Part shown: piece after piece, positions 1-34,560 of the stretch | Position numbering within the stretch: the first letter of the stretch is position 1 | How the letters are laid out: every line of letters begins with the position of its first letter | Virus genome (UHGV): UHGV-0119120 | Length of the DNA: 34,560 bases | From: a virus | Reading direction: 5' to 3' (one strand) | Notes under the pieces: model-generated | Told to the model about the DNA's origin: nothing | The model's input: the letters and a program-made list of their open reading frames with translations, nothing else | Database searches by the model: none | Position numbers and translations under genes: made by a program

Positions 1-318
1 GTTAAACACGACTATGTTTTGCAGGCCAAAAGCTGACGCTCCCAAACCAAGGTTTGTGGTAATCGCTGTCGCCAGCTTTGCCACCAGTCCATCAACGTCA
101 CCATCATCGAGCGCGTCCAGTTCGGCGTTCGCGATAAACTGCCCCAGTACAGCCGCCATCGTCGACGGTTGGCGCAGCGCTTTACTGACCTGTGCGCTGG
201 ATGCTTTACCCGAGGAGAATCCTTTCTTCAGTGCGGTTAGCGTCTCCCATTCCTCCTGCGAGGTAACATTTGCATTAGCATCTGTCGCAAACGCTTTAAA
301 ATCATTAGTTCCAGCCAT
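1..318 (-). CDS. tail fibre protein, N-terminal part (gene continues beyond window start)
   Basis: Minus-strand ATG at 318-316 overlaps the stop of the upstream gene (TAATG). Translation MAGTNDFKAFATDANANVTSQEEWETLTALKKGFSSGKASSAQVSKALRQ... resembles the conserved N-terminus of myophage tail fibres. Absent from the ORF track because it has no stop in the window. Confidence 0.55.
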   Translation of the reverse strand, partial: MAGTNDFKAFATDANANVTSQEEWETLTALKKGFSSGKASSAQVSKALRQPSTMAAVLGQFIANAELDALDDGDVDGLVAKLATAITTNLGLGASAFGLQNIVVFN

Positions 319-998
319 TAAAGTAATCTCCCCCATGCGCCGTCATCAAAACCGGCGATGTATTCGTTATCCATGTCAAATCCAAAGAATTTTGTTCCTT
401 CGGACGGTGTTTCGACCGAGGGTGTTTCAACGCCGCCAGCCCATACACCAGCAGCTTTAACGGTGAGATAACCCTGTTTGATAGCGGCTATCAGTTCGAG
501 TGACACATCAGAAATATCAGTCTCGGGAAAAACCCAGACCGATATCGTCATGTCCTGGTTATCGACGATCTGCATCTTCAGTCCAGAGCCTGCGGTAGCA
601 GCGTCAAGGATGGGAGGCAGAGAGTCGTTCCGACCATCCCAGTTGTTGATAGCGATTTTCGCTTTCAGAATGATGCGGTACGTCTCATCACTCAGCGTCG
701 TATAGCCAGAATCAGGATCATATGGCCCTTGCCAGATGCCCTGGTCATATCCGAGCCCGTCAGTGTCCCAGCTGAAATAAACGCCGCTAATTGTCTGGCT
801 GACTATACGACTACGCCCAATCCACAGGCCGAGGATATCGAGTTGCACGCCAACCGCCGTATCGATATCGAAGGCTGTTACAAGCCCTGACATAGTGCTG
901 GACACATCAATCAGCGGGCGGGTGCTCAGATCTATATGGTCAAAAAAGAGTGGCTTGGTAGCATGGTAGTTAGTGATCAGTTCGGTGTATTTGCTCAT
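318..998 (-). CDS. DUF2612-like baseplate/tail protein (Mu gp48-like position)
   Basis: ORF 318..1034; likely start MSKYTELITNY at 998, giving an ATGA overlap with the upstream gene stop at 995. Sits between the J-like protein and the tail fibre. Confidence 0.55.
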   Translation of the reverse strand: MSKYTELITNYHATKPLFFDHIDLSTRPLIDVSSTMSGLVTAFDIDTAVGVQLDILGLWIGRSRIVSQTISGVYFSWDTDGLGYDQGIWQGPYDPDSGYTTLSDETYRIILKAKIAINNWDGRNDSLPPILDAATAGSGLKMQIVDNQDMTISVWVFPETDISDVSLELIAAIKQGYLTVKAAGVWAGGVETPSVETPSEGTKFFGFDMDNEYIAGFDDGAWGRLL

Positions 999-2194
999 GA
1001 GGTCACCGTGATAGTGACGTGACTCGCAACGCATGACGCAGATTCGTCATAAGCAATATCGATATTTCCGCTTGCGACTGAGTCAGAGGATTTGCCGATG
1101 AGCAGCTCCTGAATGTCGTAATAGCGAGCACTGCCTCCGCTTACCACGCCAAGGTTTGCCGGGGAATAAATACGGCTCAGCAGCACGTCGTCGCCAATTG
1201 TCAGGCCATTAATATAATCGGCAACAGCCTGTTTGATCTGCTCGCCGATTTGAGAGGTATACCCGGTAAAAACTTTCAGGGTAATGGCTACGAAAATCGG
1301 TACGTCGGTCGAGCGCGAAAAGTTAATGACGTGGGGATTACCGTAAGTATCTGGCACCGTGACAGAAGTTTTCCCGTAAGTTGCTGTTCCCTGCCCTTTA
1401 TTGCCCCTGATAGTCTGGGCGATTTCTGTCACATCACCGCCGTCAACAATCGCAGAAATGGAATGAGGCGGCAGCCCGTTGCTATCTGTCGAGCCAGTGT
1501 CATTCTCGTACAGTTTGTGACGTGTCACGCCATTAACATTAGCAATAGCACCGTCGACACCTTCAAACGGTGTGATCGATGGTAGCGCGACGCTTTGCCC
1601 CTGCCGAATGCGCAGCTCTGCGTCGGTTTCGGCTGGTGAACCGACAGTAGCCGCAACTGGATTGGTTACCGACACCCAACCTCGGGTCGGGGTGTTGATA
1701 GTGGTAATAGTCCCGGCCAGCGCCGCAACCGAACCGCTATTCGCACATGTGGCCGTCACCAGCACAGTACCATCAACGCCGATCGCCACACTCGCTGGAA
1801 AATTCCAGATAATGCCGTTTTTATCCCGTGCGGAGCCATTCGTGATAGTCGTGCCTGCCGTACCGGTTAACAGAAGGTCAGCAGTAGAGTTTGTCGCTAC
1901 TTTTCGCGTGATCCCGTTAATTTTCACATTGTTGCTAAGCGCTGCGGCCTGCGCTGTCGTCGGTGAAAAAGAGTTGTAGATCTCGATAGCGGTATTGTTA
2001 GCGTCATGCACCGCAAGAGCCACCAGCGCGACCATTTGCCCATCTTTGCTGTCTGGTTCGAGGTAGGCATCACTACCGTAAATCTGCCTGAAATAGCTGG
2101 TCAGTGTATCAAGGATTGTCTGGTAATCAGGCGCACTAATCCCCTGGGCGGTTACCGTTGCCGATAGCCCCAGCGTGTCGAGGTTCAAAGCCAT
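995..2194 (-). CDS. baseplate J-like protein (Mu gp47 / P2 gpJ family)
   Basis: 399 aa ORF, translationally coupled to neighbours; size and position after the spike and wedge genes are typical of Baseplate_J proteins. Confidence 0.65.
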   Translation of the reverse strand: MALNLDTLGLSATVTAQGISAPDYQTILDTLTSYFRQIYGSDAYLEPDSKDGQMVALVALAVHDANNTAIEIYNSFSPTTAQAAALSNNVKINGITRKVATNSTADLLLTGTAGTTITNGSARDKNGIIWNFPASVAIGVDGTVLVTATCANSGSVAALAGTITTINTPTRGWVSVTNPVAATVGSPAETDAELRIRQGQSVALPSITPFEGVDGAIANVNGVTRHKLYENDTGSTDSNGLPPHSISAIVDGGDVTEIAQTIRGNKGQGTATYGKTSVTVPDTYGNPHVINFSRSTDVPIFVAITLKVFTGYTSQIGEQIKQAVADYINGLTIGDDVLLSRIYSPANLGVVSGGSARYYDIQELLIGKSSDSVASGNIDIAYDESASCVASHVTITVTS

Positions 2195-2548
2195 TTATGC
2201 CTCGCTTGTTACAGTCGTCTGGCCGTAGATTGTGTCAATGGAGGAAGTGAAGGTGACGCGACGGCTGGTGCCGTCATAATTGGTATCGAAGGAAAGAATC
2301 GACAGAACGCCCGGTGTATCCTGTATGCGTTCGCGTATGGCCAGGATGTAGACGTCAGAACGCTGCTTACCCAGCACTGACTGGACATACGGCGTGCCTT
2401 CCGTCAGATCGAGAAACCACTGACCGCGCCACAGCTCGAAACGGGTTTTTACGGCCTGGGCGACACATTCCGGACTGTCGATAAGGAAAGTATCGTCACC
2501 CTGGCCGAAAGTGTAATCGCCTTCAGTATCTTCGCGACGGTATCGCAT
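2195..2548 (-). CDS. small baseplate wedge protein (Mu gp46 / gpW-like)
   Basis: 117 aa ORF directly between the spike and the J-like gene; start overlaps the spike stop. Confidence 0.5.
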   Translation of the reverse strand: MRYRREDTEGDYTFGQGDDTFLIDSPECVAQAVKTRFELWRGQWFLDLTEGTPYVQSVLGKQRSDVYILAIRERIQDTPGVLSILSFDTNYDGTSRRVTFTSSIDTIYGQTTVTSEA

Positions 2549-3288
2549 TATTGCGGCCCTCCGGTAGTTCCCCCGCCAGTCTGTACTCCGCCATGTTTAT
2601 GCGTGGCGACACTGATACCAGAAGCTGTTACGTCATTCGTTACCGTCACCGGCCCAAGCATCGTCGCAGTACCGCCGCTTTCTCCCATTCCCTGAGACAG
2701 GTTACCGTTAATCGTTACGTTGCCGTTCAGCGTGATAGTCGGGGATGTGATTGTCGTTCCACCCTCAGCCGTAGCCGTGAGCTGGCCCGGTGTTTGAACG
2801 GTGATGTTATGTCCTGCGGCAACCTCTACGAACGCCGCACCATCATCGGTTCTCAGCTGCGCGGCGCTGGTACTGATACCGCTGATTTTCTGTGCTTGCG
2901 ACTGCGGGCCAACGATGGCGAACGCATCAGATAAGTCATGCTGGCGCGGGTCGACTGTCTCCTGAACGCCGCCGCTCTGCCACCAGAAATCGATGCAACG
3001 GTCGGCAAAGAGCAGCAGGCACTCGTCGCCTTCTTTTACCGGAAAGGTCAGCGTGCAACCGCCGCCGCGCGGGAAGATAACCGGCACATCCACCAGCGGT
3101 TTTAATTCGGTGGAGTCGTCGCCAACAATACCGCGAAGCGCCACCTCTACTGTGCAAGTAACAGCGTCAGGATCGAACGACTGAATGATGCCTGGAATCG
3201 CTACGCGCATCTGGGTAGACACCGAATCGGCAATGGCCTGCGCAGTCTGCTGCTCACCGCCGATCTGTGATTGAGTTGGAATTGGCAT
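2548..3288 (-). CDS. baseplate spike / central puncturing protein (Mu gp45 / P2 gpV-like)
   Basis: 246 aa; Gly/Thr-rich C-terminus (TTITSPTITLNGNVTINGNL...GGVQTGGGTTGG) typical of spike beta-structure; located downstream of the hub gene. Confidence 0.6.
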   Translation of the reverse strand: MPIPTQSQIGGEQQTAQAIADSVSTQMRVAIPGIIQSFDPDAVTCTVEVALRGIVGDDSTELKPLVDVPVIFPRGGGCTLTFPVKEGDECLLLFADRCIDFWWQSGGVQETVDPRQHDLSDAFAIVGPQSQAQKISGISTSAAQLRTDDGAAFVEVAAGHNITVQTPGQLTATAEGGTTITSPTITLNGNVTINGNLSQGMGESGGTATMLGPVTVTNDVTASGISVATHKHGGVQTGGGTTGGPQ

Positions 3289-3297
3289 AAAAACCCC

Positions 3298-3325
3298 ATA
3301 AAAAAAACCCGCTCGGAGGCGGGTT
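3298..3325 (-). terminator. rho-independent terminator after the moron cassette
   Basis: Minus-strand hairpin AACCCGC-CTCCGA-GCGGGTT followed by a run of 8-9 T, 38 nt downstream of the stop at 3363. Confidence 0.6.
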
Positions 3326-3362
3326 AGTGATCAAAGAATGGATTGAAGCAATTGGCTGTTAG

Positions 3363-3572
3363 TTAGCCACTCAACATTCGTTTGACGGCATCAAGGATTG
3401 CAGGAAGCGCAGGTATTAATTGAGCAAAAATAACCGCACCGACAACCCACATAATGATACTGTTCTTGGCGTTGCTGACGTCTTCTTTTGTGGCGTAATT
3501 TGATTTCATGACAGCCAAGTCTGTCTTGATAGACTGGACGTCTTTTTCAAGCTCCCTTACTCGCTGTTGCAT
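3363..3572 (-). CDS. small coiled-coil protein with C-terminal transmembrane helix (XhlA/holin-like architecture)
   Basis: Likely start MQQRVRELEKDV preceded by AGGAG with 8-nt spacer (the ORF-track start at 3665 is probably upstream of the true start). C-terminal hydrophobic segment IIMWVVGAVIFAQLIPALPAIL. Locally AT-rich. Confidence 0.45.
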   Translation of the reverse strand: MQQRVRELEKDVQSIKTDLAVMKSNYATKEDVSNAKNSIIMWVVGAVIFAQLIPALPAILDAVKRMLSG

Positions 3573-3645
3573 GTCATCGTCTCCTGTTGGTGGTTCGCCA
3601 CCCTCTCTTTTTCTGAGCGGCGGGAATCTCCCCATCGTTACGTTA

Positions 3646-4002
3646 TCAGTCTGCCTTTGAGCCACCGTCTCCCTCCTGATCTTCTATCCATTTAAGCACA
3701 GGGTAAACAGCGAAACTATGCACAAATCCGCAGTTGTTACATGGTAGCCTGTACTCATAATTATAAAGGGAGTGCGGAGGTCCACCGCCATCAACTTTCG
3801 AATAATTTAAAAAAGCCTGATGCCCAATAGGAGCCATAAGAGGAACACCAATGTCGTCACTGCCGCACACCTTACATGTTAAACCTTCAATTCCTCTTTC
3901 CACGAGAAAGCTGGAAAACTTATCCATCGTTACAACGGATAACATTTTCATTAATTCATTATCGAGATCTCTCTCTATTTGCTTTCTTGTTTCTTTGTCC
4001 AT
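3646..4002 (-). CDS. Cys-rich protein with two CxxC pairs (possible zinc ribbon), unknown function
   Basis: 118 aa ORF containing CKVCG and CNNCG about 40 residues apart; AT-rich; a TACAAT -10-like element lies upstream. Start codon uncertain. Confidence 0.4.
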   Translation of the reverse strand: MDKETRKQIERDLDNELMKMLSVVTMDKFSSFLVERGIEGLTCKVCGSDDIGVPLMAPIGHQAFLNYSKVDGGGPPHSLYNYEYRLPCNNCGFVHSFAVYPVLKWIEDQEGDGGSKAD

Positions 4003-4083
4003 GCGCCGAGCTCTATTGATGTTTCCCGCATTGTAACAGTGAAGAAAATCGAAATGGCACTGGTTTTTTGATCATGCGAAGAA

Positions 4084-4425
4084 TCACTTAACCTTCACGC
4101 AGTCGTATGTTGCATACTGACGTGGTGCATCCATATTTGCTTGCAGCCACTGAGCATTCAGGATTGCTTTACCATTACGGCCAATAAACTCCATTCCCAC
4201 CCATCGCCCAGGTTGATTTGTCGCTAAGCGCCATTCAATTTTGACGTTATTATAATCACCGTCATTTTTAAGAAATGTCACTTTTTGCGATTCAGGTTTA
4301 GCTCCGTTTACGCGAGCGAAACCATCATCAGCCCAATGGATTTTGAAATCACCACACTGAGAATCAGCAATAGCCTGGAAAGAAAATAATGCTGCAATGG
4401 TAAAAATTACGAGTTTCACGTCCCG
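4084..4425 (-). CDS. secreted/periplasmic protein with Sec signal peptide, unknown function
   Basis: GTG start preceded by GAGGT; N-terminus (V)KLVIFTIAALFSFQAIA|DSQ is a typical signal peptide with AxA cleavage site; two Cys in the mature part; AT-rich. The RBS overlaps the stop of the hub gene. Confidence 0.5.
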   Translation of the reverse strand, partial: RDVKLVIFTIAALFSFQAIADSQCGDFKIHWADDGFARVNGAKPESQKVTFLKNDGDYNNVKIEWRLATNQPGRWVGMEFIGRNGKAILNAQWLQANMDAPRQYATYDCVKVK

Positions 4426-4429
4426 TACC

Positions 4430-5494
4430 TCAGTAGTTTGTTTTTTGCATAGCACCAGCATTAACCAAATCACGACTGCCACGCGCAAAACACATCAAAT
4501 CCATGTACCACGCCTGACCTCTGGTGTCGCCAGTATAGTCGATAGCTTTGACGATATAAACGCCATCCGTCGCAATGCTGGCAGCCTGTGACGTCGTGCC
4601 GGTCAGCACACGGTTGCCGTTCTCTTCTGTTTCGGTGATACGCCCGGGCGACTGTGCTATTTCGCTATTGCCGAGCGTGGCGCGGTACACCGAAGCCTGA
4701 TCGAGCTGGATAAGACCATTAATACGGATGTTTGGGTTTATCAGGCACCGCACGTTTACTCCGCCGCCCATCGTTTGTTGCGGCATACCGATCAGGCCAG
4801 TATCGGCATTCAACACAATGGCTTCGTGAATATATTTATCCTCCGGCACCATCTGGACCTGACCATCCACCAGCTGCCATGTCGCTTTGCACTGCGCAGC
4901 AATATTATCCATCACGTTACGGGTGGATGAATAAATCGCACGGCCACGAGGAAACACGGTATCAGGAAAGTCACCGGTAATGCCCTGCGTCACGCCGAAC
5001 GCGTTGAAATCCTGCATAGTCGCCCGGTGCAGGTCCGCAACGGTATAACCAGCGGCAAGCGTGGTGATGGTAGTCGCGTAGAGGAACGCTTCGTGGTTAC
5101 TGATGGCCTGAATCAGCACCCAGGAATCGGTGATGTTGTCCTTCCCGGTGACGGTGAAGCGAATATCACCGTCAAATATCAGGCCGTAGTTCTGACCGTT
5201 CACCTGCCCTACCTGGTCTGGTGAAATCTCCCGGGCGACACCAACCTGGCTCGCATCAACATCCGGCGCAATACCGTCATACCCGGCAATGATGCGAATT
5301 TTTGCAAACTCCTGCCCCAGTATCTTGTTCGTGGTATCGGTCGAAAGGTTGTAAATTTTCACGTTTGCCACGCGCGGCCAGCGTGTATCTGCCCACTCGA
5401 TCTGGAACGTGACTTTAAAGTCAGACAGGGAAATACCCTGCCCGTTCTGGTCCAACAGCTGCAACTCAAAATGGCGCATCCAGTTAAGAGACAT
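4430..5494 (-). CDS. baseplate hub protein (Mu gp44 / P2 gpD-like)
   Basis: 354 aa ORF between the tape measure-proximal tail genes and the spike, in the position of the myophage hub. Confidence 0.5.
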   Translation of the reverse strand: MSLNWMRHFELQLLDQNGQGISLSDFKVTFQIEWADTRWPRVANVKIYNLSTDTTNKILGQEFAKIRIIAGYDGIAPDVDASQVGVAREISPDQVGQVNGQNYGLIFDGDIRFTVTGKDNITDSWVLIQAISNHEAFLYATTITTLAAGYTVADLHRATMQDFNAFGVTQGITGDFPDTVFPRGRAIYSSTRNVMDNIAAQCKATWQLVDGQVQMVPEDKYIHEAIVLNADTGLIGMPQQTMGGGVNVRCLINPNIRINGLIQLDQASVYRATLGNSEIAQSPGRITETEENGNRVLTGTTSQAASIATDGVYIVKAIDYTGDTRGQAWYMDLMCFARGSRDLVNAGAMQKTNY

Positions 5495-5496
5495 TT

Positions 5497-5802
5497 CTAC
5501 TCCTGTACGAAAATGAGGTGGCTGTATGTGCCGAGGTTGGTTTTGGTTGGCTCGTCCGGTGCGCCCACATCGCAGCCTACGAGCAGCGCCCCGTTAATAC
5601 CTAGTTGAGGATATTGCTCAAGAAGATTTACACCGGTTACCAGCGGCACACCAGAAAGAAGCGGTTCGCCACTGCTATCTTGTACATCCAGAATCCAGCC
5701 AGCAGAATCACGCCAAATGACTCTCAGCGTGTATGTTGTCTCTGCTAACTGAATGCGAAATAGCTGGTTATCCGGCGATAAAGGGATTTCAGTTACATTC
5801 AT
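5497..5802 (-). CDS. small tail/baseplate protein
   Basis: 101 aa ORF, tightly packed between the 208 aa tail protein and the hub gene. Confidence 0.4.
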   Translation of the reverse strand: MNVTEIPLSPDNQLFRIQLAETTYTLRVIWRDSAGWILDVQDSSGEPLLSGVPLVTGVNLLEQYPQLGINGALLVGCDVGAPDEPTKTNLGTYSHLIFVQE

Positions 5803-6425
5803 TGGATACCTATAGAGTTGCCAAGACTGGTTCCTTTTAGCCCATCAAACCACCCCGTTGACTTAATTACCGATTCATTTACCGGGGTGGTGGATTTAGT
5901 CCCGGAATTCTGCACCGCAGATGTACTAACACCATCCTGCATATCGGATTTATCAGCAACAGTGACATTTTTTGTCTGCGTTATGATGACCTCACGCAGG
6001 GTAAGCGTGCAGTTCAGCACGTTCTCGCTGGTTTTATCGGTAGTCACCTCAATGGCACGCACCAGCATATTGGTGTACACCCTCTTTCCGGTCACCACAT
6101 CGAACGGCACGCGCTCAAGCTGCATATCCAGCAGCTTTTGGTATGTCTCCTTAGGGCTAAGCCCAGCGCTAAGACCGATTGAAGATGTATCAATGAAGTC
6201 CAGCAACGAACCGCCACCAGCGAAGCCGCATTCCATTGTGACTTCGCTGGGACGCTTATACGCATGATCGGCGATGAAACCCGAGGCACTATTCGTTGTT
6301 GGCTTCTCCACCGGGTGCTCAGTAATTTCGAGCGCATCAGAATGCTTTTCGGAGACGACCACGCTGGGAATTAATATGCCAATTCGCCGGGATTGCTGGC
6401 GAAAAATCGCTGATAAAATATCCAT
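5799..6425 (-). CDS. tail protein downstream of tape measure (putative distal tail/baseplate component)
   Basis: 208 aa ORF; its start overlaps the tape measure stop. Confidence 0.4.
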   Translation of the reverse strand: MDILSAIFRQQSRRIGILIPSVVVSEKHSDALEITEHPVEKPTTNSASGFIADHAYKRPSEVTMECGFAGGGSLLDFIDTSSIGLSAGLSPKETYQKLLDMQLERVPFDVVTGKRVYTNMLVRAIEVTTDKTSENVLNCTLTLREVIITQTKNVTVADKSDMQDGVSTSAVQNSGTKSTTPVNESVIKSTGWFDGLKGTSLGNSIGIQ

Positions 6426-8440
6426 TATCTCGGTCCTGCGGGGAGTTGCTGGGTTAACTGTGAATTCACGCCCTTTTGACGGTCAACAGTCAAACGGGCA
6501 GCTTCGCGAGGATCGGAAACGCCGTGGATGTTAATATTCGTTTCCTGCTGAATCACCGGGGCGCTGGTGGGCATGTTGCTCATTACTTTCGGAATGTAGT
6601 TACGCGTTTCCTGCGGCATTAACCCCATGCCATAGCGCTTAACATTCCCGATCCCCCAGTTATATGATGCCAGTGCTTTGCTAAGGTCTCCGCCGTTCTG
6701 CCGCAACAGCTGGCTGAGGTACTTAGCTGCGGCCTGAGCTGACTTTTGCGGGTCGAATACATCGTTTCCGCGAAGGCCCATGTCGCGCGCCGTACCATCC
6801 ATAAACTGAAACAGACCTTTAGCGCCAGCGCCTGAAACGGCGAACTGATTACCGCCAGATTCCGTTATGGCCACACTGCGCAATAACCCCTCCGGAAGCC
6901 GGTAGAGCTGTTCCAGGTTGGTAAGCATCGGCTGCATCCATCCCAGCAGTTCAGAGCCTGCTTTGGTTGGCTGTGGCCGCTTAACTGACTGGCCGAGCTG
7001 TTCAGGCTCATCATCACCGAACCAGCCGCGCACCGTTCGGCCCACGCTGCGAGGATCGAATCCCCAGTGCTCTTTAATCCAGTCGGCGGTACCGTTGGCG
7101 CTGTCTGTTACCATCGGCATCGCTGACGGATTTTCGCTGCCCTGATTTAGCAGCTGTTTGCCTATACTAGCGGCCTGCGCCCAGTTGCCATCTTTTATGG
7201 CATTCAGCAAATCAGCGATCATGTTCAGCATCTTGCCGAACTCACCCATTTGCGAAATGAAGTTGCTAAAATCCCACTTTAGGGACCATGACTTGGGGTC
7301 AATACCGAGCAACTTAGCCAGCGCTTTTGTCAGGTCCGTAACAGTCTTTTTCAGGTCACCAATCATTTTGACGGCCTGATCAATTTCAGTCTTCCATTTC
7401 CCCCAGTCAATCAGGCTTTTGCCACCTTCTTTCCACGTCTGGTAATCATCCAAGAGCAGACCAAGTGCAATAATAAGCGTCGTTATCATGCCCAAGGGTG
7501 ATGACATGAAAGCGGTATTTAGCAGCCGCCATGCAACCAACAGCCCACTGAACAATGCGATAAGCTGCTGCGTGGCTGGGTTCAGCTTTTTGAACCAGGC
7601 GATCACACCCTCAACAGCTTGCCCAGTTCGCCATAACACGCGGGTAATCGCGTCACCTGCCCAGAGAATTCCTTTGATGATCTTCGTGATGACCGCTTCA
7701 ATCTTCGGCCAGTTGTCGAGTATCTGCCTGCGGAAGTTATCAATACTGCCAGCAAGGCCACCAGCTAGGTTAGAGCCAATCTTGTCTTTCGCCTGTCCAA
7801 GCGTCATCGTCAGATTACGCATGGAGGTCATGAAAATATTGGACTGTTTAGCCGCTGACTCAGCATTAAAACCAATACGCTTTGCCGTCAACGCGTACTC
7901 AGAACTGAGCTGCCCCATCCCTCTGCGCATCGCCATCAGCGTGTTTTCATCGATGCCAAGCATCTGCGCGTATTGTTTCGCGCGGTAATACGGCATGTTG
8001 TTGAGCTTTTGCCCAACGCCAGTAAAGATGGCCGCAGTATCACGCATCTTTCCGCTGGCATCGCGGGTCTGTACGCCCAGACGGTTCAGGAACCCTTCCG
8101 CCCCCGGATTGCTACGCATGAAACCAGCCAACCCTTCAAGAGAGGACATGGCCGACTCGGCGCTGGCACCGGTTTGCGATGCGGCATAGCCCAGCGCTTT
8201 GATGCCCTGGACGCTGGCCCCCGTCCGCTGGGATGCCCAGTAAATTTTATCCAGACCATTCGCGATCTGGGTGGTAAATCCGACAATGCTAAGCGCTGAG
8301 CCTTTCACCACCGCGCCGACCTTCAGAACGTTCGCGGTAACGCCTTTCAGCACGGCTTCAAACTTATTAGCGCCAGCCTGATCGATATCGAATCCCAGCG
8401 AAACAAGGAAATCTTTAATCGTATCTGCGTTACCGCTCAT
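6425..8440 (-). CDS. tail tape measure protein with C-terminal lytic transglycosylase (SLT) domain
   Basis: 671 aa; central hydrophobic/helical segments; C-terminal LPEGLLRSVAITESGGNQFAVSGAGAKGLFQFM...ASYNWGIGNV matches the SLT catalytic signature (ES...GLMQ-type, AYN motif). Confidence 0.8.
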   Translation of the reverse strand: MSGNADTIKDFLVSLGFDIDQAGANKFEAVLKGVTANVLKVGAVVKGSALSIVGFTTQIANGLDKIYWASQRTGASVQGIKALGYAASQTGASAESAMSSLEGLAGFMRSNPGAEGFLNRLGVQTRDASGKMRDTAAIFTGVGQKLNNMPYYRAKQYAQMLGIDENTLMAMRRGMGQLSSEYALTAKRIGFNAESAAKQSNIFMTSMRNLTMTLGQAKDKIGSNLAGGLAGSIDNFRRQILDNWPKIEAVITKIIKGILWAGDAITRVLWRTGQAVEGVIAWFKKLNPATQQLIALFSGLLVAWRLLNTAFMSSPLGMITTLIIALGLLLDDYQTWKEGGKSLIDWGKWKTEIDQAVKMIGDLKKTVTDLTKALAKLLGIDPKSWSLKWDFSNFISQMGEFGKMLNMIADLLNAIKDGNWAQAASIGKQLLNQGSENPSAMPMVTDSANGTADWIKEHWGFDPRSVGRTVRGWFGDDEPEQLGQSVKRPQPTKAGSELLGWMQPMLTNLEQLYRLPEGLLRSVAITESGGNQFAVSGAGAKGLFQFMDGTARDMGLRGNDVFDPQKSAQAAAKYLSQLLRQNGGDLSKALASYNWGIGNVKRYGMGLMPQETRNYIPKVMSNMPTSAPVIQQETNINIHGVSDPREAARLTVDRQKGVNSQLTQQLPAGPR

Positions 8441-8675
8441 TGGCCGCTCTCCATTTATCTACCCGGGCGTCGTTATCCTCGCGCATGTCGAGGTAGTCAT
8501 TGAGAAGCGCGATACGGCAGAGGTCTACCGCACCGCTGTTAAGGTCTTTCTGGTCAATATGGAAGGCAAGCGCCGGACGAAGAATAAAGTCTTCACCGCC
8601 CGGCAGGCTGTTGAAGGTTATTCCGCTGGCGGGGTGGGCGTCTCGCTGGTAGGGAGTCCTTGCAAAAAATTTCCC
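8430..8675 (-). CDS. -1 frameshift extension of the tail assembly chaperone (lambda G/GT-like)
   Basis: Slippery run GGGAAATTTTTTG (minus strand, plus coordinates 8663-8675) near the chaperone C-terminus. The -1 frame is open for about 60 codons (...FNSLPGGEDFILRPALAFHIDQKDL...VDKWRAANER) and ends at a TAA overlapping the tape measure ATG. Confidence 0.5.
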   Translation of the reverse strand, partial: GKFFARTPYQRDAHPASGITFNSLPGGEDFILRPALAFHIDQKDLNSGAVDLCRIALLNDYLDMREDNDARVDKWRAANER

Positions 8676-9043
8676 AGCGAGTCGGCGACCACCCGCGCCA
8701 CCAGTTGCAGCATGGTAAGCAGGTCGATATCGTCAAACGCCATTTCGCCATGCTGGCAGACCGGCACCCAGCCTTTCATGTGCTCGCGTGAAACAACGGA
8801 AAGACAGGGGAACAGGATAGCGTCCACGTCGCCATCACTCAGATCGGACACAGCATTGGCAATCTTTGGCAGGATGGTAGCCATCGCGCCTTCGGTGTCT
8901 TTGCTGCTGATCTTCTCCTGAACGCTCCGGAAGTCCGAAACCATCCCGGCCAGAACCGGCAACAGCTTGCGGGACACCTTCAGCTGTTCGAAAACGCTGA
9001 GCTTTGCGGTGCGATATTTCACGCCTTTAATTTCGAATTCCAT
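8618..9043 (-). CDS. tail assembly chaperone
   Basis: 141 aa acidic protein between the tube and tape measure genes, with a frameshift site at its 3' end. Confidence 0.6.
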   Translation of the reverse strand: MEFEIKGVKYRTAKLSVFEQLKVSRKLLPVLAGMVSDFRSVQEKISSKDTEGAMATILPKIANAVSDLSDGDVDAILFPCLSVVSREHMKGWVPVCQHGEMAFDDIDLLTMLQLVARVVADSLGNFLQGLPTSETPTPPAE

Positions 9044-9046
9044 GCG

Positions 9047-9487
9047 TTAAAACTCCCCGAGAAGCTGGTCAATCTTGCCGCAGTCGAATACCCAGGCGAC
9101 GGTTCCGCCCTCTTTAGCGTTATTGAAATCAGGCTGTTTCTGGAATGCACACGAACGCGCAGTAGAAATATCACCCGATGCCGTGTTGCGAATGACGATC
9201 ACGTTATTGCCCCAGGTGGCAGAGGACTGGCTTTGCGCGTTATACGCCAGAGACAGCTTTTTATTCACCGGGGAGGTTTTGAGTAGCGTCACCGTAATGG
9301 TGCCTGACTTATCGGCGTGCAGGCTGTGCATCACCTCGCCATCGGCACCGATGGTCATGGTGTTTTTGTTGCCGCCCATGGTCTGGGTGATACCTTCCTC
9401 AGAGTTCGCAGAACCCTGACCAAGATCGATAACGCCGGTCGGCCCGGTGAGCGACGCGGTTACATCGAGAAAAGAATAAGTTGCCAT
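9047..9487 (-). CDS. tail tube protein
   Basis: 146 aa ORF immediately downstream of the sheath gene, canonical position and size. Confidence 0.6.
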   Translation of the reverse strand: MATYSFLDVTASLTGPTGVIDLGQGSANSEEGITQTMGGNKNTMTIGADGEVMHSLHADKSGTITVTLLKTSPVNKKLSLAYNAQSQSSATWGNNVIVIRNTASGDISTARSCAFQKQPDFNNAKEGGTVAWVFDCGKIDQLLGEF

Positions 9488-9497
9488 TTATCGCTCC

Positions 9498-10658
9498 TTA
9501 GCGAACCACGTTGATCTGCACATCGGCATAATGAACTGCGCCAGCCTGCTTACAGGCCACCTGGATTAACGGTGCTTTGCGCGCTTCGCGGTCGGCCTGC
9601 GCCTGTTCGGACAGCGGTTGCGCATACACGTAATAGCCTTTGGTCAGCGTATCGCCGGAATTCAGCTGTCCGATAGGGCCACCATTCCACACGCCAGCCG
9701 CTACCAGACCGTTCGTGACGGACTGATCCATGGACTGTTCAACGTTGGAAAGCAGACGGGTCACACCGGCATCAGTCTGCGGAATTTTGGTGGTGCTGGT
9801 GTAAAGCAGGTTATAGAGGTTGGTCTGAACGTAGTTCTGCAACCAGTCGAGCCCGTGGCGCTCGTCGAAGAAGTCACCGTTCGCCATGACACCCTGTTGC
9901 AGGATCGCCGTGTCGTTGGCGTAGTACACGAACACGTTCGCATTCTTCGCATCCACAGCCGCCGCCTGTCCTACCGTCAGCGTTTCGTAGGTTACGCTCG
10001 GTTCCTGTTTGAATTTCAGGGTAATGGTGGTATTGCTGCCGTTGAAATTGACAGTAAACGCGCGACCGAAAGCTGAAACCGCCGCATAAGGGCTGCTGGT
10101 GGAATATTGAATAAAGGTACGGGAATACTTACCGGCCTTTAATTTAGACGCAACATCGGTCGTCGAAGTCGTGCTGATGATCTCAGCGTCGGCTGACGTT
10201 ACCCCGAAAATGCGGCTCAGGCTGGACGCTTCGATGAGTTTAGCAACCTCAATCACGTCGTCAGCATCAAGCACATCATCGCCATCAGCAACATCATCAG
10301 CGACAACCAGCCCATACCAGTTGGTATACTGCAGGCAGGCATTAACAGCTTGCACGATGGTTTCCACGCTTCCACCTTCGGAAGAGGTCAGCGTCTTCGC
10401 CCAGCGGCCAACATAAACCTGCGTCGGCTTCGGTGACTGGCTGAAGAAAACCTGCGCTGCTTTATATTCCGGGCTGTCGACACCGAAGTCTTCGCCAATG
10501 TCCTCAACGGAAGCATATAGGCGAGTACGTTCTGTCACCGGAATGACAGTGGAAGAGCCAAGGATTAGCAATGCGCCGAAGTTACGACCAGTAGCCGCTT
10601 TCGGCGAGATGATCACATCAACGTTTACAACGTTGGATACAGGTAAGCCCTGCGTCAT
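9498..10658 (-). CDS. tail sheath protein
   Basis: 386 aa ORF upstream of the tube, canonical contractile-tail order. Confidence 0.65.
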
Positions 10659-10661
10659 AGT

Positions 10662-11267
10662 TTATTCTCCAAAAAAGGTGACTGGCGCTTCCACCAGCGA
10701 TTTAATGCCGTACTCGCGCACGACCTTCCGGCGCAGGCGCACCGTCATGTCGTAGCGGCGAACCCATTGCTGGTTGATAAGTTCGGGGAAAGGGGTCAGA
10801 CCGGTATAGTCGCCCAGAGACAAACCAAGCGCGTTCAGCTCAGCATTGTTTTGCGGGACAGATATGCCATCGCGAAAACGGGACGCATAAGACATACCAG
10901 CCGGGCCATAGAACGACGCCATGCACTCGAACGTTTCATGCCGCCAGAGCTGAGCGCCCTCGTCGGTCTGATTGGTGAATGCAGGACTGTTATCAATGGG
11001 CCACCCGGTAACGCCGAACGCACACCAGTTCGTTTCAACTGACGGTAGTGATGGCTGTTCTTTCTGCCAGCGCGGGCGAACCATCCCCGCAGGCAAGCCG
11101 GAAACATTGCGCATCCATCGGCTTAGCAGCCTGTCGAGCGCTTCGTCATAATCAGGATCGCCGCTGGTGGGTGTCAGCCAGCCGCGCTCTGTGCTGGTGT
11201 TATTGCTCAACGGGAGTTCCCCCATCAAACGGCAGTAATTCGCAATGTGCCTGGACAAAGCCAGCAC
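10662..11267 (-). CDS. virion protein (tail completion/terminator candidate)
   Basis: 201 aa ORF between neck genes and sheath; start codon uncertain (overlaps the upstream ORF). Confidence 0.4.
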   Translation of the reverse strand: MLALSRHIANYCRLMGELPLSNNTSTERGWLTPTSGDPDYDEALDRLLSRWMRNVSGLPAGMVRPRWQKEQPSLPSVETNWCAFGVTGWPIDNSPAFTNQTDEGAQLWRHETFECMASFYGPAGMSYASRFRDGISVPQNNAELNALGLSLGDYTGLTPFPELINQQWVRRYDMTVRLRRKVVREYGIKSLVEAPVTFFGE

Positions 11268-11589
11268 CGTAAGCCGTGTACGGGTCGACGAATGTCACAC
11301 GATAATCACGGTTCTGGTACGTCACGATATCGGCATCACGGCCAGTCTGCCCCTGCGTCAGCCGCTCAGTTGTCACGATGAGAATCGCGCCACTGATAAC
11401 CTGGCCGGACTGCATACGTCGGTTTTCGAGAGAGCGGTCAACGGTAACAACTCCGGCAAACTGCGTTTTAACTTCGCTGTCGCTGCCGATCCCGTCCTCG
11501 TCCACCGTTTGCGCGCGACGCGTTACCCACAGGTTGAAGTCGCAAAAATCGGGGTCAAAAAGTACGTCCGTCACATCAAGATTCGGCAT
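11200..11589 (-). CDS. virion protein (head-tail joining candidate)
   Basis: 129 aa ORF in the neck module. Confidence 0.4.
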   Translation of the reverse strand: MPNLDVTDVLFDPDFCDFNLWVTRRAQTVDEDGIGSDSEVKTQFAGVVTVDRSLENRRMQSGQVISGAILIVTTERLTQGQTGRDADIVTYQNRDYRVTFVDPYTAYGAGFVQAHCELLPFDGGTPVEQ

Positions 11590-12130
11590 CTTTATCCCTC
11601 ACAACATGGGTAATGGCTCTGCGATATTGCCCGGTGTCAATTAGCGGTTTCACCAGGTCGGTTCCGGGAGACTCGCCAGCAGCGCGCCGCGCAAGTTCCG
11701 CTTTTGCCCCTTTGCGGCCACGGCGTGCACGGGCTTCAACGGTGCTATCAGCAAGCGGTGTAAAGCCGGTAATGGTCATGTAACTCCTGACGCCATTCGC
11801 GGCCAGCGTTCCGGCGCGGTTAAGCGCTCTTTCTGCACCCGCCGCATTTCCATCAAGCGCAGCCTGCGCCGCTGCTTTGAGCTGCGGCACCGTCTGTTCC
11901 TCTACGGATTTAACGCCGGGGATCAGGTGCGGGCGTGGGGGTATGTTTTGCGCTGGTGAGCCGTATTCGTTGACGTAACCGATCCCGGCATTACCAAACG
12001 GAACATCCTCACGCTCGCTGTCTTCTTCCGGGATGCCGACCAGCACATCTTTTTTGGTTAACGACCTGAGCGCATCCAGAATGGCCTTAGCGTTATCCAC
12101 CCTCGTTGTTACACCGCTTTTGAAACTCAT
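11576..12130 (-). CDS. neck / virion morphogenesis protein
   Basis: 184 aa ORF; start overlaps the stop of the upstream DUF4054-like gene. Confidence 0.45.
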
Positions 12131-12534
12131 AGCTGGCGACCGCCTGCACCGAACATCGTGATCAGCTGATAAAATTCAGCGCCATATCGGGTGTTATTCC
12201 AGAAGCCTGCGTCAGGGTTTAGCGTCGCGCTGGTGTCATAGCTGACGCTTACCTTGTCAACGGACTTGGAGGACTGAACACCATTGGTTGAGCCGCCCGG
12301 GCCGCCGACGAGCATTGCCCGGCTATCTGCCGCCCAGAGCGTCATGTAGTGAGCCACGAACAACTCGACAAAGTACGGAAACAACTCTTTGCCGGTGACG
12401 TTTTCGCTCAGCAGCACATCAGCCAGATTCAGACGAAACTGGATTTGTGCTTCGGGATATTTGGCAGGGTCAGCAAACTGTGGAAAGTCGCGCCGAAAAT
12501 CACTTACTGTTGGCAGGCTTTGATTCTTTGGCAT
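12127..12534 (-). CDS. head completion protein (DUF4054-like)
   Basis: ORF 12127..12633; likely start [13 protein letters not shown] at 12534, downstream of the preceding gene. Confidence 0.45.
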
Positions 12535-12889
12535 CTTTCGCCCCATTACCGCCAGTCTGGGCGGCAGCAATCTGCGCTTGCAGGCTGTCGTTCTGCTCTT
12601 GCAGCTTGAGCAGCGCTTCTCGCAGATCGGCAATCAACTGATCTTTATCGATAATCTGCTTATCTTTGTCGGCAATCTGAGCTTGCAGGCTGTCGATAAT
12701 GGGTTGCAGATCATCGGTGTCGCTAATCACGCTTTCGGAAAGCTCGGAGTGCGCCTGGGTGAACCAGTGCGACGCGACCTCTTCCGGTACGTTATGCCGT
12801 CCCCGGCCAAACTCCCTTTTTGACTGATCGCCGAGCGTCAGCGTAAACGGGGTGTGAACATGGATGGTAACCAGCTTTTCTTTCGCCAT
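12500..12889 (-). CDS. coiled-coil virion protein (possible head decoration/scaffold-associated)
   Basis: 129 aa ORF with a Gln/Asp/Leu-rich heptad-like C-terminus, immediately after the capsid gene. Confidence 0.4.
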
Positions 12890-12930
12890 TTTCAGTTCCC
12901 TTCTGGCCCCTTTCGGGGCCGTTCTGGTTA

Positions 12931-13872
12931 TCAGATACCGTCCACGTAGGACAGGGTTTCTTTGTACACTGGCTCAACCGCACCGAGCTTGCCGTAGTAG
13001 GTCGCAATCTGATACAGACCGCGATACTGGACAGGAACGCTCTGCAACGGCACCAGCGGATAGCGCACGTATTTCTTGTCGTTGGTGTAGGCGATCATAC
13101 GGTCTTTACCGCCAACCCCACGCCCTTTCAGCCATTTGACCGCTTTGATTTCAAGCGGAACGCCGTTCTGGTGGAAAGCGATAGTGTTCACAGCCAGATA
13201 GGTCAGCAGTGACTGGTTACCCGCTTCGGAAACCTTACGGCTCGCCAGCAGTGAATACTGCTCTGGCGGAATGCGCAGATCAGAAGGCACGATGGAATAA
13301 CCGGATGCTGCCCAGGCATTAGACAGAATGCTGTTCACGCTATCGAGGATCTCGTCGTTGGTTGAGTTCGCCCAGGTCTTCGGCGCATTGTTCAGCGTCA
13401 CACCGACAAGGTTTGCCAGCCCTTTCAGGCCGAGCGCATCATCGCCGATGTAAACCTGCTCGTCGTTATCCATCTGCCATTTGAGCTGCATCCCGTCGTA
13501 CTTCTGGGTATCAATCGGGCGACCTACCTGCTGAGCTGCTGCCAGCTCTACAACGGTCCAGCCCAGTTCCATACCCCAGAGGTTCAGTGGATTGCCGTCT
13601 TTGCTGATATCCACGTTCACGCCAGCAATAGCGGTGGAGTCTTTGCCTACCCAGTTTTTACCATTCGGATTTGCGCCAGTACCAGCAGCGCCAAAACTGG
13701 TGTTAGTCCAGCTGGAAATGTCATCTGCGATAGAAACGTCTTCACGCAGCTGAATATCGCGGGTCCAGGTGTAACCCACCAGCGGCAGGTTCAGCGTCTG
13801 GTCGAGTCGCTCCAGCTCCCCGATGAGAAAGGCACCAGAGCTATCAACGGTTGCCTGATCAAAAGTAATCAT
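12931..13872 (-). CDS. major capsid protein (DUF2184-like, HK97 fold family)
   Basis: 313 aa ORF in the canonical position after the small head protein; sequence character matches myophage major capsid proteins. Confidence 0.65.
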   Translation of the reverse strand: MITFDQATVDSSGAFLIGELERLDQTLNLPLVGYTWTRDIQLREDVSIADDISSWTNTSFGAAGTGANPNGKNWVGKDSTAIAGVNVDISKDGNPLNLWGMELGWTVVELAAAQQVGRPIDTQKYDGMQLKWQMDNDEQVYIGDDALGLKGLANLVGVTLNNAPKTWANSTNDEILDSVNSILSNAWAASGYSIVPSDLRIPPEQYSLLASRKVSEAGNQSLLTYLAVNTIAFHQNGVPLEIKAVKWLKGRGVGGKDRMIAYTNDKKYVRYPLVPLQSVPVQYRGLYQIATYYGKLGAVEPVYKETLSYVDGI

Positions 13873-13883
13873 TCGTCTGTTCC

Positions 13884-14366
13884 TTAAATCTTCCAGGAGA
13901 TTTCTGCATTGCCGTTAGCGTCACCGGCCCCTGTGAATTCGGCGTTGGTCAGCGCCACGTTTTTGCCACTGACGGACGTGGACATGAAGCCGCCCAGCGG
14001 CACTTTGATGGATTCATCAGTGGAGACGACAACGTATACCGGGTCGCCTTTTTTGATGGTGCTGGCATCAAAATCAGAACCGAGATTAACGGTCATGTAG
14101 CCACGCTTCATGGCGTCACCCGGGAAGTTCTTATCCGTCCCCACCTGGCGAACCATGTCTGGCTGCGATGTGGTCGGATACGGACGAACGTAGATCCCCT
14201 TCACCTTGTCGGCGGTGTCACCGTCCGCCAGCGGCACGAAAAAGCCGTCAGCGTCATATTTGCCAGCCAGACCATAGGCAGCGAAGGCGTTAGCGGATTT
14301 AAGGATCACCGGTTCGACGGTTAAGTCCTGCGGGCGAGAGATAGCCCCGGCAATGCCAACAGGCAT
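13884..14366 (-). CDS. head structural protein (DUF2190-like)
   Basis: 160 aa ORF immediately upstream of the capsid gene; first morphogenesis gene after the island. Confidence 0.5.
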   Translation of the reverse strand: MPVGIAGAISRPQDLTVEPVILKSANAFAAYGLAGKYDADGFFVPLADGDTADKVKGIYVRPYPTTSQPDMVRQVGTDKNFPGDAMKRGYMTVNLGSDFDASTIKKGDPVYVVVSTDESIKVPLGGFMSTSVSGKNVALTNAEFTGAGDANGNAEISWKI

Positions 14367-14507
14367 CCGGTACAGGAATGCAAGGCTATTATTTAATCAC
14401 CTGAAATATAAGGATTTATTTGCAGTCTGATTTTGCGTGTAGTCCAAAAACTGCTCTGTGATGTATGGCGCTGAATGGGGTAAGTTACTCAATACCAGAT
14501 GTGACAT

Positions 14508-14756
14508 TTAGCGGCACATCATCCGGTAGCGCTCACCTGACGTTCTGGGATCCTCGAATTTTGATTCTAACTGGTGTACTGGCGGAGAATAGCAACCGCT
14601 GGAAACCATATTGGCGATATCTGCCGGGCTGCGGGGGTCGTCATACAGCATAATTAACGCTTCTGCGATTTCTTTGGTGCTAGCCTCCACGCTTAAAGGT
14701 TTAGTCTTAGCCATGACTTTCTCCAGTGCGATGATGCGTTTTATCCGTTCATTCAT
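14508..14756 (-). CDS. hypothetical small protein
   Basis: 82 aa ORF; its ATG overlaps the stop of the DUF5681-like gene (ATGAATGA). Confidence 0.35.
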   Translation of the reverse strand: MNERIKRIIALEKVMAKTKPLSVEASTKEIAEALIMLYDDPRSPADIANMVSSGCYSPPVHQLESKFEDPRTSGERYRMMCR

Positions 14757-15183
14757 TATGTTCTCCTTCCAGACGGGCTATGCGTTCTTCTAGCTCAGTT
14801 ATTTCAATGACTTTCATCATGCTGGCTAGCCCATCAAGTATAACCTTACCTTGATCTGCTGATAACGTCCCAGCGGCTATAGCTTTCATCACCGAACGGG
14901 CCAGCGACTGTGGGTCTGAGTCATCGAGATCAAAGGGCGTTGGAGGCAATATTGGTTTGCTTGGCGGGACAATGCGATCGAGGATGATTCTGCACGCTGC
15001 CATATCGCCTTTTCTGGCTTTTTTTAGAATGGCATCCGCTGCATCCTCCGCCCCCTCCGCCAGAAGGTTACGCAATTCAGTAGCTGTTTTTGGTCTACCT
15101 CCGGGATTCCCGCTATTCCCCTTAGCAAACTGGCCGCGCTTATTCCGTGTTACCTGTTTTTGCCTGTTCTCAGGTGCTGCCAT
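14749..15183 (-). CDS. DUF5681-like phage protein
   Basis: 144 aa; N-terminal KRGQFAKGNSGNPGGRPK motif characteristic of DUF5681; coiled-coil C-terminus. Confidence 0.5.
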   Translation of the reverse strand: MAAPENRQKQVTRNKRGQFAKGNSGNPGGRPKTATELRNLLAEGAEDAADAILKKARKGDMAACRIILDRIVPPSKPILPPTPFDLDDSDPQSLARSVMKAIAAGTLSADQGKVILDGLASMMKVIEITELEERIARLEGEHNE

Positions 15184-15228
15184 TATTAATCACCTTCAAT
15201 AAGTTACAGATCCTCTCATGGGTAGCTA

Positions 15229-15801
15229 TCACTCTCTCTCCAGATCCTCAAGAGAGCAGCAAATATGCTGTGTTGAAACAAAATAGCTCAGCATGCTGCT
15301 TACCTTGTTTGACGCGACGTAATTATAATGCTCGACCATCTTTGCTAACGCGATAATCTCCCACCAGTAATGCTTAACTAGCTTTAGCGAAATTAAATAA
15401 GCCCGGCTATAGAGCTTGTCGCAATCATCTCCTGTTGCGCCTTGGTTCCTGTATTGCTCAAGCACTTTCCGAATATCGCTGGCGTCTCCTTTCCCTCCAT
15501 TTTCCAGTAGTTTTTCAGGTGGTTCGCCTGAGTAAAGGTGTTGTGCCATTACGCCAGAAAAAGAGACGACCATCTGCGCCAGTTCATCTTTTCTGACGGG
15601 GAGATGTGAGCATACCGCCCGGCAATTATCGACCTCTTTGCCGTTAGCCAGTCGAGCAATACGAAACTCATCAGCAATAGATATCTCAATTTGCCTAGCA
15701 CCCGTAAACCACGCAGCCATCGCGTGACCGGCTTCATGGATCGCGATATTTCTGTCCCACATAGGGCTTTTGCTGAATTCAACAATTACGCCATCACTCA
15801 C
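15229..15801 (-). CDS. standalone zinc-metalloprotease domain protein, FtsH (peptidase M41)-like, no AAA+ module
   Basis: 190 aa; AIHEAGHAMAAW matches the FtsH catalytic HEAGHA zinc-binding motif; downstream KDELAQMVVSFSGVMAQHLYSG and GDASDIRKV parallel the FtsH SRQKLESQISTLYGGRLAEEIIYG and ASNDIKVAT segments. No Walker motifs. Confidence 0.5.
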   Translation of the reverse strand: MSDGVIVEFSKSPMWDRNIAIHEAGHAMAAWFTGARQIEISIADEFRIARLANGKEVDNCRAVCSHLPVRKDELAQMVVSFSGVMAQHLYSGEPPEKLLENGGKGDASDIRKVLEQYRNQGATGDDCDKLYSRAYLISLKLVKHYWWEIIALAKMVEHYNYVASNKVSSMLSYFVSTQHICCSLEDLERE

Positions 15802-15863
15802 GCTGCTTACTCTCCGTTAGATCTGTCATTTAGTTAAATTTAACTGCGTTGGGGGAGTCTCCA

Positions 15864-16040
15864 TCACACACTCCCTTCAACGGCCATTGATTCCAGCGCC
15901 TTAGCCACCAGCCCACGTGCAATTTGGTGGATAGACGGCGCTACGCCAATATCGGAGCGCTGGCGTTCGCGCTCCTGGATCTTGCAGATTGCGGCGAACT
16001 GGTCGCCAGAGAGTAATACCGGCTTAACGTTTGGCTTTTT
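15864..16040 (-). CDS. hypothetical small basic protein (possible DNA-binding)
   Basis: Likely start MKKPNVKPVLLSGDQ inside the 95 aa track ORF; overlaps the stop of the upstream 64 aa ORF. Confidence 0.3.
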   Translation of the reverse strand, partial: KKPNVKPVLLSGDQFAAICKIQERERQRSDIGVAPSIHQIARGLVAKALESMAVEGSV

Positions 16041-16218
16041 CATCCTGTTCACTCCAGAACTTTGCATTCGCTTCGTTGACTTTTTCCAGATTGCGGCATT
16101 CGTTGTTGAAGTTGTTACGCATCCGCAATTGCTCGGCCTGTTCACGGCCAAAGAGTTTACGCCCGGCGCTTTGCGGGTTTCCTGCTGCTAATTTTGGGTC
16201 ATAAATAGCCATGCTCAT
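16024..16218 (-). CDS. hypothetical small protein
   Basis: 64 aa ORF packed between the 187 aa gene and the next small ORF. Confidence 0.3.
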   Translation of the reverse strand: MSMAIYDPKLAAGNPQSAGRKLFGREQAEQLRMRNNFNNECRNLEKVNEANAKFWSEQDEKAKR

Positions 16219-16224
16219 TGCTCC

Positions 16225-16788
16225 TTACTTCGTGCGATGCCAGAAACTGGCGTTGTCGGTGTTAATGCTGCGAATGGCGTCGCCTGTGGAGAGAATCTTC
16301 GGTGAAACGTTGTTAACTCGCATGTAGTCGCCAACCTGCTCCAGAACGTCGATAGCCTGATCAAGCTGAATCTCTGATAGCGGGGTCGGATGTACCGCAC
16401 TGAATGCCTCAGCGGGTGCGTAACGCAGCACATCAAGCGCAACAAGGCGAGGATCGGTATCAGGAAGGGCATTGTCATACTTTGGCGCTACAGCGCGTAC
16501 CAGGCGCATAAATTCAGCGTCCATTGACGTTGGCGCGGTGGAGGTCGTGGAAGCGCCGCTGCCACTGCGAGTAATCATGTCACTATCGCGGGTGTACATC
16601 CGACGCAGGCGGTCGCCAGTTGCAATGCGTGTTGCACGTTCCTGCTTAAGCGTCGTTGCAAGATTCGCAATGACGAGAGCCACAGGAAGCGAGCAGGTCA
16701 GCCTTTCGAACGTATCATCGGAGTAAGTCACCTCGACGGTACCACCAGCGTTATCACTTTCCAGATTAACATTGGTTATCTGTTTCAT
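16225..16788 (-). CDS. hypothetical protein, first gene of the island accessory module
   Basis: 187 aa ORF with AAGG RBS; preceded by a palindromic operator-like region. Confidence 0.45.
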   Translation of the reverse strand: MKQITNVNLESDNAGGTVEVTYSDDTFERLTCSLPVALVIANLATTLKQERATRIATGDRLRRMYTRDSDMITRSGSGASTTSTAPTSMDAEFMRLVRAVAPKYDNALPDTDPRLVALDVLRYAPAEAFSAVHPTPLSEIQLDQAIDVLEQVGDYMRVNNVSPKILSTGDAIRSINTDNASFWHRTK

Positions 16789-16823
16789 TGTTCATAACCT
16801 TTTGCGTTGTTTAAATTCTAATC

Positions 16824-16840
16824 ATTGCATAAATTGCAAT
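16824..16840. promoter_or_regulatory. perfect 17-bp palindrome ATTGCATAAATTGCAAT (candidate operator)
   Basis: Read directly; lies about 40-60 bp upstream of the 187 aa gene start, with a related half-site ATCATTGCG at 16851-16859. Confidence 0.35.
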
Positions 16841-16938
16841 GTTAGTAAATATCATTGCGTATATTGAAATGATAAATCGACGTGATACTATGACGGTGAT
16901 CCACCATTGTGTGATTGCATAAACATGGTTAACAAAAG

Positions 16939-16973
16939 CCCTCGCCTCTCCAGCGCGGGCTTTTTCTTTTCCG
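16939..16973. terminator. hairpin with flanking T/A runs (candidate bidirectional terminator between origin and accessory operon)
   Basis: AGCCCTCGC-CTCTCCA-GCGCGGGCT stem-loop (8/9 bp) followed by TTTTTCTTTT on the plus strand and preceded by AAAA. Confidence 0.4.
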
Positions 16974-17072
16974 CTCCGCAAAGTTGCCGTTTCCGCATAC
17001 TGTCGCTTAGGCGATGCCCCTCCAAATTCGTAATTACTCTCCGAAAAAAACTCTATAGATAAACAAAAACAT

Positions 17073-17365
17073 GTTGGTTCAGTTGGTTCAGTTGGTTCAA
17101 TTTGTAAAGATTGTTGTTTTATAAGGATTATTTCTTTCGGAGTGAACCAACAAAGCCCCATTTTGAACCAACAAACGCTATTTTCGTGTTGGTTCAGTGG
17201 GAAAGATTTACAGGCCAGCCAGAAAAGGGCGTTGGTTCAATAGCGGCATTTGTTGGTTCAAAATGGGGCTTTGTTGGTTCGGTGTTGGTTCACTTACAAG
17301 CATGTAAATGCATTAAATACATACACTTATATTAATTAAATAGTTACTGAACCAACTGAACCAAC
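17073..17365. repeat. iteron array, putative origin of replication
   Basis: At least 11 copies of GTTGGTTCA / TGAACCAAC, including three tandem copies at 17073-17099. A 29-bp perfect inverted repeat GAACCAACAAAGCCCCATTTTGAACCAAC sits at 17145-17173 and 17252-17280, with an AT-rich stretch at about 17300-17345. Directly downstream of the primase-helicase stop. Confidence 0.6.
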
Positions 17366-17390
17366 AAAAAAACATCTCGTATGTGTGTTT

Positions 17391-20171
17391 TTATTCTTCA
17401 CCCTCTATCTCGTCGGGTCGTAGCTGGAGCACATAAACGTTTATCTGGCGTCCATCAATTCGCGGGGATTTACGCTGATACCCCCTTCCGCTGGCTGGCG
17501 GTTTCAGCACCCCAGCCCCGGCCAGCACACGGGCAAACTGTTTCGCGTTGAATCCCTTCGCAATCTCACCTTCGAATGCTGCCGGGAACGTGTAGAACAC
17601 TATCGGATCAGCATCATGCGCCCCTTTCTGACGGTACCCGGCCAAATCCCGAATCGGCATGTCAGCCGGGTCATAAGGGTAAGGTGCAAATCGGCTCAGT
17701 CCGTATGCATTAAGAAACGCCTCTGCCTGCTCGATGATCTGCTTATGCTCACGGTTCCCCGTGCCAAACTCTTTCACCCAGGCGTTAAAGCCATGCTGGA
17801 TGGCGTCCCGGCTTTCCTGCTCCCCCCAGCCAGTGACAGGCATCCCCAGCACCAGCGCCGCCTCCAGAATAGCGAACCGCTCGCCTACACGATGAACCTG
17901 TTCGCCATAATCAGCAGGGATAAGACTACGCCAGCGCTCCTGCGCCGCTTTGACAGCTTGTTTTGCCTCCTGCTGGTGGCCTGCAAGCCATTTAATCCAT
18001 TCACGGCCTGCGGCTCCGTGGTTCGTCTGGTAAGCCTCTTTGAGTGCGTCGGCGTGTTGCTTCCCGTTCTGGTACTCATGGTGCGTTACTGATTTCTCCA
18101 TCGGTAAATTAAGCAATCGCACCAGTTGCCCGGCCTTAACTTTCAGCCCACCAGCAGAAAGAAACGTCTCAATGTCCATTTCCCCGGTACTGATCGCCAC
18201 GGTGCGCCAGCGCTTTAACTCACGGTTGCCGCCCTCCTTGGCCCCCTGTAGCTTTCCGGCACCGTTAAACAGCGTGTAAGCAGACGTAGCAACGTCTTTG
18301 GCGCTACTGCCCTGCCCCACTTCATCCAGCGGTAACAGGCTGTCGTTATGCGCTTCCGCTTCGTTGGCGATACCCAGCGCTGTACCGTACCAGGTAAGGC
18401 GCAAGGCATCCGGTTCACCGTATAAACTGCTGGCAATGTTGGCGGTGGTTGTCTTCCCTGCGCTGGACTGCTCGAAAAGATGCACGCCGAACCCGTCAGC
18501 GCCAACAAGCCCGATCAGCGGCGCAGAAAGCGCAGCAGCAACACCCAGCATCATTGACGGGTTTCCCAGCGCAAGACGCGCCACCGAATCACGCCAGCTT
18601 TCCGGCGTTCCACTGACGGTATAGCCACCAGCCGCCGCACTCCGACCACTGAATAACAGCGGTATCTCTGGCTCACCAATAACATCACCATCCGGCATGA
18701 TGTACGCCCCGTTGTGCCAGCCTGTGGTGTGGCTGATCTGCCATTCCTTGCCGCTACCAGTTCGCTGCAGCCAGTCGGCCAGAATTGCCCGCAACGATGG
18801 TTTGGTTGTCACACTGACACCGCCGTTTTTCAGCGTGCGCCATCCCTCACGGTCGCCAATGTCCTCCCATGGAAGCGCACGGGTAACTTGCCCCCGGTTG
18901 CCGGGGACGTCCCAACGCAGGATCAGAAAGCGCTGTCTGGCGTTATCACTCCCCGCACCAGCAATCTCCAGCGGAGAGCATAGCCACGCCTCGGTATTGA
19001 TAATTTCTCCTGTGTCTTTGTCCACTTTCGGGGTGATCCAGTGAATGCCATCCGCACGGCTCTCTACTCGCGGTTTCAGATCGTCGTCGATACCAAGTTT
19101 TTTCTTGCCGCCGTCGATAGCTGTCAGTGTCGCACCCACTTTCTTACCCTCCGGTTGATACATTGAGTCGTTAAATGCTGCTGTGGCCGCTTCGAGGCCG
19201 TATTGCTGGTGGTAGTCGTTCCAGTCCGCTTTATAGTCCACTGGTGGCATGGAAACCCAGCCAGAAACGGCTTTCGCGGCTTTCTCTGCGGCCTCCTTGC
19301 CAGTGTTAACTTTCACTCCTTTAATTCCGTCACTTTCGCCCATCTGGTCGTTATCTGCGGCAATGATGATTTGTGCCTGTGGGTACTTCCGGCGCATCAC
19401 TTCGGCAACGGGTAGCAGGTTGCCCGCGTCAATTGCTGCCACTGCCAGCGCGTCCGGGCGCATCAGGTGAACTGAAAGGGCCGTCGCCAGCCCCTCGGCA
19501 ATTAAAACGCTCTGCGGCGATTCTGGCGCGTTTACGGCATGATATGCCCCGCGCTTTGCTGAACCTGTCAGGAGTCGCTTCTCTCCCTGCGGTGTAATGG
19601 TTTGCGCTGCTGCCACTGCGCCGGATTCGTCCACCAGCTCCAGCAATAACGAACCATCAGGCATAACCGGATAGTTAAACCCGGTCAGCCCTTTTGATTG
19701 CAGGTAATCAGATTCGCCCTGTGTGGCACTCTGGCGCATTCCGGCATACAGACGGGCAAACGTAGCCCTTCGCTGCTCTGCGTCCCCTGCTGCCTGTTTC
19801 TGGCGCTCCTGCTCACGCTGCTGGCGGTCAGCTTCCAGTTGCTCCCTTCTATGGCTCGCTGCCACCGGGTCGGATTGCGCTGCCAGGTAATCAATACCCA
19901 GCACGTCAGCGGCAAGCTGTGCCGCCTCCGTAGTGTCGCAGTTGTTAACCCGCTTGATTAAATCCAGCCCGTCACCAGCGCCACACTGGTTGCAGATAAA
20001 GCTACCGCGCCCGTTGTCGTCGAATCTGAAACGGTCTTTTCCACCACATGCAGGGCATGGAGAATGGCGGCGCGATGAATCAGGCACGTCGATAGACAAC
20101 CCAGCCAGCACATAAGGCCAGCGCCCTGCTGCGGCGCTGGTCACTTCGCGGATAAGGTCGATATTACGCAT
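17391..20171 (-). CDS. primase-helicase (zinc ribbon + Toprim primase + P-loop NTPase)
   Basis: Likely start MRNIDLI with AGGAGG RBS. N-terminal CPACGGKDRFRF...CNQCG zinc ribbon; Toprim-like acidic motifs (LIAEGLATA, IIIAADNDQMGE); Walker A-like SSAGKTT. Confidence 0.8.
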   Translation of the reverse strand: MRNIDLIREVTSAAAGRWPYVLAGLSIDVPDSSRRHSPCPACGGKDRFRFDDNGRGSFICNQCGAGDGLDLIKRVNNCDTTEAAQLAADVLGIDYLAAQSDPVAASHRREQLEADRQQREQERQKQAAGDAEQRRATFARLYAGMRQSATQGESDYLQSKGLTGFNYPVMPDGSLLLELVDESGAVAAAQTITPQGEKRLLTGSAKRGAYHAVNAPESPQSVLIAEGLATALSVHLMRPDALAVAAIDAGNLLPVAEVMRRKYPQAQIIIAADNDQMGESDGIKGVKVNTGKEAAEKAAKAVSGWVSMPPVDYKADWNDYHQQYGLEAATAAFNDSMYQPEGKKVGATLTAIDGGKKKLGIDDDLKPRVESRADGIHWITPKVDKDTGEIINTEAWLCSPLEIAGAGSDNARQRFLILRWDVPGNRGQVTRALPWEDIGDREGWRTLKNGGVSVTTKPSLRAILADWLQRTGSGKEWQISHTTGWHNGAYIMPDGDVIGEPEIPLLFSGRSAAAGGYTVSGTPESWRDSVARLALGNPSMMLGVAAALSAPLIGLVGADGFGVHLFEQSSAGKTTTANIASSLYGEPDALRLTWYGTALGIANEAEAHNDSLLPLDEVGQGSSAKDVATSAYTLFNGAGKLQGAKEGGNRELKRWRTVAISTGEMDIETFLSAGGLKVKAGQLVRLLNLPMEKSVTHHEYQNGKQHADALKEAYQTNHGAAGREWIKWLAGHQQEAKQAVKAAQERWRSLIPADYGEQVHRVGERFAILEAALVLGMPVTGWGEQESRDAIQHGFNAWVKEFGTGNREHKQIIEQAEAFLNAYGLSRFAPYPYDPADMPIRDLAGYRQKGAHDADPIVFYTFPAAFEGEIAKGFNAKQFARVLAGAGVLKPPASGRGYQRKSPRIDGRQINVYVLQLRPDEIEGEE

Positions 20172-20505
20172 GGTTGCCTCCTGCCACGGTCGCGCCCATA
20201 TCATTAATCATGCTTTGCCATATCTCGCGCCCGACGTCAGTCAATCCGTCCTTAGTGACGCAACGATCAAGAAGCTCGATCCCCACGGTTTCCCACTGCG
20301 GGTAGAACACTTTCATGGCTGCCAGTGTGTAGCTATCGATCAGGCTGCGAACGCCTTTTACTCCATTGACGATTTCCACACGGACGGCGAGGCCGTCCGC
20401 ATCAACCATGAAATAGTCCCCGCCGCTGGTGGCGGTAATGTGGTTATACAGTGCCGACGCATACTTATTCGCCAGCGCATTCAGTCGGAAATTTTTAGTA
20501 ATCAT
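20164..20505 (-). CDS. hypothetical protein (replication operon)
   Basis: 113 aa ORF; stop overlaps the primase start (ATGCGTAA). Confidence 0.4.
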   Translation of the reverse strand: MITKNFRLNALANKYASALYNHITATSGGDYFMVDADGLAVRVEIVNGVKGVRSLIDSYTLAAMKVFYPQWETVGIELLDRCVTKDGLTDVGREIWQSMINDMGATVAGGNHA

Positions 20506-20514
20506 GTCGCCCCC

Positions 20515-21141
20515 TCAGTGCGCCAGCGGCATTTCAGGCCAGCCGTTTTCATCCAGTTCAGCTATAAAGCTGTTGTGAAGTTCAGCAAGCGTTTCACGCC
20601 CGAACGGGGTCAGCTCGCCGCGCTCCGTGTCGATCATGGCCTGATAAAAAACAATGGCGTTCGCTGTTCCCTGCTCAACGCCGTAGCGCTCAATCATTGC
20701 GCCCTCGATGTTGTTCGCCATCGCCAGCCGTTCAGCAAACGGGTAAACCACCATGCCCGCATTACCATTGGAGTAAATCGCCACCTGCGATGATGTGCCG
20801 TCAGCCTCAGTAACCGTGGTGGTGCCGTTCTCGCGCTTCATCTCAGAAACGAACGTCGCAGCAATCAGCCAGCGCCACATAGTGACGTTATGCTGCGCGG
20901 TGAAGTCGAACCAGCCACGCTCCCCGCCGTCAGCCACTGCCAAATGCAGGGCAAATCCTTCATCGGTCTTATTGTCATACTCACCCGCATCCAGACGTAC
21001 TACGACTTTTTCGTAGTTGATAAGAGCAACATGCTCATACATTCCGGCATCATTGCGGGTCATGATATTGACGCCGTGCGGTGTGGCTTCGGCGTGGAAC
21101 AGGTCGGGATTTCCCGGTTTAATGGTCAGTATATTGCTCAT
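20515..21141 (-). CDS. hypothetical protein (replication operon)
   Basis: 208 aa ORF, tightly packed in the operon. Confidence 0.45.
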   Translation of the reverse strand: MSNILTIKPGNPDLFHAEATPHGVNIMTRNDAGMYEHVALINYEKVVVRLDAGEYDNKTDEGFALHLAVADGGERGWFDFTAQHNVTMWRWLIAATFVSEMKRENGTTTVTEADGTSSQVAIYSNGNAGMVVYPFAERLAMANNIEGAMIERYGVEQGTANAIVFYQAMIDTERGELTPFGRETLAELHNSFIAELDENGWPEMPLAH

Positions 21142-21359
21142 GCTTTGCCCTCCCGATATTCACGCATTACATGGTCAGCTAGCTTGCTTTCAGCCTCGCT
21201 CATTGCTTCGGGCACACCGTGTAACAGCGTCAGAATGGAACCTATAAGGCGTGGTAAATCGGGATCTGTTTTATTGGTGGTGCTCTCCAGCCACATGGAC
21301 AAAACAGCCTGTGCCTGTTCAATCTGGCAGGCAGCATCAATCAGTTGTAACTGGCTCAT
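21138..21359 (-). CDS. hypothetical small protein
   Basis: 73 aa ORF with 4-nt overlaps to neighbours. Confidence 0.35.
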   Translation of the reverse strand: MSQLQLIDAACQIEQAQAVLSMWLESTTNKTDPDLPRLIGSILTLLHGVPEAMSEAESKLADHVMREYREGKA

Positions 21360-21619
21360 GCGCTGCCCTCCGCATCAATTCTGGCTATATCGACAATCGT
21401 CAGGACTTTACTAAGCCAGCAATACGCGATGGCTGCTTGCTCAACTTCGAGGAGTGGTAATAAATCGGTCATAACGTGAGCCAGCCCATTGCGGGCGCGG
21501 GTCATGCGTTCTGCGGTACGCTCTGCCAGCGTGAAAGAGTCAGGGTACGGCTGTTCGCGGGATAGCATCGCCTCGGCCTCAAGATCTGCAGGATGGCGAT
21601 AGATGGTATGAATGTTCAC
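21356..21619 (-). CDS. hypothetical small protein
   Basis: 87 aa ORF with GTG start, overlapping neighbours. Confidence 0.35.
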   Translation of the reverse strand: MNIHTIYRHPADLEAEAMLSREQPYPDSFTLAERTAERMTRARNGLAHVMTDLLPLLEVEQAAIAYCWLSKVLTIVDIARIDAEGSA

Positions 21620-21795
21620 GCTGCCACCTCCTGAATACGAGTAATACGAACGTGCTTATAACCGCCTTTATTCGCCAGTAGTTGCGCAGTCGATTTAGCT
21701 GTTTCTGGACTGGTGCTAGTCATGGTGTAGTGAATGCCGACGGTGTTACCGCGCTTGTTAACAGCGTATCCGTCGATCTGGAAGGTTTTACGCAT
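21616..21795 (-). CDS. hypothetical small protein (59 aa, below ORF-track cutoff)
   Basis: ATG overlaps the stop of the recombinase gene (AATGCGTAA); translation MRKTFQIDGYAVNKRGNTVGIHYTMTSTSPETAKSTAQLLANKGGYKHVRITRIQEVAA. Confidence 0.3.
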   Translation of the reverse strand: MRKTFQIDGYAVNKRGNTVGIHYTMTSTSPETAKSTAQLLANKGGYKHVRITRIQEVAA

Positions 21796-22666
21796 TTCCG
21801 ACCTCCATTGCTAAACGGGACTGGATAGCTGCCGCTTTACTGCCTAATTGCAGGTAAGTACGAGTTATCGCAGGGTTGCTATGACCCAGCATTTCAGAGG
21901 CCACTAATAGGCCCTGTTCGCCACCTGCGGACATGAGGTTAAAGGCGGCTATTTTGCGGCTTGAGTAGGCGCTCAGGCGCAATTTAGCGTTAATGAAACG
22001 GGTAAACCACGCCATGACGCCATGAAGTTTGCGCCAGATGGTTTGGCGAGTAACGCTACCTTCCAGACGTTGACAACGGTTACTTTCGATTTGAGAGCGG
22101 GAAAATACCAGGTCGTCCTCCACCAGATTCCGATCCTGACGGTCACGCAGCCGCTTGATAATGCCGGGGGGTAACTGTTTGGTGTCGTGCTTGACGTCAG
22201 CCTTAGCCACCAGCCCGAACACAATCGCCTGTTCTTCGTCGTTCATATCGGCGGCCAGTTCATCACAGCCGATACTATCCCACTTCATGTAGGCGATATG
22301 GTCAGCGGCGAGCCGCGCGGCGTCCTTGCGCTGCTGGCGCACAATTTCAATACCTTTGCGGGTTGCCCGCGCTTCTGCGGCTTTGGTCTGTTTGGAAACG
22401 ATAATTGTCGCCTGTCCAGTTTCCCAATTGATGCAGGAATAGCGCAGGTTGCAAACGTCGCTGGTACGCCAGCCGGTTACGGTCGCAATATCCCACCAGA
22501 GCAACACCCAATCGGGCTGTGTCTGCTGGATGCGCTCGCGTAGCTTGCGCTGCTCGTCACGGTCATAGACAGGGGTCATGGTGCGACTGCCCTTTGTGCT
22601 CGCCGCTTTAACGACATTGCCGCGCAGCTCGCGGGCTTTGGCTGTCAGAGTCTGGAGGTTAAACAT
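21788..22666 (-). CDS. tyrosine recombinase / integrase-like protein (second recombinase)
   Basis: Likely start MFNLQTL at 22666; C-terminal LGHSNPAITRTYLQ resembles the His...Tyr catalytic end of tyrosine recombinases; candidate box I Arg in TGWRTSDV. Confidence 0.55.
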   Translation of the reverse strand: MFNLQTLTAKARELRGNVVKAASTKGSRTMTPVYDRDEQRKLRERIQQTQPDWVLLWWDIATVTGWRTSDVCNLRYSCINWETGQATIIVSKQTKAAEARATRKGIEIVRQQRKDAARLAADHIAYMKWDSIGCDELAADMNDEEQAIVFGLVAKADVKHDTKQLPPGIIKRLRDRQDRNLVEDDLVFSRSQIESNRCQRLEGSVTRQTIWRKLHGVMAWFTRFINAKLRLSAYSSRKIAAFNLMSAGGEQGLLVASEMLGHSNPAITRTYLQLGSKAAAIQSRLAMEVGNA

Positions 22667-22847
22667 GACGCACCTCCGGCACTGGCAGACGTGCGGCCAG
22701 AGACAAAATAAAGTGCGGCGCAAGGATGCGGCGGGCTTCGCGTTCGGTCGCAGCCTCAACGGACAGACGGCAAGGTTTGGCTTTTTTATCGTGGCGATTC
22801 AGCGCGAGAAAGCGCCAGGTGAATTTTGAGTGTGCGGATCTAGCCAT
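22659..22847 (-). CDS. small protein upstream of the recombinase (possibly Icd-like)
   Basis: 62 aa ORF; stop overlaps the recombinase ATG (CATGTTTAA); ends ...FILSLAARLPVPE. Family assignment is from memory only. Confidence 0.3.
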   Translation of the reverse strand: MARSAHSKFTWRFLALNRHDKKAKPCRLSVEAATEREARRILAPHFILSLAARLPVPEVRHV

Positions 22848-23167
22848 TTTTAGCGGCTCCTAGAACATATTGAAGGAGTCTCGCCAGATGCTGCTAAACA
22901 TGGGTGGCGAGACGTGACGGGGTTAGCAGACTGGCGTTCTAGGAAACCAGCAGGCGTTAAGCCTCCCCACCACGCCCCGCCATAAATCGGGGGTATGGTT
23001 GGTTTTCGGGCGTAAAAATACCGCTATACGGAAATCAGCGGCTACCCGCTAGAACGTTCAGGCTGCTAAACCCGGCACCCGTTTTGTGAGGTGCGAAATA
23101 ATCATAACCACACTACCCCGTTAAGCGCAAGGGAAATATCCCCTGCGCCCACAATGCAAACTTGTTA

Positions 23168-24238
23168 TTAGTACCCGCGAGAAGCGTAAACTCGTGCCAT
23201 GCCAGCCCAATGAGAGAAAAGAATTTCCCACTTAATTGGGTTGTAGGTAATACTTCCATCGACTGCGGCAGCATTCCATGCCCGATCAGAAATAGAGCTA
23301 TCTTTAGCAGTTTTCCCCCATTCAACAATATCCCTTGCTAAAGCCTGTACACATGCTCGACTGACTACCTTTTCGTCAACGTACGCCCCAACATCAGAGC
23401 ATGACTCCATACTCATGTTCAGGCTATTTTTAAGGGACTCCAGCCCGGCCACTGACATAAAGCGACGACCATTAGCGTATGCAACACCGTCATTCCTGAT
23501 AGTGAACTTAACAGTGTGGAATGCGTCAACAATCATCCGCTGCTCTGGCGTCGGGTTCTGCCATAGCACAAGGTTAATCTCTCTCTCAGAAGCTATTGAT
23601 TCTGCTTTCTCACGCTTAACTCGTGCATCCCGTTCTGCCTGGTATTGTTTTTGATTTTCATCATGAGCCTTTTGGTAACTAGAGGCTAATGCGTCTCTGT
23701 TTTTGGCAAATGCTGCAATGCTATTTTTGAAATCGCTTCTGCTAACCTTGTTTAACCCCATACTCCAGCGGTCATTTTCGTAATCATCATAAATGGCATC
23801 AACTTTTGCCGGATTACTCAGCACAGTCGCCAGATTAACCGGAATTTTAGCCATCTCGTCACTGATTCTCGCTACATGTTCGAAAGTCGATATAGAGCCA
23901 ACTTCATGACTCCCATACTCATGATAAGCGGCATAAAAAATTGGAATAGATTGAGGTTTTTCGTTCACTGACTTAATGATGCTTTTTTCATCACATGACT
24001 GTTCACCCCATTTGAAAACACTTTTCCCACCATTTTTGTATGTGTTGCAATCATCAATACCCAAACGAACCAGCGCATCCCATCCGGGCCGTTTCTTGTA
24101 ATCCTCGCTCTTGACAACATGCATTGTGGTTAGGGCTTTCGCAGGATCTAACTTGCCAGCGGTACAAGACACGATAGGAAAGGCCAGAGAAGCGCAGGCT
24201 GCTATCCTGAAAAGGCTCGTCAATCTTTCTTTTTTCAT
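23168..24238 (-). CDS. lipoprotein, unknown function (island cargo)
   Basis: 356 aa; N-terminal MKKERLTSLFRIAACASLAFPIVSC has a lipobox (IVSC); central Lys/Glu-rich coiled-coil segment; gene is visibly more AT-rich than its flanks. Confidence 0.55.
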   Translation of the reverse strand: MKKERLTSLFRIAACASLAFPIVSCTAGKLDPAKALTTMHVVKSEDYKKRPGWDALVRLGIDDCNTYKNGGKSVFKWGEQSCDEKSIIKSVNEKPQSIPIFYAAYHEYGSHEVGSISTFEHVARISDEMAKIPVNLATVLSNPAKVDAIYDDYENDRWSMGLNKVSRSDFKNSIAAFAKNRDALASSYQKAHDENQKQYQAERDARVKREKAESIASEREINLVLWQNPTPEQRMIVDAFHTVKFTIRNDGVAYANGRRFMSVAGLESLKNSLNMSMESCSDVGAYVDEKVVSRACVQALARDIVEWGKTAKDSSISDRAWNAAAVDGSITYNPIKWEILFSHWAGMARVYASRGY

Positions 24239-24402
24239 CGTCCTAATGCTCTTTCAAACCAAGAATGTAGGACATAGTAAATTGTGGTTAATGGCAAGTC
24301 GATATAAAGGCCGGGTTATTGGCTTCGGTGCCAATATCATTTCTCCGAAATTTCATAACGCCTGTAATCGCTCGTTTCCCCATCTTGGGGACATTTCAAA
24401 AC

Positions 24403-24523
24403 TGCGAATCAAAGTGCGAATGGAACTGCGAATTCGCAAAGAGAGAGCGCCGCTCAAAGCAGGCCGGATAAGGCTTCGCGGACATATTGCGAATGCGAAT
24501 CCACCAGAAACGAAACGCGAATC
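24403..24523. repeat. cluster of TGCGAAT heptamer repeats (candidate operator array)
   Basis: TGCGAAT at 24403, 24415 and 24427 (12-bp phasing), the third within the palindrome TGCGAATTCGCA; further copies at 24488, 24495 (GCGAAT) and 24517 (CGCGAAT). Lies 165-285 bp upstream of the lipoprotein gene. Confidence 0.4.
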
Positions 24524-25079
24524 ACCCATAAACAAAACCGATACGCAGGGAGCGTACTGCCCGTATTCAATCGGCCGAAAAGTCAGCCGATTAAAATCAT
24601 GCCCGGCTATCCCCTGAAATTTCAGGAGATCGAGAGCCACCAGCAGAGAACCGTTCATGCCATCGGTAACTTGCAGCCCGAAGCTCAAATCTGAGCGTTG
24701 ACCGCCAGCCAGAAGAAACCATTTTAAATCCCGCGCCTTCTCTTTGGATGAACAGGGTTACTCCCCGTAATGCTGTGAACTGCCACGATGATTCGGGGTT
24801 GTGTTGCGCTGGCCTTTGAGTCCCGCACAAACACTGACCCACAAAATTTTTGTAGGTGACTGGCCCTCTTGATGAGGTGCTGTTTTGCGTAACCCTTAAT
24901 GAGTTGTGCAAAGGCTCAACCCTTTAAAAGGGTTGCCTAACCACCGGCGATAGTAATAACCGCCAACCTATGAACACTATGAACACCTTTGAGCATTTTT
25001 CTATAAACATTCCACTACTGCCCTATTTGATGCCTTTCTCTGGCTGGCCTGTGTAAGTTACCGTTGCTGGGAACTGACA

Positions 25080-25115
25080 ATAAAAAAGGCTTGCCCCTCT
25101 CAGGTAACAAGCCTT
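25080..25115 (-). terminator. rho-independent terminator downstream of the AlpA-like gene
   Basis: Minus-strand hairpin AAGGCTTG-(14 nt)-CAAGCCTT followed by TTTTTT, about 20 nt after the stop at 25133. Confidence 0.5.
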
Positions 25116-25132
25116 GTCTATCGCTCTGGATC

Positions 25133-25345
25133 TCACTCACTACAGATTCCGCGCTTTTGGCTCTGTCTTCCGATCCACGCCTCCACCTCATCGCGATACC
25201 AGCAATTGCGGCCGCCAACTTTGAAGGGCATCGGAAAGCCGTTCCCCTCATCCTTCAGAAATTCATAGAACGCAGAATCAGAACGGTAGCGTAGACGGGC
25301 TTTAACTTCGACTTTGAGCAAAATATCACTGTTAGATATGGACAT
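25133..25345 (-). CDS. alpA: AlpA-family transcriptional regulator / excisionase-like protein
   Basis: 70 aa; ...GFPMPFKVGGRNCWYRDEVEAWI matches the AlpA helix-turn-helix pattern; GAGG RBS and two TATAAT-like elements upstream. Confidence 0.6.
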   Translation of the reverse strand: MSISNSDILLKVEVKARLRYRSDSAFYEFLKDEGNGFPMPFKVGGRNCWYRDEVEAWIGRQSQKRGICSE

Positions 25346-25400
25346 AAAAACCTCATTATATATTCGATATAATTATATATGATTTGAATAAAAAAAACGC
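25346..25400 (-). promoter_or_regulatory. AT-rich candidate promoter for the AlpA-like gene
   Basis: Minus strand shows TATAAT-like hexamers within 40 nt upstream of the start codon, between the integrase terminator and the gene. Confidence 0.3.
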
Positions 25401-25420
25401 ATTCCGGTTAGCTTTGGGCA

Positions 25421-25446
25421 TAAAAAAAGCTGGCTTAAAGCCAGCT
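25421..25446 (-). terminator. rho-independent terminator downstream of the P4-type integrase
   Basis: Perfect inverted repeat AGCTGGCTT-A-AAGCCAGCT followed on the minus strand by a run of 7 T. Confidence 0.55.
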
Positions 25447-25487
25447 ATACCCGTTTGAAATCATGATTATCCAGAAATGGATGTGCC

Positions 25488-26717
25488 TTACACAACCAGC
25501 CTCAAGCCCTTATCGCCGCTGGTCTCCAGTATTTCGCCACACTCTGCGGCCTCGATAAAGTCCCCCCACCATTGCATTAAAACCCGGCGTTTTTCCAGAT
25601 AGTCGCTACGGTTATAAACATTTCGAATCGCATCGGCGCTTTTGTGAGCGAGTGCAGCCTCAATCACATCAGGGTTGAACCCCTCGTCATTTAAAACTGT
25701 AGATGCCAACGCCCTGAACCCATGAGGAACAATCAGCCCTTTAAACGACGTTTTGTGTATCCCGGCCTGAGTCGCACAGCGTGAGATCGGCTTATTTTCT
25801 TTTCGCCATGAGGGGAAAACATAATCGCAGCGCTTCCACTTTTCGGCCTCTTTAAGCACGTTTATAGCCTGGCTCGATAATGGGACTACGTGGGGGCGCT
25901 TTCCTTTCATCCGGCTTGCAGGGATTTGCCAGATTGAGTTATCAAAATCAATCTCATTCCAGAGAGCGCCGCCAGCCTCCGAAGGCCGGACCATCGTAAT
26001 GATCTGAAATAATAATGCCAGCTTTGATGGCTCCCATAAGCTCAACTCGTTCCATGCGCTTAAAAATTCGGGCAACCGCTCTTTCTGTAAAGTCGCTCTT
26101 GGCTCGTTTTTTTCAGCCGGGAATGCTTTACCAATTTTCGATAGCGGGTTGTGCTCAATAACCCCAATGTTTACCGCATAATCCATTATGGCGTTGATGG
26201 TAATAACCATTTTCGTAAGCGTTGATGGCCTTTCCCTGAAAGGTTTAAAAGCCTGAATAGTATCGGCTGCGTTTATTTTATGTACCGTGGTATGCCTAAA
26301 AATCGTGGAAAGATGCTTCAACGTCACATTGTGCGATTCAAGCGTGTTGCTTCTCGCACCTTCTTTAATCTTGATTTTTAGCCATTCATCGGCAACGGCC
26401 TGAAATGACTGCGCGTACATTTTACGCTGTTCATTCCTGGCATCTTTTTTGACTTCGTTCGGATCTATCCCTCGCGCTACCATACGGCGCAGTTTCGAAC
26501 GTTCCTCCCTCGCTTCGGACAAAGTAAACTCCGGGTATCGTCCAATAGTATAGGTTTGTCTCTTCTTCGTTACCGGGTGTACATACCGAAAACGCCATGA
26601 CTTACCGCCCCGGCTTGTGATGTAAAGCAACAAACCGAAACCATCGTGCAAACTGAAATCCTTGCCCTGTGCCTTCGCGCTTTTCACTTCGACGCTAGTT
26701 AGTGGCCTAACAATCAT
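25488..26717 (-). CDS. int: P4-type tyrosine integrase
   Basis: 409 aa; N-terminal ...LHDGFGLLLYITSRGGKSWRFRY is the typical arm-binding (DUF4102-like) signature of P4-family integrases. Confidence 0.75.
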   Translation of the reverse strand: MIVRPLTSVEVKSAKAQGKDFSLHDGFGLLLYITSRGGKSWRFRYVHPVTKKRQTYTIGRYPEFTLSEAREERSKLRRMVARGIDPNEVKKDARNEQRKMYAQSFQAVADEWLKIKIKEGARSNTLESHNVTLKHLSTIFRHTTVHKINAADTIQAFKPFRERPSTLTKMVITINAIMDYAVNIGVIEHNPLSKIGKAFPAEKNEPRATLQKERLPEFLSAWNELSLWEPSKLALLFQIITMVRPSEAGGALWNEIDFDNSIWQIPASRMKGKRPHVVPLSSQAINVLKEAEKWKRCDYVFPSWRKENKPISRCATQAGIHKTSFKGLIVPHGFRALASTVLNDEGFNPDVIEAALAHKSADAIRNVYNRSDYLEKRRVLMQWWGDFIEAAECGEILETSGDKGLRLVV

Positions 26718-26931
26718 TCAACACCTCTCTGGCTACCATGTAATGCAAACGGCGCATGATTCTCTTTCTAGTCCCTCATGTACCGAATCAAAGCGAAATC
26801 CGGCGAATAAATCCGCACATGTTCGGAGTGTCATTTTTATGGTTCAGGCCAGTAACGCCGTATGATTCCGAACGATAACGCACTGATTAATAGATATTAG
26901 TTGCATAAGGTACAGATATGCAGTCATTGGA

Positions 26932-28164
26932 TTATCCTTTGCGGTTAGACCAGAAGTCGGCGTTTTGTTTGTTCAGGGAAGCGATGCTGGTCATGCCCAT
27001 ATTTGGACGTTGTGCATCGCCCGTGGTGCTGCGGGTGTTTCGCCCTTTGGCAATCTCAGACACGGCGTTAAACGCCATATCGACCGATTGCTTGGGCAAT
27101 TTGCGGATATCTGCATCACCGACAACCTGGCGAACCAGTGTTTTGTCAGCGGCGGACAGCACATCACGTTTGAACGCGGTCGGTTTCACCTTACGGCTCA
27201 GATCGATACCCGGAACGATAACTTCGGCACGATAAGCAGCGTCACCGGTAATCGTGGTTTCCTCTTCGTCGTCCTCACCGTCGCCGGTAGGGTCTTTGTT
27301 ATCTTTGCCGTCAGGCTTATCGTCGTTATCGCCCGTTGCAGTACCTTCCAGCTTAGCCAGCAGGGCTTTGAGCAAGGTTTTGATATCGTCCTCGCCGTCG
27401 CCGGTTGGCTCTCCGCCCATTTCCGGCTTTTTGTCCGGCAATGGTTGCTGCGGTGAAAGGTTAATGTTGAGGTTAACGCCGCTCGGCAGATCCCCTTCGT
27501 CACCCGTTACCGCCGCTGGCGCAGAGTCCAGCAGTTCGTTCATGGTGTCAGCGTCACCCGTTTTGATGGCCGTGCGCATGCGGGTCCACCAGCTTTTCTT
27601 TTGATTTGCCATTGTGTCTCTGTCTCCAATTGCACAACGATTTCCGGCTCTGCCTTTAGGGACAAGAGCCACATGGTTTCCGGTGATATCGACCTGCTCG
27701 GCTTTTCCGGGTTCGGTCTGCTCGTACTCAGCGTCATAGCCGCACGACACTTCGCGCAGACCATCTTCGATCAGCTGAATGGCGCTTTCGTCTTTGACGA
27801 TAAGGTCAGCCAGCATCCAATCAGACTGATCACCTGTCCCGCGCCGAACGTTCTGAAGATGCCCGACCGCAAGCTCTTTCCAGTTCTCGGGGTTGACCAG
27901 CCGCACATTCCCGTTTTCATCTTCAGGATGCAGGATCGTGATGCTCATCCCTTCGAATGAGGCGAGCGTGGCCGGATGGAATACCTGCTCAGGAGAACGC
28001 GTGACGACTATTTCACCGAACTTATCGGGTTTCAGTTTTGGCAGGTCATCAGCACCATAGAGCTGCTTACCTGTTCGTCCTATCGGCACGTCTTTGCACA
28101 GCAACGAGCCGTCAGCCAGCTGATAGCGGGTTTCCCCCAGCCGGGTATTGAAAAAATATTTCAT
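26932..28164 (-). CDS. head scaffold/protease-like protein (DUF2213-like)
   Basis: 410 aa with acidic repeat region (GDGEDD...GDGEDDEEE) typical of scaffolding; follows the minor head protein gene. Confidence 0.5.
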   Translation of the reverse strand: MKYFFNTRLGETRYQLADGSLLCKDVPIGRTGKQLYGADDLPKLKPDKFGEIVVTRSPEQVFHPATLASFEGMSITILHPEDENGNVRLVNPENWKELAVGHLQNVRRGTGDQSDWMLADLIVKDESAIQLIEDGLREVSCGYDAEYEQTEPGKAEQVDITGNHVALVPKGRAGNRCAIGDRDTMANQKKSWWTRMRTAIKTGDADTMNELLDSAPAAVTGDEGDLPSGVNLNINLSPQQPLPDKKPEMGGEPTGDGEDDIKTLLKALLAKLEGTATGDNDDKPDGKDNKDPTGDGEDDEEETTITGDAAYRAEVIVPGIDLSRKVKPTAFKRDVLSAADKTLVRQVVGDADIRKLPKQSVDMAFNAVSEIAKGRNTRSTTGDAQRPNMGMTSIASLNKQNADFWSNRKG

Positions 28165-28178
28165 GGTTTACCTGCGAT

Positions 28179-28952
28179 TCAGGCGAGATAAGAATGAGGG
28201 TTGGGGAAGACGATTTCTTTGTAACAGCGGCAGTTCGGGAGCTCGCCAGCGTGACCGGTCATGCCGTCAAGCGTTGGAGGTCGGCCCCATTCGACAAACT
28301 TCCCTTCCATCTCTCGATGAGAATGCCGGACGTCGCCATCTTCGGCTGTACGCCAGATATAACCATTCGAGCCGATTGACAGCGCACGCGCCTGATCCAG
28401 TGCACCGGTTGCGCGCCCAAGCTCAGTCCGGGCGATAAGGTTCGCTCGTGAGCGTGACACGTCACCGGAAGCAGCTATCTCTTTCGCGAATGGCTCAGCG
28501 CGGCCACCAGTTACTACAGCCTCGATGGCCTTGTTCTGAATGTCATACACCCGATCGGCGGCCTCAAGAGGCAGAGATTTGATGTACTTAATTTGCTCGG
28601 CGACGATGGATTTCATCACCTGGCCTACCGGGGCGCGGTCGACCATGTTGCGTAGTTCTGCGCTGATGTTCCGACTGTGCTGACGCCACTGCTTTTCATT
28701 CTGGCGCGCAATGTCGGCGGTGAAGCTCTCAGCAACCTTAGTCGCCCAGGGGGTGATGATTTCGCTGTAGCGCTCCAGCGCATCCATTATTTCGGTGACG
28801 CTATCGTTTGAACCATCGTAGCGACCATTTACGATATCCCCGACCGCCCGCGCTATCTGCCGTAGGCTCGTTCGATATCGGATCTCCGCCTGGCGACTCT
28901 GGCGGTTTGTCGCCAAGTTCGCCGATGCCTGGCGGCGCTTCGTCTTCGGCAT
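28179..28952 (-). CDS. minor head protein (Mu F-like head morphogenesis protein)
   Basis: Position after the portal gene. The listed start overlaps the portal 3' end by about 150 nt, so the true start may be internal (for example the ATG at 28787). Confidence 0.5.
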   Translation of the reverse strand: MPKTKRRQASANLATNRQSRQAEIRYRTSLRQIARAVGDIVNGRYDGSNDSVTEIMDALERYSEIITPWATKVAESFTADIARQNEKQWRQHSRNISAELRNMVDRAPVGQVMKSIVAEQIKYIKSLPLEAADRVYDIQNKAIEAVVTGGRAEPFAKEIAASGDVSRSRANLIARTELGRATGALDQARALSIGSNGYIWRTAEDGDVRHSHREMEGKFVEWGRPPTLDGMTGHAGELPNCRCYKEIVFPNPHSYLA

Positions 28953-30270
28953 TCTCGATATCCTCGTCGGTAATGGATGCCCCGATGCCAGTGACGTCAG
29001 AGTTTTCGCGCAGGTCGGTCATCGCCGCCTTACGCGTCATCAATCCGTCGCCCAGCGCGGTGCTGATCGCGGTGGTGGTGTTTACGGCCACCGTTGAGCG
29101 GTCAACATCAGACATTTGCCATAGCGGGTTAAACTCAAACGTGAAATCGCCCGGCAGCGGCTTTCCGAGTTCCGAGCGGTGCATAATGTCCAGTATCCGG
29201 CGCATCGGCAGCCGTAAGCGGCGCTCCTGCAATGAGCTCACCCGGTCGTAATAGTTGGCGAGGTCTGCATCACCAGTAGAGAAGCCTTTCGGGGATTGAC
29301 CGAACAGGCGTACCAGCGGGATACCAACGGCACCGCTGATCTGCTCAGCAAACTGCGAAAGAATGTCATCCAGACCACTAAAGCTGTACTGGTGGGTTTC
29401 GAACTTATCCCGCGAGTCCATGAGCGTCATACCTTCATTGCTCTGGAACTGGCGGATCAGGTCGATGTTCTTCAGCAACGCTTCGAACGCCGGGCCTCCA
29501 AGCGCGATAAGCTCGCGCAACTTCTCCACGCTATAGGTACGCAGATGCGCTTTATAGACCAGCTGCGCCGCGCCGACAGTAGCGCTATCGAACGCAGTAA
29601 GCCGATCCCAGATACGCTCTACAACCGACATTCCCCATTCGTTTTCGGTCATCTTCTGCTGGAATGGCAGCGTGACGCCATCAAAGCGGATCAGGCGGCT
29701 GTGATGGATGCGCCAGGCCGGAATGCCCGTTGCGGTGGTCACCACGTCGTAAAACTCAGGCTTGCCGAGGTCCGGCCCCATCTCTTTAATGCGGCGTGTC
29801 AGCACCGGGTTAATCATCCAGCGGTCGAGCGGGAGAATGCCCTTAAACTTGCCCTCGCCAATGGTTTCGAGTCGCAGCGGGGTCATTGGTGCTTGCCCCT
29901 CGATCATGATGAAGCCGACCGCGCCGCCGTAGAGGCGCGACCATTTCAGCACGTCGTTCAGCGCATCCCAGATCTGCAACTCATCCAGTTGCGCTTCGAG
30001 GGTGCCACGGTCTTTGGCGTCAATCTCCGAAGTGATGCGAATGCCCTTTCGGGTCATATCGTCCGGGATAGCGTCGACCGCTTCACCGATAACCCACGAA
30101 CCGCGATATGACCATTCCACCAGCATGCGGTTGCGGCTGGTGAAGTTCGCCCGGTAGGTCGATGCTGAATGCTGGTTAGGCGTCTGCATCCCAACGCGGG
30201 CGACGAAGTTCTCGTAGCCGTCAGCGGTGGCCTGTGCAGTTCTCCGCAGGGCTTGTTTGTTTCGTGCCAT
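28801..30270 (-). CDS. portal protein
   Basis: 489 aa ORF immediately downstream of the large terminase (start overlaps its stop), canonical order and size. Confidence 0.65.
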   Translation of the reverse strand: MARNKQALRRTAQATADGYENFVARVGMQTPNQHSASTYRANFTSRNRMLVEWSYRGSWVIGEAVDAIPDDMTRKGIRITSEIDAKDRGTLEAQLDELQIWDALNDVLKWSRLYGGAVGFIMIEGQAPMTPLRLETIGEGKFKGILPLDRWMINPVLTRRIKEMGPDLGKPEFYDVVTTATGIPAWRIHHSRLIRFDGVTLPFQQKMTENEWGMSVVERIWDRLTAFDSATVGAAQLVYKAHLRTYSVEKLRELIALGGPAFEALLKNIDLIRQFQSNEGMTLMDSRDKFETHQYSFSGLDDILSQFAEQISGAVGIPLVRLFGQSPKGFSTGDADLANYYDRVSSLQERRLRLPMRRILDIMHRSELGKPLPGDFTFEFNPLWQMSDVDRSTVAVNTTTAISTALGDGLMTRKAAMTDLRENSDVTGIGASITDEDIENAEDEAPPGIGELGDKPPESPGGDPISNEPTADSAGGRGYRKWSLRWFKR

Positions 30271-31892
30271 CAGGCCTGTCTCCCTAGCAGCTCCCAGATG
30301 TTCAGGGCTGAATTCATTGGCGCGTAGCTGATCATCACCGAGTCGGCAAGGTTTGGCGACCGGGTTCCATCAGGCTGTTTATCAATAACGATTTTTCCCA
30401 CACCATTAATGGAATAGGTCGGCTGCGAAAGCTCGATGATGAGTTTATCTTTGAGTGCCATGCTACTGCTGATTGAGATGATTTCGTCCGGGTTGTAATC
30501 CATACCTTCAACCACGGCGCGCCAGGTATTCTGAAAAAGTTTACGTAACCGCCACCAGCTCTGGGCTTTGGCGTTAGCGAAGAAGTCCTTGTTCAGGCGG
30601 GCGGCCTGTCCGTTGTCCCCGCGAACAGCTTCGTCGTCCGGATCAAATACCGCGCCACTACCTCGAAACGGTGTGGCGAGTATTGACGGTCGGCGCGCAG
30701 CGTTACGCAGTTCGTTGATAGCGCGTGCATCGCCGCGAACGCCAGCGCCCAACCCGTCCTCGTCAAAGCGAAACTCTTCGAGGTTGTCCTGTTCGCAAAA
30801 ACCGAAGACCTTCTCGACGGACTGATAAATGTCGCTGCCCACACCAGACCATTCCCGCACATTTTCCAGGAGGAAGCCATGACGGGTGGAAAAGGCATTT
30901 TTGTCCCTGCCTTCATCAGCGACATCCATCGCGCCAAGTCGTTTGCCTGTTGGCTGGATACCCAGTTTGATATGTGCATCAACGGCAGCCTGTACCCATT
31001 CGGATGGAATCAGGACGCCTTCCGCTGATGCGCTGTAGTTCAGATCAAGTTCCTGTGCCACCACCACCGGATTATCGATTTTCTCGCATTCCCTGCGATA
31101 CCACTCTTCATCCTTGCGAGGATCATCCCGCCAGTGGAATGTGAATACCGGTATCTTCCCGCCATGACGCTTCTGAGCGAACGGGTTAGCCATGCCGTTA
31201 ACTGAACTCAGGTCGATACGGCAACGCGTCGTTTGTGACAACGCCGCATCAATCAGCAGAGGACGCTGAAGGAATGCAGCCTCATCAACCAGATAAAGCG
31301 TGGTACGGTCACCACGACCAATATTATCGCCAGCCTCGCCTTTGATAACGGCACCAGTTTCAGGAAACTCAACACGCATATATGGCGCGTGCTTCTTCTC
31401 GCTCCACGAACCGCGAAACTCTACAGGTAGCGTTTCCACGAACTTGCGTGCCTTCCAGAACAATGCTTTCGGGTCACCAGTGCTGTCGACGTATTCCTCT
31501 TTACGGGAGCCGAAACCGATAACCATTTCTTTGTTGAAGAGACAAAGCGAGCAGGCCAGTCCGATCGCGGTCCAACTGAGCCCCATTTCACGGGATTTTT
31601 CGGTAATACCATTCTCCCGATTGCCCCAGCGTTCCATAATCCAGTGGATCCACTCCTCCTGCTTAGGGAAGAGTAAAAACGGAATGGTCACCGGCAGGCC
31701 ATAATCAATATTACGCGGGTCCGTTGTCATGCCCCAGTCGATGATGAACTGAGCCGGGTTGGTTCGGTAAAACTGTTTTAGTGCTGGCAATATTTCAGGG
31801 TTCTGGCGAATGCGCTGTAAGCGTTCCATCCGCCATTCAAAAACCATCTGGTAATCAGGATGTTTAAAATCGAAGGGAAATGGTAACGGCAT
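30270..31892 (-). CDS. terL: terminase large subunit
   Basis: 540 aa; Walker B-like LYLVDEAAF; follows the small terminase gene with a 2-nt gap. Confidence 0.75.
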
Positions 31893-31894
31893 AC

Positions 31895-32446
31895 TTAGCC
31901 CATCATTTTTTTATACGCTTCTGCAGCCTGCTCCGGCGTTAAGTTGGTAATTTCTGTTCTGACTGGTCCTCCGTCAGCACCAGTCACTTCATTTTTGACA
32001 TTGTCTTTAAACGCCTGAACAGAAACATGACGCCCGAGCAACTCAAGGTTTTTAACCTTATCAGGCCATTTGATTTTCTTCAGAAGTGCGGCGCTATCTG
32101 CGGATACTATCTCCACGACATCCATTCCTGATAGCGTTGTGCGCCATACCTTAGGCCAGTCTTTAATGGGCTTTAGCTCACCGTTTTGCAGGAGAATGTC
32201 GAGCACATCCATCTGGTCGATTTCAATAAGGCGATTAAGTACATATTCTGCATTAATACCAACAAGATCATTGCGTTGCGCTTTCAGTTCGGCGATTCTG
32301 AATTGTATGTCAGGTTTTGACAGGTTTTCGGATGCGGTACGGTTAGCTGTCTTTGCGCTGTACCCCGCCCGAATAGCCGCTTGTGTGGCGTTTAAATCGA
32401 TGAGGTACTCGCGACAGAACATCTCTTGTTTGTCGGTGAGTGCCAT
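31895..32446 (-). CDS. terS: terminase small subunit
   Basis: 183 aa; N-terminal [34 protein letters not shown]... matches the Terminase_2-type HTH N-terminus. Confidence 0.7.
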
Positions 32447-32470
32447 AGTTTTCTCTAGAGGATTTCTTTA

Positions 32471-32707
32471 ATGAACTCAAAGCAAATTTTTTACCGAAAT
32501 ACAGGTCATGATAATGAAACTTATATATTCCTGGACAAATTGGACAATGGCTCCTACCAAGTCAGGGCTGGTCATTCGTCACCTGTGAGCCATTTTGAAT
32601 GGGAGGGTGATGAAACCATTCAGACAGTGGAAGAGTTTCTAGGTTCTAACCCATCATATACTGAACGTGTTCATCAACTAATTTCTGAGTTTGAAGCAGA
32701 ATCGTAA
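32471..32707 (+). CDS. hypothetical small protein on the opposite strand (moron candidate)
   Basis: 78 aa plus-strand ORF with AGAGGA RBS 9 nt upstream of ATG; AT-rich; the only convincing plus-strand gene in the window. Confidence 0.35.
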   Translation: MNSKQIFYRNTGHDNETYIFLDKLDNGSYQVRAGHSSPVSHFEWEGDETIQTVEEFLGSNPSYTERVHQLISEFEAES

Positions 32708-33129
32708 TCACCACCCAAGCGACTCAACTGATATCTAGTTCATCATTACTAGGACTAAAAGTAGATTCCTGACATTGAGGGACCTCTTTATCCGCTTGTG
32801 GGGATATCAGTTAAGTTATCCCGTGTAGGGTATAAGCCATTGTCGAGACCACTCATTGAATGGTCTCTGCAATAACCGATGTCTTTCCATCAGTCCGCCA
32901 CCACAAAGAATCTTTTTTGCCATAAGGCTGGAGGTTCATCTTTCAGTGGCTGCCAGTGTTATTTCCCCACTTACTGGCTTGGGTTGTTTCGCTGTACTGC
33001 CGTTAACTGGTGGCGCACAGATTTAGTTAAATCCGTTCTCGCATGATCCAGCTTTTACATACCTGGATTGTGAGGGATGTAAATCACGGTTTCATTATCA
33101 AGCCCACCAGTAGATGGGCTTTGGAATGG

Positions 33130-33648
33130 TCACTTTGGCAGTCCGGGGATCGATATTTGCGCCTGCTGCTCAAGCCTTTCGATTCTTGCTATGAGTTGCG
33201 GTTTTTTGATCCTGCCCCAGCGGTTCAGCAAGCGTCCTGACATACTGGCAACATCCTTTTCCTTCATGAACTCCAGCATTAACTCGTTGTGCTCTCTTTG
33301 GTATGAGTGAGCCAACTCCATCAGCCTGTCACGCATCCAATTAAATGCTTTGATAAACGCCTCTTTGATGGCGGCAGCTTTTTTGCCGGTAAACGACATG
33401 ATGATGTACATCGCGCCGTCTTTGGAAATTTCATATTCAACATACTGATTACCCTTGTGTTCATAGGTAACCCGCGAAAAGTTGCTGGTTAGAAATTCAT
33501 CCGAACAGTCTAGCTTTTCGATTTTCTGAATGATGTGGTGATGCTGCTTGTCGAAGTAAGCTGCTACCTTGCGGGAGGTTGTGATCACGCGATCACCAGA
33601 AACAACCACCATGTCCCGGAAATCTAGATTAGCCAATTGATGATTCAT
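33130..33648 (-). CDS. Rha-family phage regulatory protein
   Basis: Likely start MNHQLANLDFRDMVVVSGDRVITTSRKVAAYFDKQHHHIIQKI..., typical of the Rha N-terminal domain. Confidence 0.55.
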   Translation of the reverse strand: MNHQLANLDFRDMVVVSGDRVITTSRKVAAYFDKQHHHIIQKIEKLDCSDEFLTSNFSRVTYEHKGNQYVEYEISKDGAMYIIMSFTGKKAAAIKEAFIKAFNWMRDRLMELAHSYQREHNELMLEFMKEKDVASMSGRLLNRWGRIKKPQLIARIERLEQQAQISIPGLPK

Positions 33649-33846
33649 AGCGTCTTTACCTTTTAGAAAGTGAGCCTGTCTCACAGAAAAGCCGCCCGAG
33701 AGAGGTCGCCACCTATAACGGCATTTCTCAGGCTCGCTTACTGAAAGGCTCTCGTTAATATGCGCGTGAGATGCGCGTTTACTGCGGACATAAAAAAGCC
33801 CCGCATCGCGAGGCTCATTAAATGGACTTTGTGATTTGCAAAAAAA

Positions 33847-34308
33847 TTATTTCAGGCACTGAGTCCTGATGTACTCCTGCAGGTAGTTAACCTGCGCGGT
33901 TATCTTGTCGATTCCACTTCGGAGACGGTAATAATTGAGTTCAGCATCTGCTGTAAGTCCTGGGCTTTCTCCATCGCCCATGCTGCTGGCTCCGGTCGTT
34001 GACTTTGCACAGGTGGCGGCGACTTGCAGGCGCTTACGACCAGCAGAAACATCAGCACGGAGACTTTCGATAGTCGCGTTAGCATCAGCAAGCTCCTTTG
34101 TATATCTGGCATCGAGTTCTGCTACGTCACGTTGACGCTTCTGCATATCAGAGATCGTCGCCATAGCCGAATCTAATGCCATAGCGTTTTCGTCGCGCTG
34201 TTTTTTGTATTCAATGGCTTTATTGTGGTAATGATTAGCTGACCAGACGAGAGAACCGAATAAAGTCAGGAGAAAAGCAGAAATAACCAGCTTATAGCGA
34301 AGTTTCAT
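33847..34308 (-). CDS. Rz: Rz i-spanin
   Basis: Likely start MKLRYKLVISAFLLTLFGSLVWSANHYH...; the NHY..NAI.YK.QRD...TDMQ.RQRDVA.LDA.YTKELADA pattern follows lambda Rz as recalled. Confidence 0.7.
   Translation of the reverse strand: MKLRYKLVISAFLLTLFGSLVWSANHYHNKAIEYKKQRDENAMALDSAMATISDMQKRQRDVAELDARYTKELADANATIESLRADVSAGRKRLQVAATCAKSTTGASSMGDGESPGLTADAELNYYRLRSGIDKITAQVNYLQEYIRTQCLK
33900..34085 (-). CDS. Rz1: Rz1 o-spanin lipoprotein, embedded in Rz in another frame
   Basis: MLTRLSKVSVLMFLLVVSAC lipoprotein signal followed by Pro-rich KSPPPVQSQRPEPAAWAM..., entirely inside Rz. Confidence 0.6.
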   Translation of the reverse strand: MLTRLSKVSVLMFLLVVSACKSPPPVQSQRPEPAAWAMEKAQDLQQMLNSIITVSEVESTR

Positions 34309-34560
34309 TAACCACCCCGCCAGCTTCTTTGAATTTGGCAATCAGACTATCGATCTTGTGTTCATACTGACCGTAGCCAGCACCGGGCAATGAAGCCCAA
34401 ATATTGCTGCAACGGTCGATTGCTTGACGAATATTGCCACGGTCAATCATCGGTAAAGCGCCACGCTCCTTAATCTGCTGCAGTGCCACCGCATCCTGGC
34501 TTTTTGGAGAGAAGTCTTTCAGGCCAAGCTGCTTGCGGTAGGCATCCCACCAACGGGAAA
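34292..34560 (-). CDS. R: endolysin, lambda R-like lytic transglycosylase, 3' part (5' end beyond window)
   Basis: In-window translation ...SRWWDAYRKQLGLKDFSPKSQDAVALQQIKERGALPMIDRGNIRQAIDRCSNIWASLPGAGYGQYEHKIDSLIAKFKEAGG... is near-identical to the C-terminus of lambda R as recalled. Confidence 0.8.
   Translation of the reverse strand, partial: SRWWDAYRKQLGLKDFSPKSQDAVALQQIKERGALPMIDRGNIRQAIDRCSNIWASLPGAGYGQYEHKIDSLIAKFKEAGGVVNETSL

What the first reader, a model, noticed from the sequence alone, without database searches (positions are those of the whole stretch)
3298..4425. AT-rich three-gene moron with its own terminator inside the baseplate module
Between the hub and spike genes sit a signal-peptide protein (coupled to the hub stop), a Cys-rich CxxC...CxxC protein and a 69 aa coiled-coil membrane protein, followed by a strong intrinsic terminator. 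The base composition differs from the flanking tail genes. Such morons often encode lysogenic-conversion, exclusion or toxin/immunity functions; a membrane-protein plus zinc-ribbon pair could be an abortive-infection or lysis accessory module.
Basis: partly seen in the sequence, partly recalled or inferred. Interest (0 to 1): 0.6.

Follow-up and report, generated by a model that had tools for sequence, protein, structure and literature searches.

The report
Two-gene cargo in prophage baseplate slot
Between the baseplate hub and spike genes of this prophage lies a cargo slot that holds different accessory genes in related phages. Here it carries an uncharacterised gene pair (a small zinc-ribbon protein plus a membrane-anchored protein) that in other prophages sits right behind the repressor, so it probably protects the lysogen against other phages.

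Summary
The three ORFs, the low G+C and the terminator are real, but the unit is drawn wrongly. All genes are on the minus strand.

- **g1 (4084-4419):** a secreted 8-stranded beta-barrel protein. It directly follows the hub gene in every SEN34-like relative examined, so it is a fixed part of the backbone, not cargo.
- **Terminator (3298-3325):** it precedes the spike gene in all 16 relatives whatever the cargo, with compensatory stem changes. It is also a backbone feature.
- **g2+g3 (3363-4002):** only these are variable cargo. Relatives carry Phd/Doc, DUF4236, an EACC1 protein and others in the same place.
- **g2:** a 118-aa protein with four invariant Cys and no known fold relative.
- **g3:** 100 aa, not 69. 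It starts at a GTG with an AGGAGG Shine-Dalgarno, overlaps g2 by 20 nt, and has a short coiled coil and a C-terminal membrane anchor.

The same pair recurs behind CI or Mnt repressors, next to integrases and in other tail-module moron zones. The best reading is a prophage-expressed phage-exclusion or abortive-infection module. This rests on genomic position only. No known defence family matches.

The parts
4430..5494 (-). Baseplate hub gene (354 aa); upstream boundary of the slot
   Evidence: phrog_196 baseplate hub E 9.6e-84; Pfam E217_GP41 E 7.5e-6, just below the curated cut-off
4084..4419 (-). g1: a 111-aa secreted protein with a Sec signal peptide, two invariant Cys and a predicted 8-stranded up-and-down beta-barrel. 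It is a constant gene of the backbone, translationally coupled to the hub gene.
4058..4075 (-). Conserved upstream block ATGATCAAAAAACCAGTG in the g1-g2 spacer. Its CCAGTG half forms an imperfect inverted repeat with CACTGT next to the -10 element. Possible regulatory site.
   Evidence: Conserved in the five slot cassettes while neighbouring spacer bases vary. A GATCAGT core is also present upstream of the pair in siphophage contexts. Function not tested.
4030..4038 (-). Candidate extended -10 promoter element TGTTACAAT, 27 nt upstream of the g2 ATG; no good -35
   Evidence: TG(T/C)TACAAT is kept in 4 of 5 cassette copies at the same distance (27-29 nt) from the ATG. The generic sigma-70 scan did not find it, and promoter-like hits in the region are not above the shuffle expectation.
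3646..4002 (-). g2: a 118-aa acidic cytoplasmic protein with two N-terminal helices, a four-Cys zinc-ribbon-like beta unit and a C-terminal helix. First gene of the cargo operon.
3363..3665 (-). g3: a 100-aa tail-anchored membrane protein with a disordered Gly/Pro/acidic N-terminus, a coiled coil of about three heptads (about residues 35-56) and a C-terminal TM (about 69-90). It overlaps g2 by 20 nt.
   Evidence: GTG with AGGAGG 6 nt upstream. Start and N-terminal codons are conserved. The family is widespread in gamma- and beta-proteobacteria, with the motif KTD.AV.KSNYATK.DVS.AKNSII.WVV. phrog_6324 and phrog_3556 E about 1e-11. Only sub-threshold XhlA-like signals.
3298..3325 (-). Intrinsic terminator (7-bp stem, 6-nt loop, T8), ending 10 nt before the spike ATG. 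A conserved backbone feature that closes the slot.
   Evidence: A hairpin plus T-run is present 10-25 nt upstream of the spike start in all 16 relatives, with compensatory stem variants CCCGC/GCGGG, CCAGC/GCTGG and CCCAC/GTGGG.
2548..3288 (-). Baseplate spike gene (246 aa); downstream boundary of the slot
   Evidence: Pfam PF18352 N-terminal domain E 6e-41 and GpV Apex motif E 6e-9

Best explanation
The hub-spike junction of this SEN34-like (lambdoid, contractile-tailed) prophage is a cargo slot with two fixed borders.

**Fixed borders.** One border is g1, a constant secreted beta-barrel gene made from the late transcript together with the hub. The other is an intrinsic terminator 10 nt before the spike gene.

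**Cargo here.** Between the borders this phage carries a mobile two-gene operon. g2 is a cytoplasmic four-Cys zinc-ribbon protein. g3 is a 100-aa inner-membrane protein held by a C-terminal anchor, with a short cytoplasmic coiled coil. The two genes overlap by 20 nt.

**Inferred expression.** In the lysogen the pair is transcribed from its own extended -10 promoter, and the terminator keeps that transcription out of the spike gene. During lytic growth the antiterminated late transcript reads through the terminator.

**Inferred function.** The pair is a prophage-expressed phage-exclusion module. g3 is the membrane effector; it either blocks DNA entry at the inner membrane or permeabilises the membrane after infection. 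g2 is its cytoplasmic partner, acting as sensor or restraint, and probably docks on the g3 N-terminal tail.

**What is shown and what is inferred.** The gene anatomy, the variability of the slot, the mobility of the pair and its positions in other prophages are shown. Promoter use, lysogen expression, membrane topology, the g2-g3 contact and the anti-phage effect are inferred. I put the anatomy at about 0.85 and the exclusion or abortive-infection function at about 0.45; the overall confidence of 0.5 is for the whole statement.
For: **The slot is variable.**
- The same hub-g1...terminator-spike frame holds other cargo in relatives: an opposite-strand EACC1-domain protein, a DUF4236 protein, Phd/Doc, a 53-aa ORF, a 210-aa phrog_1349 protein, and unrelated 138-188-aa proteins in SEN34, Mulock, vB_EcoM-683R1 and ST340-VIM1phi10.1.
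- g2+g3 occupy the slot in several Enterobacterales lineages: Jejubacter, Klebsiella michiganensis/aerogenes, E. coli, Citrobacter, Cronobacter and Trabulsiella.

**g2 and g3 form one operon.**
- In every copy g2 is followed by a coiled-coil protein with a C-terminal TM. The overlap is 8-20 nt wherever the long start was called.

**The pair sits at positions expressed from the prophage.**
- Directly behind an S24 CI repressor (L028).
- Behind Mnt in the immI region of Providencia P22-like prophages, with a 4-nt mnt/g2 overlap (L040/41). This is the region where P22 carries sieA (PMC2629481, PMC10883804).
- Next to integrases at prophage ends (L030 and L032).
- In siphophage pre-tape-measure moron zones with Arc and Ant genes.
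- g3 with a second partner type (phrog_5893) lies behind CI in epsilon34, Pantoea and Yersinia prophages. The epsilon34 authors placed genes 44/45 in the repressor operon, 'like rexA and rexB' (PMC2629481).

**Composition and transcription signals.**
- Low G+C.
- A conserved TG(T/C)TACAAT upstream of g2.
- A conserved terminator.
- SEN34-type phages have lambda-like regulatory regions (PMC5261728). This makes Q-type read-through plausible.

**Hint of a g2-g3 contact.**
- The g3 N-terminal motif tracks the partner type. DN(V/I)..FP goes with g2-type partners and (K/R)(H/Y)GGGNGGG with phrog_5893 partners.
Against: - The promoter is only an extended -10-like match without a -35. The K. michiganensis copy has TACACT. 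The generic promoter scan shows no enrichment over shuffles.
- In this window the pair lies on the late-operon strand just after g1. It could therefore be made only late in infection.
- g3 has positive residues on both sides of its TM, so its topology is not settled from sequence.
- The argument from position shows when the genes are likely expressed. It does not show what they do.
Confidence: 0.5

Rival explanations
1. g2+g3 are a membrane toxin/antitoxin-type addiction pair. They stabilise the prophage, or simply persist selfishly, and have no role against other phages. g3 is a small membrane toxin and the upstream, overlapping g2 is its neutraliser.
For: The gene order and overlap resemble type II TA operons. 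A Phd/Doc pair occupies the same slot in E. coli ABWA45. The pair is highly mobile between unrelated phages.
Against: No similarity to any TA family. The recurrent placement inside repressor operons is typical of exclusion genes. The two roles are not exclusive, because many TA pairs act as abortive-infection systems.
Confidence: 0.15
2. g3 is an XhlA-like lysis accessory protein, with g2 as its regulator. It acts late in infection to help holin or endolysin disrupt the envelope.
For: g3 has the XhlA architecture: an N-terminal coiled coil and a C-terminal TM. It gives weak hits to phrog_1193 'hemolysin' (E 4e-4). One family member hits Pfam XhlA at 7.7e-6, and two homologues carry the source names XhlA or DUF1640. 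In this window the pair lies in the late-operon orientation.
Against: The window protein does not reach any XhlA threshold. The pair is absent from most relatives, which lyse without it. It is never seen next to lysis genes in the loci examined; in L010 the lysis gene lies elsewhere. Operons headed by CI or Mnt are expressed in lysogens, where a lysis factor would be harmful.
Confidence: 0.1
3. The cargo is a lysogenic-conversion function unrelated to phages. For example, a tail-anchored stress or ribosome-associated membrane protein in the manner of ElaB/YqjD (my recollection of those E. coli proteins) that changes host physiology.
For: The size and architecture match: about 100 aa, an N-terminal coiled coil and a C-terminal anchor. 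The positions that point to lysogen expression fit any conversion gene.
Against: No DUF883/ElaB hit in Pfam. The obligatory pairing with a dedicated partner gene and the diversity of partners are more typical of conflict systems. Other cargo in the same slot is conflict-associated: Phd/Doc and EACC1.
Confidence: 0.15
4. One reading: all three genes plus the terminator form one imported three-gene moron.
For: g1 is also low in G+C (42.3%, GC3 0.35), like g2 and g3. g1 homologues are below the hub and spike genes in G+C in all eight relatives with a hub value.
Against: g1 is present directly after the hub in every relative examined, down to 31% identity, while the downstream cargo changes. The terminator is present with every cargo type. 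The homology break between the window and its E. coli relatives lies after g1 and before the terminator.
Confidence: 0.08
5. One or more of the three proteins are baseplate or tail-assembly components.
For: They lie inside the baseplate gene block. g1 shows strict synteny and translational coupling with the hub gene.
Against: g1 has a cleavable Sec signal peptide. In L015 the g1 domain is fused behind a lipoprotein signal (LLVSGC), so it works outside the cytoplasm, where tails are not assembled. g2+g3 are missing from most relatives.
Confidence: 0.04

Closest known systems
Morons of lambdoid phages (for example HK97 gene 15, and lambda lom and bor; concept of Juhala, Hendrix and colleagues; reviewed in PMC3594210)
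   Same: Extra genes inserted between two structural genes of the late operon. They are absent from close relatives, differ in base composition, are bounded downstream by an intrinsic terminator and have a candidate promoter of their own. From my own knowledge, HK97 gp15 is a tail-module moron that encodes an inner-membrane superinfection-exclusion protein.
   Different: Here the terminator and the first small gene (g1) are permanent fixtures of the insertion site and do not travel with the cargo. The promoter has not been shown. The proteins are unrelated to gp15, Lom or Bor.
Lambda RexA/RexB, and epsilon34 genes 45/44
   Same: A two-gene unit made of a soluble protein plus a membrane protein. 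Homologous pairs sit immediately downstream of, and co-oriented with, the CI-type repressor. The epsilon34 authors made the rexAB comparison for genes 44/45 (PMC2629481). Epsilon34 gp44 is a g3 homologue.
   Different: No sequence or profile similarity to RexA or RexB (PADLOC negative). RexB is polytopic (my knowledge), whereas g3 has a single C-terminal TM. The copy in this window lies in the tail module, not the immunity region. Epsilon34 gp45 (phrog_5893) is a different partner from g2 (phrog_4293).
P22 SieA in the immI/'ant moron' region
   Same: In Providencia P22-like prophages the g2-g3 pair lies in an operon with mnt, between the ejection-protein gene and arc/ant. This is the region that holds sieA in P22 (PMC2629481, PMC10883804). 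[quoted passage not shown]
   Different: SieA is a single 162-164-aa protein with three predicted TM segments and works alone (PMC10883804). g3 has one TM and always comes with a partner. There is no homology.
XhlA (PF10779) / DUF1640-type tail-anchored coiled-coil proteins
   Same: The same architecture and size. There are weak profile signals, and two homologues carry those names in UniRef.
   Different: The window protein is below every curated threshold. XhlA genes accompany holin and endolysin genes (my knowledge), and this pair does not.
Defence hotspots in P2-like prophages and P4-like satellites (Rousset et al., bioRxiv 10.1101/2021.01.21.427644)
   Same: A fixed locus between conserved phage genes where many unrelated accessory or defence cassettes replace each other.
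   Different: A different phage lineage (SEN34-like lambdoid myophage) and a different locus (hub-spike). I found no description of this hotspot. Only some of its cargo belongs to recognisable conflict families: Phd/Doc and EACC1.

Membership tests
Moron (independent accessory transcription unit inside a phage operon) | Present in some but not all closely related phages at the same position | tested here: met
   Met for g2+g3: relatives carry at least 9 other cargo types between g1 and the terminator. Not met for g1, which is always present.
Moron (independent accessory transcription unit inside a phage operon) | Own promoter upstream of the inserted genes | tested here: inconclusive
   A conserved extended -10-like TG(T/C)TACAAT lies 27-29 nt upstream of the ATG in 4 of 5 copies. 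There is no -35, it was not picked up by the consensus scan, and no transcript data are available.
Moron (independent accessory transcription unit inside a phage operon) | Terminator downstream of the inserted genes | tested here: met
   The terminator is at 3298-3325. It belongs to the site, not to the cassette: it is present in all 16 relatives.
Moron (independent accessory transcription unit inside a phage operon) | Base composition different from neighbouring phage genes | tested here: met
   G+C is 42-47.5% against 50-58%. The segment is the lowest 1-kb stretch of the structural module.
RexAB-type two-gene abortive-infection system | Sequence or profile homology to RexA/RexB | tested here: not met
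   No PADLOC, Pfam or NCBIfam hit for g2 or g3, or for their homologues.
RexAB-type two-gene abortive-infection system | Located downstream of, and co-transcribed with, the prophage repressor | tested here: inconclusive
   True for homologous pairs (L028, L016-L022, epsilon34). Not true for the copy in this window.
RexAB-type two-gene abortive-infection system | Infection-triggered membrane depolarisation and phage exclusion | not testable with these tools
   Needs infection assays.
XhlA (Pfam PF10779) | Score above the Pfam gathering threshold | tested here: not met
   No XhlA hit for the window protein at E up to 0.1. Only 1 of 30 family members hits, at 7.7e-6.
Zinc ribbon | Two CxxC knuckles on beta-hairpins, with all four Cys conserved | tested here: met
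Type II toxin-antitoxin | Homology to a known toxin or antitoxin family; toxicity that the partner neutralises | tested here: not met
   Homology is absent. Toxicity and neutralisation cannot be tested here.
Periplasmic lysozyme/transglycosylase inhibitors (MliC/PliC, Ivy) - considered for g1 | Family homology or a specific fold match, and co-occurrence with a tail muralytic domain | tested here: not met
Cor/Llp-type receptor-blocking lipoproteins - considered for g1 | Lipobox with an acylated Cys | tested here: not met
   The window g1 has an AxA signal-peptidase I site and no lipobox. Only the L015 fusion variant has LLVSGC.

The most novel reading that the evidence does not exclude
The zinc-ribbon protein (phrog_4293) plus the tail-anchored coiled-coil membrane protein form a previously unrecognised two-component phage-exclusion system. 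It is widespread in gamma- and beta-proteobacterial prophages. The membrane protein is a common effector that also pairs with a second, unrelated partner (phrog_5893, as in epsilon34 gp45/gp44). It would fill the RexAB/SieA niche behind CI and Mnt repressors. The hub-spike junction of SEN34-like prophages would then be an undescribed defence hotspot, with g1 as a separate periplasmic exclusion factor.
Probability: 0.35. Interest if true: 0.65.

Novelty: new variant of a known kind. Interest (0 to 1): 0.45.

Why it matters
- **A new place to look for prophage accessory and defence genes.** The hub-g1...terminator-spike frame is easy to recognise, and at least ten different cargoes were seen here.
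- **A testable candidate exclusion system.** The gene pair is 0.7 kb and has no annotation in Pfam, NCBIfam or PADLOC. Its genomic positions in several unrelated phage types all point to expression from the prophage. If confirmed, it would give a function to epsilon34 genes 44/45, which have been orphans since 2008, and to hundreds of 'hypothetical' prophage genes.
- **An annotation fix.** Public records call g3 as 69, 90 or 100 aa. The 100-aa form is the one supported here.
- **If the pair has no phage phenotype,** the finding is an ordinary moron.

Tried and rejected
- **Known-family searches for g1, g2, g3 and their homologues:** nothing above threshold in Pfam, NCBIfam or PADLOC; PHROGs matches only families of unknown function, plus weak 'hemolysin'/'lipoprotein' hits for g3.
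- **PDB by sequence profile:** only generic coiled-coil matches for g3, noise for g2, and nanobody noise for g1.
- **Fold searches:**
  - The AlphaFold-database library was not available.
- **g1 as an inhibitor of the tape-measure SLT domain (a Spackle-like idea):** rejected as unsupported. g1 is kept in relatives whose tape-measure protein has no SLT domain, and no lysozyme-inhibitor fold match was found.
- **g1 as a lipoprotein:** there is no lipobox in this copy.
- **Generic sigma-70 and terminator scan:** promoter-like hits are not above the shuffle expectation. Only the 3306-3325 terminator is convincing.
- **Literature searches:** I looked for the pair, for SEN34 slot genes, for tail-anchored prophage defence proteins and for baseplate hotspots. 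Nothing specific turned up. One search failed on syntax.
- **att repeats and tRNA for the nested element at 14.4-26.8 kb:** none convincing.
- **The 69-aa start for g3:** rejected in favour of the GTG at 3665.
Full report
**1. What is in the sequence**

All relevant genes are on the minus strand. In transcription order the genes are:
- a tape-measure protein with a C-terminal SLT domain (6425-8440);
- a Dit-like protein (5799-6425);
- a baseplate plug (5497-5802);
- the baseplate hub (4430-5494);
- three small ORFs;
- a Gp138/V-type spike with Apex motif (2548-3288);
- W-like, J-like and DUF2612 baseplate genes.

The three ORFs are as follows.

- **g1, 4084-4419, 111 aa.** Its GTG lies 10 nt after the hub TGA, and a GAGG overlaps that stop codon. 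The product starts with a Sec signal peptide (MKLVIFTIAALFSFQAIA|DS).
- **g2, 3646-4002, 118 aa.** It is acidic, with Cys at 43, 46, 88 and 91.
- **g3, 3363-3665.**
  - The GTG at 3665 has AGGAGG 6 nt upstream and overlaps the end of g2 by 20 nt.
  - That GTG and its Shine-Dalgarno are invariant in five copies of the cassette. The 31 extra codons differ between copies mostly at third positions.
  - The extra residues carry a motif (DNV..G.FP, then a Gly/Pro/Asp-rich run ending in DM) shared with distant homologues.
  - g3 is therefore 100 aa. Public records call it 69, 90, 99 or 100 aa.

A 7-bp hairpin with a 6-nt loop and T8 lies at 3298-3325, ending 10 nt before the spike ATG.

The stretch 3363-4419 has 43.5% G+C against a window mean of 52.2%. 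That is the lowest 0.26% of windows of the same length, and the minimum of the whole structural module. GC3 is 0.35 for g1, 0.39 for g2 and 0.49 for g3, against 0.49-0.62 in the neighbouring genes.

**2. The unit is not three genes plus their own terminator**

Megablast of 3200-4600 against complete E. coli genomes found 42 genomes. All of those listed match only the flanks; none covers 80% of the query. I examined the annotation or sequence of eight E. coli prophages, Salmonella phage SEN34, Klebsiella phages Mulock and ST340-VIM1phi10.1, Escherichia phage vB_EcoM-683R1, and prophages of Jejubacter, Klebsiella and others. They all show the same frame: hub, then a g1 homologue directly after it, then something variable, then the spike.

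g1 is kept down to 31-34% protein identity. It is therefore a fixed gene of this tail module, not cargo.

The terminator is fixed too. In all 16 loci a hairpin plus T-run lies 10-25 nt upstream of the spike start codon, whatever the cargo. The stems differ by compensatory changes (CCCGC/GCGGG, CCAGC/GCTGG, CCCAC/GTGGG), which argues for selection on the structure. The homology break between the window and its E. coli relatives lies just after the g1 stop and just before the terminator.

Cargo seen between these borders:
- g2+g3 (this window and several other lineages);
- an opposite-strand EACC1-domain protein;
- an opposite-strand DUF4236 protein;
- Phd/Doc with its own palindromic promoter region;
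- a 53-aa ORF;
- a 210-aa phrog_1349 protein;
- unrelated proteins of 138, 148, 170 and 188 aa, the last with an HExxH motif.

The hub-spike junction is thus a cargo hotspot with fixed borders. I found no description of it in the literature.

**3. The cargo: g2 and g3 travel together**

*g2.* It belongs to phrog_4293.
- An exhaustive profile search found only 58 representative clusters, almost all 108-166 aa.
- The four Cys are invariant across 37 aligned members, and Y84 and W105 are nearly so.
- The AlphaFold2 model is confident (pLDDT 86.7). It shows two N-terminal helices, a zinc-ribbon-like beta unit and a C-terminal helix.

*g3.* It belongs to a larger family found across gamma- and beta-proteobacteria.
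- The core is sharply conserved: DM..RV..LE.D...KTD.AV.KSNYATK.DVS.AKNSII.WVV.A..AQ..P.
- It has about three heptads of coiled coil, around residues 35-56.
- One hydrophobic segment near the C-terminus has KD19 of 2.16 at residues 69-87.
- Only sub-threshold XhlA- or DUF1640-like signals were seen.

In every locus where I found a g2 homologue, the next gene is a protein of the g3 type: a Gly-rich N-terminus, a coiled coil and a C-terminal TM. The overlap is 8-20 nt wherever the long start was called. The overlap, the constant order and the joint mobility show that this is a two-gene operon.

**4. Where else the pair lives**

This is the main functional evidence.

- **Behind a CI repressor.** In L028 the pair starts 28 nt after an S24 CI-type repressor gene, on the same strand. 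In Pandoraea, a g3 homologue lies behind two S24 repressor genes, with an uncalled CxxC ORF just upstream.
- **Behind Mnt.** In Providencia P22-like prophages the order is arc/ant on one strand and mnt-g2-g3 on the other, with a 4-nt mnt/g2 overlap, next to the ejection-protein gene. This is the immI/'ant moron' region, where P22 carries mnt and sieA (PMC2629481; PMC10883804). From established knowledge, Mnt is a maintenance repressor made by the prophage.
- **Next to integrases.** In L030 and L032 the pair lies beside the integrase at the prophage edge.
- **In siphophage tail modules.** In Salmonella phages SPN3UB, 29485, S107 and others, in Klebsiella phages, and in L029, it lies in a zone with Arc and antirepressor genes just upstream of the tape-measure gene.
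- **In a Chromobacterium prophage early region**.
- **With a second partner.** g3 also pairs with an unrelated partner, phrog_5893, directly behind CI in epsilon34 (gp45/gp44) and in Pantoea and Yersinia prophages. [quoted passage not shown] **5. How it most likely works**

*Shown:* the anatomy, the variability of the slot, the mobility of the pair and its positional associations.

*Inferred:*
- In the lysogen, g2-g3 are transcribed from a promoter in the 81-nt g1-g2 spacer. TG(T/C)TACAAT is kept 27-29 nt upstream of the ATG in 4 of 5 cassettes while nearby bases drift. An upstream block, ATGATCAAAAAACCAGTG, is also conserved.
- The backbone terminator then shields the spike and downstream baseplate genes. 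Only 10 nt separate the T-run from the spike ATG, so there is no room for a promoter. Late transcription must therefore read through the terminator. That fits the lambda-like regulatory region reported for SEN34 (PMC5261728) and the classical moron model (PMC3594210).
- g3 would sit in the inner membrane with its coiled coil in the cytoplasm and act as the effector. It would either block DNA entry (as SieA does) or permeabilise the membrane after infection (as Rex does).
- g2 would be the cytoplasmic partner, acting as sensor or restraint.
- One hint of direct contact: the g3 N-terminal tail tracks the partner type. DN(V/I)..FP goes with g2-type partners and (K/R)(H/Y)GGGNGGG with phrog_5893 partners.

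I rate the anatomy at about 0.85 and the exclusion or abortive-infection function at about 0.45. The main rivals are a pure addiction module, an XhlA-like lysis accessory, a conversion function unrelated to phages, and a structural role. They are set out separately with their evidence.

**6. g1**

- More than 127 homologues were found, all in Enterobacterales and all of similar size, with two invariant Cys.
- AlphaFold2 (pLDDT 84) gives an 8-stranded up-and-down barrel.
- In L015 the g1 domain is fused behind a lipoprotein signal and an extra domain. This supports a location outside the cytoplasm.
- Because it is exported, it is unlikely to be a tail part. Because it is always coupled to the hub gene, it is probably made late in infection.
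- I tested the idea that it inhibits the SLT domain of the tape-measure protein. g1 is kept in relatives that lack that domain, so the idea is not supported.
- A role in blocking superinfection or protecting progeny at the envelope is a guess. Its function remains open.

**7. Comparison with known systems, and novelty**

As a kind of element this is a moron in a hotspot, which is well known. Three things are unusual:
- the slot has permanent borders, one a conserved secreted-protein gene and the other a conserved terminator;
- the hotspot does not appear to have been described;
- the cargo pair belongs to no annotated family, yet repeatedly occupies the RexAB and SieA positions of other prophages.

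It is not a member of the RexAB, SieA, XhlA or any TA family by sequence. The resemblance is one of position and architecture only.

I class it as a new variant of a known kind and give it moderate interest (0.45). It is a clean, cheap-to-test candidate for a new prophage exclusion system, but no phenotype is known.

Noticed in passing
window 14400-26800: A block of about 12 kb sits between prophage head genes: DUF2213 and portal on one side, a 160-aa head protein and the major capsid gene on the other. It carries a P4-alpha-like primase/helicase (17391-20204), a complete Arm-type tyrosine integrase (25488-26717), a truncated second integrase-like ORF (21788-22759) and an HExxH protein (15229-15801). 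It looks like a satellite or integrative element nested inside the head module. No tRNA and no convincing flanking direct repeats were found.
   Followed up: partly
window 22900-22987 (minus strand): Rfam C4 antisense RNA (RF01695), 75 bits against a gathering score of 45, full length, inside the nested element. C4 RNAs control antirepressor expression in P1/P7-type immunity regions.
   Followed up: no
L015 5027-5917: In one relative the g1 position holds a 296-aa protein with a lipoprotein signal (LLVSGC), an extra N-terminal domain and a C-terminal g1 domain, followed by the same g2-g3 pair.
   Followed up: partly
L001 3305-3655; L003 3148-3968; L027 3611-4177; L026 3333-3845: Other cargo in the same hub-spike slot: an EACC1 (Effector Associated Constant Component 1) protein in E. 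coli E89, Phd/Doc in E. coli ABWA45, a 188-aa HExxH protein in Klebsiella phage ST340-VIM1phi10.1, and a 170-aa protein with an RNNLFH (Rx4H-like) motif in vB_EcoM-683R1. The HExxH protein shares its HEAGH region with the window ORF 15229-15801 (pairwise E 3e-4 over 26 residues only).
   Followed up: partly
window 4030-4075 (minus strand): The conserved block AACCAGTG and the sequence CACTGTT abutting the -10-like element form an imperfect inverted repeat that brackets the would-be promoter spacer. This could be an operator.
   Followed up: no
window 6425-8440; L009 1553-3601; L011 1681-3600: The tape-measure protein of this phage and of L014 carries a C-terminal SLT lytic-transglycosylase domain (E 1e-24). 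The tape-measure proteins of the Jejubacter and K. michiganensis relatives, whose tails are otherwise syntenic, have no detectable SLT domain.
   Followed up: partly
window 3363-3665 and public records: Gene callers disagree on g3: 69 aa (many NCBI E. coli and Serratia records; one such sequence is on 206 contigs), 90 aa (JGI/IMG, including a 34,560-nt contig that is probably this window) and 99-100 aa.
   Followed up: yes
L023 3740-4000: In Pandoraea pnomenusa an uncalled ORF with a C...H and a CPVCG motif lies between the second S24 repressor gene and the g3 homologue. It is probably a missed, divergent g2-type partner.
   Followed up: no

What the first reader, a model, noticed from the sequence alone, without database searches (positions are those of the whole stretch)
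14367..26931. Satellite/PICI-like island apparently integrated inside the prophage head operon
Terminase, portal, F-like and DUF2213-like genes (right) and the DUF2190-like and capsid genes (left) are collinear and co-oriented, as in a single late operon, but about 12.5 kb separates them. That stretch carries a P4-type integrase, an AlpA-like regulator, a primase-helicase with iteron origin and accessory genes: the gene set of a phage satellite, not of a head module. Satellites normally sit at chromosomal sites; one lodged between scaffold and capsid genes would make helper capsid production depend on satellite excision. The alternative is tandem or rearranged prophages.
Basis: partly seen in the sequence, partly recalled or inferred. 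Interest (0 to 1): 0.8.

Follow-up and report, generated by a model that had tools for sequence, protein, structure and literature searches.

The report
Phage satellite embedded in helper prophage
A 12.5-kb phage-parasite island sits inside the first codons of a capsid-cement gene of its own helper prophage; this lifestyle was first described in 2023, but here it uses an unrelated integrase lineage, a new target site and a different kind of helper phage.

Summary
A 12,540-bp element (14369-26908) is inserted in codons 5-7 of the capsid-cement gene of a SEN34/Omnitron-type contractile-tailed prophage. It is flanked by a 7-bp direct repeat, GGTACAG. Two sequenced phages and 335 E. coli genomes carry the uninterrupted site with exactly the predicted sequence. 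Four complete E. coli genomes and three other IMG/VR contigs carry related islands at the identical junction.

The island has the gene set of a Gram-negative PICI-type satellite:
- P4-type integrase and an AlpA-like gene
- C4/isrK-type immunity RNA followed by an icd-like gene
- primase-helicase followed by an 11-copy iteron origin
- a variable late zone ending in a TerS-position-like gene

All are co-oriented with the helper late operon.

This "helper-embedded PICI" configuration was published by Tommasini et al. 2023 (PMC10111431). However, the window's integrase shares only 21% identity (69 bits) with their founder, their attP motif is absent, and neither this site nor this helper type is in their list. 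All nine relatives sampled (41-63% identity) also lie inside prophage late operons, at other sites. That suggests a second integrase clade with late-gene tropism.

An attP-type junction occurs in two metagenome assemblies.

Verdict: real, and a new variant of a known kind.

The parts
14369..26908 (-). The integrated island: 12,540 bp counting one copy of the core
   Evidence: Precise deletion of this stretch recreates the Omnitron/SEN34 sequence. Blastn map against sister islands.
26909..26915 (.). Core copy at attL (GGTACAG on +, CTGTACC in gene direction); extended imperfect repeat 26909-26924
   Evidence: Read from the sequence. A 26-nt junction is exact in 8 loci.
14369..14375 (.). Core copy at attR; extended imperfect repeat 14369-14384 (12/16 identical to the attL copy)
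   Evidence: Read from the sequence. A 22-nt junction is exact in 4 E. coli genomes.
26909..26940 (-). Orphaned 5' end of the helper cement gene: SD AAAGGA (26935-40), ATG (26925-27), codons 2-6 (M-T-A-Y-L-Y)
   Evidence: Identical to the start of SEN34_6 and the Omnitron cement gene.
13884..14368 (-). Rest of the helper cement gene (from codon 7), left without SD or native start; first in-frame ATG is Met8 at 14364-66
   Evidence: The Pfam Phage_cement/XM1_gp53 match starts at profile position 8-9. The upstream frame has no start before a TAA.
26932..28164 (-). Helper DUF2213 head gene immediately upstream of the insertion
   Evidence: Pfam; 96% identical to Omnitron.
12931..13872 (-). Helper major capsid gene, now 12.5 kb further from the late promoter
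   Evidence: Pfam PF09950.
25488..26717 (-). Satellite integrase, P4 type; first gene after attL, co-oriented with helper late genes
   Evidence: Pfam. 98% identical to the ET791 island Int. 21% identity / 68.6 bits to the 11capE Int.
26718..26908 (-). P' arm of attP with candidate arm-type repeats (GAATCATNCG x2) and a clade-conserved GGACTA motif about 45 bp before the int ATG
   Evidence: Repeat search and alignment of int-upstream regions.
25428..25446 (-). Terminator-like hairpin plus T7 run just after int
   Evidence: Consensus scan only.
25133..25345 (-). AlpA-like excisionase/regulator candidate (70 aa)
   Evidence: Closely similar to the PGAP 'AlpA family' WP_044702604. Pfam Phage_AlpA E=0.0065, below cut-off. 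Weak Xis_Gifsy_1 hit.
23168..24238 (-). 356-aa protein of unknown function, conserved in sister islands
   Evidence: No hit in Pfam, PHROGs, NCBIfam or PADLOC.
23014..23094 (-). isrK-like leader RNA / C4 target region
   Evidence: Rfam RF01394, 44.6 bits (below gathering 50), E=4.8e-7; weak c4-a1b1 match at 23055-23107.
22900..22987 (-). C4-type antisense immunity RNA
   Evidence: Rfam RF01695, 75 bits (gathering 45), E=1.6e-13, full length.
22659..22847 (-). Icd-like gene
   Evidence: NCBIfam NF033153, 79.7 bits.
21788..22759 (-). Second, short tyrosine-recombinase-like gene, conserved across the whole island family
   Evidence: Pfam PF00589 E=4.9e-11; phrog_216. Homologues in L003-L007, L041-45, L058.
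17391..20204 (-). Primase-helicase (Zn_Ribbon_Prim, Toprim_3, DUF927)
   Evidence: Pfam.
17073..17365 (.). Iteron origin: 11 exact GTTGGTTCA in both orientations around an AT-rich stretch
   Evidence: 11 observed against 0.29 expected; 0 of 100 shuffles reach it.
16225..16788 (-). 187-aa conserved protein that opens the late zone (annotated XRE-family in one sister island)
   Evidence: Conserved 66-100% in 11 IMG/VR loci. PGAP label in EC2001. No family hit here.
15229..15801 (-). 190-aa protein with an FtsH-like HEAGHA zinc motif (window-specific late-zone version)
   Evidence: Weak Peptidase_M41/M50B hits on the motif. 21% identity, E=8e-7 to the 'peptidase M41 family' gene of the ABWA45 island.
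14749..15183 (-). 144-aa DUF5681 protein, candidate small-terminase-like packaging gene
   Evidence: Pfam DUF5681 E=7e-11. Homologues in Vibrio phages lie immediately upstream of, or overlapping, TerL. Sister islands carry a DUF2280 gene at this position. The fold search was uninformative.
14508..14756 (-). 82-aa last gene of the island; travels with the DUF5681 gene
   Evidence: The same pair occurs in Klebsiella contexts. No family hit.
14376..14503 (-). P arm of attP, 91-99% conserved in all sister islands although the adjacent late zone differs
   Evidence: Blastn map.

Best explanation
The stretch is a PICI-type phage satellite integrated by its own P4-type tyrosine integrase into codons 5-7 of the capsid-cement gene of a SEN34/Omnitron-type temperate myovirus. 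It is a helper-embedded satellite.

Shown:
- The insertion is precise, recurrent and absent from most related phages.
- The element carries integration, immunity-RNA, replication and late modules, all co-oriented with the helper late operon.
- An island-end-to-island-start junction exists in metagenome assemblies.

Inferred mechanism:
1. In the lysogen the satellite is silent. Its C4/isrK-type RNA is expected to hold its icd-to-primase operon off, as in P1 and P4. It is copied passively with the prophage.
2. When the helper is induced, the composite replicates and helper late transcription runs from DUF2213 straight into int. The helper family carries a Q-type antiterminator, so this transcription is probably antiterminated and continues past the hairpin after int and through the satellite operons.
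3. Int plus the AlpA-like protein then excise the satellite by crossover in CTGTACC. This restores the cement gene's ribosome-binding site, start codon and first codons, and reconnects the capsid and tail genes to their promoter.
4. The circle replicates from its iteron origin using its own primase-helicase. It is packaged into helper-made particles, probably with help from its TerS-position-like gene.

The composite (about 54 kb against a helper of about 41-42 kb) is likely too large for one helper head, so excision is probably required for both partners.
For: - Empty site identical to prediction in Omnitron and SEN34. 335 E. coli genomes have an uninterrupted site.
- Identical junctions in 4 complete E. 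coli genomes and 4 IMG/VR contigs including the window.
- Gene set: integrase; AlpA-like; C4 RNA at 75 bits followed by icd-like; primase-helicase; 11-copy iteron.
- No PADLOC defence hit.
- Sister islands carry a DUF2280 gene 65% identical to the protein in the TerS position of their helper, and captured baseplate/spike genes.
- The window's DUF5681 gene has phage homologues in the TerS position.
- attP junction in IMGVR_UViG_3300045988_113726 (same metagenome as the window) and in OGVK01015064.1.
- Antitermination gene annotated in the related ABWA45 helper.
- The configuration, timing (composite replication, then satellite excision) and read-through idea were established or proposed for 11capE by qPCR and deep sequencing in PMC10111431.
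Against: - No experiment on this element: induction, excision timing, packaging and transfer are all inferred.
- The window's helper TerS (Terminase_2) is unrelated to the island's DUF5681 protein. The TerS-like call rests on gene position only, and the AlphaFold model (pLDDT 73) found no solved TerS fold.
- The attP junction in contig 113726 lies 55 nt from a contig end. It could reflect a tandem pair of satellites rather than a free circle. The other contig shares only 64 + 92 nt of the arms.
- Promoter and terminator calls are consensus scans, with fewer promoter-like sites than in shuffles.
- Truncating the cement gene by only 7 codons might leave a functional product from Met8, so the helper may depend on excision mainly through polarity and genome size.
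- The Q antiterminator is not within the window.
Confidence: 0.85

Rival explanations
1. It is an integrative element that targets a phage gene but is not a satellite. For example, a defence or addiction island, or a mobilisable element that uses the prophage only as a landing pad and inactivates it.
For: Most of its proteins have no assigned function. Packaging by the helper is untested. The TerS-like assignment is weak. Sister islands carry toxin-antitoxin pairs.
Against: There are no defence-system hits. The organisation matches Gram-negative PICIs zone by zone: int-alpA, C4/isrK RNA plus icd, primase plus ori, late zone (PMC10111431). Sister islands carry a diverged copy of the helper's TerS-position gene and helper baseplate genes. 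Strict co-orientation with the late operon is seen in 10 of 10 relatives.
Confidence: 0.08
2. It is a stranded remnant: a once-mobile satellite now fixed in a defective prophage and no longer excising.
For: PMC10111431 notes that many helpers of embedded satellites look truncated. The window is a metagenome contig with no evidence of activity of its own. One sister island (ECONIH5) carries an IS5.
Against: Int, the AlpA-like gene, primase and ori are intact, and both att arms are 91-99% conserved across hosts. The integrase cluster spans 77 contigs. The late zone differs between copies at the same site, which implies repeated independent integrations. An attP junction has been observed.
Confidence: 0.05
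3. It is tandem or rearranged prophages, a native phage module, or an assembly chimera of the metagenome contig.
For: The window is a metagenome assembly.
Against: The same junctions, exact over 26 and 22 nt, occur in four finished E. coli chromosomes. Removing the insert recreates an intact gene found in isolated phages. The insert has no structural genes and carries its own integrase at one end.
Confidence: 0.02

Closest known systems
Helper-embedded PICIs (HE-PICI; founder Eco567.11capE in E. coli NRG857c; Tommasini, Mageeney & Williams 2023, PMC10111431)
   Same: [quoted passage not shown] Zone order is int/alpA, then C4/isrK RNA plus icd, then primase plus ori, then a dynamic late zone with captured helper late genes. 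There is no replacement sequence in attP, so the target gene is broken until excision.
   Different: - Integrase is only 21% identical (68.6 bits against their 400-bit inclusion cut-off).
- Their doubled TGTATTGC attP motif is absent.
- The target (cement gene codons 5-7) is not among their 14 sites.
- Their mapped helpers are described as lambdoid, whereas this one is an E217/SEN34-type myovirus.
- No Bro-N protein was detected.
- The replication protein is DUF927-type rather than the 11capE primase.
Gram-negative PICIs such as EcCICFT073
   Same: Size about 12 kb; int, alpA, primase-type replication gene followed by an iteron ori; unidirectional genes; a packaging-redirection gene related to helper terminase small subunits in sister islands.
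   Different: Classical PICIs sit at chromosomal sites and interact with the helper only in trans. No Rpp/Ppi homologue was identified here.
Satellite phage P4 and P4-like elements
   Same: P4-family integrase architecture (Arm-DNA-bind_3). An RNA-based immunity element of the C4/CI type. A large primase-helicase.
   Different: No psu, sid or delta hits in Pfam, PHROGs or NCBIfam. The helper is not P2-like. The site is not a tRNA gene.
Phage P1/P7 immI operon (c4-icd-ant)
   Same: C4 antisense RNA followed by an icd-like ORF in the same order.
   Different: The ant position is taken by a short tyrosine-recombinase-like gene. The context is a satellite, not a plasmid prophage.
Regulated gene integrity by excisable elements (B. 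subtilis skin/sigK, Listeria phi10403S/comK)
   Same: An intervening element splits a gene, and precise excision restores it at a defined time.
   Different: The interrupted gene belongs to a virus, and the switch presumably serves the intervening satellite.

Membership tests
Helper-embedded satellite (configuration as defined in PMC10111431) | [quoted passage not shown] | tested here: met
   empty site identical to the rejoined junctions.
Helper-embedded satellite (configuration as defined in PMC10111431) | Key satellite genes co-oriented with the interrupted late gene, int next to attL | tested here: met
Helper-embedded satellite (configuration as defined in PMC10111431) | Excision after helper induction, following composite replication | not testable with these tools
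   Only indirect evidence: an attP-type junction in two metagenome assemblies.
HE-PICI integrase clade of Tommasini et al. | Integrase closely related to the 11capE integrase (their search cut-off was 400 bits) | tested here: not met
   68.6 bits, 21% identity. None of the 120 best relatives exceeds 119 bits.
HE-PICI integrase clade of Tommasini et al. | Doubled tgTGTATTGCantgTGTATTGCa motif at about -81 and +132 of the attP centre | tested here: not met
   No such sites in the arms.
HE-PICI integrase clade of Tommasini et al. | One of the 14 described late-gene sites | tested here: not met
   Neither 'cement', 'DUF2213' nor the accession numbers CP022154 and CP026202 (two of the four E. coli carriers) appear in the text or in the held supplements. 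The spreadsheet was truncated when stored.
Gram-negative PICI | int + alpA + primase/replication gene + ori in one direction, about 10-15 kb, no full set of structural genes | tested here: met
   The alpA call rests mainly on close similarity to an annotated AlpA; Pfam is below cut-off.
Gram-negative PICI | Helper-dependent induction and packaging | not testable with these tools
   Needs experiments.
Gram-negative PICI | Packaging-interference or redirection gene (TerS homologue, Rpp, Ppi, capsid-size genes) | tested here: inconclusive
   The DUF5681 gene is TerS-like by position only, is unrelated to this helper's TerS, and the fold search was uninformative. Sister islands have a DUF2280 gene 65% identical to the helper's TerS-position gene.
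P4-like satellite | psu, sid, delta, epsilon together with the alpha primase and integrase | tested here: not met
   Only the integrase type, a primase-helicase and a C4/CI-type RNA are shared. No psu/sid/delta family hits.
C4 antisense RNA (Rfam RF01695) | Score above the Rfam gathering threshold over the full model | tested here: met
   75 bits against 45, model positions 1-87 of 87.

The most novel reading that the evidence does not exclude
The window's integrase may mark a second, independently evolved clade of P4-type integrases with tropism for prophage late genes.

Including the window, ten sampled members (41-100% identity) sit co-oriented in late operons at different sites:
- Cement gene codons 5-7.
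- Major capsid gene, cut to a 153-aa ORF (homology to the window gene lost after about codon 133).
- Baseplate-J codon about 23.
- Just downstream of TerS genes in two phage types; the interrupted gene was not identified there.
- A lambda-A-like terminase gene.
- The 3' end of a lambda-B-like portal gene.
- A lambdoid head-tail region gene.
- A region after DUF4055 portal, Mu-F and DUF6651 genes.

The helpers range from lambdoid phages to E217/SEN34-type myoviruses. The next relatives (32-34% identity) sit at tRNA-Ser/Thr genes. The published HE-PICI founder integrase scores lower against the window integrase (69 bits) than a tRNA-Thr integrase does (213 bits). Embedding in the helper would then be a convergent and much broader satellite strategy than the single clade reported.
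Probability: 0.6. Interest if true: 0.7.

Novelty: new variant of a known kind. Interest (0 to 1): 0.6.

Why it matters
Satellites embedded in their helper change the logic of the parasite-helper relationship. The helper's own replication and late transcription become the satellite's induction signal. The helper cannot finish its virion, or fit its genome in a head, until the satellite leaves.

The one published study tied this lifestyle to a single integrase clade in helpers it described as lambdoid. This window, and the relatives traced from it, indicate that a distant P4-type integrase lineage does the same thing. It does so in contractile-tailed temperate phages of Escherichia, Citrobacter, Enterobacter, Raoultella and Salmonella, with at least three sites in one helper family.

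That makes late-gene tropism a recurrent solution rather than a one-off. It also gives a natural comparison for asking what in an integrase or attP predisposes it to phage late genes.

There are practical consequences too:
- Prophage and satellite finders will mis-call such composites.
- Prophage 'size' and 'intactness' calls are distorted.
- Finished E. coli strains (ABWA45, ET791, ECONIH5, EC2001) are available for direct tests.

Tried and rejected
1. tRNA-type att site: no tRNA in the window.
2. Long att repeats: only a 7-bp core within a 12/16 imperfect repeat. On its own this is not significant.
3. The published HE-PICI attP motif TGTATTGC: 25 one-mismatch hits against 30.8 expected, none in the arms.
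5. Defence-system content: no PADLOC hits for 10 island proteins.
6. GTDB representative genomes: no close integrase (best 38%). This used the single genome-contig scan, but the distant hits served as tRNA-site outgroups.
7. TerS identity of the 144-aa protein:
   - No similarity to the helper TerS.
   - The AlphaFold model is all-helical, pLDDT 73.
   - Foldseek against PDB gave nothing below E=1.
   - BFVD returned only uncharacterised or DUF5681 proteins.
   - Close homologues in Klebsiella lie in other island late zones, not next to TerL.
8. The idea that the island's M41-like gene is a captured copy of the helper's 'putative metallopeptidase' upstream of TerS: no similarity.
9. The 1,050-bp contig OGVK01015064.1 as clean proof of a circle: only 64 + 92 nt around the junction match, and the rest is unrelated. 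It is weak evidence.
10. ORF 16811-17161 overlaps the iteron field, has no homologues, and is unannotated in sister islands. It is probably not a gene.

Full report
**What is in the window**

Every substantial gene between about 0.3 and 34.3 kb is on the minus strand. Read in gene direction, the right part encodes:
- an Rz lysis protein and a Rha-family protein
- TerS (Terminase_2), a portal (Phage_portal_3), a Mu-F-like protein and a DUF2213 head protein ending at 26932
- TerL, identified by PHROG rather than Pfam

The left part starts with a capsid cement / XM1_gp53 minor-capsid gene (13884-14366) and the major capsid gene. It continues into sheath (DUF3383), tube, SLT-containing tape measure, hub, spike and Baseplate_J genes. 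This is the late region of a temperate contractile-tailed phage.

Its flanks are 96-98% identical to Citrobacter phage Omnitron and 89-91% identical to Salmonella phage SEN34 (Brunovirus). The window itself is the IMG/VR contig IMGVR_UViG_3300045988_056744.

**The insertion is real and precise**

In Omnitron and SEN34 the DUF2213 stop is followed by TCCA and then ATGACTGCATATCTGTACCGGATGCCTGTTGGC, the start of the cement gene.

In the window the same sequence is split:
- The DUF2213 side reads ...TAATCCAATGACTGCATATCTGTACC|TTATGCAAC....
- The cement side reads ...AATAGCCTTGCATTCCTGTACC|GGATGCCTGTTGGC.

Removing 12,540 bp and one copy of CTGTACC recreates the phage sequence exactly and in frame (MTAYLYRMPVG). 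This explains why the Pfam cement profile only aligns from its position 8-9.

The two mismatches just 5' of the core (AT against TC) place the crossover inside the 7-bp CTGTACC, the usual overlap length for tyrosine recombinases.

Integration leaves the Shine-Dalgarno sequence, ATG and six codons next to DUF2213. It leaves the rest of the gene with no in-frame start upstream of Met8. The attP arm does not supply a replacement 5' end.

**Recurrence**

- 339 of 5,426 complete E. coli genomes carry this junction region, and 335 have an uninterrupted copy.
- Four complete genomes (ABWA45, ET791, ECONIH5, EC2001) carry related islands between the same two genes.
- The 26-nt attL junction is exact in those four and in four IMG/VR contigs including the window. 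The 22-nt attR junction is exact in the four genomes.
- The islands share both att arms and the backbone at 90-99% identity but differ in their late zones. They are therefore not clonal copies of one event.
- A relative with a different integrase (32% identity) sits next to tRNA-Thr in E. coli G5.

**What the element is**

In gene order it contains:
- a P4-type integrase
- a terminator-like hairpin
- an AlpA-like 70-aa gene at 25133-25345
- a conserved 356-aa protein of unknown function
- an isrK-like leader and a full-length C4 antisense RNA (75 bits against a gathering score of 45), followed by an icd-like ORF
- a short tyrosine-recombinase-like gene and several small genes
- a Zn-ribbon/Toprim/DUF927 primase-helicase
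- an origin with 11 exact GTTGGTTCA iterons in 293 bp, against 0.29 expected
- a conserved 187-aa protein
- a late zone of three genes: a 190-aa protein with an FtsH-like HEAGHA motif, a 144-aa DUF5681 protein and an 82-aa protein

No anti-phage defence model matches.

In sister islands the last gene is a DUF2280 protein. In ECONIH5 it is 65% identical to the helper's own DUF2280 gene, which lies just upstream of TerL. Some late zones also hold helper-type baseplate, plug and spike genes.

The window's DUF5681 protein has phage homologues that overlap the start of TerL. It is unrelated to this helper's TerS, and its predicted fold gave no informative match. I therefore treat 'TerS-like' as a positional inference only.

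**Evidence of mobility beyond the empty site**

The reconstructed attP junction TTGCATTCCTGTACCTTATGCAAC occurs in IMGVR_UViG_3300045988_113726, from the same metagenome as the window. There, 9 kb of a 98%-identical island runs through its attR-side arm and the core into the int-side arm, 55 nt before the contig end.

The junction also occurs in the 1,050-bp contig OGVK01015064.1. That contig is weaker evidence, because only 64 + 92 nt of the arms match.

Such a junction arises from a circle, a concatemer or a tandem pair. All three require site-specific recombination at this core.

**Comparison with what is known**

A literature search found that this configuration is published. Tommasini, Mageeney and Williams (2023, PMC10111431) described helper-embedded PICIs. 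Their main findings:
- The founder, 11capE, lies in a lambda-E-like capsid gene.
- Induction experiments showed composite excision, composite replication, and then satellite excision.
- 491 further elements were mapped at 14 sites in helpers described as lambdoid.
- All were found through integrases scoring at least 400 bits to the founder.
- They proposed the read-through and regulated-gene-integrity ideas adopted here.

The window shares the configuration and the zone order, including C4/isrK RNAs and captured late genes. It fails the features that define their clade:
- The integrase shares 21% identity and 68.6 bits with 11capE Int.
- None of its 120 closest relatives exceeds 119 bits.
- The doubled TGTATTGC motif is absent.
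- The site, the helper type and the accessions CP022154 and CP026202 are not in their text or held supplements, although the spreadsheet was truncated when stored.

Other papers only cite that study.

**A second late-gene-targeting clade?**

I sampled nine integrases at 41-63% identity to the window's. All nine lie co-oriented inside prophage late operons, with int first and no tRNA nearby.

| Integrase | Identity | Host | Position |
|---|---|---|---|
| P0003 | 63% | Enterobacter | Codon about 23 of the Baseplate_J gene of the same helper family; junction verified against the window's intact gene |
| P0007 | 56% | Raoultella and others | Inside the major capsid gene of the same family |
| P0010 | 56% | Citrobacter braakii | Just downstream of a TerS gene; interrupted gene not identified |
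| P0042 | 47% | E. coli | Just downstream of a TerS gene; interrupted gene not identified |
| P0033 | 50% | Salmonella | Inside a lambda-A-like terminase gene |
| P0037 | 51% | E. coli | A lambdoid head-tail region gene; 5 complete genomes occupied and 70 where homology stops at the junction |
| P0055 | 44% | Yersinia | 3' end of a lambda-type portal gene |
| P0085 | 41% | E. coli | After DUF4055 portal, Mu-F and DUF6651 genes |

P0007 counts as one integrase but was seen in three separate contexts.

The int-proximal arms of these islands share motifs although their cores differ. Relatives at 32-34% identity in Acinetobacter and Cupriavidus sit about 190 bp after tRNA-Ser or tRNA-Thr genes.

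By pairwise scores, a tRNA-Thr integrase (the G5 island, 213 bits) is closer to the window's integrase than 11capE Int is (69 bits). This suggests an independent origin of late-gene tropism. I did not build a rooted phylogeny, so this remains an inference.

**Mechanism**

Shown:
- precise integration in codons 5-7 of the cement gene
- co-orientation with the late operon
- intact integration, immunity-RNA and replication modules
- the existence of an attP-type junction

Inferred:
- Silencing by the C4-type RNA.
- Passive replication with the composite.
- Activation of int and the satellite operons by helper late transcription. An antiterminator gene is annotated in the ABWA45 helper.
- Excision that restores the cement gene and the continuity of the late operon.
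- Autonomous replication from the iteron origin.
- Packaging in helper particles with help from the TerS-position gene.

The composite is about 30% larger than Omnitron (41.9 kb) or SEN34 (40.7 kb). It is therefore unlikely to be packaged whole.

**Verdict**

It is not a new kind of system, but it lies outside the published clade in integrase, attP motif, target site and helper family. It also points to a second and possibly larger group of helper-embedded satellites.

Noticed in passing
window 22900-23107 (minus strand): A full-length C4 antisense RNA (Rfam, 75 bits) is preceded by an isrK-like element and a weak a1/b1 target match, and followed by an icd-like ORF. This is a P1 immI / P4 CI-type RNA immunity module inside the satellite.
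   Followed up: partly
window 21788-22759; homologues in L003-L007, L041-L045, L058-59: A short (about 290 aa) tyrosine-recombinase-like gene follows icd in every island of this family, whatever the primary integrase or site. It occupies the position of 'ant' in the P1 immI operon. Its role and catalytic residues were not examined.
   Followed up: no
window 15229-15801; L003 8646-9365: Late-zone proteins carry an FtsH-like HEAGHA zinc-protease motif (21% identical between variants), with no other family signal. They may act on helper proteins.
   Followed up: partly
IMG/VR contigs 3300045988_056744 (window), _080056 (L036/L063), _113726 (L060/L064): One metagenome holds three variants of this satellite with different late zones. 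Contig _080056 is 55.3 kb, about the size expected for a helper-plus-satellite composite.
   Followed up: partly
L006 6780-10015 (EC2001); L063 9100-11020; L043 17318-21230: Some sister satellites carry helper-type baseplate, plug, hub and spike genes (65-70% identical in DNA to the window's helper genes at 2.8-5.5 kb). This suggests capture of tail-tip genes that could alter particle host range.
   Followed up: no
Helpers in L003-L006 compared with window 30270-32446: The terminase module of this helper family is mosaic. TerS is Terminase_2, DUF2280 or an unannotated 251-aa protein. TerL is a 540-aa type or a PBSX type. The satellite's TerS-position gene often does not match the resident helper's type.
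   Followed up: partly
window 24614-24889: About 277 bp are present in the window island but absent from the 98%-identical ABWA45 island. The stretch overlaps two overlapping TTG-start ORFs with no homologues.
   Followed up: no
window 33130-33684: A Rha-family regulatory protein with an ORF11CD3 domain is encoded between the lysis genes and TerS of the helper, inside the late region.
   Followed up: no
L042 17672-21230 (Raoultella contig FTLF01000008): In this capsid-gene-embedded relative, chromosomal-looking genes (acetyltransferase, GntR/aminotransferase, EamA) follow the 184-aa protein instead of the rest of the capsid gene. This suggests a truncated helper or a deletion at the attR side.
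   Followed up: no

What the first reader, a model, noticed from the sequence alone, without database searches (positions are those of the whole stretch)
14508..16788. Accessory module downstream of the origin may encode helper-interference functions
After the origin the island encodes a 187 aa unknown protein, two small proteins, the FtsH-like protease, a DUF5681-like protein and an 82 aa protein, with a palindromic operator-like site (16824-16840) upstream. In characterised Gram-negative PICIs the equivalent post-origin region encodes packaging-redirection functions; that parallel is an inference, I recognise no specific family except DUF5681.
Basis: inference. Interest (0 to 1): 0.45.

Follow-up and report, generated by a model that had tools for sequence, protein, structure and literature searches.

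The report
Embedded phage satellite's late-gene module
These six genes are the late operon of a 12.5-kb parasitic element lodged inside a prophage's head-gene cluster.

Summary
Window 14508-16788 (minus strand) carries six real, tightly spaced genes: 187 aa, 62 aa, 59 aa, 190 aa, 144 aa (DUF5681) and 82 aa. An operator-like repeat cluster lies upstream.

The island (about 14383-26902) is a PICI-type satellite with a P4-type integrase, an AlpA-like gene, C4 immunity RNA, a DUF927 primase and an iteron origin. It is inserted at the 5' end of the cement gene of an E217/XM1-like prophage, which makes it a helper-embedded satellite, a published kind (PMC10111431).

The 190-aa protein is a standalone FtsH protease-domain (M41) homologue (hhalign 98%).

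Homologues of the DUF5681 protein sit in the small-terminase slot, just upstream of the large terminase, in every phage inspected among 231 records with a match. In sister E. coli islands the same slot holds a DUF2280 protein. That protein is 65% identical to a helper's own small terminase and keeps its C-terminal tail, which I infer binds the large terminase.

So a satellite-encoded packaging-specificity cassette is the best reading. The caveat is that this window's DUF5681 and 82-aa proteins lack that tail. The cassette is 97%/87% (protein) identical to a Klebsiella island's, so its compatibility with this helper is unproven.

The other four proteins have no assignable role. No defence-system or Rpp match was found.

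Verdict: new variant of a known kind, moderate interest.

The parts
16821..16874 (.). Operator-like region: two 24-nt direct repeats. The first contains the perfect palindrome ATTGCA-N5-TGCAAT (16824-16840). A further half-site lies at 16914-16923. A TAGAAT -10-like hexamer, seen by eye, lies just downstream on the minus strand.
   Evidence: The palindrome is conserved in six closely related E. coli islands but not in the diverged Klebsiella islands. The consensus scan called no minus-strand promoter here.
16934..16964 (.). G+C-rich hairpin (AAAAGCCCTCGC / GCGCGGGCTTTT) between the origin and the module. It is probably a terminator that isolates the module from primase transcription.
   Evidence: Inverted repeat I13. 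An analogous hairpin follows the primase gene in Klebsiella L018. The terminator scan did not call it.
16225..16788 (-). 187-aa protein, the first gene of the late module. It is conserved in every member of this satellite family. Function unknown.
   Evidence: It has 40 homologues across Enterobacterales, with a conserved C-terminal half. It is always the first gene after the primase and origin. It has no Pfam, NCBIfam, PHROG, PADLOC or PDB match. The AF2 model (pLDDT 68) has no significant fold match.
16024..16212 (-). 62-aa protein, function unknown.
   Evidence: An AAGGAG site lies 9 nt upstream of the ATG at 16212. It is 80% identical to the 61-aa ORF of the diverged island L017. It is annotated in sister islands.
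15864..16043 (-). 59-aa protein, MKKPNVKPVLLSG.... By eye it fits a ribbon-helix-helix pattern; this was not confirmed.
   Evidence: It is 72% identical to the 57-aa ORF of L017 and 95% identical to that of EC2001. It has no Pfam or PDB match.
15229..15801 (-). 190-aa standalone homologue of the FtsH protease (peptidase M41) domain. It has the HEAGH motif and an invariant Asp106. It has no AAA+ ATPase module and no matched membrane-anchor region.
   Evidence: The profile search found 69 relatives, all 54-293 aa long. H22, E23, H26, G83 and D106 are invariant across 50 sequences. 32 of the 50 match PF01434, best E 4.7e-27. hhalign against E. coli FtsH residues 408-601 gives probability 98.1% and E 6.7e-14. 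Taken alone, the protein is below Pfam's threshold.
14749..15183 (-). 144-aa DUF5681 protein, an orphan small-terminase-slot homologue with no large terminase gene in the island.
   Evidence: Pfam DUF5681, E 7e-11. tblastn finds it in 231 phage records. In every phage inspected, the homologue lies just upstream of the large terminase gene. Full-length alignment is A3. The closest relatives sit in small integrase-bearing islands that lack a large terminase.
14508..14756 (-). 82-aa partner ORF, translationally coupled to the DUF5681 gene through an 8-nt overlap and a strong AAGGAG site.
   Evidence: It is co-inherited with DUF5681 in Klebsiella (87% identical in L018 and L007; a 31%-identical 64-aa partner in L009). 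It has no family or PDB match.
14504..15884 (.). Variable cassette (M41 gene, DUF5681 gene, 82-aa gene). DNA homology with the sister islands breaks at both ends of this segment.
   Evidence: absent at DNA level from 5,426 complete E. coli genomes. Sister islands carry M41+DUF2280, M41+a 62-aa ORF, a baseplate cluster+DUF2280, or IS5-disrupted versions.
14383..14507 (.). Conserved right-end segment of the island, presumably an attachment-site arm, between the 82-aa gene and the att core.
   Evidence: 90-99% identical in the four E. coli sister islands.
14363..14382 (.). Right att repeat, GCATCCGGTACAGGAATGCA, overlapping the cement gene's ATG at 14366.
   Evidence: A 20-bp overlap appears when the two window flanks are aligned to the empty-site prophage L003.
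26903..26922 (.). Left att repeat, GCATAAGGTACAGATATGCA (16 of 20 identical to the right copy), next to the integrase gene.
17072..17372 (.). Replication origin: about 14 GAACCAAC iterons in both orientations. This is context for the module.

Best explanation
The region is the late (post-origin) operon of a 12.5-kb PICI-type phage satellite. The satellite is integrated, co-oriented, at the 5' end of the cement gene inside the head operon of an E217/XM1-like prophage, its presumptive helper.

Inferred course of events: after helper induction the satellite excises using its integrase and AlpA-like protein. It then replicates from its iteron origin with its own primase. It expresses this operon from a promoter overlapped by the ATTGCA/TGCAAT operator repeats.

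The terminal cassette (DUF5681 protein plus its coupled 82-aa partner) is the satellite's own packaging-specificity factor. It is an orphan small-terminase analogue that marks satellite DNA for the helper's large terminase. SaPI TerS does this, and the tail-bearing DUF2280 protein of the sister islands very probably does too.

The standalone FtsH-type metalloprotease domain and the 187-, 62- and 59-aa proteins are accessory or regulatory parts of the same operon, with targets unknown.

Shown here: gene content, homologies, synteny, cassette exchange, embedding.
Inferred: every functional step, including that DUF5681 is a small terminase and that it works with this helper.
For: Island identity and embedding:
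- An empty-site prophage (L003) has the DUF2213 and cement genes abutting.
- The island has a P4-type integrase, a weak AlpA-like match (16.8 bits, below Pfam's 21-bit cut-off) and a DUF927 primase.
- It has origin iterons and a C4 RNA.

Operon structure:
- Gene spacings are gaps of 12, 65 and 45 nt and overlaps of 20 and 8 nt.
- Shine-Dalgarno sites precede each gene.
- The one minus-strand terminator-like call (15417-15399) lies inside the 190-aa gene and is taken as spurious.

DUF5681 as a small-terminase-slot protein:
- 231 phage records hold a homologue. In the four inspected in detail it lies 0-1 small ORF upstream of the large terminase gene: Bas79, Seszw_1, Vibrio 1.276.O and Skarpretter.
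- Bas79 has no other small-terminase candidate annotated.
- Alignment A3 is full length.

Orphan DUF5681 genes, each with a small coupled ORF, recur at the end of integrase- and replicase-bearing islands that lack a large terminase. These are found in Klebsiella, Pseudomonas and a metagenome.

Slot equivalence:
- L014/L015 have the same 190-aa gene (99%) followed by DUF2280 instead of DUF5681.
- DUF2280 is the native small-terminase-slot protein, directly upstream of the ECONIH5 helper's 540-aa large terminase. That terminase is 96.5% identical to the window's.
- The island DUF2280 is 65% identical to it. Identity runs as a gradient: 50% over the first 60 residues, 69% in the middle, 82% over the last 39.
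- It retains the C-terminal tail shared by all three small-terminase types that sit next to this large terminase.

No cos-like DNA is shared between island and helper. This fits an island that needs its own recognition factor.

Literature: the post-origin region of PICIs holds interference genes and sometimes terS (PMC6092414, PMC6739421). The late zone of helper-embedded PICIs is dynamic (PMC10111431).
Against: - The window's DUF5681 and 82-aa proteins do not carry the helper small-terminase tail. Their local alignments are no better than 4.5-29% of shuffles.
- The tail occurs only once in the window, in the helper's own small terminase.
- DUF5681 shows no detectable homology to DUF2280 or Terminase_2.
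- Its AF2 model is all-helical (pLDDT 72). It has no significant match to solved structures, and its only matches in the viral-structure library are unnamed or uncharacterised proteins.
- No phage record annotates a DUF5681-type homologue as a small terminase.
- One proteomic study found a DUF5681 protein in purified virions (2 peptides, PMC8954984). That is not expected of a small terminase.
- The cassette is 97%/87% (protein) identical to one in a K. pneumoniae chromosomal island and is absent from complete E. coli genomes. It may therefore be tuned to a different helper.
- Four of the six proteins have no assignable function.
- The ET791 and ABWA45 helpers use a different terminase (PBSX type), yet the ET791 island still carries DUF2280. 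Cassette and helper are therefore not strictly matched.
Confidence: 0.5

Rival explanations
1. Mismatched passenger. The DUF5681 and 82-aa cassette was recently recombined in from a Klebsiella-type satellite, replacing the tail-bearing DUF2280 gene. It is not functional with this E. coli helper, so the module currently has little or no effect on helper packaging.
For: - The cassette is 97%/87% (protein) identical to K. pneumoniae island L018.
- It is absent from 5,426 complete E. coli genomes.
- Homology with sister islands breaks exactly at 14504 and 15884.
- It lacks the tail shared by every small terminase next to this large terminase, including the sister islands' DUF2280.
Against: - Both ORFs are intact, with good ribosome-binding sites and preserved translational coupling.
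- The same pair is kept in several independent islands.
- Skarpretter has a DUF5681-like gene upstream of a large terminase whose nuclease half is homologous to the helper's (E 1e-26). So this pairing of families is not excluded.
Confidence: 0.2
2. Defence or competitor-exclusion cargo. The variable part of the module, especially the standalone M41 protease, protects the host and helper against other phages or kills infected cells. P4 hotspots and some PICIs carry immune systems of this kind.
For: - The position is variable and cassette-like, at the island end.
- An Abi_2 gene follows the DUF5681 pair in Klebsiella islands L009-L011.
- Satellites are known hotspots of antiviral systems (PMC9122126 abstract, seen).
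Against: - No module protein matches any of the 5,027 PADLOC models.
- In sister islands the M41 gene alternates with captured baseplate genes, not with known defence genes.
- DUF5681 homologues sit in phage packaging modules.
Confidence: 0.12
3. Mainly regulatory. The 187-aa protein (named 'XRE family regulator' by NCBI), the 59-aa RHH-like protein and perhaps the DUF5681 protein are DNA-binding regulators. They act on the ATTGCA/TGCAAT repeats and on helper late promoters, in the way P4 delta acts, rather than on packaging.
For: - Operator-like repeats lie directly upstream.
- Sources name the 187-aa family as an XRE regulator.
- The 187-, 62- and 59-aa trio is the invariant core of the late zone, whereas the packaging-like cassette is dispensable in ABWA45.
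- The DUF5681 model has a short three-helix N-terminal bundle.
Against: - No HTH or RHH family, PDB sequence or fold match was found for the 187-aa or 59-aa proteins.
- The XRE name was not reproduced by any search here.
- This reading does not explain the terminase-adjacent synteny of DUF5681 in phages.
Confidence: 0.18

Closest known systems
Helper-embedded PICIs (HE-PICIs), Tommasini, Mageeney & Williams 2023 (PMC10111431)
   Same: - A PICI-type satellite integrated inside, and co-oriented with, the late operon of its helper prophage.
- Four zones in the same order: integrase/AlpA, then an immunity zone with a C4/CI-type RNA, then primase and origin, then a dynamic late zone.
- Sister islands have captured helper late genes (baseplate cluster, a 184-aa head-gene homologue), as that paper describes.
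   Different: - The target is the first codons of the cement gene of an E217/XM1-like, myovirus-type head module. This site is not named anywhere in the paper's text, which holds no mention of 'cement', 'decoration', 'DUF2213' or 'DUF2184'; the figure listing the 14 lambda-cognate sites is not held.
- The doubled TGTATTGC attP motif, described as unique to that clade, is absent.
- Whether the integrase belongs to that clade was not tested.
- The late zone carries terminase-slot genes, whereas 11capE lacks terS and is presumed to be packaged through cos.
SaPI operon I / SaPI-encoded TerS (described in PMC6092414)
   Same: - An orphan small-terminase gene lies at the 3' end of the post-origin operon of a satellite that has no large terminase.
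- In the sister islands the satellite copy is a diverged paralogue of the helper's small terminase (65% identity). The DNA-binding end has diverged and the C-terminal tail is conserved.
   Different: - In this window the gene is from an unrelated family (DUF5681) with no demonstrated small-terminase activity and without the helper's tail.
- No capsid-size genes (cpmA/B) or Ppi were recognised.
- The host is Gram-negative.
EcCICFT073 RppA/RppC packaging redirection (PMC6739421)
   Same: The position is the same (genes after the origin), and so is the proposed outcome: redirecting the helper terminase to satellite DNA.
   Different: - No sequence similarity of any module protein to the Rpp chains in the PDB at E<=1 to 5.
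- No cos-like sequence is shared with the helper.
- The mechanism would be replacement of the small terminase rather than formation of an Rpp-TerS heterocomplex.
Satellite phage P4
   Same: P4-type integrase with an arm-binding domain, an AlpA-like gene, a C4/CI-type immunity RNA, a large primase-helicase next to an iteron origin, and a similar size (about 12 kb).
   Different: - No Psu, Sid or Delta homologue was detected in the proteins scanned.
- The helper is not P2-like.
- The element is embedded in the helper.
FtsH (peptidase family M41)
   Same: The 190-aa protein aligns with the whole FtsH protease domain (E. coli residues 408-601). It keeps HEXXH and the downstream Asp.
   Different: - It has no AAA+ ATPase module and no matched membrane-anchor region.
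- It is a 190-aa standalone domain.
- It belongs to a family of 54-293-aa proteins.
- Its substrate and oligomeric state are unknown.

Membership tests
Helper-embedded PICI (PMC10111431) | Integrated within the late-gene region of a prophage and co-oriented with it | tested here: met
   The empty-site comparison places the island between the DUF2213 stop codon and the body of the cement gene. All island genes lie on the same strand as the helper late genes.
Helper-embedded PICI (PMC10111431) | Four ordered zones: integration (Int, AlpA), Bro/immunity, replication, late | tested here: met
   Int and a weak AlpA-like match (16.8 bits, below Pfam's 21-bit cut-off). C4 RNA and an Icd-like ORF. DUF927 primase and iterons. 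Late module (this finding). No Bro-N domain protein was identified in the island.
Helper-embedded PICI (PMC10111431) | Doubled TGTATTGC motif flanking the attP centre | tested here: not met
   The window has a single TGTATTGC, at 15450, inside the M41 gene. None lies near either island end. Chance expectation is 1.07.
Helper-embedded PICI (PMC10111431) | Integrase belongs to the HE-PICI clade | not tested
   No reference integrase (11capE) was fetched. Only 4 of 5,426 E. coli genomes carry a close relative of this integrase gene, all at the cement site.
Helper-embedded PICI (PMC10111431) | Excision and replication after helper induction | not testable with these tools
   This needs induction with att-site qPCR or sequencing.
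Gram-negative PICI (PMC6092414) | int, alpA, pri-rep and ori in one direction; about 10-15 kb; no full set of virion genes | tested here: met
   12.5 kb. No capsid or tail family was found among the island proteins scanned.
Small terminase (TerS) | Gene lies immediately upstream of the large terminase gene in phage genomes | tested here: met
   True of the DUF5681 homologues in the phages inspected. The window's own copy is an orphan with no large terminase in the island.
Small terminase (TerS) | Homology to a recognised TerS family or solved TerS structure | tested here: not met
   No TerS Pfam, PHROG or PDB hit. hhalign against DUF2280 and Terminase_2 gives probability below 1%. Foldseek against the PDB and the viral library gives no TerS hit.
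Small terminase (TerS) | C-terminal segment matching the one used by the helper's own TerS (presumed TerL-binding tail) | tested here: not met
   Tail: TG.DGGP..T..TNLT...AAE.YKKMMG. It is present in the helper TerS of the window, EC2001 and ECONIH5 and in the sister-island DUF2280. It is absent from DUF5681, from the 82-aa protein and from all six frames of the island.
Small terminase (TerS) | Binds a pac/cos site and stimulates the large terminase | not testable with these tools
   This needs biochemistry or genetics.
Pfam DUF5681 (PF18932) | Score above the gathering threshold | tested here: met
   43 bits against a 27.5-bit cut-off, E 7e-11, residues 15-73.
Peptidase M41 (FtsH protease domain) | HEXXH zinc motif plus a downstream acidic ligand, and domain-wide homology | tested here: met
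   H22, E23, H26 and D106 are invariant in 50 relatives. 32 of the 50 hit PF01434. hhalign gives 98.1% probability and E 6.7e-14 over 149 columns against FtsH 408-601. The protein alone scores 15.5 bits, below the 29.9-bit cut-off.
FtsH proper (AAA+ protease) | N-terminal membrane anchor and AAA+ ATPase module | tested here: not met
   The protein is 190 aa. Only the protease domain aligns. All 69 relatives are 54-293 aa long.
Rpp (redirecting phage packaging) proteins | Sequence similarity to RppA/RppC | tested here: not met
   No Rpp chain (PDB 6HLK, 6HN7 per PMC6739421) appears among PDB matches at E<=1 to 5 for any of the six proteins. This is sequence only; fold similarity for the small proteins was not tested.
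Known anti-phage defence systems (PADLOC-DB 2.0) | Match to any defence-protein model | tested here: not met
   No hits at E<=0.01 for the six module proteins or for four other island proteins.
P4-like satellite | psu, sid and delta capsid-size/transactivation genes | tested here: not met
   None appeared among the Pfam or PHROG results for the island proteins scanned. The C4/CI-type RNA and the P4-type integrase are present.

The most novel reading that the evidence does not exclude
DUF5681 plus its small, translationally coupled partner is a previously unrecognised two-part small terminase (packaging-specificity determinant). It is used both by about 45-kb phages and by a broad set of integrase-bearing satellites in Enterobacterales and Pseudomonas.

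In this family of helper-embedded satellites, packaging-specificity cassettes (DUF5681 or DUF2280) are exchanged horizontally as modules alongside captured baseplate genes. The standalone FtsH-type protease would be a new helper-interference effector. This lineage would also have evolved embedding in the helper's head operon independently of the published HE-PICI integrase clade.
Probability: 0.25. Interest if true: 0.65.

Novelty: new variant of a known kind. Interest (0 to 1): 0.45.

Why it matters
If the cassette is a satellite small terminase, three things follow.
1. DUF5681, now a domain of unknown function cited in a single paper, would gain a function.
2. Gram-negative satellites would be shown to swap packaging-specificity genes as modules between genera.
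3. Helper-embedded parasitism would extend from lambda-type helpers to E217/XM1-like prophages. The capsid module of such prophages is present in about 15% of complete E. coli genomes.

The comparison of tail-bearing DUF2280 with tail-less DUF5681 gives a directly testable handle on how a satellite recruits a helper's large terminase.

If the cassette is inert, this is an ordinary variable late zone of a known kind of element.

Tried and rejected
- Direct repeats of 8 nt or more flanking the island: none. The att repeat is imperfect and was found only by comparison with the empty site.
- Sequence search of DUF5681, DUF2280, the 190-aa, 187-aa (profile), 82-aa, 59-aa and 62-aa proteins against all PDB chains: nothing significant.
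- AF2 model of DUF5681 (pLDDT 72) against the PDB and the viral-structure library: the PDB gave nothing (best E about 1). The viral library gave only uncharacterised, unnamed or DUF5681-named proteins (three at E<=0.001), with no TerS match.
- AF2 model of the 187-aa protein (pLDDT 68) against the PDB: best E 0.1, a partial COMMD-like match judged meaningless.
- 190-aa protein against FtsH using the shallow profile: only the 19-residue motif aligned. This was resolved only with the deep profile.
- PADLOC and NCBIfam: no hits for the module.
- tblastn of the 190-aa protein against 50,697 phage records: no match.
- Shared cos-like DNA between island and helper: none longer than 24 nt.
- Similarity of the island M41 protein to the helper's PhageMetallopep, and of the ET791 island DUF2280 to that helper's 251-aa TerS-slot protein: none.
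- Promoter and terminator consensus scan: it called neither a promoter for the module nor the hairpin at 16934.
- Rejected: the 116-aa ORF at 16811-17161, which is an artefact of the origin iterons, and the mechanical 64-aa and 95-aa ORF boundaries.
- Considered and dropped: 187 aa = P4 Psu (similar size, but no PDB profile hit); 187 aa = XRE regulator (the name was not reproducible).

Full report
**1. What is there**

Every gene in the window lies on the minus strand. Reading that strand from high to low coordinates, the window holds two groups of genes from one prophage, separated by an inserted island.

The first prophage group:
- Rz, Rha
- a Terminase_2 small terminase (32446..31895)
- a 540-aa large terminase
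- portal, MuF
- a DUF2213 protein (ends at 26932)

The inserted block:
- a P4-type integrase (26717..25488)
- an AlpA-like ORF (weak match, below Pfam's cut-off)
- a 356-aa lipoprotein-like ORF
- a C4 antisense RNA (22987..22900, 75 bits)
- an Icd-like ORF
- a second integrase-like gene and several small ORFs
- a 937-aa Zn-ribbon/Toprim/DUF927 primase (20204..17391)
- an origin with about 14 GAACCAAC iterons (17072-17372)
- the six genes of the finding

The second prophage group follows: cement protein (14366..13884), major capsid protein and myovirus-type tail genes.

**2. The island is embedded in its presumptive helper**

An E. coli prophage without the insert (L003) has the DUF2213 gene directly abutting the cement gene. 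The two window flanks align to it with a 20-bp overlap. That overlap corresponds to an imperfect direct repeat in the window, 14363-14382 and 26903-26922, 16 of 20 identical.

The island is therefore about 14383-26902 (12.5 kb). It separates the body of the cement gene from the Shine-Dalgarno site and the first six or so codons of the longer cement ORF.

This is the helper-embedded PICI configuration published by Tommasini et al. 2023 (PMC10111431), including their four-zone gene order. Two things differ here:
- The target is an E217/XM1-type head module rather than a lambda cognate.
- The doubled TGTATTGC attP motif, which they report as unique to their clade, is absent.

The helper's capsid region occurs in 799 of 5,426 complete E. 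coli genomes. The island's integrase gene occurs in only four, always at this site.

**3. The observation**

The six ORFs are real.
- Sister islands and ribosome-binding sites fix the two small genes at 62 aa (16212..16024) and 59 aa (16043..15864).
- Each protein has homologues in other genera or in diverged islands.
- Spacing is tight and Shine-Dalgarno sites precede each gene. The only minus-strand terminator-like call lies inside the 190-aa gene and is probably spurious. Together these indicate one operon.
- Upstream, a G+C-rich hairpin (16934-16964) follows the origin.
- After it come two 24-nt repeats containing the exact palindrome ATTGCA-N5-TGCAAT (16824-16840).

The palindrome alone is not beyond chance: 12 such palindromes in the window against 8.4 expected. 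The clustering of 4 of the window's 17 half-sites within 120 bp is beyond chance.

**4. The 190-aa protein**

Taken alone, it matches M41 and M50B only at the HEAGH motif, below threshold. A profile search of 1.84 billion cluster representatives found 69 relatives, all 54-293 aa long. In an alignment of 50 of them:
- H22, E23, H26, G83 and D106 are invariant.
- 32 members individually match PF01434, best E 4.7e-27.
- The profile aligns with E. coli FtsH residues 408-601 at 98.1% probability and E 6.7e-14.

It is therefore a standalone homologue of the FtsH protease domain, without an ATPase module or a matched membrane anchor. 'FtsH-like' is correct. Its target is unknown.

**5. The DUF5681 protein and its partner**

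The Pfam match is significant. tblastn finds 231 phage records with a homologue. In those inspected, the homologue occupies the small-terminase slot:

| Phage | Gene order |
|---|---|
| Bas79 | HNH, 147-aa homologue, 52-aa ORF (8-nt overlap), large terminase |
| Seszw_1 | homologue directly upstream of the large terminase |
| Vibrio 1.276.O | homologue directly upstream of the large terminase |
| Skarpretter | homologue, 139-aa ORF, large terminase |

. The alignment is full length. Bas79 has no other small-terminase candidate annotated.

The closest relatives (36-97% identity) are instead orphans in small integrase- and replicase-bearing islands that lack a large terminase. They usually have a small overlapping downstream ORF. 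These islands are found in K. pneumoniae (L009-L011, L018), Pseudomonas (L025, L026) and a metagenome (L027). A 97%-identical copy also sits in a K. variicola locus (L007/L008) next to an insertion-sequence transposase, with no island integrase or replicase visible.

The window's pair is 97% and 87% (protein) identical to that of K. pneumoniae L018. At DNA level the cassette 14504-15884 is absent from all complete E. coli genomes.

**6. Sister islands show what the slot is for**

The late zone of this satellite family has three parts, in order:
1. The 187-, 62- and 59-aa genes.
2. A variable block: the M41 gene, a captured baseplate cluster, or IS5-disrupted versions.
3. A terminal slot before att: DUF2280, DUF5681 plus the 82-aa gene, or a 62-aa ORF.

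. L014/L015 have the same 190-aa gene (99%) followed by DUF2280.

In the ECONIH5 helper, a DUF2280 protein sits directly upstream of the 540-aa large terminase. That terminase is 96.5% identical to the window's.

The island DUF2280 proteins are 65% identical to this helper protein. Identity runs as a gradient: 50% over residues 1-60, 69% over 61-118 and 82% over 119-157.

The last 36 or so residues (...TG.DGGP..T..TNLT...AAE.YKKMMG) are shared by all three small-terminase types found next to this large terminase: Terminase_2 in the window and in EC2001, and DUF2280 in ECONIH5. The island DUF2280 shares them too. I infer that this tail is the segment that binds the large terminase.

A diverged DNA-binding end combined with a conserved tail is the pattern expected of a satellite small terminase of the SaPI type.

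**7. The caveat for this window**

- Neither DUF5681 nor the 82-aa protein carries the tail. Their alignments are matched by 4.5-29% of shuffles.
- The tail occurs nowhere in the island in any frame.
- DUF5681 is not detectably related to DUF2280 or Terminase_2.
- Its AF2 model finds no small-terminase fold.
- A DUF5681 protein was detected at low coverage in purified Salmonella phage virions (PMC8954984).
- Island and helper share no cos-like DNA.

So the packaging reading rests on synteny and on slot equivalence. Compatibility with this particular helper is open.

**8. The remaining proteins**

The 187-aa family is always the first gene after the origin. Its C-terminal half is highly conserved. 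NCBI's name for it, 'XRE family transcriptional regulator', was not reproduced by Pfam, NCBIfam, a PDB profile search or a fold search.

The 62-aa and 59-aa proteins have no matches. The 59-aa protein fits a ribbon-helix-helix pattern by eye only.

No module protein matches PADLOC or the Rpp chains in the PDB.

**9. Verdict**

The region is the dynamic late zone of a helper-embedded, PICI-type satellite. Its terminal cassette is best read as a satellite packaging-specificity factor (confidence about 0.5).

Rival explanations:
- a mismatched cassette recently acquired from Klebsiella (0.2)
- a mainly regulatory module (0.18)
- defence cargo (0.12)

The kind of element is known. The helper type, the integration site, the DUF5681/DUF2280 cassette exchange and the standalone M41 domain make it a new variant. 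Interest is moderate.

Noticed in passing
window 14363-14382 and 26903-26922 (island about 14383-26902): The whole island is inserted into the head operon of the surrounding prophage. It separates the cement gene from its Shine-Dalgarno site and first six or so codons. The reconstructed attP core would be TTGCAT-TCCTGTACCTT-ATGCAA, an inverted repeat around the crossover.
   Followed up: yes
window 31898-32017 (C-terminus of the helper small terminase); L029 3990-4607; L030 5043-5516: Small terminases with different bodies (two only 29%-identical Terminase_2 proteins and a DUF2280 protein) share one C-terminal tail of about 36 residues when they sit next to the same 540-aa large terminase (94-97% identical). 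This is a modular, presumably terminase-binding tail. The 540-aa large terminase itself has no Pfam match.
   Followed up: partly
window 22900-22987 (-): C4 antisense RNA (Rfam RF01695, 75 bits) lies just upstream of an Icd-like 62-aa ORF (22847..22659). This is a P1/P4-type RNA immunity module in the island.
   Followed up: no
L024 2342-5577 (E. coli EC2001 island); L018 9761-12944 (K. pneumoniae island): Sister satellites carry a captured five- to six-gene baseplate-hub cluster (Dit-like, plug, spike and others) in the slot where this window has the M41 gene. This suggests that satellites remodel the helper's tail tip.
   Followed up: partly
L019 and L020 (K. pneumoniae): The same satellite family is embedded downstream of the cement gene in Klebsiella E217-like prophages. 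No major capsid gene is called after it, so it may interrupt the capsid gene there.
   Followed up: no
window 16811-17161 (-): The 116-aa ORF containing 'EPTEPTEPT' is an artefact of translating the GAACCAAC origin iterons. It is not a gene.
   Followed up: yes
window 23168-24238 (-): A 356-aa ORF with a lipoprotein-type signal (...FPIVSC) is conserved in five of the sister islands inspected. It has no Pfam or PADLOC match and lies in the low-GC part of the island (44-48% GC).
   Followed up: no
window 21788-22759 (-): A second, short tyrosine-recombinase-like gene (annotated as 292 aa in relatives) lies inside the island and is conserved across the family. Its role is unknown.
   Followed up: no
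L030 5548-6168 (ECONIH5 helper) versus window 32447-33130: The ECONIH5 helper has a PhageMetallopep (PF18894) gene immediately upstream of its small terminase. The window's helper lacks it and has only a 78-aa plus-strand ORF there. The helper arrangement (metallopeptidase, then small terminase) parallels the island arrangement (M41, then terminase-slot gene), but the proteins are unrelated.
   Followed up: partly
window 15115-15041 (DUF5681 residues 23-47) and 14540-14508 (C-terminus of the 82-aa protein): The DUF5681 N-terminal motif (SGNPGGRPKTATELRNLL...) and the C-terminus of the 82-aa protein (...GERYRMMCR) show weak similarity to the helper small-terminase tail. Neither is significant: 4.5% and 18.5% of shuffles reach the same score.
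   Followed up: yes
L002 10356-10949 versus window 11576-12130: The ECONIH5 island carries a diverged copy (81% nucleotide identity) of a helper 184-aa head/neck gene next to an IS5. This is an example of late-gene capture.
   Followed up: no

Follow-up and report, generated by a model that had tools for sequence, protein, structure and literature searches.

FtsH-type proteases are ATP-driven membrane machines, and a soluble M41 domain alone should not degrade folded proteins, which raises the question of what such domains do. Databases contain thousands of these stand-alone domains, and the literature that we searched reports no function for them. A 190-aa open reading frame in the window, by which we mean the whole stretch of 34,560 nucleotides of viral DNA analyzed here, poses this question in a tractable setting, which combines an E. 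coli satellite whose helper is defined, naturally swapped alleles, a sister satellite without the protease, and a candidate partner gene. An earlier note had described the product as an FtsH-type catalytic domain, encoded by a satellite and devoid of ATPase module and membrane anchor, and had suggested that it could join or compete with host FtsH and thereby steer the lysogeny of a helper, or act as a protease toxin. What, then, is this protein, on what kind of element does it travel, and what might it do there?

A stand-alone M41 domain

The gene and the codons of its predicted active site are the following.

15229..15801, minus strand: M41-like protease gene, 190 aa, GTG start
15810..15815, minus strand: Shine-Dalgarno sequence GGAGAG, 8 nt 5' of the protease GTG, read directly
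15724..15738, minus strand: HEAGH codons (H22 E23 A24 G25 H26), predicted to supply two zinc ligands and the catalytic glutamate
15484..15486, minus strand: D106 codon; this residue, predicted to be the third zinc ligand, is invariant in the family alignment and aligned with the Asp of the FtsH 'GAxND' motif

Eleven close homologs, with 50–99% identity, have the same length and the same N-terminus as the window protease, which indicates that this is a real, conserved gene. Searched as a single sequence against Pfam, the protein produced two sub-threshold matches confined to about 20 residues around the HEXXH motif, one to Peptidase_M50B (20 bits) and one to Peptidase_M41 (15.5 bits over residues 17–36, compared with a gathering threshold of 29.9 bits for PF01434), and single-sequence searches of PHROGs, NCBIfam and PADLOC gave no match. 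In the PDB, FtsH appeared only at E ≥ 0.2, whether the query was the single sequence or a profile of the close family. The same close-family profile, run against 1.84 billion cluster representatives, retrieved 65 relatives, all of them 54–293 aa long and none a full-length FtsH. An alignment of 62 relatives (designated A2) has a mean column identity of about 13% and five invariant columns, H22, E23, H26, G83 and D106. Against the PDB, the A2 profile matched FtsH protease domains with E-values of 2e-18 to 8e-18 and essentially whole-domain coverage, aligning the HEAGH of the family with that of FtsH and the family 'G..D' with 'GAxND', the Asp of which is the third zinc ligand of FtsH. Pfam M41 is matched individually by 45 of the 62 A2 members (E ≤ 0.01, best 1e-14); the M41 homology of the window protease itself is detectable only through the 62-member profile.

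The hallmarks of an M41 domain are present throughout, namely a HEXXH motif on the first helix, the M41 fold over the whole domain, and a putative third-ligand Asp (D106) about 75–85 residues past HEXXH in a G-x-x-D context; by alignment and structural model, H22, H26 and D106 would hold the zinc and E23 would act as the catalytic base. A scan of the 190 residues found one HEAGH, at positions 22–26, and no Walker A or B motif, and the maximum hydropathy over the whole protein is 0.88, with no membrane-spanning hydrophobic stretch, so that both the AAA+ module with its Walker motifs and the N-terminal transmembrane helices of full-length FtsH are missing. In agreement with this, the window protease has no match to NCBIfam FtsH_fam, for which the allele of the closest annotated relative, a prophage of E. 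coli ABWA45, scores 16.9 bits against a cutoff of 600. The window protein is thus a complete M41 domain, C-terminal helices included, that lacks an AAA+ unfoldase and a membrane anchor, and from its sequence the ORF is identified as a soluble, stand-alone zinc metallopeptidase domain of the FtsH type (MEROPS M41). The corresponding statements of the earlier note, an intact FtsH-type zinc site and the lack of ATPase and anchor, are borne out.

Other families with a HEXXH motif were considered as well. The ImmA/IrrE family (Peptidase M78) is not supported by any PF06114 match or by any IrrE or ImmA structure among the fold matches, and a site-2 protease of the M50/M50B type would be a polytopic membrane protein matching over the domain, neither of which applies. 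The earlier note had stated in advance that its assignment would be overturned if the protein fell into a family such as ImmA/IrrE or SprT and lacked an M41 match; neither family appeared, and M41 did.

Compared with FtsH itself (PDB 2DI4, 2CE7, 3KDS and 7TDO), the window protein is short (about 190 aa versus about 640), lacks the AAA+ domain and transmembrane helices, shows 12–23% identity in the fold matches, and is optional cargo on a mobile element. The A2 profile matches the FtsH of Aquifex, Thermotoga and Thermus at E about 2e-18 compared with 4.6e-14 for E. coli FtsH, and this closeness to thermophile enzymes, together with the low identity, argues against a recent copy of the host ftsH gene. 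The predicted structure has low confidence at residues 44–59 and 161–164. An uncharacterized Vibrio cholerae protein of 131–134 aa (PDB 5IQJ), also among the closest known counterparts, is shorter than the window protein, and a BFVD search returned only giant-virus FtsH plus one 230-aa protein.

A helper-embedded satellite

The protease gene lies in a satellite, as the earlier note had supposed, and the satellite is itself inserted in a helper prophage, with the following features.

14376..26915, minus strand: helper-embedded PICI satellite, about 12.5 kb, delimited by empty site, junction alignment and annotation of a sister element
14369–14375 and 26909–26915: 7-bp cores GGTACAG at the satellite ends
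25488..26717, minus strand: satellite integrase with arm-type and catalytic domains (Pfam)
25133–25345: AlpA-like 70-aa ORF, recognized by eye; AlpA is annotated in the sister element
22900–22987: C4 antisense RNA
Within the satellite: an Icd-like ORF and a second tyrosine recombinase
17391..20204, minus strand: satellite primase with Zn-ribbon, Toprim and DUF927 domains (Pfam)
17072–17311: GTTGGTTCA iterons just downstream of the primase, found by repeat search; probable origin
16225..16788, minus strand: conserved 187-aa backbone protein that opens the post-replication operon
16024–16218: 64-aa ORF that follows the 187-aa gene

All large genes of the window are on the minus strand, and the satellite genes are co-oriented with the late genes of the helper. 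Read in the minus-strand direction, the helper genes before the insert encode terminase, portal, a head-morphogenesis protein and a DUF2213 head protease, and those past it encode the Gp24 cement protein, the major capsid protein and the remaining late functions. Junction alignment places the insertion point at codon 7 of the helper Gp24 head-cement gene, and the corresponding empty site is found in a prophage of E. coli 2021CK-01361, in which an intact cement gene directly follows DUF2213.

Helper-embedded PICIs are a class of satellites described in 2023 by Tommasini, Mageeney and Williams (PMC10111431). The element in the window has the integrase, AlpA and primase genes, sits co-oriented in a prophage late gene and has an intact empty counterpart, and it shares with the elements described in the main text of that paper the integrase, AlpA-like gene, C4 RNA, primase and dynamic late zone, as well as the insertion into a co-oriented helper late gene that is restored upon excision. 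The 'dynamic late zone', a term for a satellite region in the same main text, is where the protease gene falls; the paper has 14 insertion sites, and its main text mentions no protease, no M41 domain and no cement-gene site (PMC10111431).

The late operon starts with the 187-aa, 64-aa and 59-aa genes, continues with the protease gene and a DUF5681 gene, and closes with an 82-aa ORF. The 62 nt that precede the protease gene contain no promoter-like site, and when the surroundings of the gene were scanned for promoters and terminators, the results were no better than those for shuffled sequence. Expression of the protease may therefore depend on the late operon, a dependence that would fit interference with the helper as well as defense.

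Swappable cargo in the late cassette

Alignment of the window with two sister satellites, in E. coli ABWA45 and ET791, delimits the part of the late zone that contains the protease gene.

14495..15870, no strand assigned: variable cargo cassette in the satellite late zone, delimited by aligning the DNA of the window with that of ABWA45 and ET791
15864..16043, minus strand: conserved small protein of 59 aa, the cassette leader, directly upstream of the protease; ribbon-helix-helix-like by eye only
14749..15183, minus strand: 144-aa DUF5681 protein, downstream of the protease (Pfam DUF5681, 43 bits)
14508..14756, minus strand: 82-aa ORF, the final one before the satellite end (ORF list)

Near-identity of the three sequences stops at the 3' end of the 59-aa gene and resumes over the last about 110 bp before the att core; what lies between is unrelated. 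The contents of the cassette in the window and in five other satellites are as follows.

Window: 190-aa protease, DUF5681, 82-aa ORF
L024: 190-aa protease, DUF2280
ABWA45: 239-aa protease allele (21% identical to that of the window), 62-aa ORF
ET791: 239-aa allele, DUF2280
ECONIH5: 197-aa gene, IS5-disrupted allele of the 239-aa type, DUF2280
EC2001: no protease; six captured baseplate/spike genes, DUF2280

Cassette content is thus swapped between backbones that are 95–98% identical. The protease alleles of sister satellites are only 21–52% identical to that of the window, and further alleles are found in elements from IMG/VR. The GC content is 0.47 for the window protease gene and 0.41 for the ABWA45 allele, compared with 0.54–0.58 for the backbone neighbors. 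The protease gene is therefore low-GC, swappable cargo of the 3' late/accessory cassette and not part of the satellite backbone. The slot taken by DUF5681 in the window is held by DUF2280 proteins in sister satellites; both kinds of protein may be small-terminase-like. A literature search on DUF5681 returned a single, unrelated paper, and family searches with the 82-aa ORF gave no match.

Two neighbors of the protease were considered as possible partners and set aside. The 59-aa protein, which has no Pfam or PDB match, lies upstream of M41-like genes in the window and in the elements L001, L002, L003-6 and L017, and a dedicated antitoxin or repressor might be arranged in this way; it also precedes cargo other than M41 genes, namely the baseplate genes of EC2001 and the 197-aa gene of ECONIH5. 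A secreted protein of 111–116 aa directly follows the protease gene in L002, L011, L012 and L017. A protein with the same N-terminal motif, recognized by eye, lies inside the late-zone baseplate cluster of L042, a location that makes this protein more likely a part of a captured baseplate block; it is not related to the 356-aa lipoprotein discussed below.

Distribution of stand-alone M41 proteins

The A2 profile has more than 5,000 protein matches at E ≤ 1e-5. Among the best 120 of these, almost all are 155–260 aa long with a precomputed PF01434 match, and the names that occur are 'ATP-dependent Zn protease', 'Peptidase family M41' and 'hypothetical'. The M41-only architecture of the window protein is the same as that of the stand-alone M41 proteins in databases (155–250 aa), which include WP_157698515.1, the ABWA45 protein; this protein, encoded in the corresponding cassette of a sister satellite, shares only 21% identity with the window allele and is named 'peptidase M41 family protein' by PGAP, and the only named source copy of the window allele is annotated as hypothetical. 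The earlier note knew of no described example. As far as function is concerned this stands, since a literature search on stand-alone M41 proteins and on proteases in satellites found no functional description; as far as the architecture is concerned it does not, given the number of database matches and the generic names of many of the best 120. The stand-alone M41 architecture is known to annotators and functionally unexplored, and the window protease is a divergent member of this large uncharacterized branch, carried as cargo by a satellite of a known kind.

Within E. coli the gene is rare. None of the 5,426 complete genomes contains the DNA of the 190-aa allele, and a protease allele of any kind is present in three of them, as the 239-aa allele in two and as one broken copy. 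With the protease as query, tblastn found no match among 50,697 phage genomes and 72,556 plasmids. Relatives are encoded on other PICIs of Gram-negative bacteria (Tatumella, L002, L010-12) and, at a greater distance, on other integrative elements with int and AlpA or int and HTH_17 genes; one distant relative that was inspected occupies a plain chromosomal site with no mobile-element context. Some relatives adjoin a gene for a BstA_C-domain protein and SocA/Panacea genes.

A conserved lipoprotein gene in the same satellites

A second gene of the satellite shows a recurrent association with the protease gene, and this association is the new observation of the present analysis.

23168..24238, minus strand: gene for a predicted lipoprotein of 356 aa, with signal peptide and IVSC lipobox, Cys25 invariant; GC 0.447

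Searches of Pfam, PHROGs, PADLOC, NCBIfam and the PDB with this protein gave no match, and a scan of genome contigs with it found nothing; in PADLOC-DB v2, neither protease allele matched, nor did the lipoprotein or six other satellite ORFs. The family comprises 44 clusters, in which all organisms named are Enterobacterales and all names are 'hypothetical'. In four elements the lipoprotein gene directly follows an M41-like gene: in the unrelated metagenomic element L003-6, where the lipoprotein is 53% identical to that of the window, the two genes overlap at stop and start, and the gaps are 57 nt in Dickeya, 1 nt in Yersinia and 67 nt in L039 (IMG/VR). Five other satellite lineages have both genes on one element, at a distance of 6–8 kb. 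The lipoprotein gene is present in three of the 5,426 complete E. coli genomes, the same three that have a protease allele, and the EC2001 satellite lacks both genes. Across the pairs, the lipoprotein is 53–100% identical to that of the window, compared with 21–52% for the protease.

The repeated tight adjacency, in different arrangements, makes a functional link between protease and lipoprotein plausible, and related PICIs may owe part of the co-occurrence to common descent. Either gene can occur without the other: of the two, L042 has only the lipoprotein and L002 and L017 only the protease, and a 38% identical lipoprotein occurs alone in a Photorhabdus prophage.

Possible functions

Deprived of an unfoldase, the protease would presumably cut only exposed or unfolded stretches, and one or a few specific targets would be expected, not general quality control. 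Such a mode of action has functional analogs in Lit of the e14 prophage and in ImmA/IrrE, HEXXH zinc proteases of mobile elements that cleave one specific target and do so independently of ATP; the likeness is one of function only, as these proteins belong to different folds and families with no sequence or fold match to the window protein. The role that we favor, tentatively and at rather less than even confidence, is that of an effector in phage conflict, acting in defense against competing phages or in control of the helper. The fast-diverging body of the protease would recognize a phage-encoded protein, the enzyme might work together with the conserved 356-aa lipoprotein, presumably in the outer membrane, of the same satellites, and its action would not proceed by joining the rings of host FtsH. 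We rank a conflict role highest because immune genes of PICIs have documented hotspots at the 3' end and downstream of pri (PMC11364771) and because relatives have BstA_C and Panacea-type neighbors. Location as such is weak evidence of function. The complete account, in which a stand-alone M41 domain, carried as swappable cargo, serves as a conflict effector, seems to us about equally open to being right and to being wrong. If phage or helper proteins are the targets, the protease would represent a new enzymatic class in satellite–helper interference or anti-phage defense; if it does nothing measurable, it is merely one more divergent cargo gene. A bolder and rather improbable extension is that protease and lipoprotein, in phage satellites of Enterobacterales, form a so far unrecognized conflict module of two genes, in which the ATP-independent protease would be the fast-evolving specificity part that cleaves a phage protein and the lipoprotein its envelope partner. 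If true, such a module would provide a first function for thousands of orphan stand-alone M41 proteins. A protease toxin, which the earlier note had offered as its other reading, is a further possible role.

The target might more specifically be sought in the helper, with a protease, made from the satellite late operon as late transcription of the helper reads through, that cleaves a morphogenesis or packaging protein, for example the small terminase or scaffold, and thus favors packaging of the satellite, much as Ppi of SaPIs blocks the TerS of the phage. A late-zone gene that runs in the direction of the helper late genes and has no promoter-like site directly upstream would suit such a function, as would its location immediately upstream of the DUF5681 or DUF2280 gene in the window, L013, L024 and ET791 and the fast divergence of alleles expected of a factor that tracks helper proteins; anecdotally (n = 3), helpers with a PBSX-type TerL accompany the 239-aa allele, and a helper with a Terminase_2 TerS accompanies the 190-aa allele. 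However, sister satellites on the same type of helper dispense with the protease, which shuffles independently of the DUF2280/DUF5681 gene, and distant members reside on chromosomes and on elements that have no primase or packaging genes, so that we consider interference with the helper possible and on the whole unlikely. The lipoprotein could itself be the substrate: by analogy with the Tai/Ati arrangement, a lipoprotein made from the integrated satellite might act as an exclusion or defense factor, and a late protease might remove its unfolded precursor during the lytic cycle and so avoid self-harm. Pairs of a defense gene and a late counter-defense have a precedent in phages (PMC11364771). 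That the two genes co-occur strongly and are repeatedly adjacent is compatible with this arrangement, and so is the separation in the E. coli elements of a lipoprotein gene in the early/dynamic zone from a protease gene in the late operon; an unfoldase-free protease could conceivably act on an unfolded Sec precursor. Nevertheless, a 100% identical lipoprotein accompanies two proteases that are only 21% identical, which argues that the lipoprotein does not drive the specificity of the protease, and L042 keeps the lipoprotein with no protease at all, leaving a counter-measure of this kind distinctly less probable than an attack on the helper.

Farther from the evidence is an anti-repressor of the ImmA type that would cleave a repressor of the satellite or helper and trigger induction. 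A zinc metalloprotease carried by an integrative element, preceded by a small conserved protein that appears DNA-binding by eye only, brings such a function to mind, and some distant relatives adjoin int and an HTH_17 or AlpA gene. Yet the fold is M41, not M78, as Peptidase_M78 gave no match and the top structural matches include nothing IrrE-like; the small upstream protein, for which no family was detected, also precedes non-protease cargo; L002 already has a separate HTH+M78 protein besides its protease; and the window gene is at the far end of a late operon, where it would be expressed after induction. These points make an anti-repressor a poor candidate. Of the models in which the protein is active, the one that we favor least, and regard as highly improbable, is the proposal of the earlier note that it co-assembles or competes with host FtsH hexamers and so alters the stability of CII, CIII or sigma-32 and the lysogeny of the helper. 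The M41 domain contributes to hexamer formation in FtsH, and the window protein has this domain complete with its C-terminal helices, but the evidence, all of it indirect, speaks against the proposal, and the genomic context does not support it: the gene is dispensable cargo at the end of a late operon and not among early or regulatory genes, the wrong position for an early choice between lysis and lysogeny. Moreover, identity to any FtsH is only 12–23%, with thermophile FtsH closer than that of E. coli, and the alleles differ by up to 79% whereas host FtsH is invariant; alleles 21% identical on near-identical backbones are hard to reconcile with binding to an invariant host protein. The strict conservation of the catalytic residues would also not be needed by a pure assembly poison. 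This conservation bears, finally, on whether the gene is a decaying or inactive remnant with no function, as its rarity and the copy broken by IS5 in ECONIH5 might suggest. Against such decay, which we consider the least probable of all the alternatives, the catalytic tetrad is invariant in a family with so little overall conservation, the window gene is a full-length ORF with a good ribosome site, and many independent elements, from several genera, carry the ORF intact.

The helper-embedded PICI, which spans about 14376-26915, disrupts the Gp24 head-cement gene of the helper prophage at codon 7, and a GGTACAG core is present at each satellite junction (14369-14375 and 26909-26915). The leftover 5' seven codons of the cement gene (MTAYLY.) adjoin the integrase, and an internal Met provides the restart of the truncated gene. 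PMC10111431 lists 14 insertion sites for helper-embedded PICIs. The satellite of L042, an element that has the lipoprotein gene and lacks the protease, sits within the major capsid gene of its helper, not the cement gene.

Features of the satellite
14749-15183, minus strand: gene for a DUF5681 protein, in the slot before the satellite end
15864-16043, minus strand: 59-aa protein, MKKPNVKPVLLSG...SIHQIARGLVAKAL, the conserved gene immediately before the variable cassette
17072-17311: GTTGGTTCA iteron cluster, directly downstream of the primase gene
21788-22759, minus strand: an additional tyrosine recombinase, smaller than the integrase (sister elements annotate it as 292 aa)
22900-22987, minus strand: C4 antisense RNA (Rfam, 75 bits against a gathering score of 45)
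23168-24238, minus strand: 356-aa predicted outer-membrane lipoprotein with an IVSC lipobox

Two recombinases are carried by the satellite, the shorter tyrosine recombinase and the 409-aa integrase. The C4 antisense RNA, a P4-type immunity RNA that has been reported for PICI 'Bro zones', is placed between the lipoprotein gene and an Icd-like ORF. The iteron cluster is probably the replication origin of the satellite, and a 116-aa ORF listed across it (16811-17161) is probably spurious.

Irrespective of the cargo, the 59-aa protein is kept across many satellites at 48–91% identity; by eye it looks ribbon-helix-helix-like, and profile searches of Pfam and PDB gave no match. At the position of the window's stand-alone M41 protease, the sister satellites in L042 (17247-20258) and in E. 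coli EC2001 (L016, 4205-8175) have a captured set of baseplate, plug and spike genes, five or six in number. Within the protease, C60 and C64 (nucleotides about 15610-15624) form a C-x-A-V-C motif, map to a low-confidence β region beside the active site, and are both invariant in the close family and unconserved in the wider family; the pair could constitute an additional metal site or a disulfide.

Stand-alone M41 protease genes co-occur with the lipoprotein gene, often directly upstream of it. The 356-aa lipoprotein, whose gene has a GC content of 0.447, contains four invariant cysteines besides that of the lipobox and a coiled-coil-like stretch in its centre, and had zero matches across the family and structure libraries searched (Pfam, PHROGs, PADLOC, NCBIfam and PDB). 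Its family comprises 44 clusters and, wherever members have named organisms, these are only Enterobacterales.

The slot before the satellite end varies as well: its product is a DUF5681 protein in some elements and a DUF2280 protein in others, and in E. coli ABWA45 the slot has only a 62-aa ORF. This alternation, together with the HTH-like N-terminus that opens the last listed ORF of both L042 and L039 (an IMG/VR element with an M41-like gene directly upstream of the lipoprotein gene), suggests that the slot holds interchangeable, putative small-terminase-like packaging genes.

Among the helpers, the head and tail genes are ~98% identical, yet the terminase modules differ (30270-32446 in the window versus 32939-35021 in L001, from ABWA45), a sign that the packaging module has been swapped in mosaic fashion. 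That of the window helper consists of a Terminase_2 TerS and a 540-aa TerL, and that of the helpers in ABWA45 and ET791, another sister-satellite strain, of a PBSX/Terminase_3 TerL and a 251-aa protein.

What the first reader, a model, noticed from the sequence alone, without database searches (positions are those of the whole stretch)
17073..17365. Iteron-based origin with long inverted repeats next to the primase-helicase gene
Read directly: at least 11 copies of the 9-mer GTTGGTTCA in both orientations, three tandem copies, a 29-bp perfect inverted repeat pair and an adjacent AT-rich stretch, all within 300 bp of the primase-helicase 3' end. This is the architecture of a cognate origin (compare P4 ori/crr with alpha) and implies autonomous replication of the island.
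Basis: seen in the sequence. Interest (0 to 1): 0.55.

Follow-up and report, generated by a model that had tools for sequence, protein, structure and literature searches.

The report
Satellite replication origin beside its primase-helicase
The repeat cluster is real and is very probably the replication origin of a 12.5-kb phage satellite (a PICI) sitting inside a prophage; origins of this kind next to the satellite's primase-helicase gene are already known, so it is a clean but ordinary example.

Summary
There are 11 exact GTTGGTTCA copies plus one variant at 17073-17365 (0.29 expected by chance). A 32-bp perfect inverted repeat and two AT-rich spacers lie 26-318 bp past the stop of a 937-aa primase-helicase.

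The island is a 12,540-bp PICI-type satellite embedded in a prophage late gene (an HE-PICI). Origins 3' of pri, with iteron sets flanking an AT-rich region, are already described for PICIs and were tested in EcCICFT073.

Comparative evidence here is strong:
- All 32 relatives with readable downstream DNA carry a repeated 8-10-mer in the same place; most full-length ones have 10-12 copies.
- Iteron columns are 97% conserved against 55% for the spacers.
- At least eight iteron variants exist, and they track only the last 77 residues of the protein.
- In one lineage every iteron copy (about a dozen) changed GT to TC, while a basic loop changed YQRKSPRI to YQGRV-RE.

The helicase and C-terminal domain resemble the SaPI Rep initiator. 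Only the N-terminal primase domain is P4 alpha-like.

Verdict: a new member of a known kind. No replication was tested.

The parts
17391..20204 (-). Primase-helicase (Pri-Rep fusion), 937 aa. It carries a Zn-ribbon primase domain, a Toprim domain, a DUF927 helicase (Walker A GKTT at residues 583-586) and a C-terminal domain.
   Evidence: Pfam hits: Zn_Ribbon_Prim 1.4e-15, Toprim_3 7.8e-14, DUF927 7.4e-46. PHROG 1139 'DNA primase' 3.7e-185. Residues 18-351 are 35% identical to P4 alpha (E 1e-45). Residues 436-833 match the SaPI Rep structure 8tch (E 3.9e-15).
17394..17624 (-). Codons for residues 861-937, the putative iteron-recognition part of the C-terminal domain. It includes the basic loop SGRGYQRKSPRIDGRQ (residues 905-920, nt 17445-17492).
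17348..17365 (-). Two tandem iterons, the outer block nearest the gene.
   Evidence: The block is conserved in position in relatives.
17293..17347 (.). Proximal AT-rich spacer (78% AT), a candidate DNA-unwinding element.
   Evidence: 40-mers at 17300-17349 are in the least stable 0.1% of the window. AT content is kept at 67-84% in relatives although sequence identity is only 43%.
17231..17292 (+). Four iterons at 17231, 17252, 17273 (variant GTTGGTTCG) and 17284. Spacings are 21, 21 and 11 bp.
17188..17196 (+). Single iteron between the two modules.
17143..17172 (-). Two iterons 21 bp apart.
17100..17142 (.). Distal AT-rich spacer (74% AT), the second candidate unwinding element. It is conserved in sequence as well as in composition.
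   Evidence: The 40-mer at 17100-17139 is in the least stable 0.3% of the window. Identity is 78% in distant relatives, against 43% for the proximal spacer. The same module is found at 86% identity in about 500 E. coli genomes.
17073..17099 (+). Three contiguous tandem iterons, the outer distal block.
   Evidence: It forms the conserved outer inverted repeat with 17346-17366.
17144..17280 (.). Inner inverted repeat. Arms are 17144-17175 and 17249-17280 (32 bp perfect; 35 nt with one mismatch).
   Evidence: It is not conserved: the closest relatives differ at 2-4 spacer bases per arm. It therefore looks like a lineage-specific homogenisation of two iteron pairs.
16934..16964 (.). GC-rich hairpin followed by T-runs on both strands. 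It is a probable bidirectional terminator that closes the pri-ori unit.
   Evidence: RNA folding gives -15.7 kcal/mol on + and -19.9 kcal/mol on -, with z-scores of -2.4 and -3.0. The simple terminator scan did not call it.
14369..26915 (-). The satellite island that owns the origin: 12,540 bp between two copies of the 7-bp core GGTACAG (14369-14375 and 26909-26915). It holds int at 25488-26717, an alpA-like gene at 25133-25345, C4 immunity RNA at 22900-22987, pri and ori. All are on the - strand and co-oriented with the prophage late genes.
   Evidence: The reconstructed empty site is 607/607 identical in E. coli EH09-18-41 and is covered at >=80% in 336 genomes. It spans 'structural cement protein Gp24 | DUF2213'. 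Integrase domains were found by Pfam. AlpA is weak, at 16.8 bits. C4 RNA scores 75 bits.

Best explanation
The 293-bp cluster is the vegetative replication origin of a PICI-type phage satellite that lies embedded in a prophage late gene.

Proposed mechanism. Hexamers of the adjacent Pri-Rep protein recognise the 9-10-bp iterons (tGTTGGTTCA) through the winged-helix-like C-terminal domain. A basic loop at residues 905-920 contributes to specificity. The iterons form two modules, each made of inward-facing sets around an AT-rich spacer: 17073-17196 and 17231-17365. Binding on both sides melts the AT-rich spacer. The DUF927 (SaPI-Rep / MCM-like) helicase then loads itself, the N-terminal Zn-ribbon/Toprim primase makes the primers, and the host polymerase does the rest.

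What is shown here: the anatomy, its conservation, selection on the iterons, iteron / C-terminal-domain co-variation, homology of the protein domains, and the island boundaries.

What is inferred: binding, melting, helicase loading and actual replication.
For: (1) The cluster is not chance: 11 exact copies against 0.29 expected.

(2) Position and layout are conserved across genera. All 32 relatives of the primase-helicase with readable downstream DNA carry a repeated 8-10-mer starting about 20 bp after the stop codon. Most full-length ones have 10-12 copies in the same order: tandem block, AT spacer, inverted copies, second module, inverted tandem block.

(3) Selection acts on the iterons. In an 8-sequence alignment, 99 of 108 iteron columns are invariant against 52 of 185 other columns (Fisher p = 2e-28). 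In the four more distant relatives, identity is 97% in iterons and 55% between them. The spacers stay 67-84% AT.

(4) Specificity co-varies with the protein. At least eight iteron variants exist. Only residues 861-937 track them (AUC 0.93). L034 is 99% identical in the helicase core but 45% identical in the tail, and it has a different iteron.

(5) Concerted change. L006, L008 and L014 share a homologous origin backbone; their spacer identity of 57-66% equals that among loci with the same iteron. Yet every iteron copy reads GTTGTCTCA instead of GTTGGTTCA. Their C-terminal domain differs mainly by YQRKSPRI changing to YQGRV-RE.

(7) Unwinding elements. The AT spacers are among the least stable 0.1-0.3% of 40-mers in the window.

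(8) Literature. GN-PICI origins lie 3' of pri, with two iteron sets flanking an AT-rich region. The EcCICFT073 pri-ori maintains a temperature-sensitive plasmid (PMC6092414). SaPI Reps bind iterons through a C-terminal winged helix and load themselves (PMC9371898). HE-PICIs carry their own primase and origin (PMC10111431).

(9) The iterons travel with pri, not with the downstream gene. The 187-aa downstream gene is present in only 3 of the 19 other loci with the same iteron.
Against: There is no experimental evidence for this element or for any DUF927-type enterobacterial PICI origin that I could find.

The validated EcCICFT073 origin uses an initiator with no detectable sequence similarity to this one (BLASTP E 0.045; D5_N/DUF5906/Pox_D5 family) and a different iteron.

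The C-terminal domain and the origin are physically adjacent. Part of their co-variation could therefore be linkage, with the two swapped together as one module. The concerted 2-bp change argues against linkage alone.

No DnaA box, IHF site or GATC cluster was found.

In an HE-PICI the satellite can also be replicated passively with its helper, so the origin need not be essential.
Confidence: 0.85

Rival explanations
1. The cluster is a cis-acting replication enhancer like P4 crr. It would bind the initiator and be needed in cis, but initiation would start elsewhere in the island.
For: P4 crr lies immediately 3' of alpha. It consists of two modules with the same iteron pattern: one reversed, two forward, an AT-rich spacer, then two reversed. 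The N-terminal primase domain here is P4 alpha-like.
Against: P4 has a second iteron cluster (ori) about 4.5 kb away. Here there is no other iteron copy in the island, even allowing one mismatch. Several relatives carry only one module directly after the gene. In PICIs and SaPIs the region 3' of rep is itself the origin.
Confidence: 0.06
2. The repeats are operators for transcriptional control or copy-number control only. They would serve autoregulation of pri, or regulation of the downstream 187-aa gene, without origin function.
For: The cluster lies between two transcription units. Plasmid iterons often double as control sites (own knowledge).
Against: The cluster is downstream of pri, not at its promoter. 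The downstream gene is present in only 3 of the 19 other loci with the same iteron. That gene has its own palindromes at 16823-16871. Two AT-rich spacers of extreme instability flanked by inward-facing sites fit an unwinding element better than an operator.
Confidence: 0.04
3. The cluster is a packaging (pac/cos) or recombination site, or a MITE-like mobile repeat bounded by terminal inverted repeats.
For: Outer inverted repeats of 21-43 nt bound a unit of about 300 bp. Fragments of it occur 1-6 times per genome in about 500 E. coli genomes.
Against: In every relative with readable downstream DNA the unit sits at the same place, right after the primase-helicase stop. The copies elsewhere that I inspected are PICI remnants next to a PerC gene. 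The repeat sequence co-varies with the primase C-terminus, not with a terminase, integrase or transposase. The att core is elsewhere.
Confidence: 0.02

Closest known systems
Gram-negative PICI replication origins (EcCICFT073 pri-ori; Fillol-Salom et al. 2018, PMC6092414), including helper-embedded PICIs (Tommasini et al. 2023, PMC10111431)
   Same: The island organisation is the same: int, alpA, variable zone with C4 RNA and Icd, pri, ori, late zone. It is unidirectional and 12.5 kb long. The origin lies immediately 3' of pri, with iteron sets flanking an AT-rich region. In EcCICFT073 I read the same layout directly, at L040 31997-32285. This island is embedded in a prophage late gene and co-oriented with it, as HE-PICIs are.
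   Different: The initiator is a different protein family. Here it is Zn-ribbon + Toprim + DUF927. EcCICFT073 has D5_N/DUF5906/Pox_D5 (BLASTP E 0.045), and EcCI042 has a RepA/AAA_25 helicase. The iteron also differs: GTTGGTTCA here against CTGTCTACC / GGTAGAyA. The origin here is a double module with 12 sites. The integration site, the 5' end of a cement-protein gene, was not found in the parts of the HE-PICI paper's supplements that are held.
SaPI Rep / PriRep self-loading helicases and SaPI ori (Ubeda et al. 2007, as summarised in Qiao et al. 2022, PMC9371898)
   Different: SaPI iterons are 5-6 nt; here the core is 9-10 nt. Here there are two iteron/AT modules rather than one. The host is Gram-negative, and the primase domain is P4 alpha-like.
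Satellite phage P4: alpha protein with ori and crr
   Same: The N-terminal Zn-ribbon/Toprim primase domain is homologous (35% identity over about 350 aa, E 1e-45). The domain order is the same: primase, helicase, C-terminal DNA binder. P4 crr lies directly 3' of alpha and is made of two modules with the same iteron orientation pattern around an AT-rich spacer. A P4-type C4 immunity RNA is present in the island.
   Different: The helicase and origin-binding halves are not detectably related: DUF927 here, D5_N/DUF5906/Pox_D5 in P4. No P4 alpha structure appeared among the PDB sequence or fold hits. The iteron differs (TGTTCACC in P4). P4 needs two separated cis sites, whereas here there is a single cluster. 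The island has no sid, delta or psu.

Membership tests
Gram-negative PICI replicon (pri-ori) | Origin immediately 3' of the pri/rep gene | tested here: met
   The cluster lies 26-318 bp past the stop at 17391. The same holds in all 32 relatives with readable downstream DNA.
Gram-negative PICI replicon (pri-ori) | [quoted passage not shown] | tested here: met
   There are two such modules: 17073-17099 / AT / 17143-17172, and 17231-17292 / AT / 17348-17365.
Gram-negative PICI replicon (pri-ori) | Island of 10-20 kb with int, alpA and pri transcribed in one direction, and with precise att sites | tested here: met
   The island is 12,540 bp, and the empty site is found 607/607 identical. Integrase was found by Pfam. 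pri is supported. The alpA-like ORF is only weak in Pfam (16.8 bits against a cut-off of 21), but its counterpart in EC2001 is annotated AlpA.
Gram-negative PICI replicon (pri-ori) | pri plus ori drive autonomous replication; helper-induced excision, replication and packaging | not testable with these tools
   This needs cloning and induction experiments.
Helper-embedded PICI (HE-PICI) | [quoted passage not shown] | tested here: met
   The insertion is in the first codons of the cement protein (Gp24-like) gene, next to the DUF2213 gene. All genes involved are on the - strand.
Helper-embedded PICI (HE-PICI) | Integrase belongs to the 11capE integrase clade, at one of the 14 published sites | not tested
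   No phylogeny was made. 'cement', 'DUF2213' and 'DUF2184' do not occur in the held supplement text.
SaPI Rep / ori system | Rep-type (DUF927 / MCM-like) helicase | tested here: met
   phmmer against 8tch gives E 3.9e-15 over residues 436-833. Cch 5dgk gives 7e-4.
SaPI Rep / ori system | C-terminal winged-helix domain that reads the iterons | tested here: inconclusive
SaPI Rep / ori system | Penta- or hexanucleotide iterons | tested here: not met
   The invariant core is 9 nt, or 10 with the preferred 5' T.
P4 alpha / ori / crr | Alpha-type primase domain (Zn ribbon + Toprim) | tested here: met
   35% identity, E 1e-45. The same Pfam domains are found in both proteins.
P4 alpha / ori / crr | D5-type SF3 helicase and P4-type origin-binding domain | tested here: not met
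   The protein has DUF927 instead of D5_N/DUF5906/Pox_D5. There is no BLASTP similarity beyond residue 351. No P4 alpha hit appeared in the PDB searches.
P4 alpha / ori / crr | Two separated iteron clusters (ori and crr), both required in cis | tested here: not met
   All iterons lie in one 293-bp cluster, and none lies elsewhere in the island. Compare the P4 annotation.
Classical plasmid iteron replicons (pSC101 / F / P1 type) | Direct 17-22-bp iterons with DnaA boxes and a RepA-type initiator | tested here: not met
   The sites are 9 bp long and occur in both orientations. No DnaA box, IHF site or GATC was found. The initiator is a primase-helicase.

The most novel reading that the evidence does not exclude
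The family may carry a simple, readable specificity code. A short basic loop in the C-terminal domain (residues about 905-920, YQRKSPRI here) would set which 9-mer the self-loading helicase accepts. A change of about five residues would retarget the whole origin, as in GTTGGTTCA to GTTGTCTCA. The eight or more iteron variants would then define mutually orthogonal replicons. This would let several satellites coexist in one cell, and it could be engineered. A secondary reading: the two-module origin fires while the satellite is still embedded, and so amplifies the neighbouring helper late genes.
Probability: 0.4. Interest if true: 0.45.

Novelty: new member of a known kind. Interest (0 to 1): 0.3.

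Why it matters
The finding shows that the island carries an intact-looking replicon of its own. That fits its identity as a phage satellite riding inside its helper prophage.

For specialists, the useful part is the comparative result. The DUF927-type PICI replicons of Enterobacterales share one conserved origin layout. They have diverged into at least eight iteron variants, each matched by changes in the last 77 residues of the initiator. This gives a direct, cheap experiment on how self-loading helicase-initiators read their origins: swap the loop and swap the iterons. It also gives a way to predict which satellites could cross-replicate or be incompatible.

It does not reveal a new kind of system.

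Tried and rejected
- Operator array for the downstream 'XRE-like' gene: rejected. That gene accompanies the same iterons in only 3 of the 19 other loci with the same iteron.
- Conserved long hairpin or cruciform: rejected. The 32-bp inner inverted repeat is absent from relatives 97% identical. Only the outer inverted tandem blocks are conserved.
- Host-factor sites: none. There is no consensus match for IHF, DnaA box or GATC in 17030-17400.
- Structured RNA: no Rfam family at the cluster. The only hit in 13500-27500 is C4 RNA at 22900-22987.
- Long att direct repeats (>= 10 bp): none found. The 7-bp core was found by eye and confirmed with the empty-site search.
- Same replicon as the validated EcCICFT073 or EcCI042: no. 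These are different initiator families.
- Two guesses at the EcCICFT073 coordinates were wasted.
- A literature search for the 9-mer itself returned only unrelated papers.
- The two Ubeda et al. SaPI origin papers are not held, so SaPI facts are cited through PMC9371898.
- The search for homologous proteins with the C-terminal 158 aa returned only short fragment proteins. These were adequate for an alignment but not diverse.
- The pattern-based terminator scan missed the hairpin at 16934-16964. Folding supports it.
- Pfam finds nothing in the last 179 aa.

Full report
**1. The observation**

The region 17073-17365 holds 11 exact copies of GTTGGTTCA. Seven are on the + strand and four on the - strand. 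No other exact copy exists in the 34.5-kb window. Dinucleotide-preserving shuffles give 0.29 copies on average, and none of 100 reached 11.

A twelfth copy, GTTGGTTCG, lies at 17273. One-mismatch copies elsewhere are at chance level, and none lies in the island. All nine core positions are invariant across the 12 sites except the last base of one site. A 5' T is preferred, giving the consensus tGTTGGTTCA.

The sites are arranged as follows on the + strand:
- three contiguous copies at 17073-17099 (+);
- an AT-rich spacer at 17100-17142;
- two copies 21 bp apart at 17143 and 17164 (-);
- one copy at 17188 (+);
- four copies at 17231, 17252, 17273 and 17284 (+; spacings 21, 21 and 11 bp);
- an AT-rich spacer at 17293-17347;
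- two contiguous copies at 17348-17365 (-).

So there are two modules, each with iterons facing inwards around an AT-rich spacer. The 40-mers in the two spacers are among the least stable 0.1-0.3% of the window by nearest-neighbour energy (GC profile).

The long inverted repeat is 32 bp perfect (17144-17175 / 17249-17280), or 35 nt with one mismatch. An outer 21-bp perfect inverted repeat joins the two terminal tandem blocks.

The cluster begins 26 bp after the stop codon of ORF 17391-20204 (-). A GC-rich hairpin with T-runs on both strands follows at 16934-16964.

**2. The neighbouring gene**

The 937-aa protein has a Zn-ribbon primase domain, a Toprim domain and a DUF927 helicase domain. It matches PHROG 1139 'DNA primase' end to end.

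It is a mosaic in evolutionary terms:
- Residues 18-351 are 35% identical to the primase domain of P4 alpha (E 1e-45).
- Residues 436-833 match the solved SaPI Rep initiator-helicase 8tch (E 3.9e-15). They match the SCCmec helicase Cch more weakly.
- P4 alpha and the EcCICFT073 Pri-Rep instead carry D5_N/DUF5906/Pox_D5 helicases.

**3. The island**

The genes int (25488-26717), an alpA-like ORF (25133-25345), a C4 / P4-CI-type immunity RNA (22900-22987), an Icd-like ORF, pri, and the origin all lie on the - strand.

The island is bounded by the 7-bp core GGTACAG at 14369-14375 and 26909-26915, giving 12,540 bp. Joining the flanks across one core yields a sequence that is 607/607 identical in E. 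coli EH09-18-41. The same sequence is covered at >=80% in 336 of 5,426 complete E. coli genomes. In those genomes it is annotated 'structural cement protein Gp24 | DUF2213 domain-containing protein'.

The island therefore sits in the first codons of a prophage late gene and is co-oriented with it. This is the helper-embedded PICI configuration described by Tommasini, Mageeney and Williams (PMC10111431).

**4. Comparative evidence on the repeat cluster**

Thirty-three loci encoding relatives of the protein were fetched from other genera, plus E. coli and Klebsiella records.

*Conserved position and layout.* In all 32 loci with readable downstream DNA, the most repeated 8-10-mer in the 750 bp after the stop forms a cluster. 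It starts about 20 bp after the stop and has the same order of blocks. Most full-length origins have 10-12 copies. Seven loci have only the first module.

*Selection on the iterons.* Among eight origins with the same iteron, 99 of 108 iteron columns are invariant against 52 of 185 other columns (Fisher p = 2e-28). In the four more distant relatives, identity is 97% in iterons and 55% between them. Both spacers stay 67-84% AT. The distal spacer is also conserved in sequence, at 78% against 43% for the proximal one.

*Co-variation with the protein tail.* The iteron differs between lineages:
- GTTGGTTCA (most loci)
- CGTGGTTCA
- GTTGTCTCA
- GTTGTCCCA / CTTGTCCCA
- CTTATCCCA
- AGTGGGTTA
- ACGGGTTAC
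- TGTGACCGG

Of six segments covering the last 480 residues, only 861-937 tracks iteron identity. Its pairwise AUC is 0.93, against 0.64-0.80 for the others. For example, L034 is 99% identical in residues 561-660 but 45% identical in the tail, and it has a different iteron.

*Concerted change.* The most telling case is L006 / L008 / L014. Their origin backbone is homologous to that of the GTTGGTTCA loci, with 57-66% spacer identity, the same as among the GTTGGTTCA loci themselves. Yet every iteron copy carries the same GT-to-TC change. Their C-terminal domain differs mainly by YQRKSPRI changing to YQGRV-RE, in the basic loop at residues 909-916. Linkage between the gene's 3' end and the origin cannot by itself produce about a dozen parallel changes. 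Selection for one common recognition sequence can.

*What is not conserved.* The long inner inverted repeat is absent from relatives 97% identical, which differ at 2-4 spacer bases per arm. Only the outer inverted tandem blocks are conserved.

**5. Mechanism**

The best-supported reading is a PICI / SaPI-type origin. The steps would be:
1. The Pri-Rep hexamer binds the iterons through its C-terminal winged-helix-like domain.
2. Binding on both sides of an AT-rich spacer melts it.
3. The helicase loads itself.
4. The fused primase primes synthesis.

This is the mechanism proposed for SaPI Reps. Those proteins bind 6-12 iterons immediately downstream of rep, with at least two on each side of an AT-rich centre, and they need no loader (PMC9371898).

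For Gram-negative PICIs the same origin layout 3' of pri was reported. The EcCICFT073 pri-ori segment maintained a temperature-sensitive plasmid only when both pri and ori were intact (PMC6092414). I read that origin directly at L040 31997-32285. It has the same layout with a different iteron (CTGTCTACC / GGTAGAyA), next to an initiator with no detectable sequence similarity to this one.

Binding, melting and replication are inferred for the present element. They are not shown.

**6. Rivals**

- *A crr-like enhancer.* This is the closest rival. P4 crr lies directly 3' of alpha and has two modules with the same orientation pattern. But the island has no second iteron cluster.
- *An operator array for the downstream 187-aa gene.* This is unlikely. 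That gene accompanies the iterons in only 3 other loci and has its own palindromes at 16823-16871.
- *A packaging site, recombination site or MITE.* These readings do not explain the fixed position after pri or the co-variation with its C-terminus.
- No DnaA, IHF or GATC motifs were found, and no Rfam family matches the cluster.

**7. Novelty and score**

The kind of element is known, and the HE-PICI paper already states that such satellites have their own primase and origin. I found no description of the origin of the DUF927-type enterobacterial replicons, nor of this iteron. Figure 2a of PMC6092414 is not readable here, however, and may show related origins.

I rate the finding a new member of a known kind, with interest 0.3. 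The specificity co-variation is the part worth an experiment.

Noticed in passing
window 14369-26915 (cores at 14369-14375 and 26909-26915): The island is a 12,540-bp satellite inserted in the first codons of a prophage 'cement protein Gp24' gene, next to the DUF2213 scaffold-like gene. The exact empty site exists in 336 complete E. coli genomes. The terms cement, DUF2213 and DUF2184 do not occur in the held supplements of the HE-PICI paper, so this may be an additional HE-PICI site group.
   Followed up: partly
window 22900-22987 (-): Rfam C4 antisense RNA (P4 CI-type immunity RNA) scores 75 bits against a gathering score of 45. It lies just upstream of an Icd-like ORF (22659-22847).
   Followed up: no
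window 16823-16841, 16853-16871 and 16914-16922: The palindrome CATTGCATAAATTGCAATG and a degenerate second copy 30 bp away lie in the 28-29% GC region upstream of the 187-aa gene (16225-16788, -). A third half-site is nearby. They look like operators of a different regulator. A sigma-70-like promoter on + (16864-16891) points at the hairpin at 16934-16964.
   Followed up: no
L002 6030-6150; L042 and L043 about 5001-5126 (E. coli 042, 214-4, P4): About 500 complete E. coli genomes carry an 86% identical copy of one origin module: three tandem iterons, the conserved AT spacer, and three inverted iterons. In the three genomes inspected it sits next to a PerC-family gene near dinD, with no primase gene beside it. 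It looks like an orphan half-origin left by a decayed PICI.
   Followed up: partly
window 21788-22759 (-): [quoted passage not shown]
   Followed up: no
window 23168-24238 (-): A 356-aa ORF with a lipoprotein-like N-terminus and no Pfam or PHROG match lies between alpA and the C4 RNA. It is probably an accessory (cargo) gene of the satellite.
   Followed up: no
L001 13374-17513 (E. coli EC2001): The closest related island (97.5% identical at the origin) carries, downstream of the origin, a second set of baseplate, plug and spike genes. They resemble those of its helper prophage and are an example of late-gene capture by the satellite.
   Followed up: no
L021, L025, L028: The primase-helicase reading frame is broken in these loci: tblastn matches fall in different frames, and the final ORFs are only 176-333 aa. 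The iteron clusters are kept nonetheless (a half-origin in L021). These are either decaying replicons or assembly errors.
   Followed up: no
L003 and L032 (contigs titled Chryseobacterium sp. 18061): Two contigs labelled Chryseobacterium encode primase-helicases 72-74% identical to this enterobacterial protein, and L003 has the same iterons. This suggests contamination or mislabelling of that assembly.
   Followed up: no
L037 (Klebsiella phage P12620-1, PQ569648.1, 91671-106503): A 106-kb record deposited as a phage genome ends with an int / primase-helicase / iteron-origin block of PICI type. This suggests either a satellite packaged or co-assembled with the phage, or a chimeric record.
   Followed up: no

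What the first reader, a model, noticed from the sequence alone, without database searches (positions are those of the whole stretch)
21616..22847. Second tyrosine recombinase embedded in a translationally coupled replication operon
Besides the P4-type integrase, a roughly 292 aa tyrosine recombinase-like gene sits inside a run of genes whose stops and starts overlap (small upstream ORF, recombinase, four small ORFs, two mid-sized ORFs, primase). Two recombinases in one small element suggest either a composite of two nested elements or a dedicated resolvase/invertase function tied to replication.
Basis: partly seen in the sequence, partly recalled or inferred. Interest (0 to 1): 0.5.

Follow-up and report, generated by a model that had tools for sequence, protein, structure and literature searches.

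The report
Mini recombinase inside a phage satellite
A small phage-parasite island carries, besides its normal integrase, a second stripped-down but apparently active DNA recombinase in its replication operon. It most likely tidies up the element's own circular DNA rather than inserting it into the chromosome, and its family has never been studied.

Summary

It is atypical. It has no N-terminal core-binding domain and carries a roughly 65-aa helical insert.

It sits in an overlapping-gene operon: C4/CI immunity RNA, Icd-like, recombinase, three (not four) small ORFs, two mid-sized ORFs, DUF927 primase.

The "two nested elements" reading fails. A single att pair (core GGTACAG) bounds one 12.5-kb island holding both recombinases. 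The whole island is a helper-embedded PICI, a known kind, inside a prophage head module.

Sister islands pair this gene with unrelated integrases and unrelated replication proteins. Relatives without it join icd directly to the next ORF, so it is an accessory cassette.

Homologues are the only recombinase in small circular 5.5-13 kb replicons.

Best reading (about 0.45): a self-encoded monomerising or cyclising recombinase for the episomal form. No target site was found and no experiment exists.

The parts
26903..26922 (.). Island junction next to the integrase (att site, core GGTACAG), just downstream of the prophage DUF2213 gene
   Evidence: Three-way alignment with the uninterrupted attB of Citrobacter phage Omnitron
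25488..26717 (-). Full-length P4-type integrase of the island (409 aa)
   Evidence: PF13356 Arm-DNA-bind_3, PF22022 and PF00589. It is adjacent to the att site.
25133..25345 (-). AlpA/Xis-like small HTH protein (70 aa), the putative excisionase/regulator
   Evidence: Weak PF05930 hit (E 0.0065), weak NF033499 Xis hit, and its position next to int
23168..24238 (-). 356-aa ORF of unknown function (cargo)
   Evidence: No hit in Pfam, PHROGs, NCBIfam or PADLOC. Conserved in ABWA45 and ECONIH5.
23014..23094 (-). isrK/seqA-like target region of the immunity RNA (below threshold)
   Evidence: Rfam RF01394, 44.6 bits against a gathering score of 50, E 4.6e-7. Above gathering in sister loci L017, L019 and L024.
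22900..22987 (-). C4/CI-type antisense immunity RNA heading the operon
   Evidence: Rfam RF01695, 75 bits against a gathering score of 45
22659..22847 (-). Icd-like ORF (62 aa); its stop overlaps the recombinase start by 8 nt
   Evidence: NF033153 phage_ICD_like, E 1.2e-22; sequence
21788..22666 (-). The finding itself: a 292-aa tyrosine recombinase made of the catalytic domain only, with a helical insert (residues about 95-205)
21616..21795 (-). 59-aa ORF, overlapping the recombinase stop by 8 nt
   Evidence: In recombinase-less sister islands its homologue follows icd directly.
21356..21619 (-). 87-aa ORF (GTG start, 4-nt overlap)
   Evidence: conserved in sister islands
21138..21359 (-). 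73-aa ORF (4-nt overlap)
   Evidence: phrog_20558
20515..21141 (-). 208-aa ORF of unknown function
   Evidence: phrog_1515, E 8e-50
20164..20505 (-). 113-aa ORF of unknown function
   Evidence: phrog_37628, E 7e-49
17391..20204 (-). Primase/helicase (Zn-ribbon, Toprim, DUF927). The likely start is the ATG at 20171, overlapping the previous stop by 8 nt.
   Evidence: the RefSeq start in ABWA45
17070..17370 (.). Iteron cluster (GTTGGTTCA in direct and inverted copies) downstream of the primase; the presumed origin of replication
   Evidence: the repeat finder D1, I1, I2, I5, I13 and I19. The origin assignment is inferred from position.
14749..16788 (-). Late zone of the island: 187-aa ORF (16225-16788), 190-aa ORF (15229-15801) and a DUF5681 protein (14749-15183)
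   Evidence: PF18932 DUF5681, E 7e-11. DUF5681 homologues occur in the small capsid-encoding plasmids.
14363..14382 (.). Distal island junction (att site, core GGTACAG) at the start codon of the prophage cement-protein gene
   Evidence: Homology to phage Omnitron stops at 14382; alignment

Best explanation
The gene encodes a functional, catalytically competent member of an uncharacterised clade of mini tyrosine recombinases. Members are 263-306 aa, consist of the catalytic domain with no core-binding domain, and carry a basic helical insert between the beta-hairpin lysine and the H/YxxR helix.

It is an accessory cassette placed between icd and the next ORF of the early/replication operon of a PICI-type phage satellite. 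It is translationally coupled to icd and controlled by the C4/CI immunity RNA. It would therefore be made only when the element is derepressed or has just entered a cell, together with the primase.

Its most likely job is site-specific recombination on the element's own episomal DNA. That means reducing replication multimers, or injected headful concatemers, to circular monomers, as Cre/lox does for P1 and Xer/cer does for plasmids. Chromosomal or prophage integration and excision are left to the full-length P4-type integrase with AlpA.

Shown: gene, fold, active site, purifying selection, operon position, and distribution. Inferred: catalysis, timing of expression, and the substrate and purpose of the reaction.
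For: Enzyme:
- PF00589 scores above cut-off.
- R67, K92, R237 and Y271 are invariant, and D70 and H/W262 nearly so, across 38 sequences down to 17% identity. The His-I position is Y in this subclade and H in the others.
- dN/dS is 0.03-0.10.

Not the integrase:
- A single att pair bounds the island.
- 10 of 11 chromosomal sister loci and the E. coli islands each have a separate full-length integrase next to the att site or tRNA. These integrases are 22-99% identical to this one, while the mini recombinase stays 84-99% identical.

Accessory cassette:
- Only 21 of 5426 E. coli genomes carry the gene, against 689 with related island DNA.
- Recombinase-less islands join icd directly to o59 with the same ATGnnTAA overlap.

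Episome link:
- It is the only PF00589 protein, and no serine recombinase was found, in five small circular replicons of 8.6-13.3 kb (5 of 51 ORFs, one per element).
- It is present in repeatedly recovered circular 8,767-bp contigs.
- It is present in a 5,462-bp circular replicon beside a ParA-like gene and in a 13.3-kb plasmid with ParA.
- It sits upstream of unrelated replication proteins: DUF927, DUF5906, VirE+Toprim, lambda-O-like and phrog_4756. This argues for a replicon-general function.

Regulation: C4 RNA and Icd lie directly upstream here and in L017, L019 and L024.
Against: - No cognate site was identified. No noncoding k-mer (10-13 nt) is shared among 12 islands with 84-99% identical proteins, and only the gene itself is conserved at DNA level.
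- Short inverted repeats near the gene differ from element to element.
- Canonical tyrosine recombinases need a core-binding domain to clamp DNA. This protein lacks one, so it may need a partner or act differently.
- Most related islands manage without it.
- For a satellite packaged from concatemers, resolution during late replication could be counter-productive.
- There are no experimental data, and I found no paper on this family in the searchable library.
Confidence: 0.45

Rival explanations
1. It is an alternative or secondary integrase. It would insert the episome into a second target (chromosome, helper phage or another replicon). In the small circular relatives it would be their only means of integration.
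For: It belongs to the integrase superfamily and has an intact active site. It is the sole recombinase of the small circular elements. PHROGs places it with integrases (phrog_216).
Against: The small elements were recovered only as element-sized circular contigs or plasmids: 29 of 30 index blocks hold contigs of 5-10 kb, and two elements carry ParA. None was seen integrated in the genome scan. In islands the att-proximal full-length integrase accounts for integration. The protein has no arm-binding or core-binding domain.
Confidence: 0.15
2. It is a DNA-binding regulator or antirepressor that merely keeps a recombinase fold, like MrpR/SroF of SPbeta-type phages. It occupies the slot that Ant holds downstream of c4-icd in phage P1.
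Confidence: 0.12
3. It acts on the helper phage or on host DNA. Examples would be rearranging, cleaving or excising helper DNA to favour the satellite, or a defence or counter-defence role.
For: The protein is far more conserved than the elements carrying it, and no conserved site exists within them. This would fit a target that lies outside the element. It is an optional cassette in a region rich in satellite-helper interaction genes (PMC10111431).
Against: No PADLOC hit. Carriers have different helpers and integration sites (tRNA-Thr islands, prophage-embedded islands, plasmids), so there is no obvious common target. A ParA plasmid of 5.5 kb has no evident helper context.
Confidence: 0.1
4. 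It is a replication-coupled nicking, topoisomerase-like or hairpin-forming (telomere-resolvase-like) enzyme rather than a strand-exchange recombinase.
Confidence: 0.08
5. Two recombinases are present because two mobile elements are nested or fused, and the mini recombinase is the remnant integrase of the inner one.
For: The gene behaves as a mobile cassette: only it is conserved at DNA level between islands. The replication module shares genes (DUF5681, a small ORF mislabelled 'ubiquinol-cytochrome C reductase') with small capsid-encoding plasmids.
Against: There is one att pair only. Both junctions of the cassette are precise, in-operon ATGnnTAA overlaps. There are no flanking repeats. The gene is intact and under strong purifying selection. 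The same compact architecture recurs in many genera.
Confidence: 0.03

Closest known systems
Gram-negative PICIs and helper-embedded PICIs (Tommasini, Mageeney & Williams 2023, PMC10111431)
   Same: The whole island fits their scheme. It has an integration zone (int and alpA), an immunity zone with C4/isrK RNAs, a replication zone (primase plus origin) and a late zone. It is integrated co-oriented inside the late region of a lambdoid-type helper prophage.
   Different: That paper does not mention a second recombinase in the replication zone (no occurrence of 'recombinase'). The mini recombinase is present in only a small minority of such islands.
Phage P1 immI operon (c4 RNA - icd - ant) and the satellite P4 left operon (CI RNA ... 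alpha primase)
   Same: A C4/CI antisense RNA is followed by an Icd-like ORF whose stop overlaps the next gene. As in P4, the operon ends in the primase (P4 description in PMC10111431).
   Different: The gene coupled to icd is a tyrosine recombinase rather than Ant or a P4 ORF. tblastn of the protein against 50,697 phage records found nothing. Psu and delta domains were not detected among the island ORFs scanned.
Cre/loxP of P1 and Xer/cer-type multimer resolution
   Same: This is the proposed working analogy. It is a self-encoded tyrosine recombinase on a replicon that exists as a circle. The catalytic domain resembles Xer, Cre and lambda Int most closely.
   Different: There is no core-binding domain and an extra helical insert. 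No lox/dif-like site was identified. NCBIfam Xer models score far below cut-off (17 against 220 bits).
FimB/FimE-type DNA invertases (about 200-aa minimal tyrosine recombinases)
   Same: Both are essentially the catalytic domain alone. The nearest outgroups of the family are 180-200-aa proteins with weak hits to the invertase models PRK09870 and PRK09871.
   Different: The query itself does not hit those models. It has a roughly 65-aa insert. No invertible segment or orientation polymorphism was seen in 20 or more loci.
MrpR/YopR and SroF, recombinase-fold repressors of SPbeta-like phages
   Same: They share the tyrosine-recombinase fold and sit in a regulatory position on a mobile element.
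   Different: Those proteins have a core-binding domain and have lost most catalytic residues (PMC10516654). This family is the reverse: no core-binding domain and the catalytic residues kept.

Membership tests
Tyrosine recombinase superfamily (PF00589) | Profile score above Pfam's gathering threshold | tested here: met
   43.1 bits against a cut-off of 27.1, E 4.9e-11, in two stretches split by the insert
Tyrosine recombinase superfamily (PF00589) | Catalytic residues R, D/E, K, H, R, H/W and the Y nucleophile | tested here: met
   R67, D70, K92, R237, H262 and Y271 are present. R, K, R and Y are invariant in 38 sequences. The His-I position is Y234 in this subclade and H in distant members. 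H262 varies between H and W. The residue list is taken from PMC10516654.
Tyrosine recombinase superfamily (PF00589) | Catalytic-domain fold | tested here: met
Tyrosine recombinase superfamily (PF00589) | N-terminal core-binding domain forming a clamp with the catalytic domain | tested here: not met
   Only about 30 residues (one helix and a disordered stretch) precede the catalytic domain. Full-length family members are 263-306 aa with matches starting at residues 2-30.
Tyrosine recombinase superfamily (PF00589) | Cognate site with inverted half-sites around a 6-8 bp spacer | tested here: inconclusive
   No conserved noncoding site among 12 islands. Inverted repeats near the gene are specific to each element.
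Tyrosine recombinase superfamily (PF00589) | Recombination through a 3'-phosphotyrosine intermediate | not testable with these tools
   Needs biochemistry or genetics
Helper-embedded / Gram-negative PICI (the island) | int plus alpA, immunity RNA zone, primase with origin, and late zone, all co-oriented | tested here: met
   The zone scheme is from PMC10111431.
Helper-embedded / Gram-negative PICI (the island) | Integration within the late region of a prophage, with an attB recognisable in uninterrupted phages | tested here: met
   Core GGTACAG between the DUF2213 and cement-protein genes. Uninterrupted in phage Omnitron. The same insertion is seen in E. coli ABWA45, ECONIH5 and Apirhabdus.
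P4-like satellites sensu stricto (Moura de Sousa & Rocha, PMC8628076) | Psu, delta and Sid hijacking genes | tested here: not met
   No PF07455 or PF04606 hit among the island ORFs scanned. Sid has no public profile, so it was not tested.
Xer recombinases | Score above the NCBIfam equivalog cut-off | tested here: not met
   NF040815 XerA scores 17.4 bits against a cut-off of 220
FimB/FimE-type invertases | Match to invertase models and an adjacent invertible segment flanked by inverted repeats | tested here: not met
   The query has no hit. Gene order and orientation are constant in all loci.
Telomere resolvases (ResT, TelA, TelK) | Resolvase-type catalytic domain with flanking domains, on a linear hairpin-ended replicon | tested here: not met

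The most novel reading that the evidence does not exclude
The family may be a new functional class of self-sufficient tyrosine recombinase in which a basic helical insert replaces the missing core-binding domain. It would have been recruited by phage satellites and by small capsid-encoding plasmid-like satellites as a replicon-independent 'monomeriser'. In that reading it converts injected or replicated concatemers into single circles without RecA. Alternatively, it recombines a target outside the element, in the helper or host. Either case would add a recombinase-based step to the satellite life cycle and provide a very small recombinase scaffold.
Probability: 0.2. Interest if true: 0.65.

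Novelty: new variant of a known kind. Interest (0 to 1): 0.45.

Why it matters
Phage satellites are described as needing four functions: integration, regulation, replication and hijacking. This gene would add a fifth, optional one: a second recombinase expressed with the replication genes.

If it monomerises episomal DNA, it would explain how small satellites packaged as concatemers, or living as plasmids, establish themselves. It would also supply a 290-aa tyrosine recombinase that works without a core-binding domain, which is of interest for enzymology and as a compact tool.

The homologues also point to small circular, capsid-gene-bearing replicons in Enterobacterales. These look like extrachromosomal satellites, whereas one review-type statement holds that all known satellites are chromosomally integrated (PMC10085698).

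Functionally nothing is proven. The gene is already annotated generically as a recombinase in RefSeq.

Tried and rejected
1. Target-site search. I looked for 13-, 11- and 10-mers shared outside the gene among 12 islands. Only Chi-like GCTGGTGG words and coding-sequence matches turned up.
2. blastn of the island against all loci. Only the recombinase gene is shared, plus a short GTGTTCATA-repeat piece (window 24964-25012) and a 290-bp segment (24386-24672) that sits at different positions in L015 and L016. Neither is general.
3. A 23-nt direct repeat inside the recombinase gene and o208 (21988-22010 and 20729-20751). It is confined to this island, and one copy is simply conserved coding sequence. 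I rejected it as chance.
4. Inverted repeats with short spacers near the gene in the window and in small replicons. No common architecture emerged.
5. A 33-nt imperfect inverted repeat flanking C4-icd-recombinase (21803-21835 and 23265-23297) as a possible invertible segment. It is at chance level and no orientation variants exist.
7. Defence-system membership. No PADLOC hit.
8. The 'Ash-recombinase' fusions of 450-499 aa (P0001 and others). These are gene-call artefacts that read through the C4 RNA and icd region in the recombinase frame.
9. Literature. I found no paper on this protein family.
Full report
**The observation**

On the minus strand, the ORF at window 21788-22666 begins at ATG (MFNLQ...) and encodes 292 aa. 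The longer 323-aa reading from a TTG at 22759 is only the mechanical ORF.

The protein scores 43.1 bits on Pfam PF00589 against a cut-off of 27.1. The match falls in two stretches separated by an insert. It also matches PHROG integrase families. The identical gene in E. coli ABWA45 is annotated by RefSeq as a tyrosine-type recombinase/integrase.

The surrounding genes form a tightly packed operon. The junctions are:
- Icd-like (22659-22847) to recombinase: 8-nt overlap
- recombinase to the 59-aa ORF: 8 nt
- 59-aa to 87-aa ORF: 4 nt
- 87-aa to 73-aa ORF: 4 nt
- 73-aa to 208-aa ORF: 4 nt
- 208-aa to 113-aa ORF: a 9-nt gap containing a G-rich ribosome-binding site
- 113-aa ORF to primase: 8 nt, using the ATG at 20171

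There are three. Otherwise the description is accurate, including the P4-type integrase at 25488-26717 and the Zn-ribbon/Toprim/DUF927 primase.

**What the protein is**

An alignment of 21 homologues down to 36% identity shows an invariant TGWRTxD (R67, D70), KQT (K92), LSAYSxRK (Y234, R237, K238), GHS (H262) and Y271.

A profile search of 1.8 billion representative proteins found 91 clusters with E <= 1e-10. Full-length members are 263-306 aa, and their matches begin within the first 2-30 residues.

A 38-sequence alignment reaching 17% identity keeps R67, K92, R237 and Y271 invariant. The position equivalent to the first histidine of HxxR is Tyr in this subclade and His in the more distant ones. 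H262 alternates with Trp, the usual variation. The spacings R-K (25), R-H (25) and H-Y (9) are those of canonical enzymes. K-to-YxxR is 142 residues instead of about 70-90. From memory, lambda Int has 73 and Cre has 88.

The AlphaFold model (pLDDT 83.8) shows one N-terminal helix, a disordered linker, and the catalytic domain interrupted by a long basic helix and three shorter ones. A C-terminal helix follows the nucleophile.

There is no core-binding domain. Pairwise dN/dS against 11 homologues is 0.03-0.10, with dS up to saturation. The gene is therefore real, strongly constrained, and keeps a complete active site.

**The element it sits in**

The operon is headed by a C4/CI-type antisense RNA (RF01695, 75 bits, 22900-22987). 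Upstream of that is an isrK/seqA-like target just below threshold. The Icd-like ORF follows (NF033153). This is the immunity architecture of P1 immI and of the P4 left operon.

Downstream of the primase lies an iteron cluster (GTTGGTTCA, 17070-17370), which is the presumed origin. A late zone follows and includes a DUF5681 protein.

The island is bounded by GCATnnGGTACAGnnATGCA-type sites at 26903-26922 and 14363-14382. Aligning both junctions with Citrobacter phage Omnitron reconstructs an uninterrupted attB with a GGTACAG crossover core. That attB lies between the phage's DUF2213 and cement-protein genes.

The 12.5-kb island is therefore one unit, integrated inside the head module of a prophage. 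This is a helper-embedded PICI as described by Tommasini, Mageeney and Williams (PMC10111431). The same insertion occurs in E. coli ABWA45, in ECONIH5 and in Apirhabdus apintestini.

**One or two recombinases in relatives**

In 10 of 11 chromosomal loci from other genera, the mini recombinase (84-99% identical) lies 2-7 kb from a separate full-length integrase. That integrase is only 22-43% identical to the one here in all but one locus. At least two annotated E. coli islands of this type sit at tRNA-Thr next to proA.

At DNA level only the recombinase gene itself is shared between most of these islands. The partnered replication proteins are of unrelated kinds: DUF927, 'DNA primase family', DUF5906, VirE+Toprim, lambda-O-like and phrog_4756.

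The gene is present in 21 of 5426 complete E. coli genomes. Parts of the island, including the small ORFs and the primase, occur in 689. In recombinase-less islands the Icd-like ORF overlaps the 59-aa ORF directly, with the same ATGnnTAA junction.

The recombinase is thus an optional cassette inserted precisely between icd and the next ORF. It is not a relic of a second nested element.

**Small circular replicons**

tblastn against plasmids, together with look-ups of distant homologues, found the family as the only PF00589 protein in small circular replicons. It accounts for 5 of 51 ORFs, one per element, and no serine recombinase was found. The replicons are:
- Citrobacter pRHBSTW-00021_2, 8,580 bp (74% identity)
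- A Moellerella plasmid, 8,725 bp
- Klebsiella plasmids, 8,712 bp
- A Shigella plasmid, 13,291 bp, with ParA
- An Erwinia contig, 10.5 kb
- Circular metagenomic contigs of exactly 8,767 bp recovered in many samples in different permutations
- A 5,462-bp circle carrying a ParA-like gene, the recombinase and a replication protein

Several of these encode a Gp13-like major capsid protein, DUF5681 and tail proteins. None was seen integrated.

**Mechanism**

The data fit best an enzyme that acts on the element's own circular DNA, whatever its replication system. It would be made together with the replication proteins when C4 repression is absent. Its likely role is to reduce multimers or injected concatemers to monomers, as Cre/lox does for P1 or Xer/cer for plasmids.

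This is inference. I could not find a cognate site. The missing core-binding domain is unexplained, although the basic insert may substitute for it. Most sister islands lack the gene.

Rivals:
- A secondary integrase. The sole-recombinase status in small elements favours it. Their strictly episomal recovery and the ParA genes argue against it.
- A recombinase-fold regulator in the Ant slot. MrpR and SroF are precedents, but MrpR has lost most catalytic residues (PMC10516654), whereas this family keeps them all.
- An enzyme aimed at helper or host DNA. This would explain the absence of a conserved site within the elements. There is no PADLOC hit and no common helper.
- A nicking or telomere-resolvase-like role. 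YxxR is shared with ResT and TelA (PMC11317167). The fold scores and the circular replicons speak against it.

**Comparison, novelty and verdict**

The island is an ordinary member of a described class (HE-PICI / Gram-negative PICI). The recombinase is a clear superfamily member by profile, fold and active site. It fails the core-binding-domain criterion and matches no curated subfamily: Xer scores 17 bits against a 220-bit cut-off, and there is no hit to the invertase models.

I found no description of this family, or of a second recombinase in PICI replication operons, in the searchable literature.

I rate it a new variant of a known kind, of moderate interest. The architecture and distribution are unusual and testable, but the function is unproven.

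Noticed in passing
window 14363-26922 (junctions at 14363-14382 and 26903-26922): The whole 12.5-kb satellite is inserted inside a prophage head module, between the DUF2213 gene (26932-28164) and the cement-protein gene (13884-14366). The crossover core is GGTACAG, and the uninterrupted attB is seen in Citrobacter phage Omnitron. This matches the published helper-embedded PICI class (PMC10111431).
   Followed up: yes
L011, L012, L013, L014, L027, L006-L010, L036/L037 (whole loci): Small circular non-mobilizable replicons (5.5-13.3 kb) in Enterobacterales and in metagenomes. They carry a major capsid gene (Gp13-like), DUF5681, tail genes, an Arc/RHH repressor, a replication protein and the mini recombinase, but no integrase. 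They look like extrachromosomal phage satellites, whereas satellites are usually described as chromosomally integrated.
   Followed up: partly
L039 (NZ_CP110875.1, Enterobacter kobei p4_SCLZS19, 1-34300): This 34.3-kb 'plasmid' record is a head-to-tail tetramer of the 8.58-kb capsid-encoding element (unit spacing about 8,581 bp), with frameshifted copies. It is either a real multimer or concatemer, or a long-read assembly artefact.
   Followed up: partly
window 22660-23160 (-); proteins P0001, P0004, P0006, P0063: Many database 'Ash family' (PF10554) calls, and 450-499-aa 'Ash-recombinase' fusions, are ORFs read through the C4 RNA gene and across icd in another frame. They are probably gene-calling artefacts, not real proteins.
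   Followed up: partly
window 17070-17370: A dense cluster of GTTGGTTCA iterons in direct and inverted orientation, including a 35-nt inverted pair at 97% identity, lies just downstream of the primase stop. It is the presumed origin of the satellite.
   Followed up: partly
window 24386-24672: A 290-bp noncoding segment has GATTCGC-type repeats and two near-palindromes (24566-24595 and 24609-24630). It is 88-91% conserved in L015 and L016. In L016 it lies after the origin instead of upstream of the immunity RNA. Its function is unknown; it could be a packaging site or a second cis-acting region.
   Followed up: no
L003 12542-17294: A metagenomic phage contig carrying a distant homologue has about five tandem copies of a gene pair (76 aa plus about 123 aa). 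The related contig L002 has only one copy.
   Followed up: no
L002 10981-11095: Directly downstream of the distant homologue's gene lie three copies of a unit containing the small palindrome CTGCCGAATAGGCAG, two of them in 42-nt tandem units. It is a candidate protein-binding array, possibly for the recombinase.
   Followed up: no
window 23168-24238 (-): A 356-aa ORF between alpA and the immunity RNA has no hit in Pfam, PHROGs, NCBIfam or PADLOC. It is conserved in two E. coli islands and sits where satellites often carry cargo or defence genes.
   Followed up: partly
L001 4419-5239 (E. coli ABWA45 prophage): A Doc/Phd toxin-antitoxin pair is annotated inside the tail/baseplate module of the helper prophage. 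Window ORFs 3646-4002 and 4084-4488 are in the equivalent place but were not checked.
   Followed up: no

What the first reader, a model, noticed from the sequence alone, without database searches (positions are those of the whole stretch)
23168..24238. AT-rich lipoprotein cargo gene in the satellite hotspot position
A 356 aa predicted lipoprotein with a coiled-coil segment, visibly more AT-rich than its surroundings, sits between the integrase/AlpA end and the replication operon. That is the location where P4-like satellites are known to carry variable antiviral cargo (established for satellites in general; not verified for this locus). Candidate superinfection-exclusion or envelope-acting defence protein; I recognise no family.
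Basis: inference. Interest (0 to 1): 0.6.

Follow-up and report, generated by a model that had tools for sequence, protein, structure and literature searches.

The report
Orphan exported lipoprotein in embedded satellite
A real, well-conserved but uncharacterised lipoprotein gene sits in a phage satellite that is itself inserted inside its helper prophage; its relatives sit in the tail-tip gene cluster of the same kind of helper phage, which makes it a good but untested candidate for a protein that blocks entry of rival phage particles.

Summary
Window 23168-24238 (-) encodes a 356-aa protein with a family-wide conserved lipobox Cys25. Its GC is 44.7%, against 51-58% around it. It lies between int/AlpA and the replication operon.

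The "P4 hotspot cargo" interpretation is only partly right.
- The element has no psu/sid/delta. It is a roughly 12.5-kb PICI-type satellite embedded in a SEN34-like (Brunovirus) prophage, between the DUF2213 and cement genes. This arrangement is the published "helper-embedded PICI".
- The lipoprotein is nearly fixed in this lineage, present in about 18 of 20 related islands. The variable content is next to it.

The protein matches no Pfam, NCBIfam, PHROG or PADLOC family. Confident AlphaFold models find no relative among solved structures. The family is tiny and, where members carry organism names, confined to Enterobacterales.

Relatives occur in other satellites and between the baseplate-hub and spike genes of SEN34-type prophages. 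There its C-domain replaces a conserved exported protein, and its N-domain can be fused to that protein.

Best inference, at about 0.4: an outer-membrane-anchored periplasmic protein that excludes particles carrying helper-type tails. No phenotype was tested.

The parts
23168..24238 (-). CDS of the 356-aa lipoprotein (stop codon included)
   Evidence: ORF list. 41 homologue clusters. Alignment A1. dN/dS 0.05-0.17.
24164..24238 (-). Signal peptide and lipobox (residues 1-25, I-V-S-C25)
   Evidence: Cys25 invariant. Lipobox present in 47 of 58 full-length family members, and +2 is never Asp. Residues 1-31 have pLDDT below 50, as expected for a cleaved leader.
23699..24145 (-). N-domain (residues 32-180): all-alpha, invariant Cys64/Cys82, motifs YKKRPGW and YAAYHEYG. 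Acts as a reusable lipoprotein anchor module.
   Evidence: AlphaFold2 model. Invariant columns. The same domain is fused to a phrog_3443-type domain in Serratia P0048/P0051 and in Enterobacter L005.
23591..23698 (-).
   Evidence: Helix H181-216. 42% charged with a weak heptad. Fastest-evolving part by dN. 6-residue indel in the Photorhabdus, Yersinia and Serratia members.
23171..23590 (-). C-domain (residues 217-356): small beta sheet plus four helices, invariant Cys280/Cys296, Y286, W307, W321, W344. Occurs alone as an exported protein elsewhere.
24274..24302 (-). Weak promoter-like match TCGACT-17-TACTAT, about 35 nt upstream of the ATG
   Evidence: 8 of 12 consensus match. The proximal roughly 65 bp are conserved in the Salmonella island, whose lipoprotein is only 76% identical. 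Consensus match only, not evidence of function.
24400..24525 (.). Cluster of 7-8 (G)ATTCGC(A) repeats in the conserved 330-bp block upstream of the gene
   Evidence: The block is kept in E. coli EC2001, where the lipoprotein ORF is missing. It is absent from the Salmonella island that has the gene. It is therefore separable from the gene, and its role is unknown.
25080..25121 (-). Terminator-like hairpin plus T-run after the AlpA-like gene, insulating the lipoprotein gene from int-alpA
   Evidence: Inverted repeat I6. Sequence read.
25133..25345 (-). AlpA-like gene (70 aa)
   Evidence: Pfam Phage_AlpA E=0.0065, below the curated cut-off. The related EC2001 homologue, in a DNA match of 95.5% identity, is annotated as AlpA family.
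25488..26717 (-). Satellite integrase (409 aa)
   Evidence: Arm-DNA-bind_3, Phage_int_M and Phage_integrase domains.
22900..22987 (-). C4-type antisense immunity RNA directly downstream of the lipoprotein gene
   Evidence: Rfam RF01695, 75 bits against a gathering score of 45, E=4e-13.
22858..23070 (-). P1 immI-like unit: C4 target repeats upstream (23049-23070) and downstream (22858-22897, overlapping the icd ribosome-binding site)
   Evidence: Complementarity search and read-out. The 82% DNA match to about 90-kb E. coli plasmids covers 22890-23075. The comparison with P1 immI is from my own knowledge.
22659..22847 (-). Icd-like gene, first gene after the C4 RNA
   Evidence: NCBIfam NF033153, E=1e-22.
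14369..26922 (-). The whole embedded satellite. The imperfect att core GGTACAG-N2-ATGCA lies at 14369-14382 and 26909-26922.
   Evidence: Junctions compared with an empty site. The DUF2213 and cement genes are contiguous in 335 of 339 E. coli genomes carrying this head module.
4084..4488 (-). Exported phrog_3443-type protein of the helper prophage, encoded right after the baseplate hub gene. It is the positional alternative to the lipoprotein's C-domain.
   Evidence: PHROG hit E=3e-44. Signal peptide read. A homologue sits at the same place in all six SEN34-like phage or captured modules checked. It is replaced by C-domain proteins in the Photorhabdus and Providencia prophages and in yong1.

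Best explanation
Shown by sequence: the gene encodes a precursor that should be exported by Sec and lipidated at Cys25. With Thr at +2, the canonical Lol rule would send it to the inner leaflet of the outer membrane.

Predicted architecture: the mature protein has a disulfide-braced all-helical N-domain next to the lipid anchor, a 36-residue charged helix acting as a spacer, and a disulfide-braced C-domain of unknown fold held out into the periplasm.

Inferred function: it is an entry-exclusion (superinfection-exclusion) factor directed at particles that carry SEN34/Brunovirus-type tails. Those particles would be the helper phage's relatives and rival satellites packaged in the same tails. It would act either on the outer-membrane receptor from the periplasmic side or on the tail-tip machinery (tape measure with SLT domain, hub, spike) as it crosses the periplasm.

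Inferred expression: the gene lies just upstream of the C4-RNA control point of the satellite's early operon. It could therefore be expressed in the lysogen while the genes behind C4 stay shut off.
For: Export and lipidation signals are conserved family-wide, and two invariant Cys pairs fit a periplasmic protein. The gene is under purifying selection.

Genomic association with the tail tip:
- Homologues lie between or next to the baseplate hub (E217_gp41-like) and spike genes of SEN34-type prophages in Photorhabdus, Serratia, Enterobacter and Providencia, and in Hafnia phage yong1.
- Every SEN34-like phage checked has an exported phrog_3443-type protein at that spot. C-domain proteins replace it, and the N-domain anchor can be fused to it.
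- An E. coli satellite that captured the helper hub and spike genes kept that exported protein with them.
- In a Serratia satellite the homologue is followed by tail-fibre and tail-fibre-assembly genes.

The satellite lives inside this helper type.

Precedent, from established knowledge: exclusion genes are often placed beside the entry apparatus they match. Examples are T5 llp next to pb5, cor near tail-fibre genes, the HK97 gp15 moron in the tail module, and TP-J34 Ltp, which targets the tape measure (PMC3952083 and PMC3594210 listed).

The low GC matches that of the helper's tail-slot genes, 42-43%.
Against: - No phenotype was tested.
- No convincing promoter or terminator was found, only 8 of 12 consensus matches, so expression in the lysogen is unproven.
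- A satellite gains from helper infection, so excluding helper-type phages is not obviously in its interest.
- One distant member (P0054) sits in an ordinary chromosomal context between argS and flhE.
- Conservation of an exported protein in every SEN34-like tail module could equally mean a role in the phage's own cycle.
Confidence: 0.4

Rival explanations
1. General anti-phage defence cargo. Here the lipoprotein would be an envelope sensor or effector that protects against unrelated phages, for example by abortive infection or membrane damage, rather than a block matched to the helper's own tail.
For: It lies in the dynamic zone of a satellite next to a variable slot holding a pair tagged HVO_A0114/TumE in related islands. 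Satellites are known to carry defence hotspots (PMC9122126). Its composition is AT-rich and foreign.
Against: No PADLOC hit. It is a single gene with no partner. It is nearly fixed in the lineage instead of alternating with other systems. Its recurring neighbours are tail-tip genes, not defence genes. Residues invariant across distant members are Cys, Tyr and Trp, which suggests binding rather than catalysis.
Confidence: 0.15
2. Lysogenic-conversion envelope factor that benefits the host and is not directed at phages. Examples would be serum or bile resistance, adhesion or envelope stability, in the manner of lambda Bor or plasmid TraT.
For: It is a prophage- or satellite-borne outer-membrane lipoprotein with moron-like low GC. 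The family occurs in animal, plant and insect-associated Enterobacterales.
Against: The tight positional link to the hub-spike cassette, and the modular swapping with another exported protein of that cassette, are not expected for a host-fitness factor. There is no similarity to Bor/Iss/TraT families in Pfam or NCBIfam.
Confidence: 0.15
3. A factor used in the phage's or satellite's own productive cycle. It would be exported before lysis to act on peptidoglycan or the outer membrane (timing or completeness of lysis), or to stop released particles from being wasted on cell debris.
For: An exported protein is conserved at the same tail-module position in all SEN34-like phages examined, as expected for a phage function rather than an optional moron. 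All satellite genes are co-oriented with the helper late operon, so late read-through could express the gene (concept in PMC10111431).
Against: The helper has a complete separate lysis cassette of holin, endolysin and Rz/Rz1-like genes. The satellite copy lies beside the immunity RNA, not in the late zone, and is shielded by terminator-like hairpins after int and alpA. Protecting progeny from debris is mechanistically the same as receptor masking, so it overlaps the best explanation.
Confidence: 0.12
4. A hitch-hiking or decaying gene with no current function in this island.
For: It has been lost without other obvious change in E. coli EC2001 and in L043, and it is truncated in L023.
Against: dN/dS is 0.05-0.17 across genera. 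41 columns are invariant. It is retained in about 18 of 20 related islands.
Confidence: 0.05

Closest known systems
Phage T5 Llp and phi80/N15 Cor (outer-membrane lipoproteins that inactivate the FhuA receptor)
   Same: They are phage-encoded lipoproteins of Gram-negative hosts, encoded beside the genes of the entry apparatus they match. They protect the lysogen or the progeny against particles using the same route. This comparison rests on my own knowledge of these systems.
   Different: Llp and Cor are small single-domain proteins of about 60-80 aa. This protein is 356 aa with two domains and a spacer helix. No sequence family or fold match was found. The receptor is unknown, and this copy is carried by a satellite.
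Streptococcus thermophilus phage TP-J34 Ltp (superinfection-exclusion lipoprotein acting on the tape measure protein)
   Same: It is a membrane-anchored, helical, modular lipoprotein that blocks DNA entry after adsorption (PMC3952083). That is the kind of mechanism proposed here.
HK97 gp15 and other tail-module morons
   Same: These are accessory genes inserted within a tail gene cluster that exclude phages with the matching tail machinery (PMC3594210). Prophage members of this family sit in just such a slot.
   Different: gp15 is an inner-membrane protein, not a lipoprotein, and there is no homology. The window copy has moved out of the tail module into a satellite.
Helper-embedded PICIs (Tommasini, Mageeney and Williams 2023)
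   Same: The carrying element matches this description. It has co-oriented int, alpA and primase, an immunity RNA in the dynamic zone, an origin after the primase, and insertion within the helper's late genes.
   Different: The published survey mapped sites in cognates of lambda late genes. Here the helper is a SEN34-like myovirus and the site is the short gap between the DUF2213 and cement genes. In place of a Bro-N protein, the dynamic zone holds this lipoprotein. The paper's main text does not contain the word lipoprotein.
P4-like satellite defence hotspot (Rousset et al. 2022)
   Same: It is an integrase-proximal accessory region of a satellite in Enterobacterales.
   Different: That hotspot is defined as the psu-int interval and shows a different system in each element. 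This island has no psu hit, and the gene is nearly constant in its lineage.

Membership tests
Bacterial lipoproteins (Lgt/LspA substrates) | N-terminal signal peptide with a basic n-region and a hydrophobic h-region, ending in a lipobox [LVI][ASTVI][GAS]C with Cys at about position 15-35 | tested here: met
   MKKER...IVSC25. Cys25 is invariant. A core lipobox is present in 47 of 58 full-length members, and 38 of 58 also fit the strict PROSITE-type pattern. The window protein misses the strict form only through Pro at -4.
Bacterial lipoproteins (Lgt/LspA substrates) | Actual acylation and LspA cleavage, and outer-membrane sorting | not testable with these tools
   Only the +2 rule can be read from sequence. 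Thr is at +2, and Asp is never at +2 in the family.
P4-like satellite hotspot cargo | The element carries psu (with sid and delta), and the locus lies between psu and int | tested here: not met
   No Psu, Sid or Delta family hit was found among the island ORFs scanned in Pfam, PHROGs and NCBIfam. The hotspot definition comes from PMC9122126.
P4-like satellite hotspot cargo | Content of the locus differs between otherwise homologous elements | tested here: not met
   The lipoprotein is present in 10 of 10 and 9 of 10 sampled places, and in 3 of 4 complete E. coli genomes with this integrase. Only loss, a 76% allele in Salmonella, and an adjacent variable pair are seen.
P4-like satellite hotspot cargo | Confers resistance to phages | not testable with these tools
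   Needs plaque assays. PADLOC gave no hit.
Gram-negative PICI / helper-embedded PICI | Co-oriented int, alpA and primase, with an origin downstream of the primase | tested here: met
   int and primase domains. The AlpA hit is weak in Pfam, but a close homologue is annotated as AlpA family. There are 14 or more TGTTGGTTCA iterons at about 17070-17370, just after the primase gene.
Gram-negative PICI / helper-embedded PICI | Inserted within the helper prophage late region, co-oriented with it, with an att duplication and an identifiable empty site | tested here: met
   Junction cores GGTACAG-N2-ATGCA at 14369 and 26909. There is an uninterrupted site in 335 of 339 E. coli genomes with this head module. 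The same insertion is seen in Salmonella and in many assemblies.
Gram-negative PICI / helper-embedded PICI | Induction, excision and helper-dependent transfer | not testable with these tools
   Experimental.
Known exclusion lipoproteins (Llp, Cor, Ltp) and T4 Spackle | Sequence or fold homology to one of these proteins | tested here: not met
Moron (independent accessory transcription unit in a phage genome) | Base composition unlike the neighbouring genes | tested here: met
   GC 44.7% and GC3 41.7%, against 54-58% GC and about 60-64% GC3 in the neighbouring replication and head genes.
Moron (independent accessory transcription unit in a phage genome) | Own promoter and terminator | tested here: inconclusive
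   Only 8 of 12 promoter-like matches upstream and downstream. No canonical terminator lies between the stop codon and the C4 RNA.

The most novel reading that the evidence does not exclude
The lipoprotein may belong to a modular, previously undescribed set of exported proteins tied to the baseplate hub-spike cassette of SEN34/Brunovirus-type temperate myoviruses. In this set a reusable lipoprotein anchor domain carries one of at least two unrelated, interchangeable periplasmic domains. Each domain would be matched to a puncturing device and would block entry of particles carrying it. Helper-embedded satellites would have taken a copy and placed it upstream of their immunity RNA, so that the lysogen excludes both rival helpers and rival satellites that ride in the same tails.
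Probability: 0.25. Interest if true: 0.7.

Novelty: new variant of a known kind. Interest (0 to 1): 0.5.

Why it matters
If the exclusion role is real, this would be a new protein family, and apparently two new folds, for blocking phage entry in Enterobacterales.

It would also show a satellite borrowing its helper's own exclusion module. That bears on how satellites, helpers and rival satellites compete for the same tail and receptor.

In practice it could explain unexpected resistance of some E. coli, Salmonella, Klebsiella and Serratia lysogens to temperate myoviruses.

The domain swapping with the conserved exported phrog_3443-type protein gives function-unknown genes in many prophage tail modules a testable hypothesis.

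If the role is not exclusion, the finding reduces to an uncharacterised accessory lipoprotein in an already described kind of embedded satellite.

Tried and rejected
- **Family scans of the target:** Pfam, PHROGs, PADLOC and NCBIfam gave nothing at E up to 0.01. Distant members also gave nothing, apart from Sel1/TPR repeats in one fusion protein.
- **PDB sequence profile search:** only coiled-coil noise.
- **Foldseek against viral models:** one hit, H9C1A6, at E=3e-5 and 16% identity. No name was available and I could not identify it. tblastn with three family members against 50,697 phage records found only Hafnia phage yong1.
- **AlphaFold database library:** not available on the machine.
- **Plasmids:** no homologue.
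- **Homology between the C-domain and the phrog_3443-type protein:** rejected, hhalign probability 0.2%.
- **Upstream ORFs 24353-24688 and 24597-24911 as real genes:** rejected. They have no family hits, their length is not conserved, and their frames are rich in Arg, Ser and Leu.
- **The ATTCGC repeats as part of the lipoprotein unit:** rejected, because the two occur independently of each other.
- **The 10-nt match to C4 RNA inside the ORF (23738-23747):** treated as chance.
- **Housekeeping envelope protein:** rejected. The family has only 47 representatives among 1.84 billion proteins. Nearly all members with a resolved context lie in prophages or satellites, the one exception being P0054.
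- **ORF 16811-17161:** probably spurious, since about a third of it overlaps the origin iterons.

Full report
**1. The observation**

Window 23168-24238 on the minus strand is an ATG-started ORF of 356 aa. An identical protein is annotated only as 'hypothetical protein' in E. coli ABWA45, whose chromosome matches this part of the window at 99.9%.

The N-terminus, MKKERLTSLFRIAACASLAFPIVSC-TAG, has a basic start, a hydrophobic core and a lipobox. In an alignment of 36 homologues the Cys is invariant and the residue before it is always Gly, Ala or Ser. Across 58 full-length family members, 47 have a core lipobox, and the residue after the Cys is never Asp. By the standard sorting rule this predicts an outer-membrane lipoprotein.

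Two further Cys pairs, 64/82 and 280/296, are invariant. That fits disulfides in an exported protein.

The gene has 44.7% GC and 41.7% GC3. The island as a whole has 50.9% GC, and the neighbouring replication and head genes have 54-58%.

It is 42% charged with little heptad hydrophobicity. I therefore call it a spacer helix.

Where synonymous sites are not saturated, dN/dS is 0.05-0.17. The gene is functional.

**2. What carries it**

All genes in the window run on the minus strand.

- Positions 1-14366 and 26932-32446 are the tail, head and packaging genes of a temperate myovirus of the Salmonella phage SEN34 (Brunovirus) type.
- Between its DUF2213 gene and its cement gene lies a roughly 12.5-kb insert, 14369-26922.
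- In 335 of 339 E. coli genomes with this head module the two genes are contiguous.
- Comparison with such an empty site gives the junction core GGTACAG-N2-ATGCA at both ends.

In gene order, the insert carries:

- an integrase and an AlpA-like gene;
- the lipoprotein;
- a C4-type antisense RNA (Rfam, 75 bits) with its target repeats on both sides, the downstream one over the ribosome-binding site of an Icd-like gene;
- a second tyrosine-recombinase-like gene and small ORFs;
- a Zn-ribbon/Toprim/DUF927 primase;
- an iteron-rich origin;
- a short late zone.

No psu, sid or delta hit was found among the ORFs scanned. This is the four-zone plan described for Gram-negative PICIs. The nesting inside the helper's late genes is the published 'helper-embedded PICI' (PMC10111431). 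The P4 hotspot, by contrast, is defined as the psu-int interval (PMC9122126).

**3. Is it variable cargo?**

I looked up the exact Icd-like and AlpA-like proteins in public assemblies.

- All 10 distinct places with the identical Icd have the 351/356-aa gene at a fixed distance from icd. One copy is truncated.
- 9 of 10 places with the identical AlpA-like protein have it, and L043 lacks it.
- Among 5,426 complete E. coli genomes the integrase occurs in four. Three carry the gene and EC2001 does not.
- A Salmonella island with a 99.8% identical integrase carries a 76% identical allele together with a different Icd variant.

What does vary is the spacer between alpA and a conserved upstream block. 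It is empty in two length forms, or it holds a divergently oriented pair tagged HVO_A0114/TumE.

So the gene sits in the dynamic zone, but in this lineage it behaves as a nearly fixed component.

**4. The protein family**

A word-indexed search found 41 clusters, all unnamed. The members that carry an organism name are from E. coli, Salmonella, Klebsiella, Serratia, Pectobacterium, Dickeya, Rahnella, Yersinia and Photorhabdus. A genome scan added Phytobacter, Kosakonia and Enterobacter.

An exhaustive profile search of 1.84 billion representatives found only 47 proteins. The distant ones that carry names come from Serratia and Providencia.

The full-length AlphaFold2 model has mean pLDDT 82.9. 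It shows a disordered leader, an all-helical N-domain, the long helix, and a C-domain with a small sheet and four helices. A domain-only model of the C-domain reached pLDDT 92.9 and pTM 0.87.

Residues invariant across the most distant C-domains are two Cys, one Tyr and three Trp. That pattern looks like a binding surface or a structural core rather than a catalytic site.

**5. Where relatives live**

There are three settings.

(a) The same embedded satellite, as above.

(b) Satellites integrated next to yicC in E. coli, Yersinia and Serratia, and a related satellite in Dickeya whose insertion site was not resolved. There the gene lies in the late zone. In three of them it directly follows a small cytoplasmic protein with an FtsH-like HEAGHA motif, which the window island also encodes at 15229-15801. 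In Serratia it lies directly before tail-fibre and tail-fibre-assembly genes.

(c) Prophages of the helper type, inside the tail-tip cassette, immediately after or before the baseplate hub gene and upstream of the spike gene. This is seen in Photorhabdus (two loci), Serratia, Enterobacter and Providencia. Hafnia phage yong1 has the C-domain alone there.

**6. The modular pattern**

I built HMMs for the N-domain, the C-domain and the exported protein encoded at window 4084-4488 (phrog_3443 type), and scanned all the fetched loci.

- Each of the six SEN34-like phage or captured modules checked has a phrog_3443-type exported protein right after the hub gene. These are the window prophage, Omnitron, SEN34, 683R1, GZ7 and ST405-OXA48phi1.2.
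- The same holds in the baseplate block captured by the EC2001 satellite.
- The Photorhabdus and Providencia prophages and yong1 lack it, and have a C-domain protein at that spot.
- In the Serratia and Enterobacter prophages, and in P0051, the N-domain lipoprotein anchor is fused to the phrog_3443-type domain.
- The two C-terminal modules are not detectably homologous.

The family is therefore an anchor module plus interchangeable exported modules, tied to the hub-spike cassette. The published observation that these satellites capture helper late genes, and the EC2001 example, suggest a simple route from the helper tail module into satellites.

**7. Mechanism**

Shown by sequence:
- an exported, lipidated, disulfide-bonded two-domain protein under purifying selection;
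- a recurrent association with the entry apparatus genes of one phage type and with that type's satellites.

Inferred:
- it blocks entry of particles carrying that apparatus, either through the receptor from the periplasmic side (as I recall for T5 Llp) or by binding the tape measure, hub or spike in the periplasm (as for TP-J34 Ltp or HK97 gp15; PMC3952083 and PMC3594210);
- it is expressed in the lysogen.

In the satellite the gene lies just upstream of the P1 immI-like unit. That unit runs from the first C4 target at 23070 through the C4 RNA to the icd ribosome-binding site. The gene is shielded from int-alpA by terminator-like hairpins, and no canonical terminator separates it from C4. A transcript that makes C4 in the lysogen could therefore also express it. 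However, only weak promoter-like matches were found.

I put this explanation at about 0.4. The rivals are generic defence, a host-fitness conversion factor, a role in the productive cycle, and decay. They are listed with their tests.

**8. Novelty and score**

The carrying element is of a published kind, possibly at an unlisted site. The lipoprotein family and both of its domains are uncharacterised, and I found no mention of the family in the papers searched. If it is an exclusion factor, it is a new family in a known functional class, with an unusual modular link between helper and satellite. Nothing here is experimentally tested, so interest is moderate.

Noticed in passing
window 14369-26922: The roughly 12.5-kb satellite is inserted inside a SEN34-like prophage, in the short gap between the DUF2213 gene and the cement gene, and is co-oriented with the late genes. 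The imperfect core GGTACAG-N2-ATGCA is present at both ends. The site is empty in 335 of 339 E. coli genomes with this head module. This matches the published helper-embedded PICI idea, but with a myovirus helper and a site I did not see in the parts of that paper I read.
   Followed up: yes
window 22858-23070: There is a C4-type antisense RNA (22900-22987) with complementary target repeats upstream (23049-23070) and downstream (22858-22897). The downstream one covers the ribosome-binding site of the Icd-like gene. The segment 22890-23075 is 82% identical to about 90-kb E. coli plasmids.
   Followed up: partly
window 17070-17370: At least 14 copies of TGTTGGTTCA / TGAACCAACA occur in both orientations in a 41%-GC stretch just after the primase gene. 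This is probably the satellite origin. ORF 16811-17161 partly overlaps it (about 90 of its 351 bases) and is probably not a gene.
   Followed up: partly
window 24400-24525: Seven or eight (G)ATTCGC(A) repeats, three of them at 12-bp spacing, lie in a conserved 330-bp block upstream of the lipoprotein gene. The block persists in E. coli EC2001, where the gene is missing, and is absent from the Salmonella island that has the gene. Its function is unknown; it could be a protein-binding array.
   Followed up: partly
window 15229-15801: A cytoplasmic protein carries an FtsH-like HEAGHAMAAW zinc-protease motif and no ATPase domain. It is conserved in all the related satellites examined. In the E. 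coli (L009), Yersinia (L010) and Dickeya (L007) satellites it is encoded directly before the lipoprotein homologue.
   Followed up: partly
window 21788-22666: A second tyrosine-recombinase-like gene has only a partial Phage_integrase match. It overlaps the end of icd and is conserved at the head of the replication operon in this satellite lineage. Its role is unknown.
   Followed up: no
window 3363-4488: The low-GC (42-43%) stretch between the helper's baseplate hub and spike genes holds an exported phrog_3443-type protein (4084-4488). That protein is conserved at this spot in all SEN34-like phages checked. Two further small ORFs follow: 3646-4002, and 3363-3665, which has a weak hit to a PHROG family labelled 'hemolysin'.
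   Followed up: partly
L006 9185-9830; also L014, L018-L021, L023: In related islands a divergently oriented gene pair tagged HVO_A0114 and TumE fills the spacer between alpA and the lipoprotein's upstream block. There is no PADLOC hit. This is the truly variable spot of the region.
   Followed up: partly
L031 (E. coli EC2001, NZ_CP133811.1) 2286-6077: A sister satellite lacks the lipoprotein, but its late zone has captured helper baseplate genes: Dit-like, plug, hub, an exported phrog_3443-type protein and the spike. It also has a DUF2280 gene.
   Followed up: partly
window 14749-15183: The last satellite gene has a DUF5681 domain, whereas sister islands have a DUF2280 gene at that position. 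The helper's own small terminase (31895-32446) is of the Terminase_2 type. Whether these satellite genes redirect packaging was not examined.
   Followed up: no
window 23738-23747: A 10-nt stretch inside the lipoprotein ORF is perfectly complementary to C4 RNA nucleotides 58-67. I treated it as probably chance.
   Followed up: no
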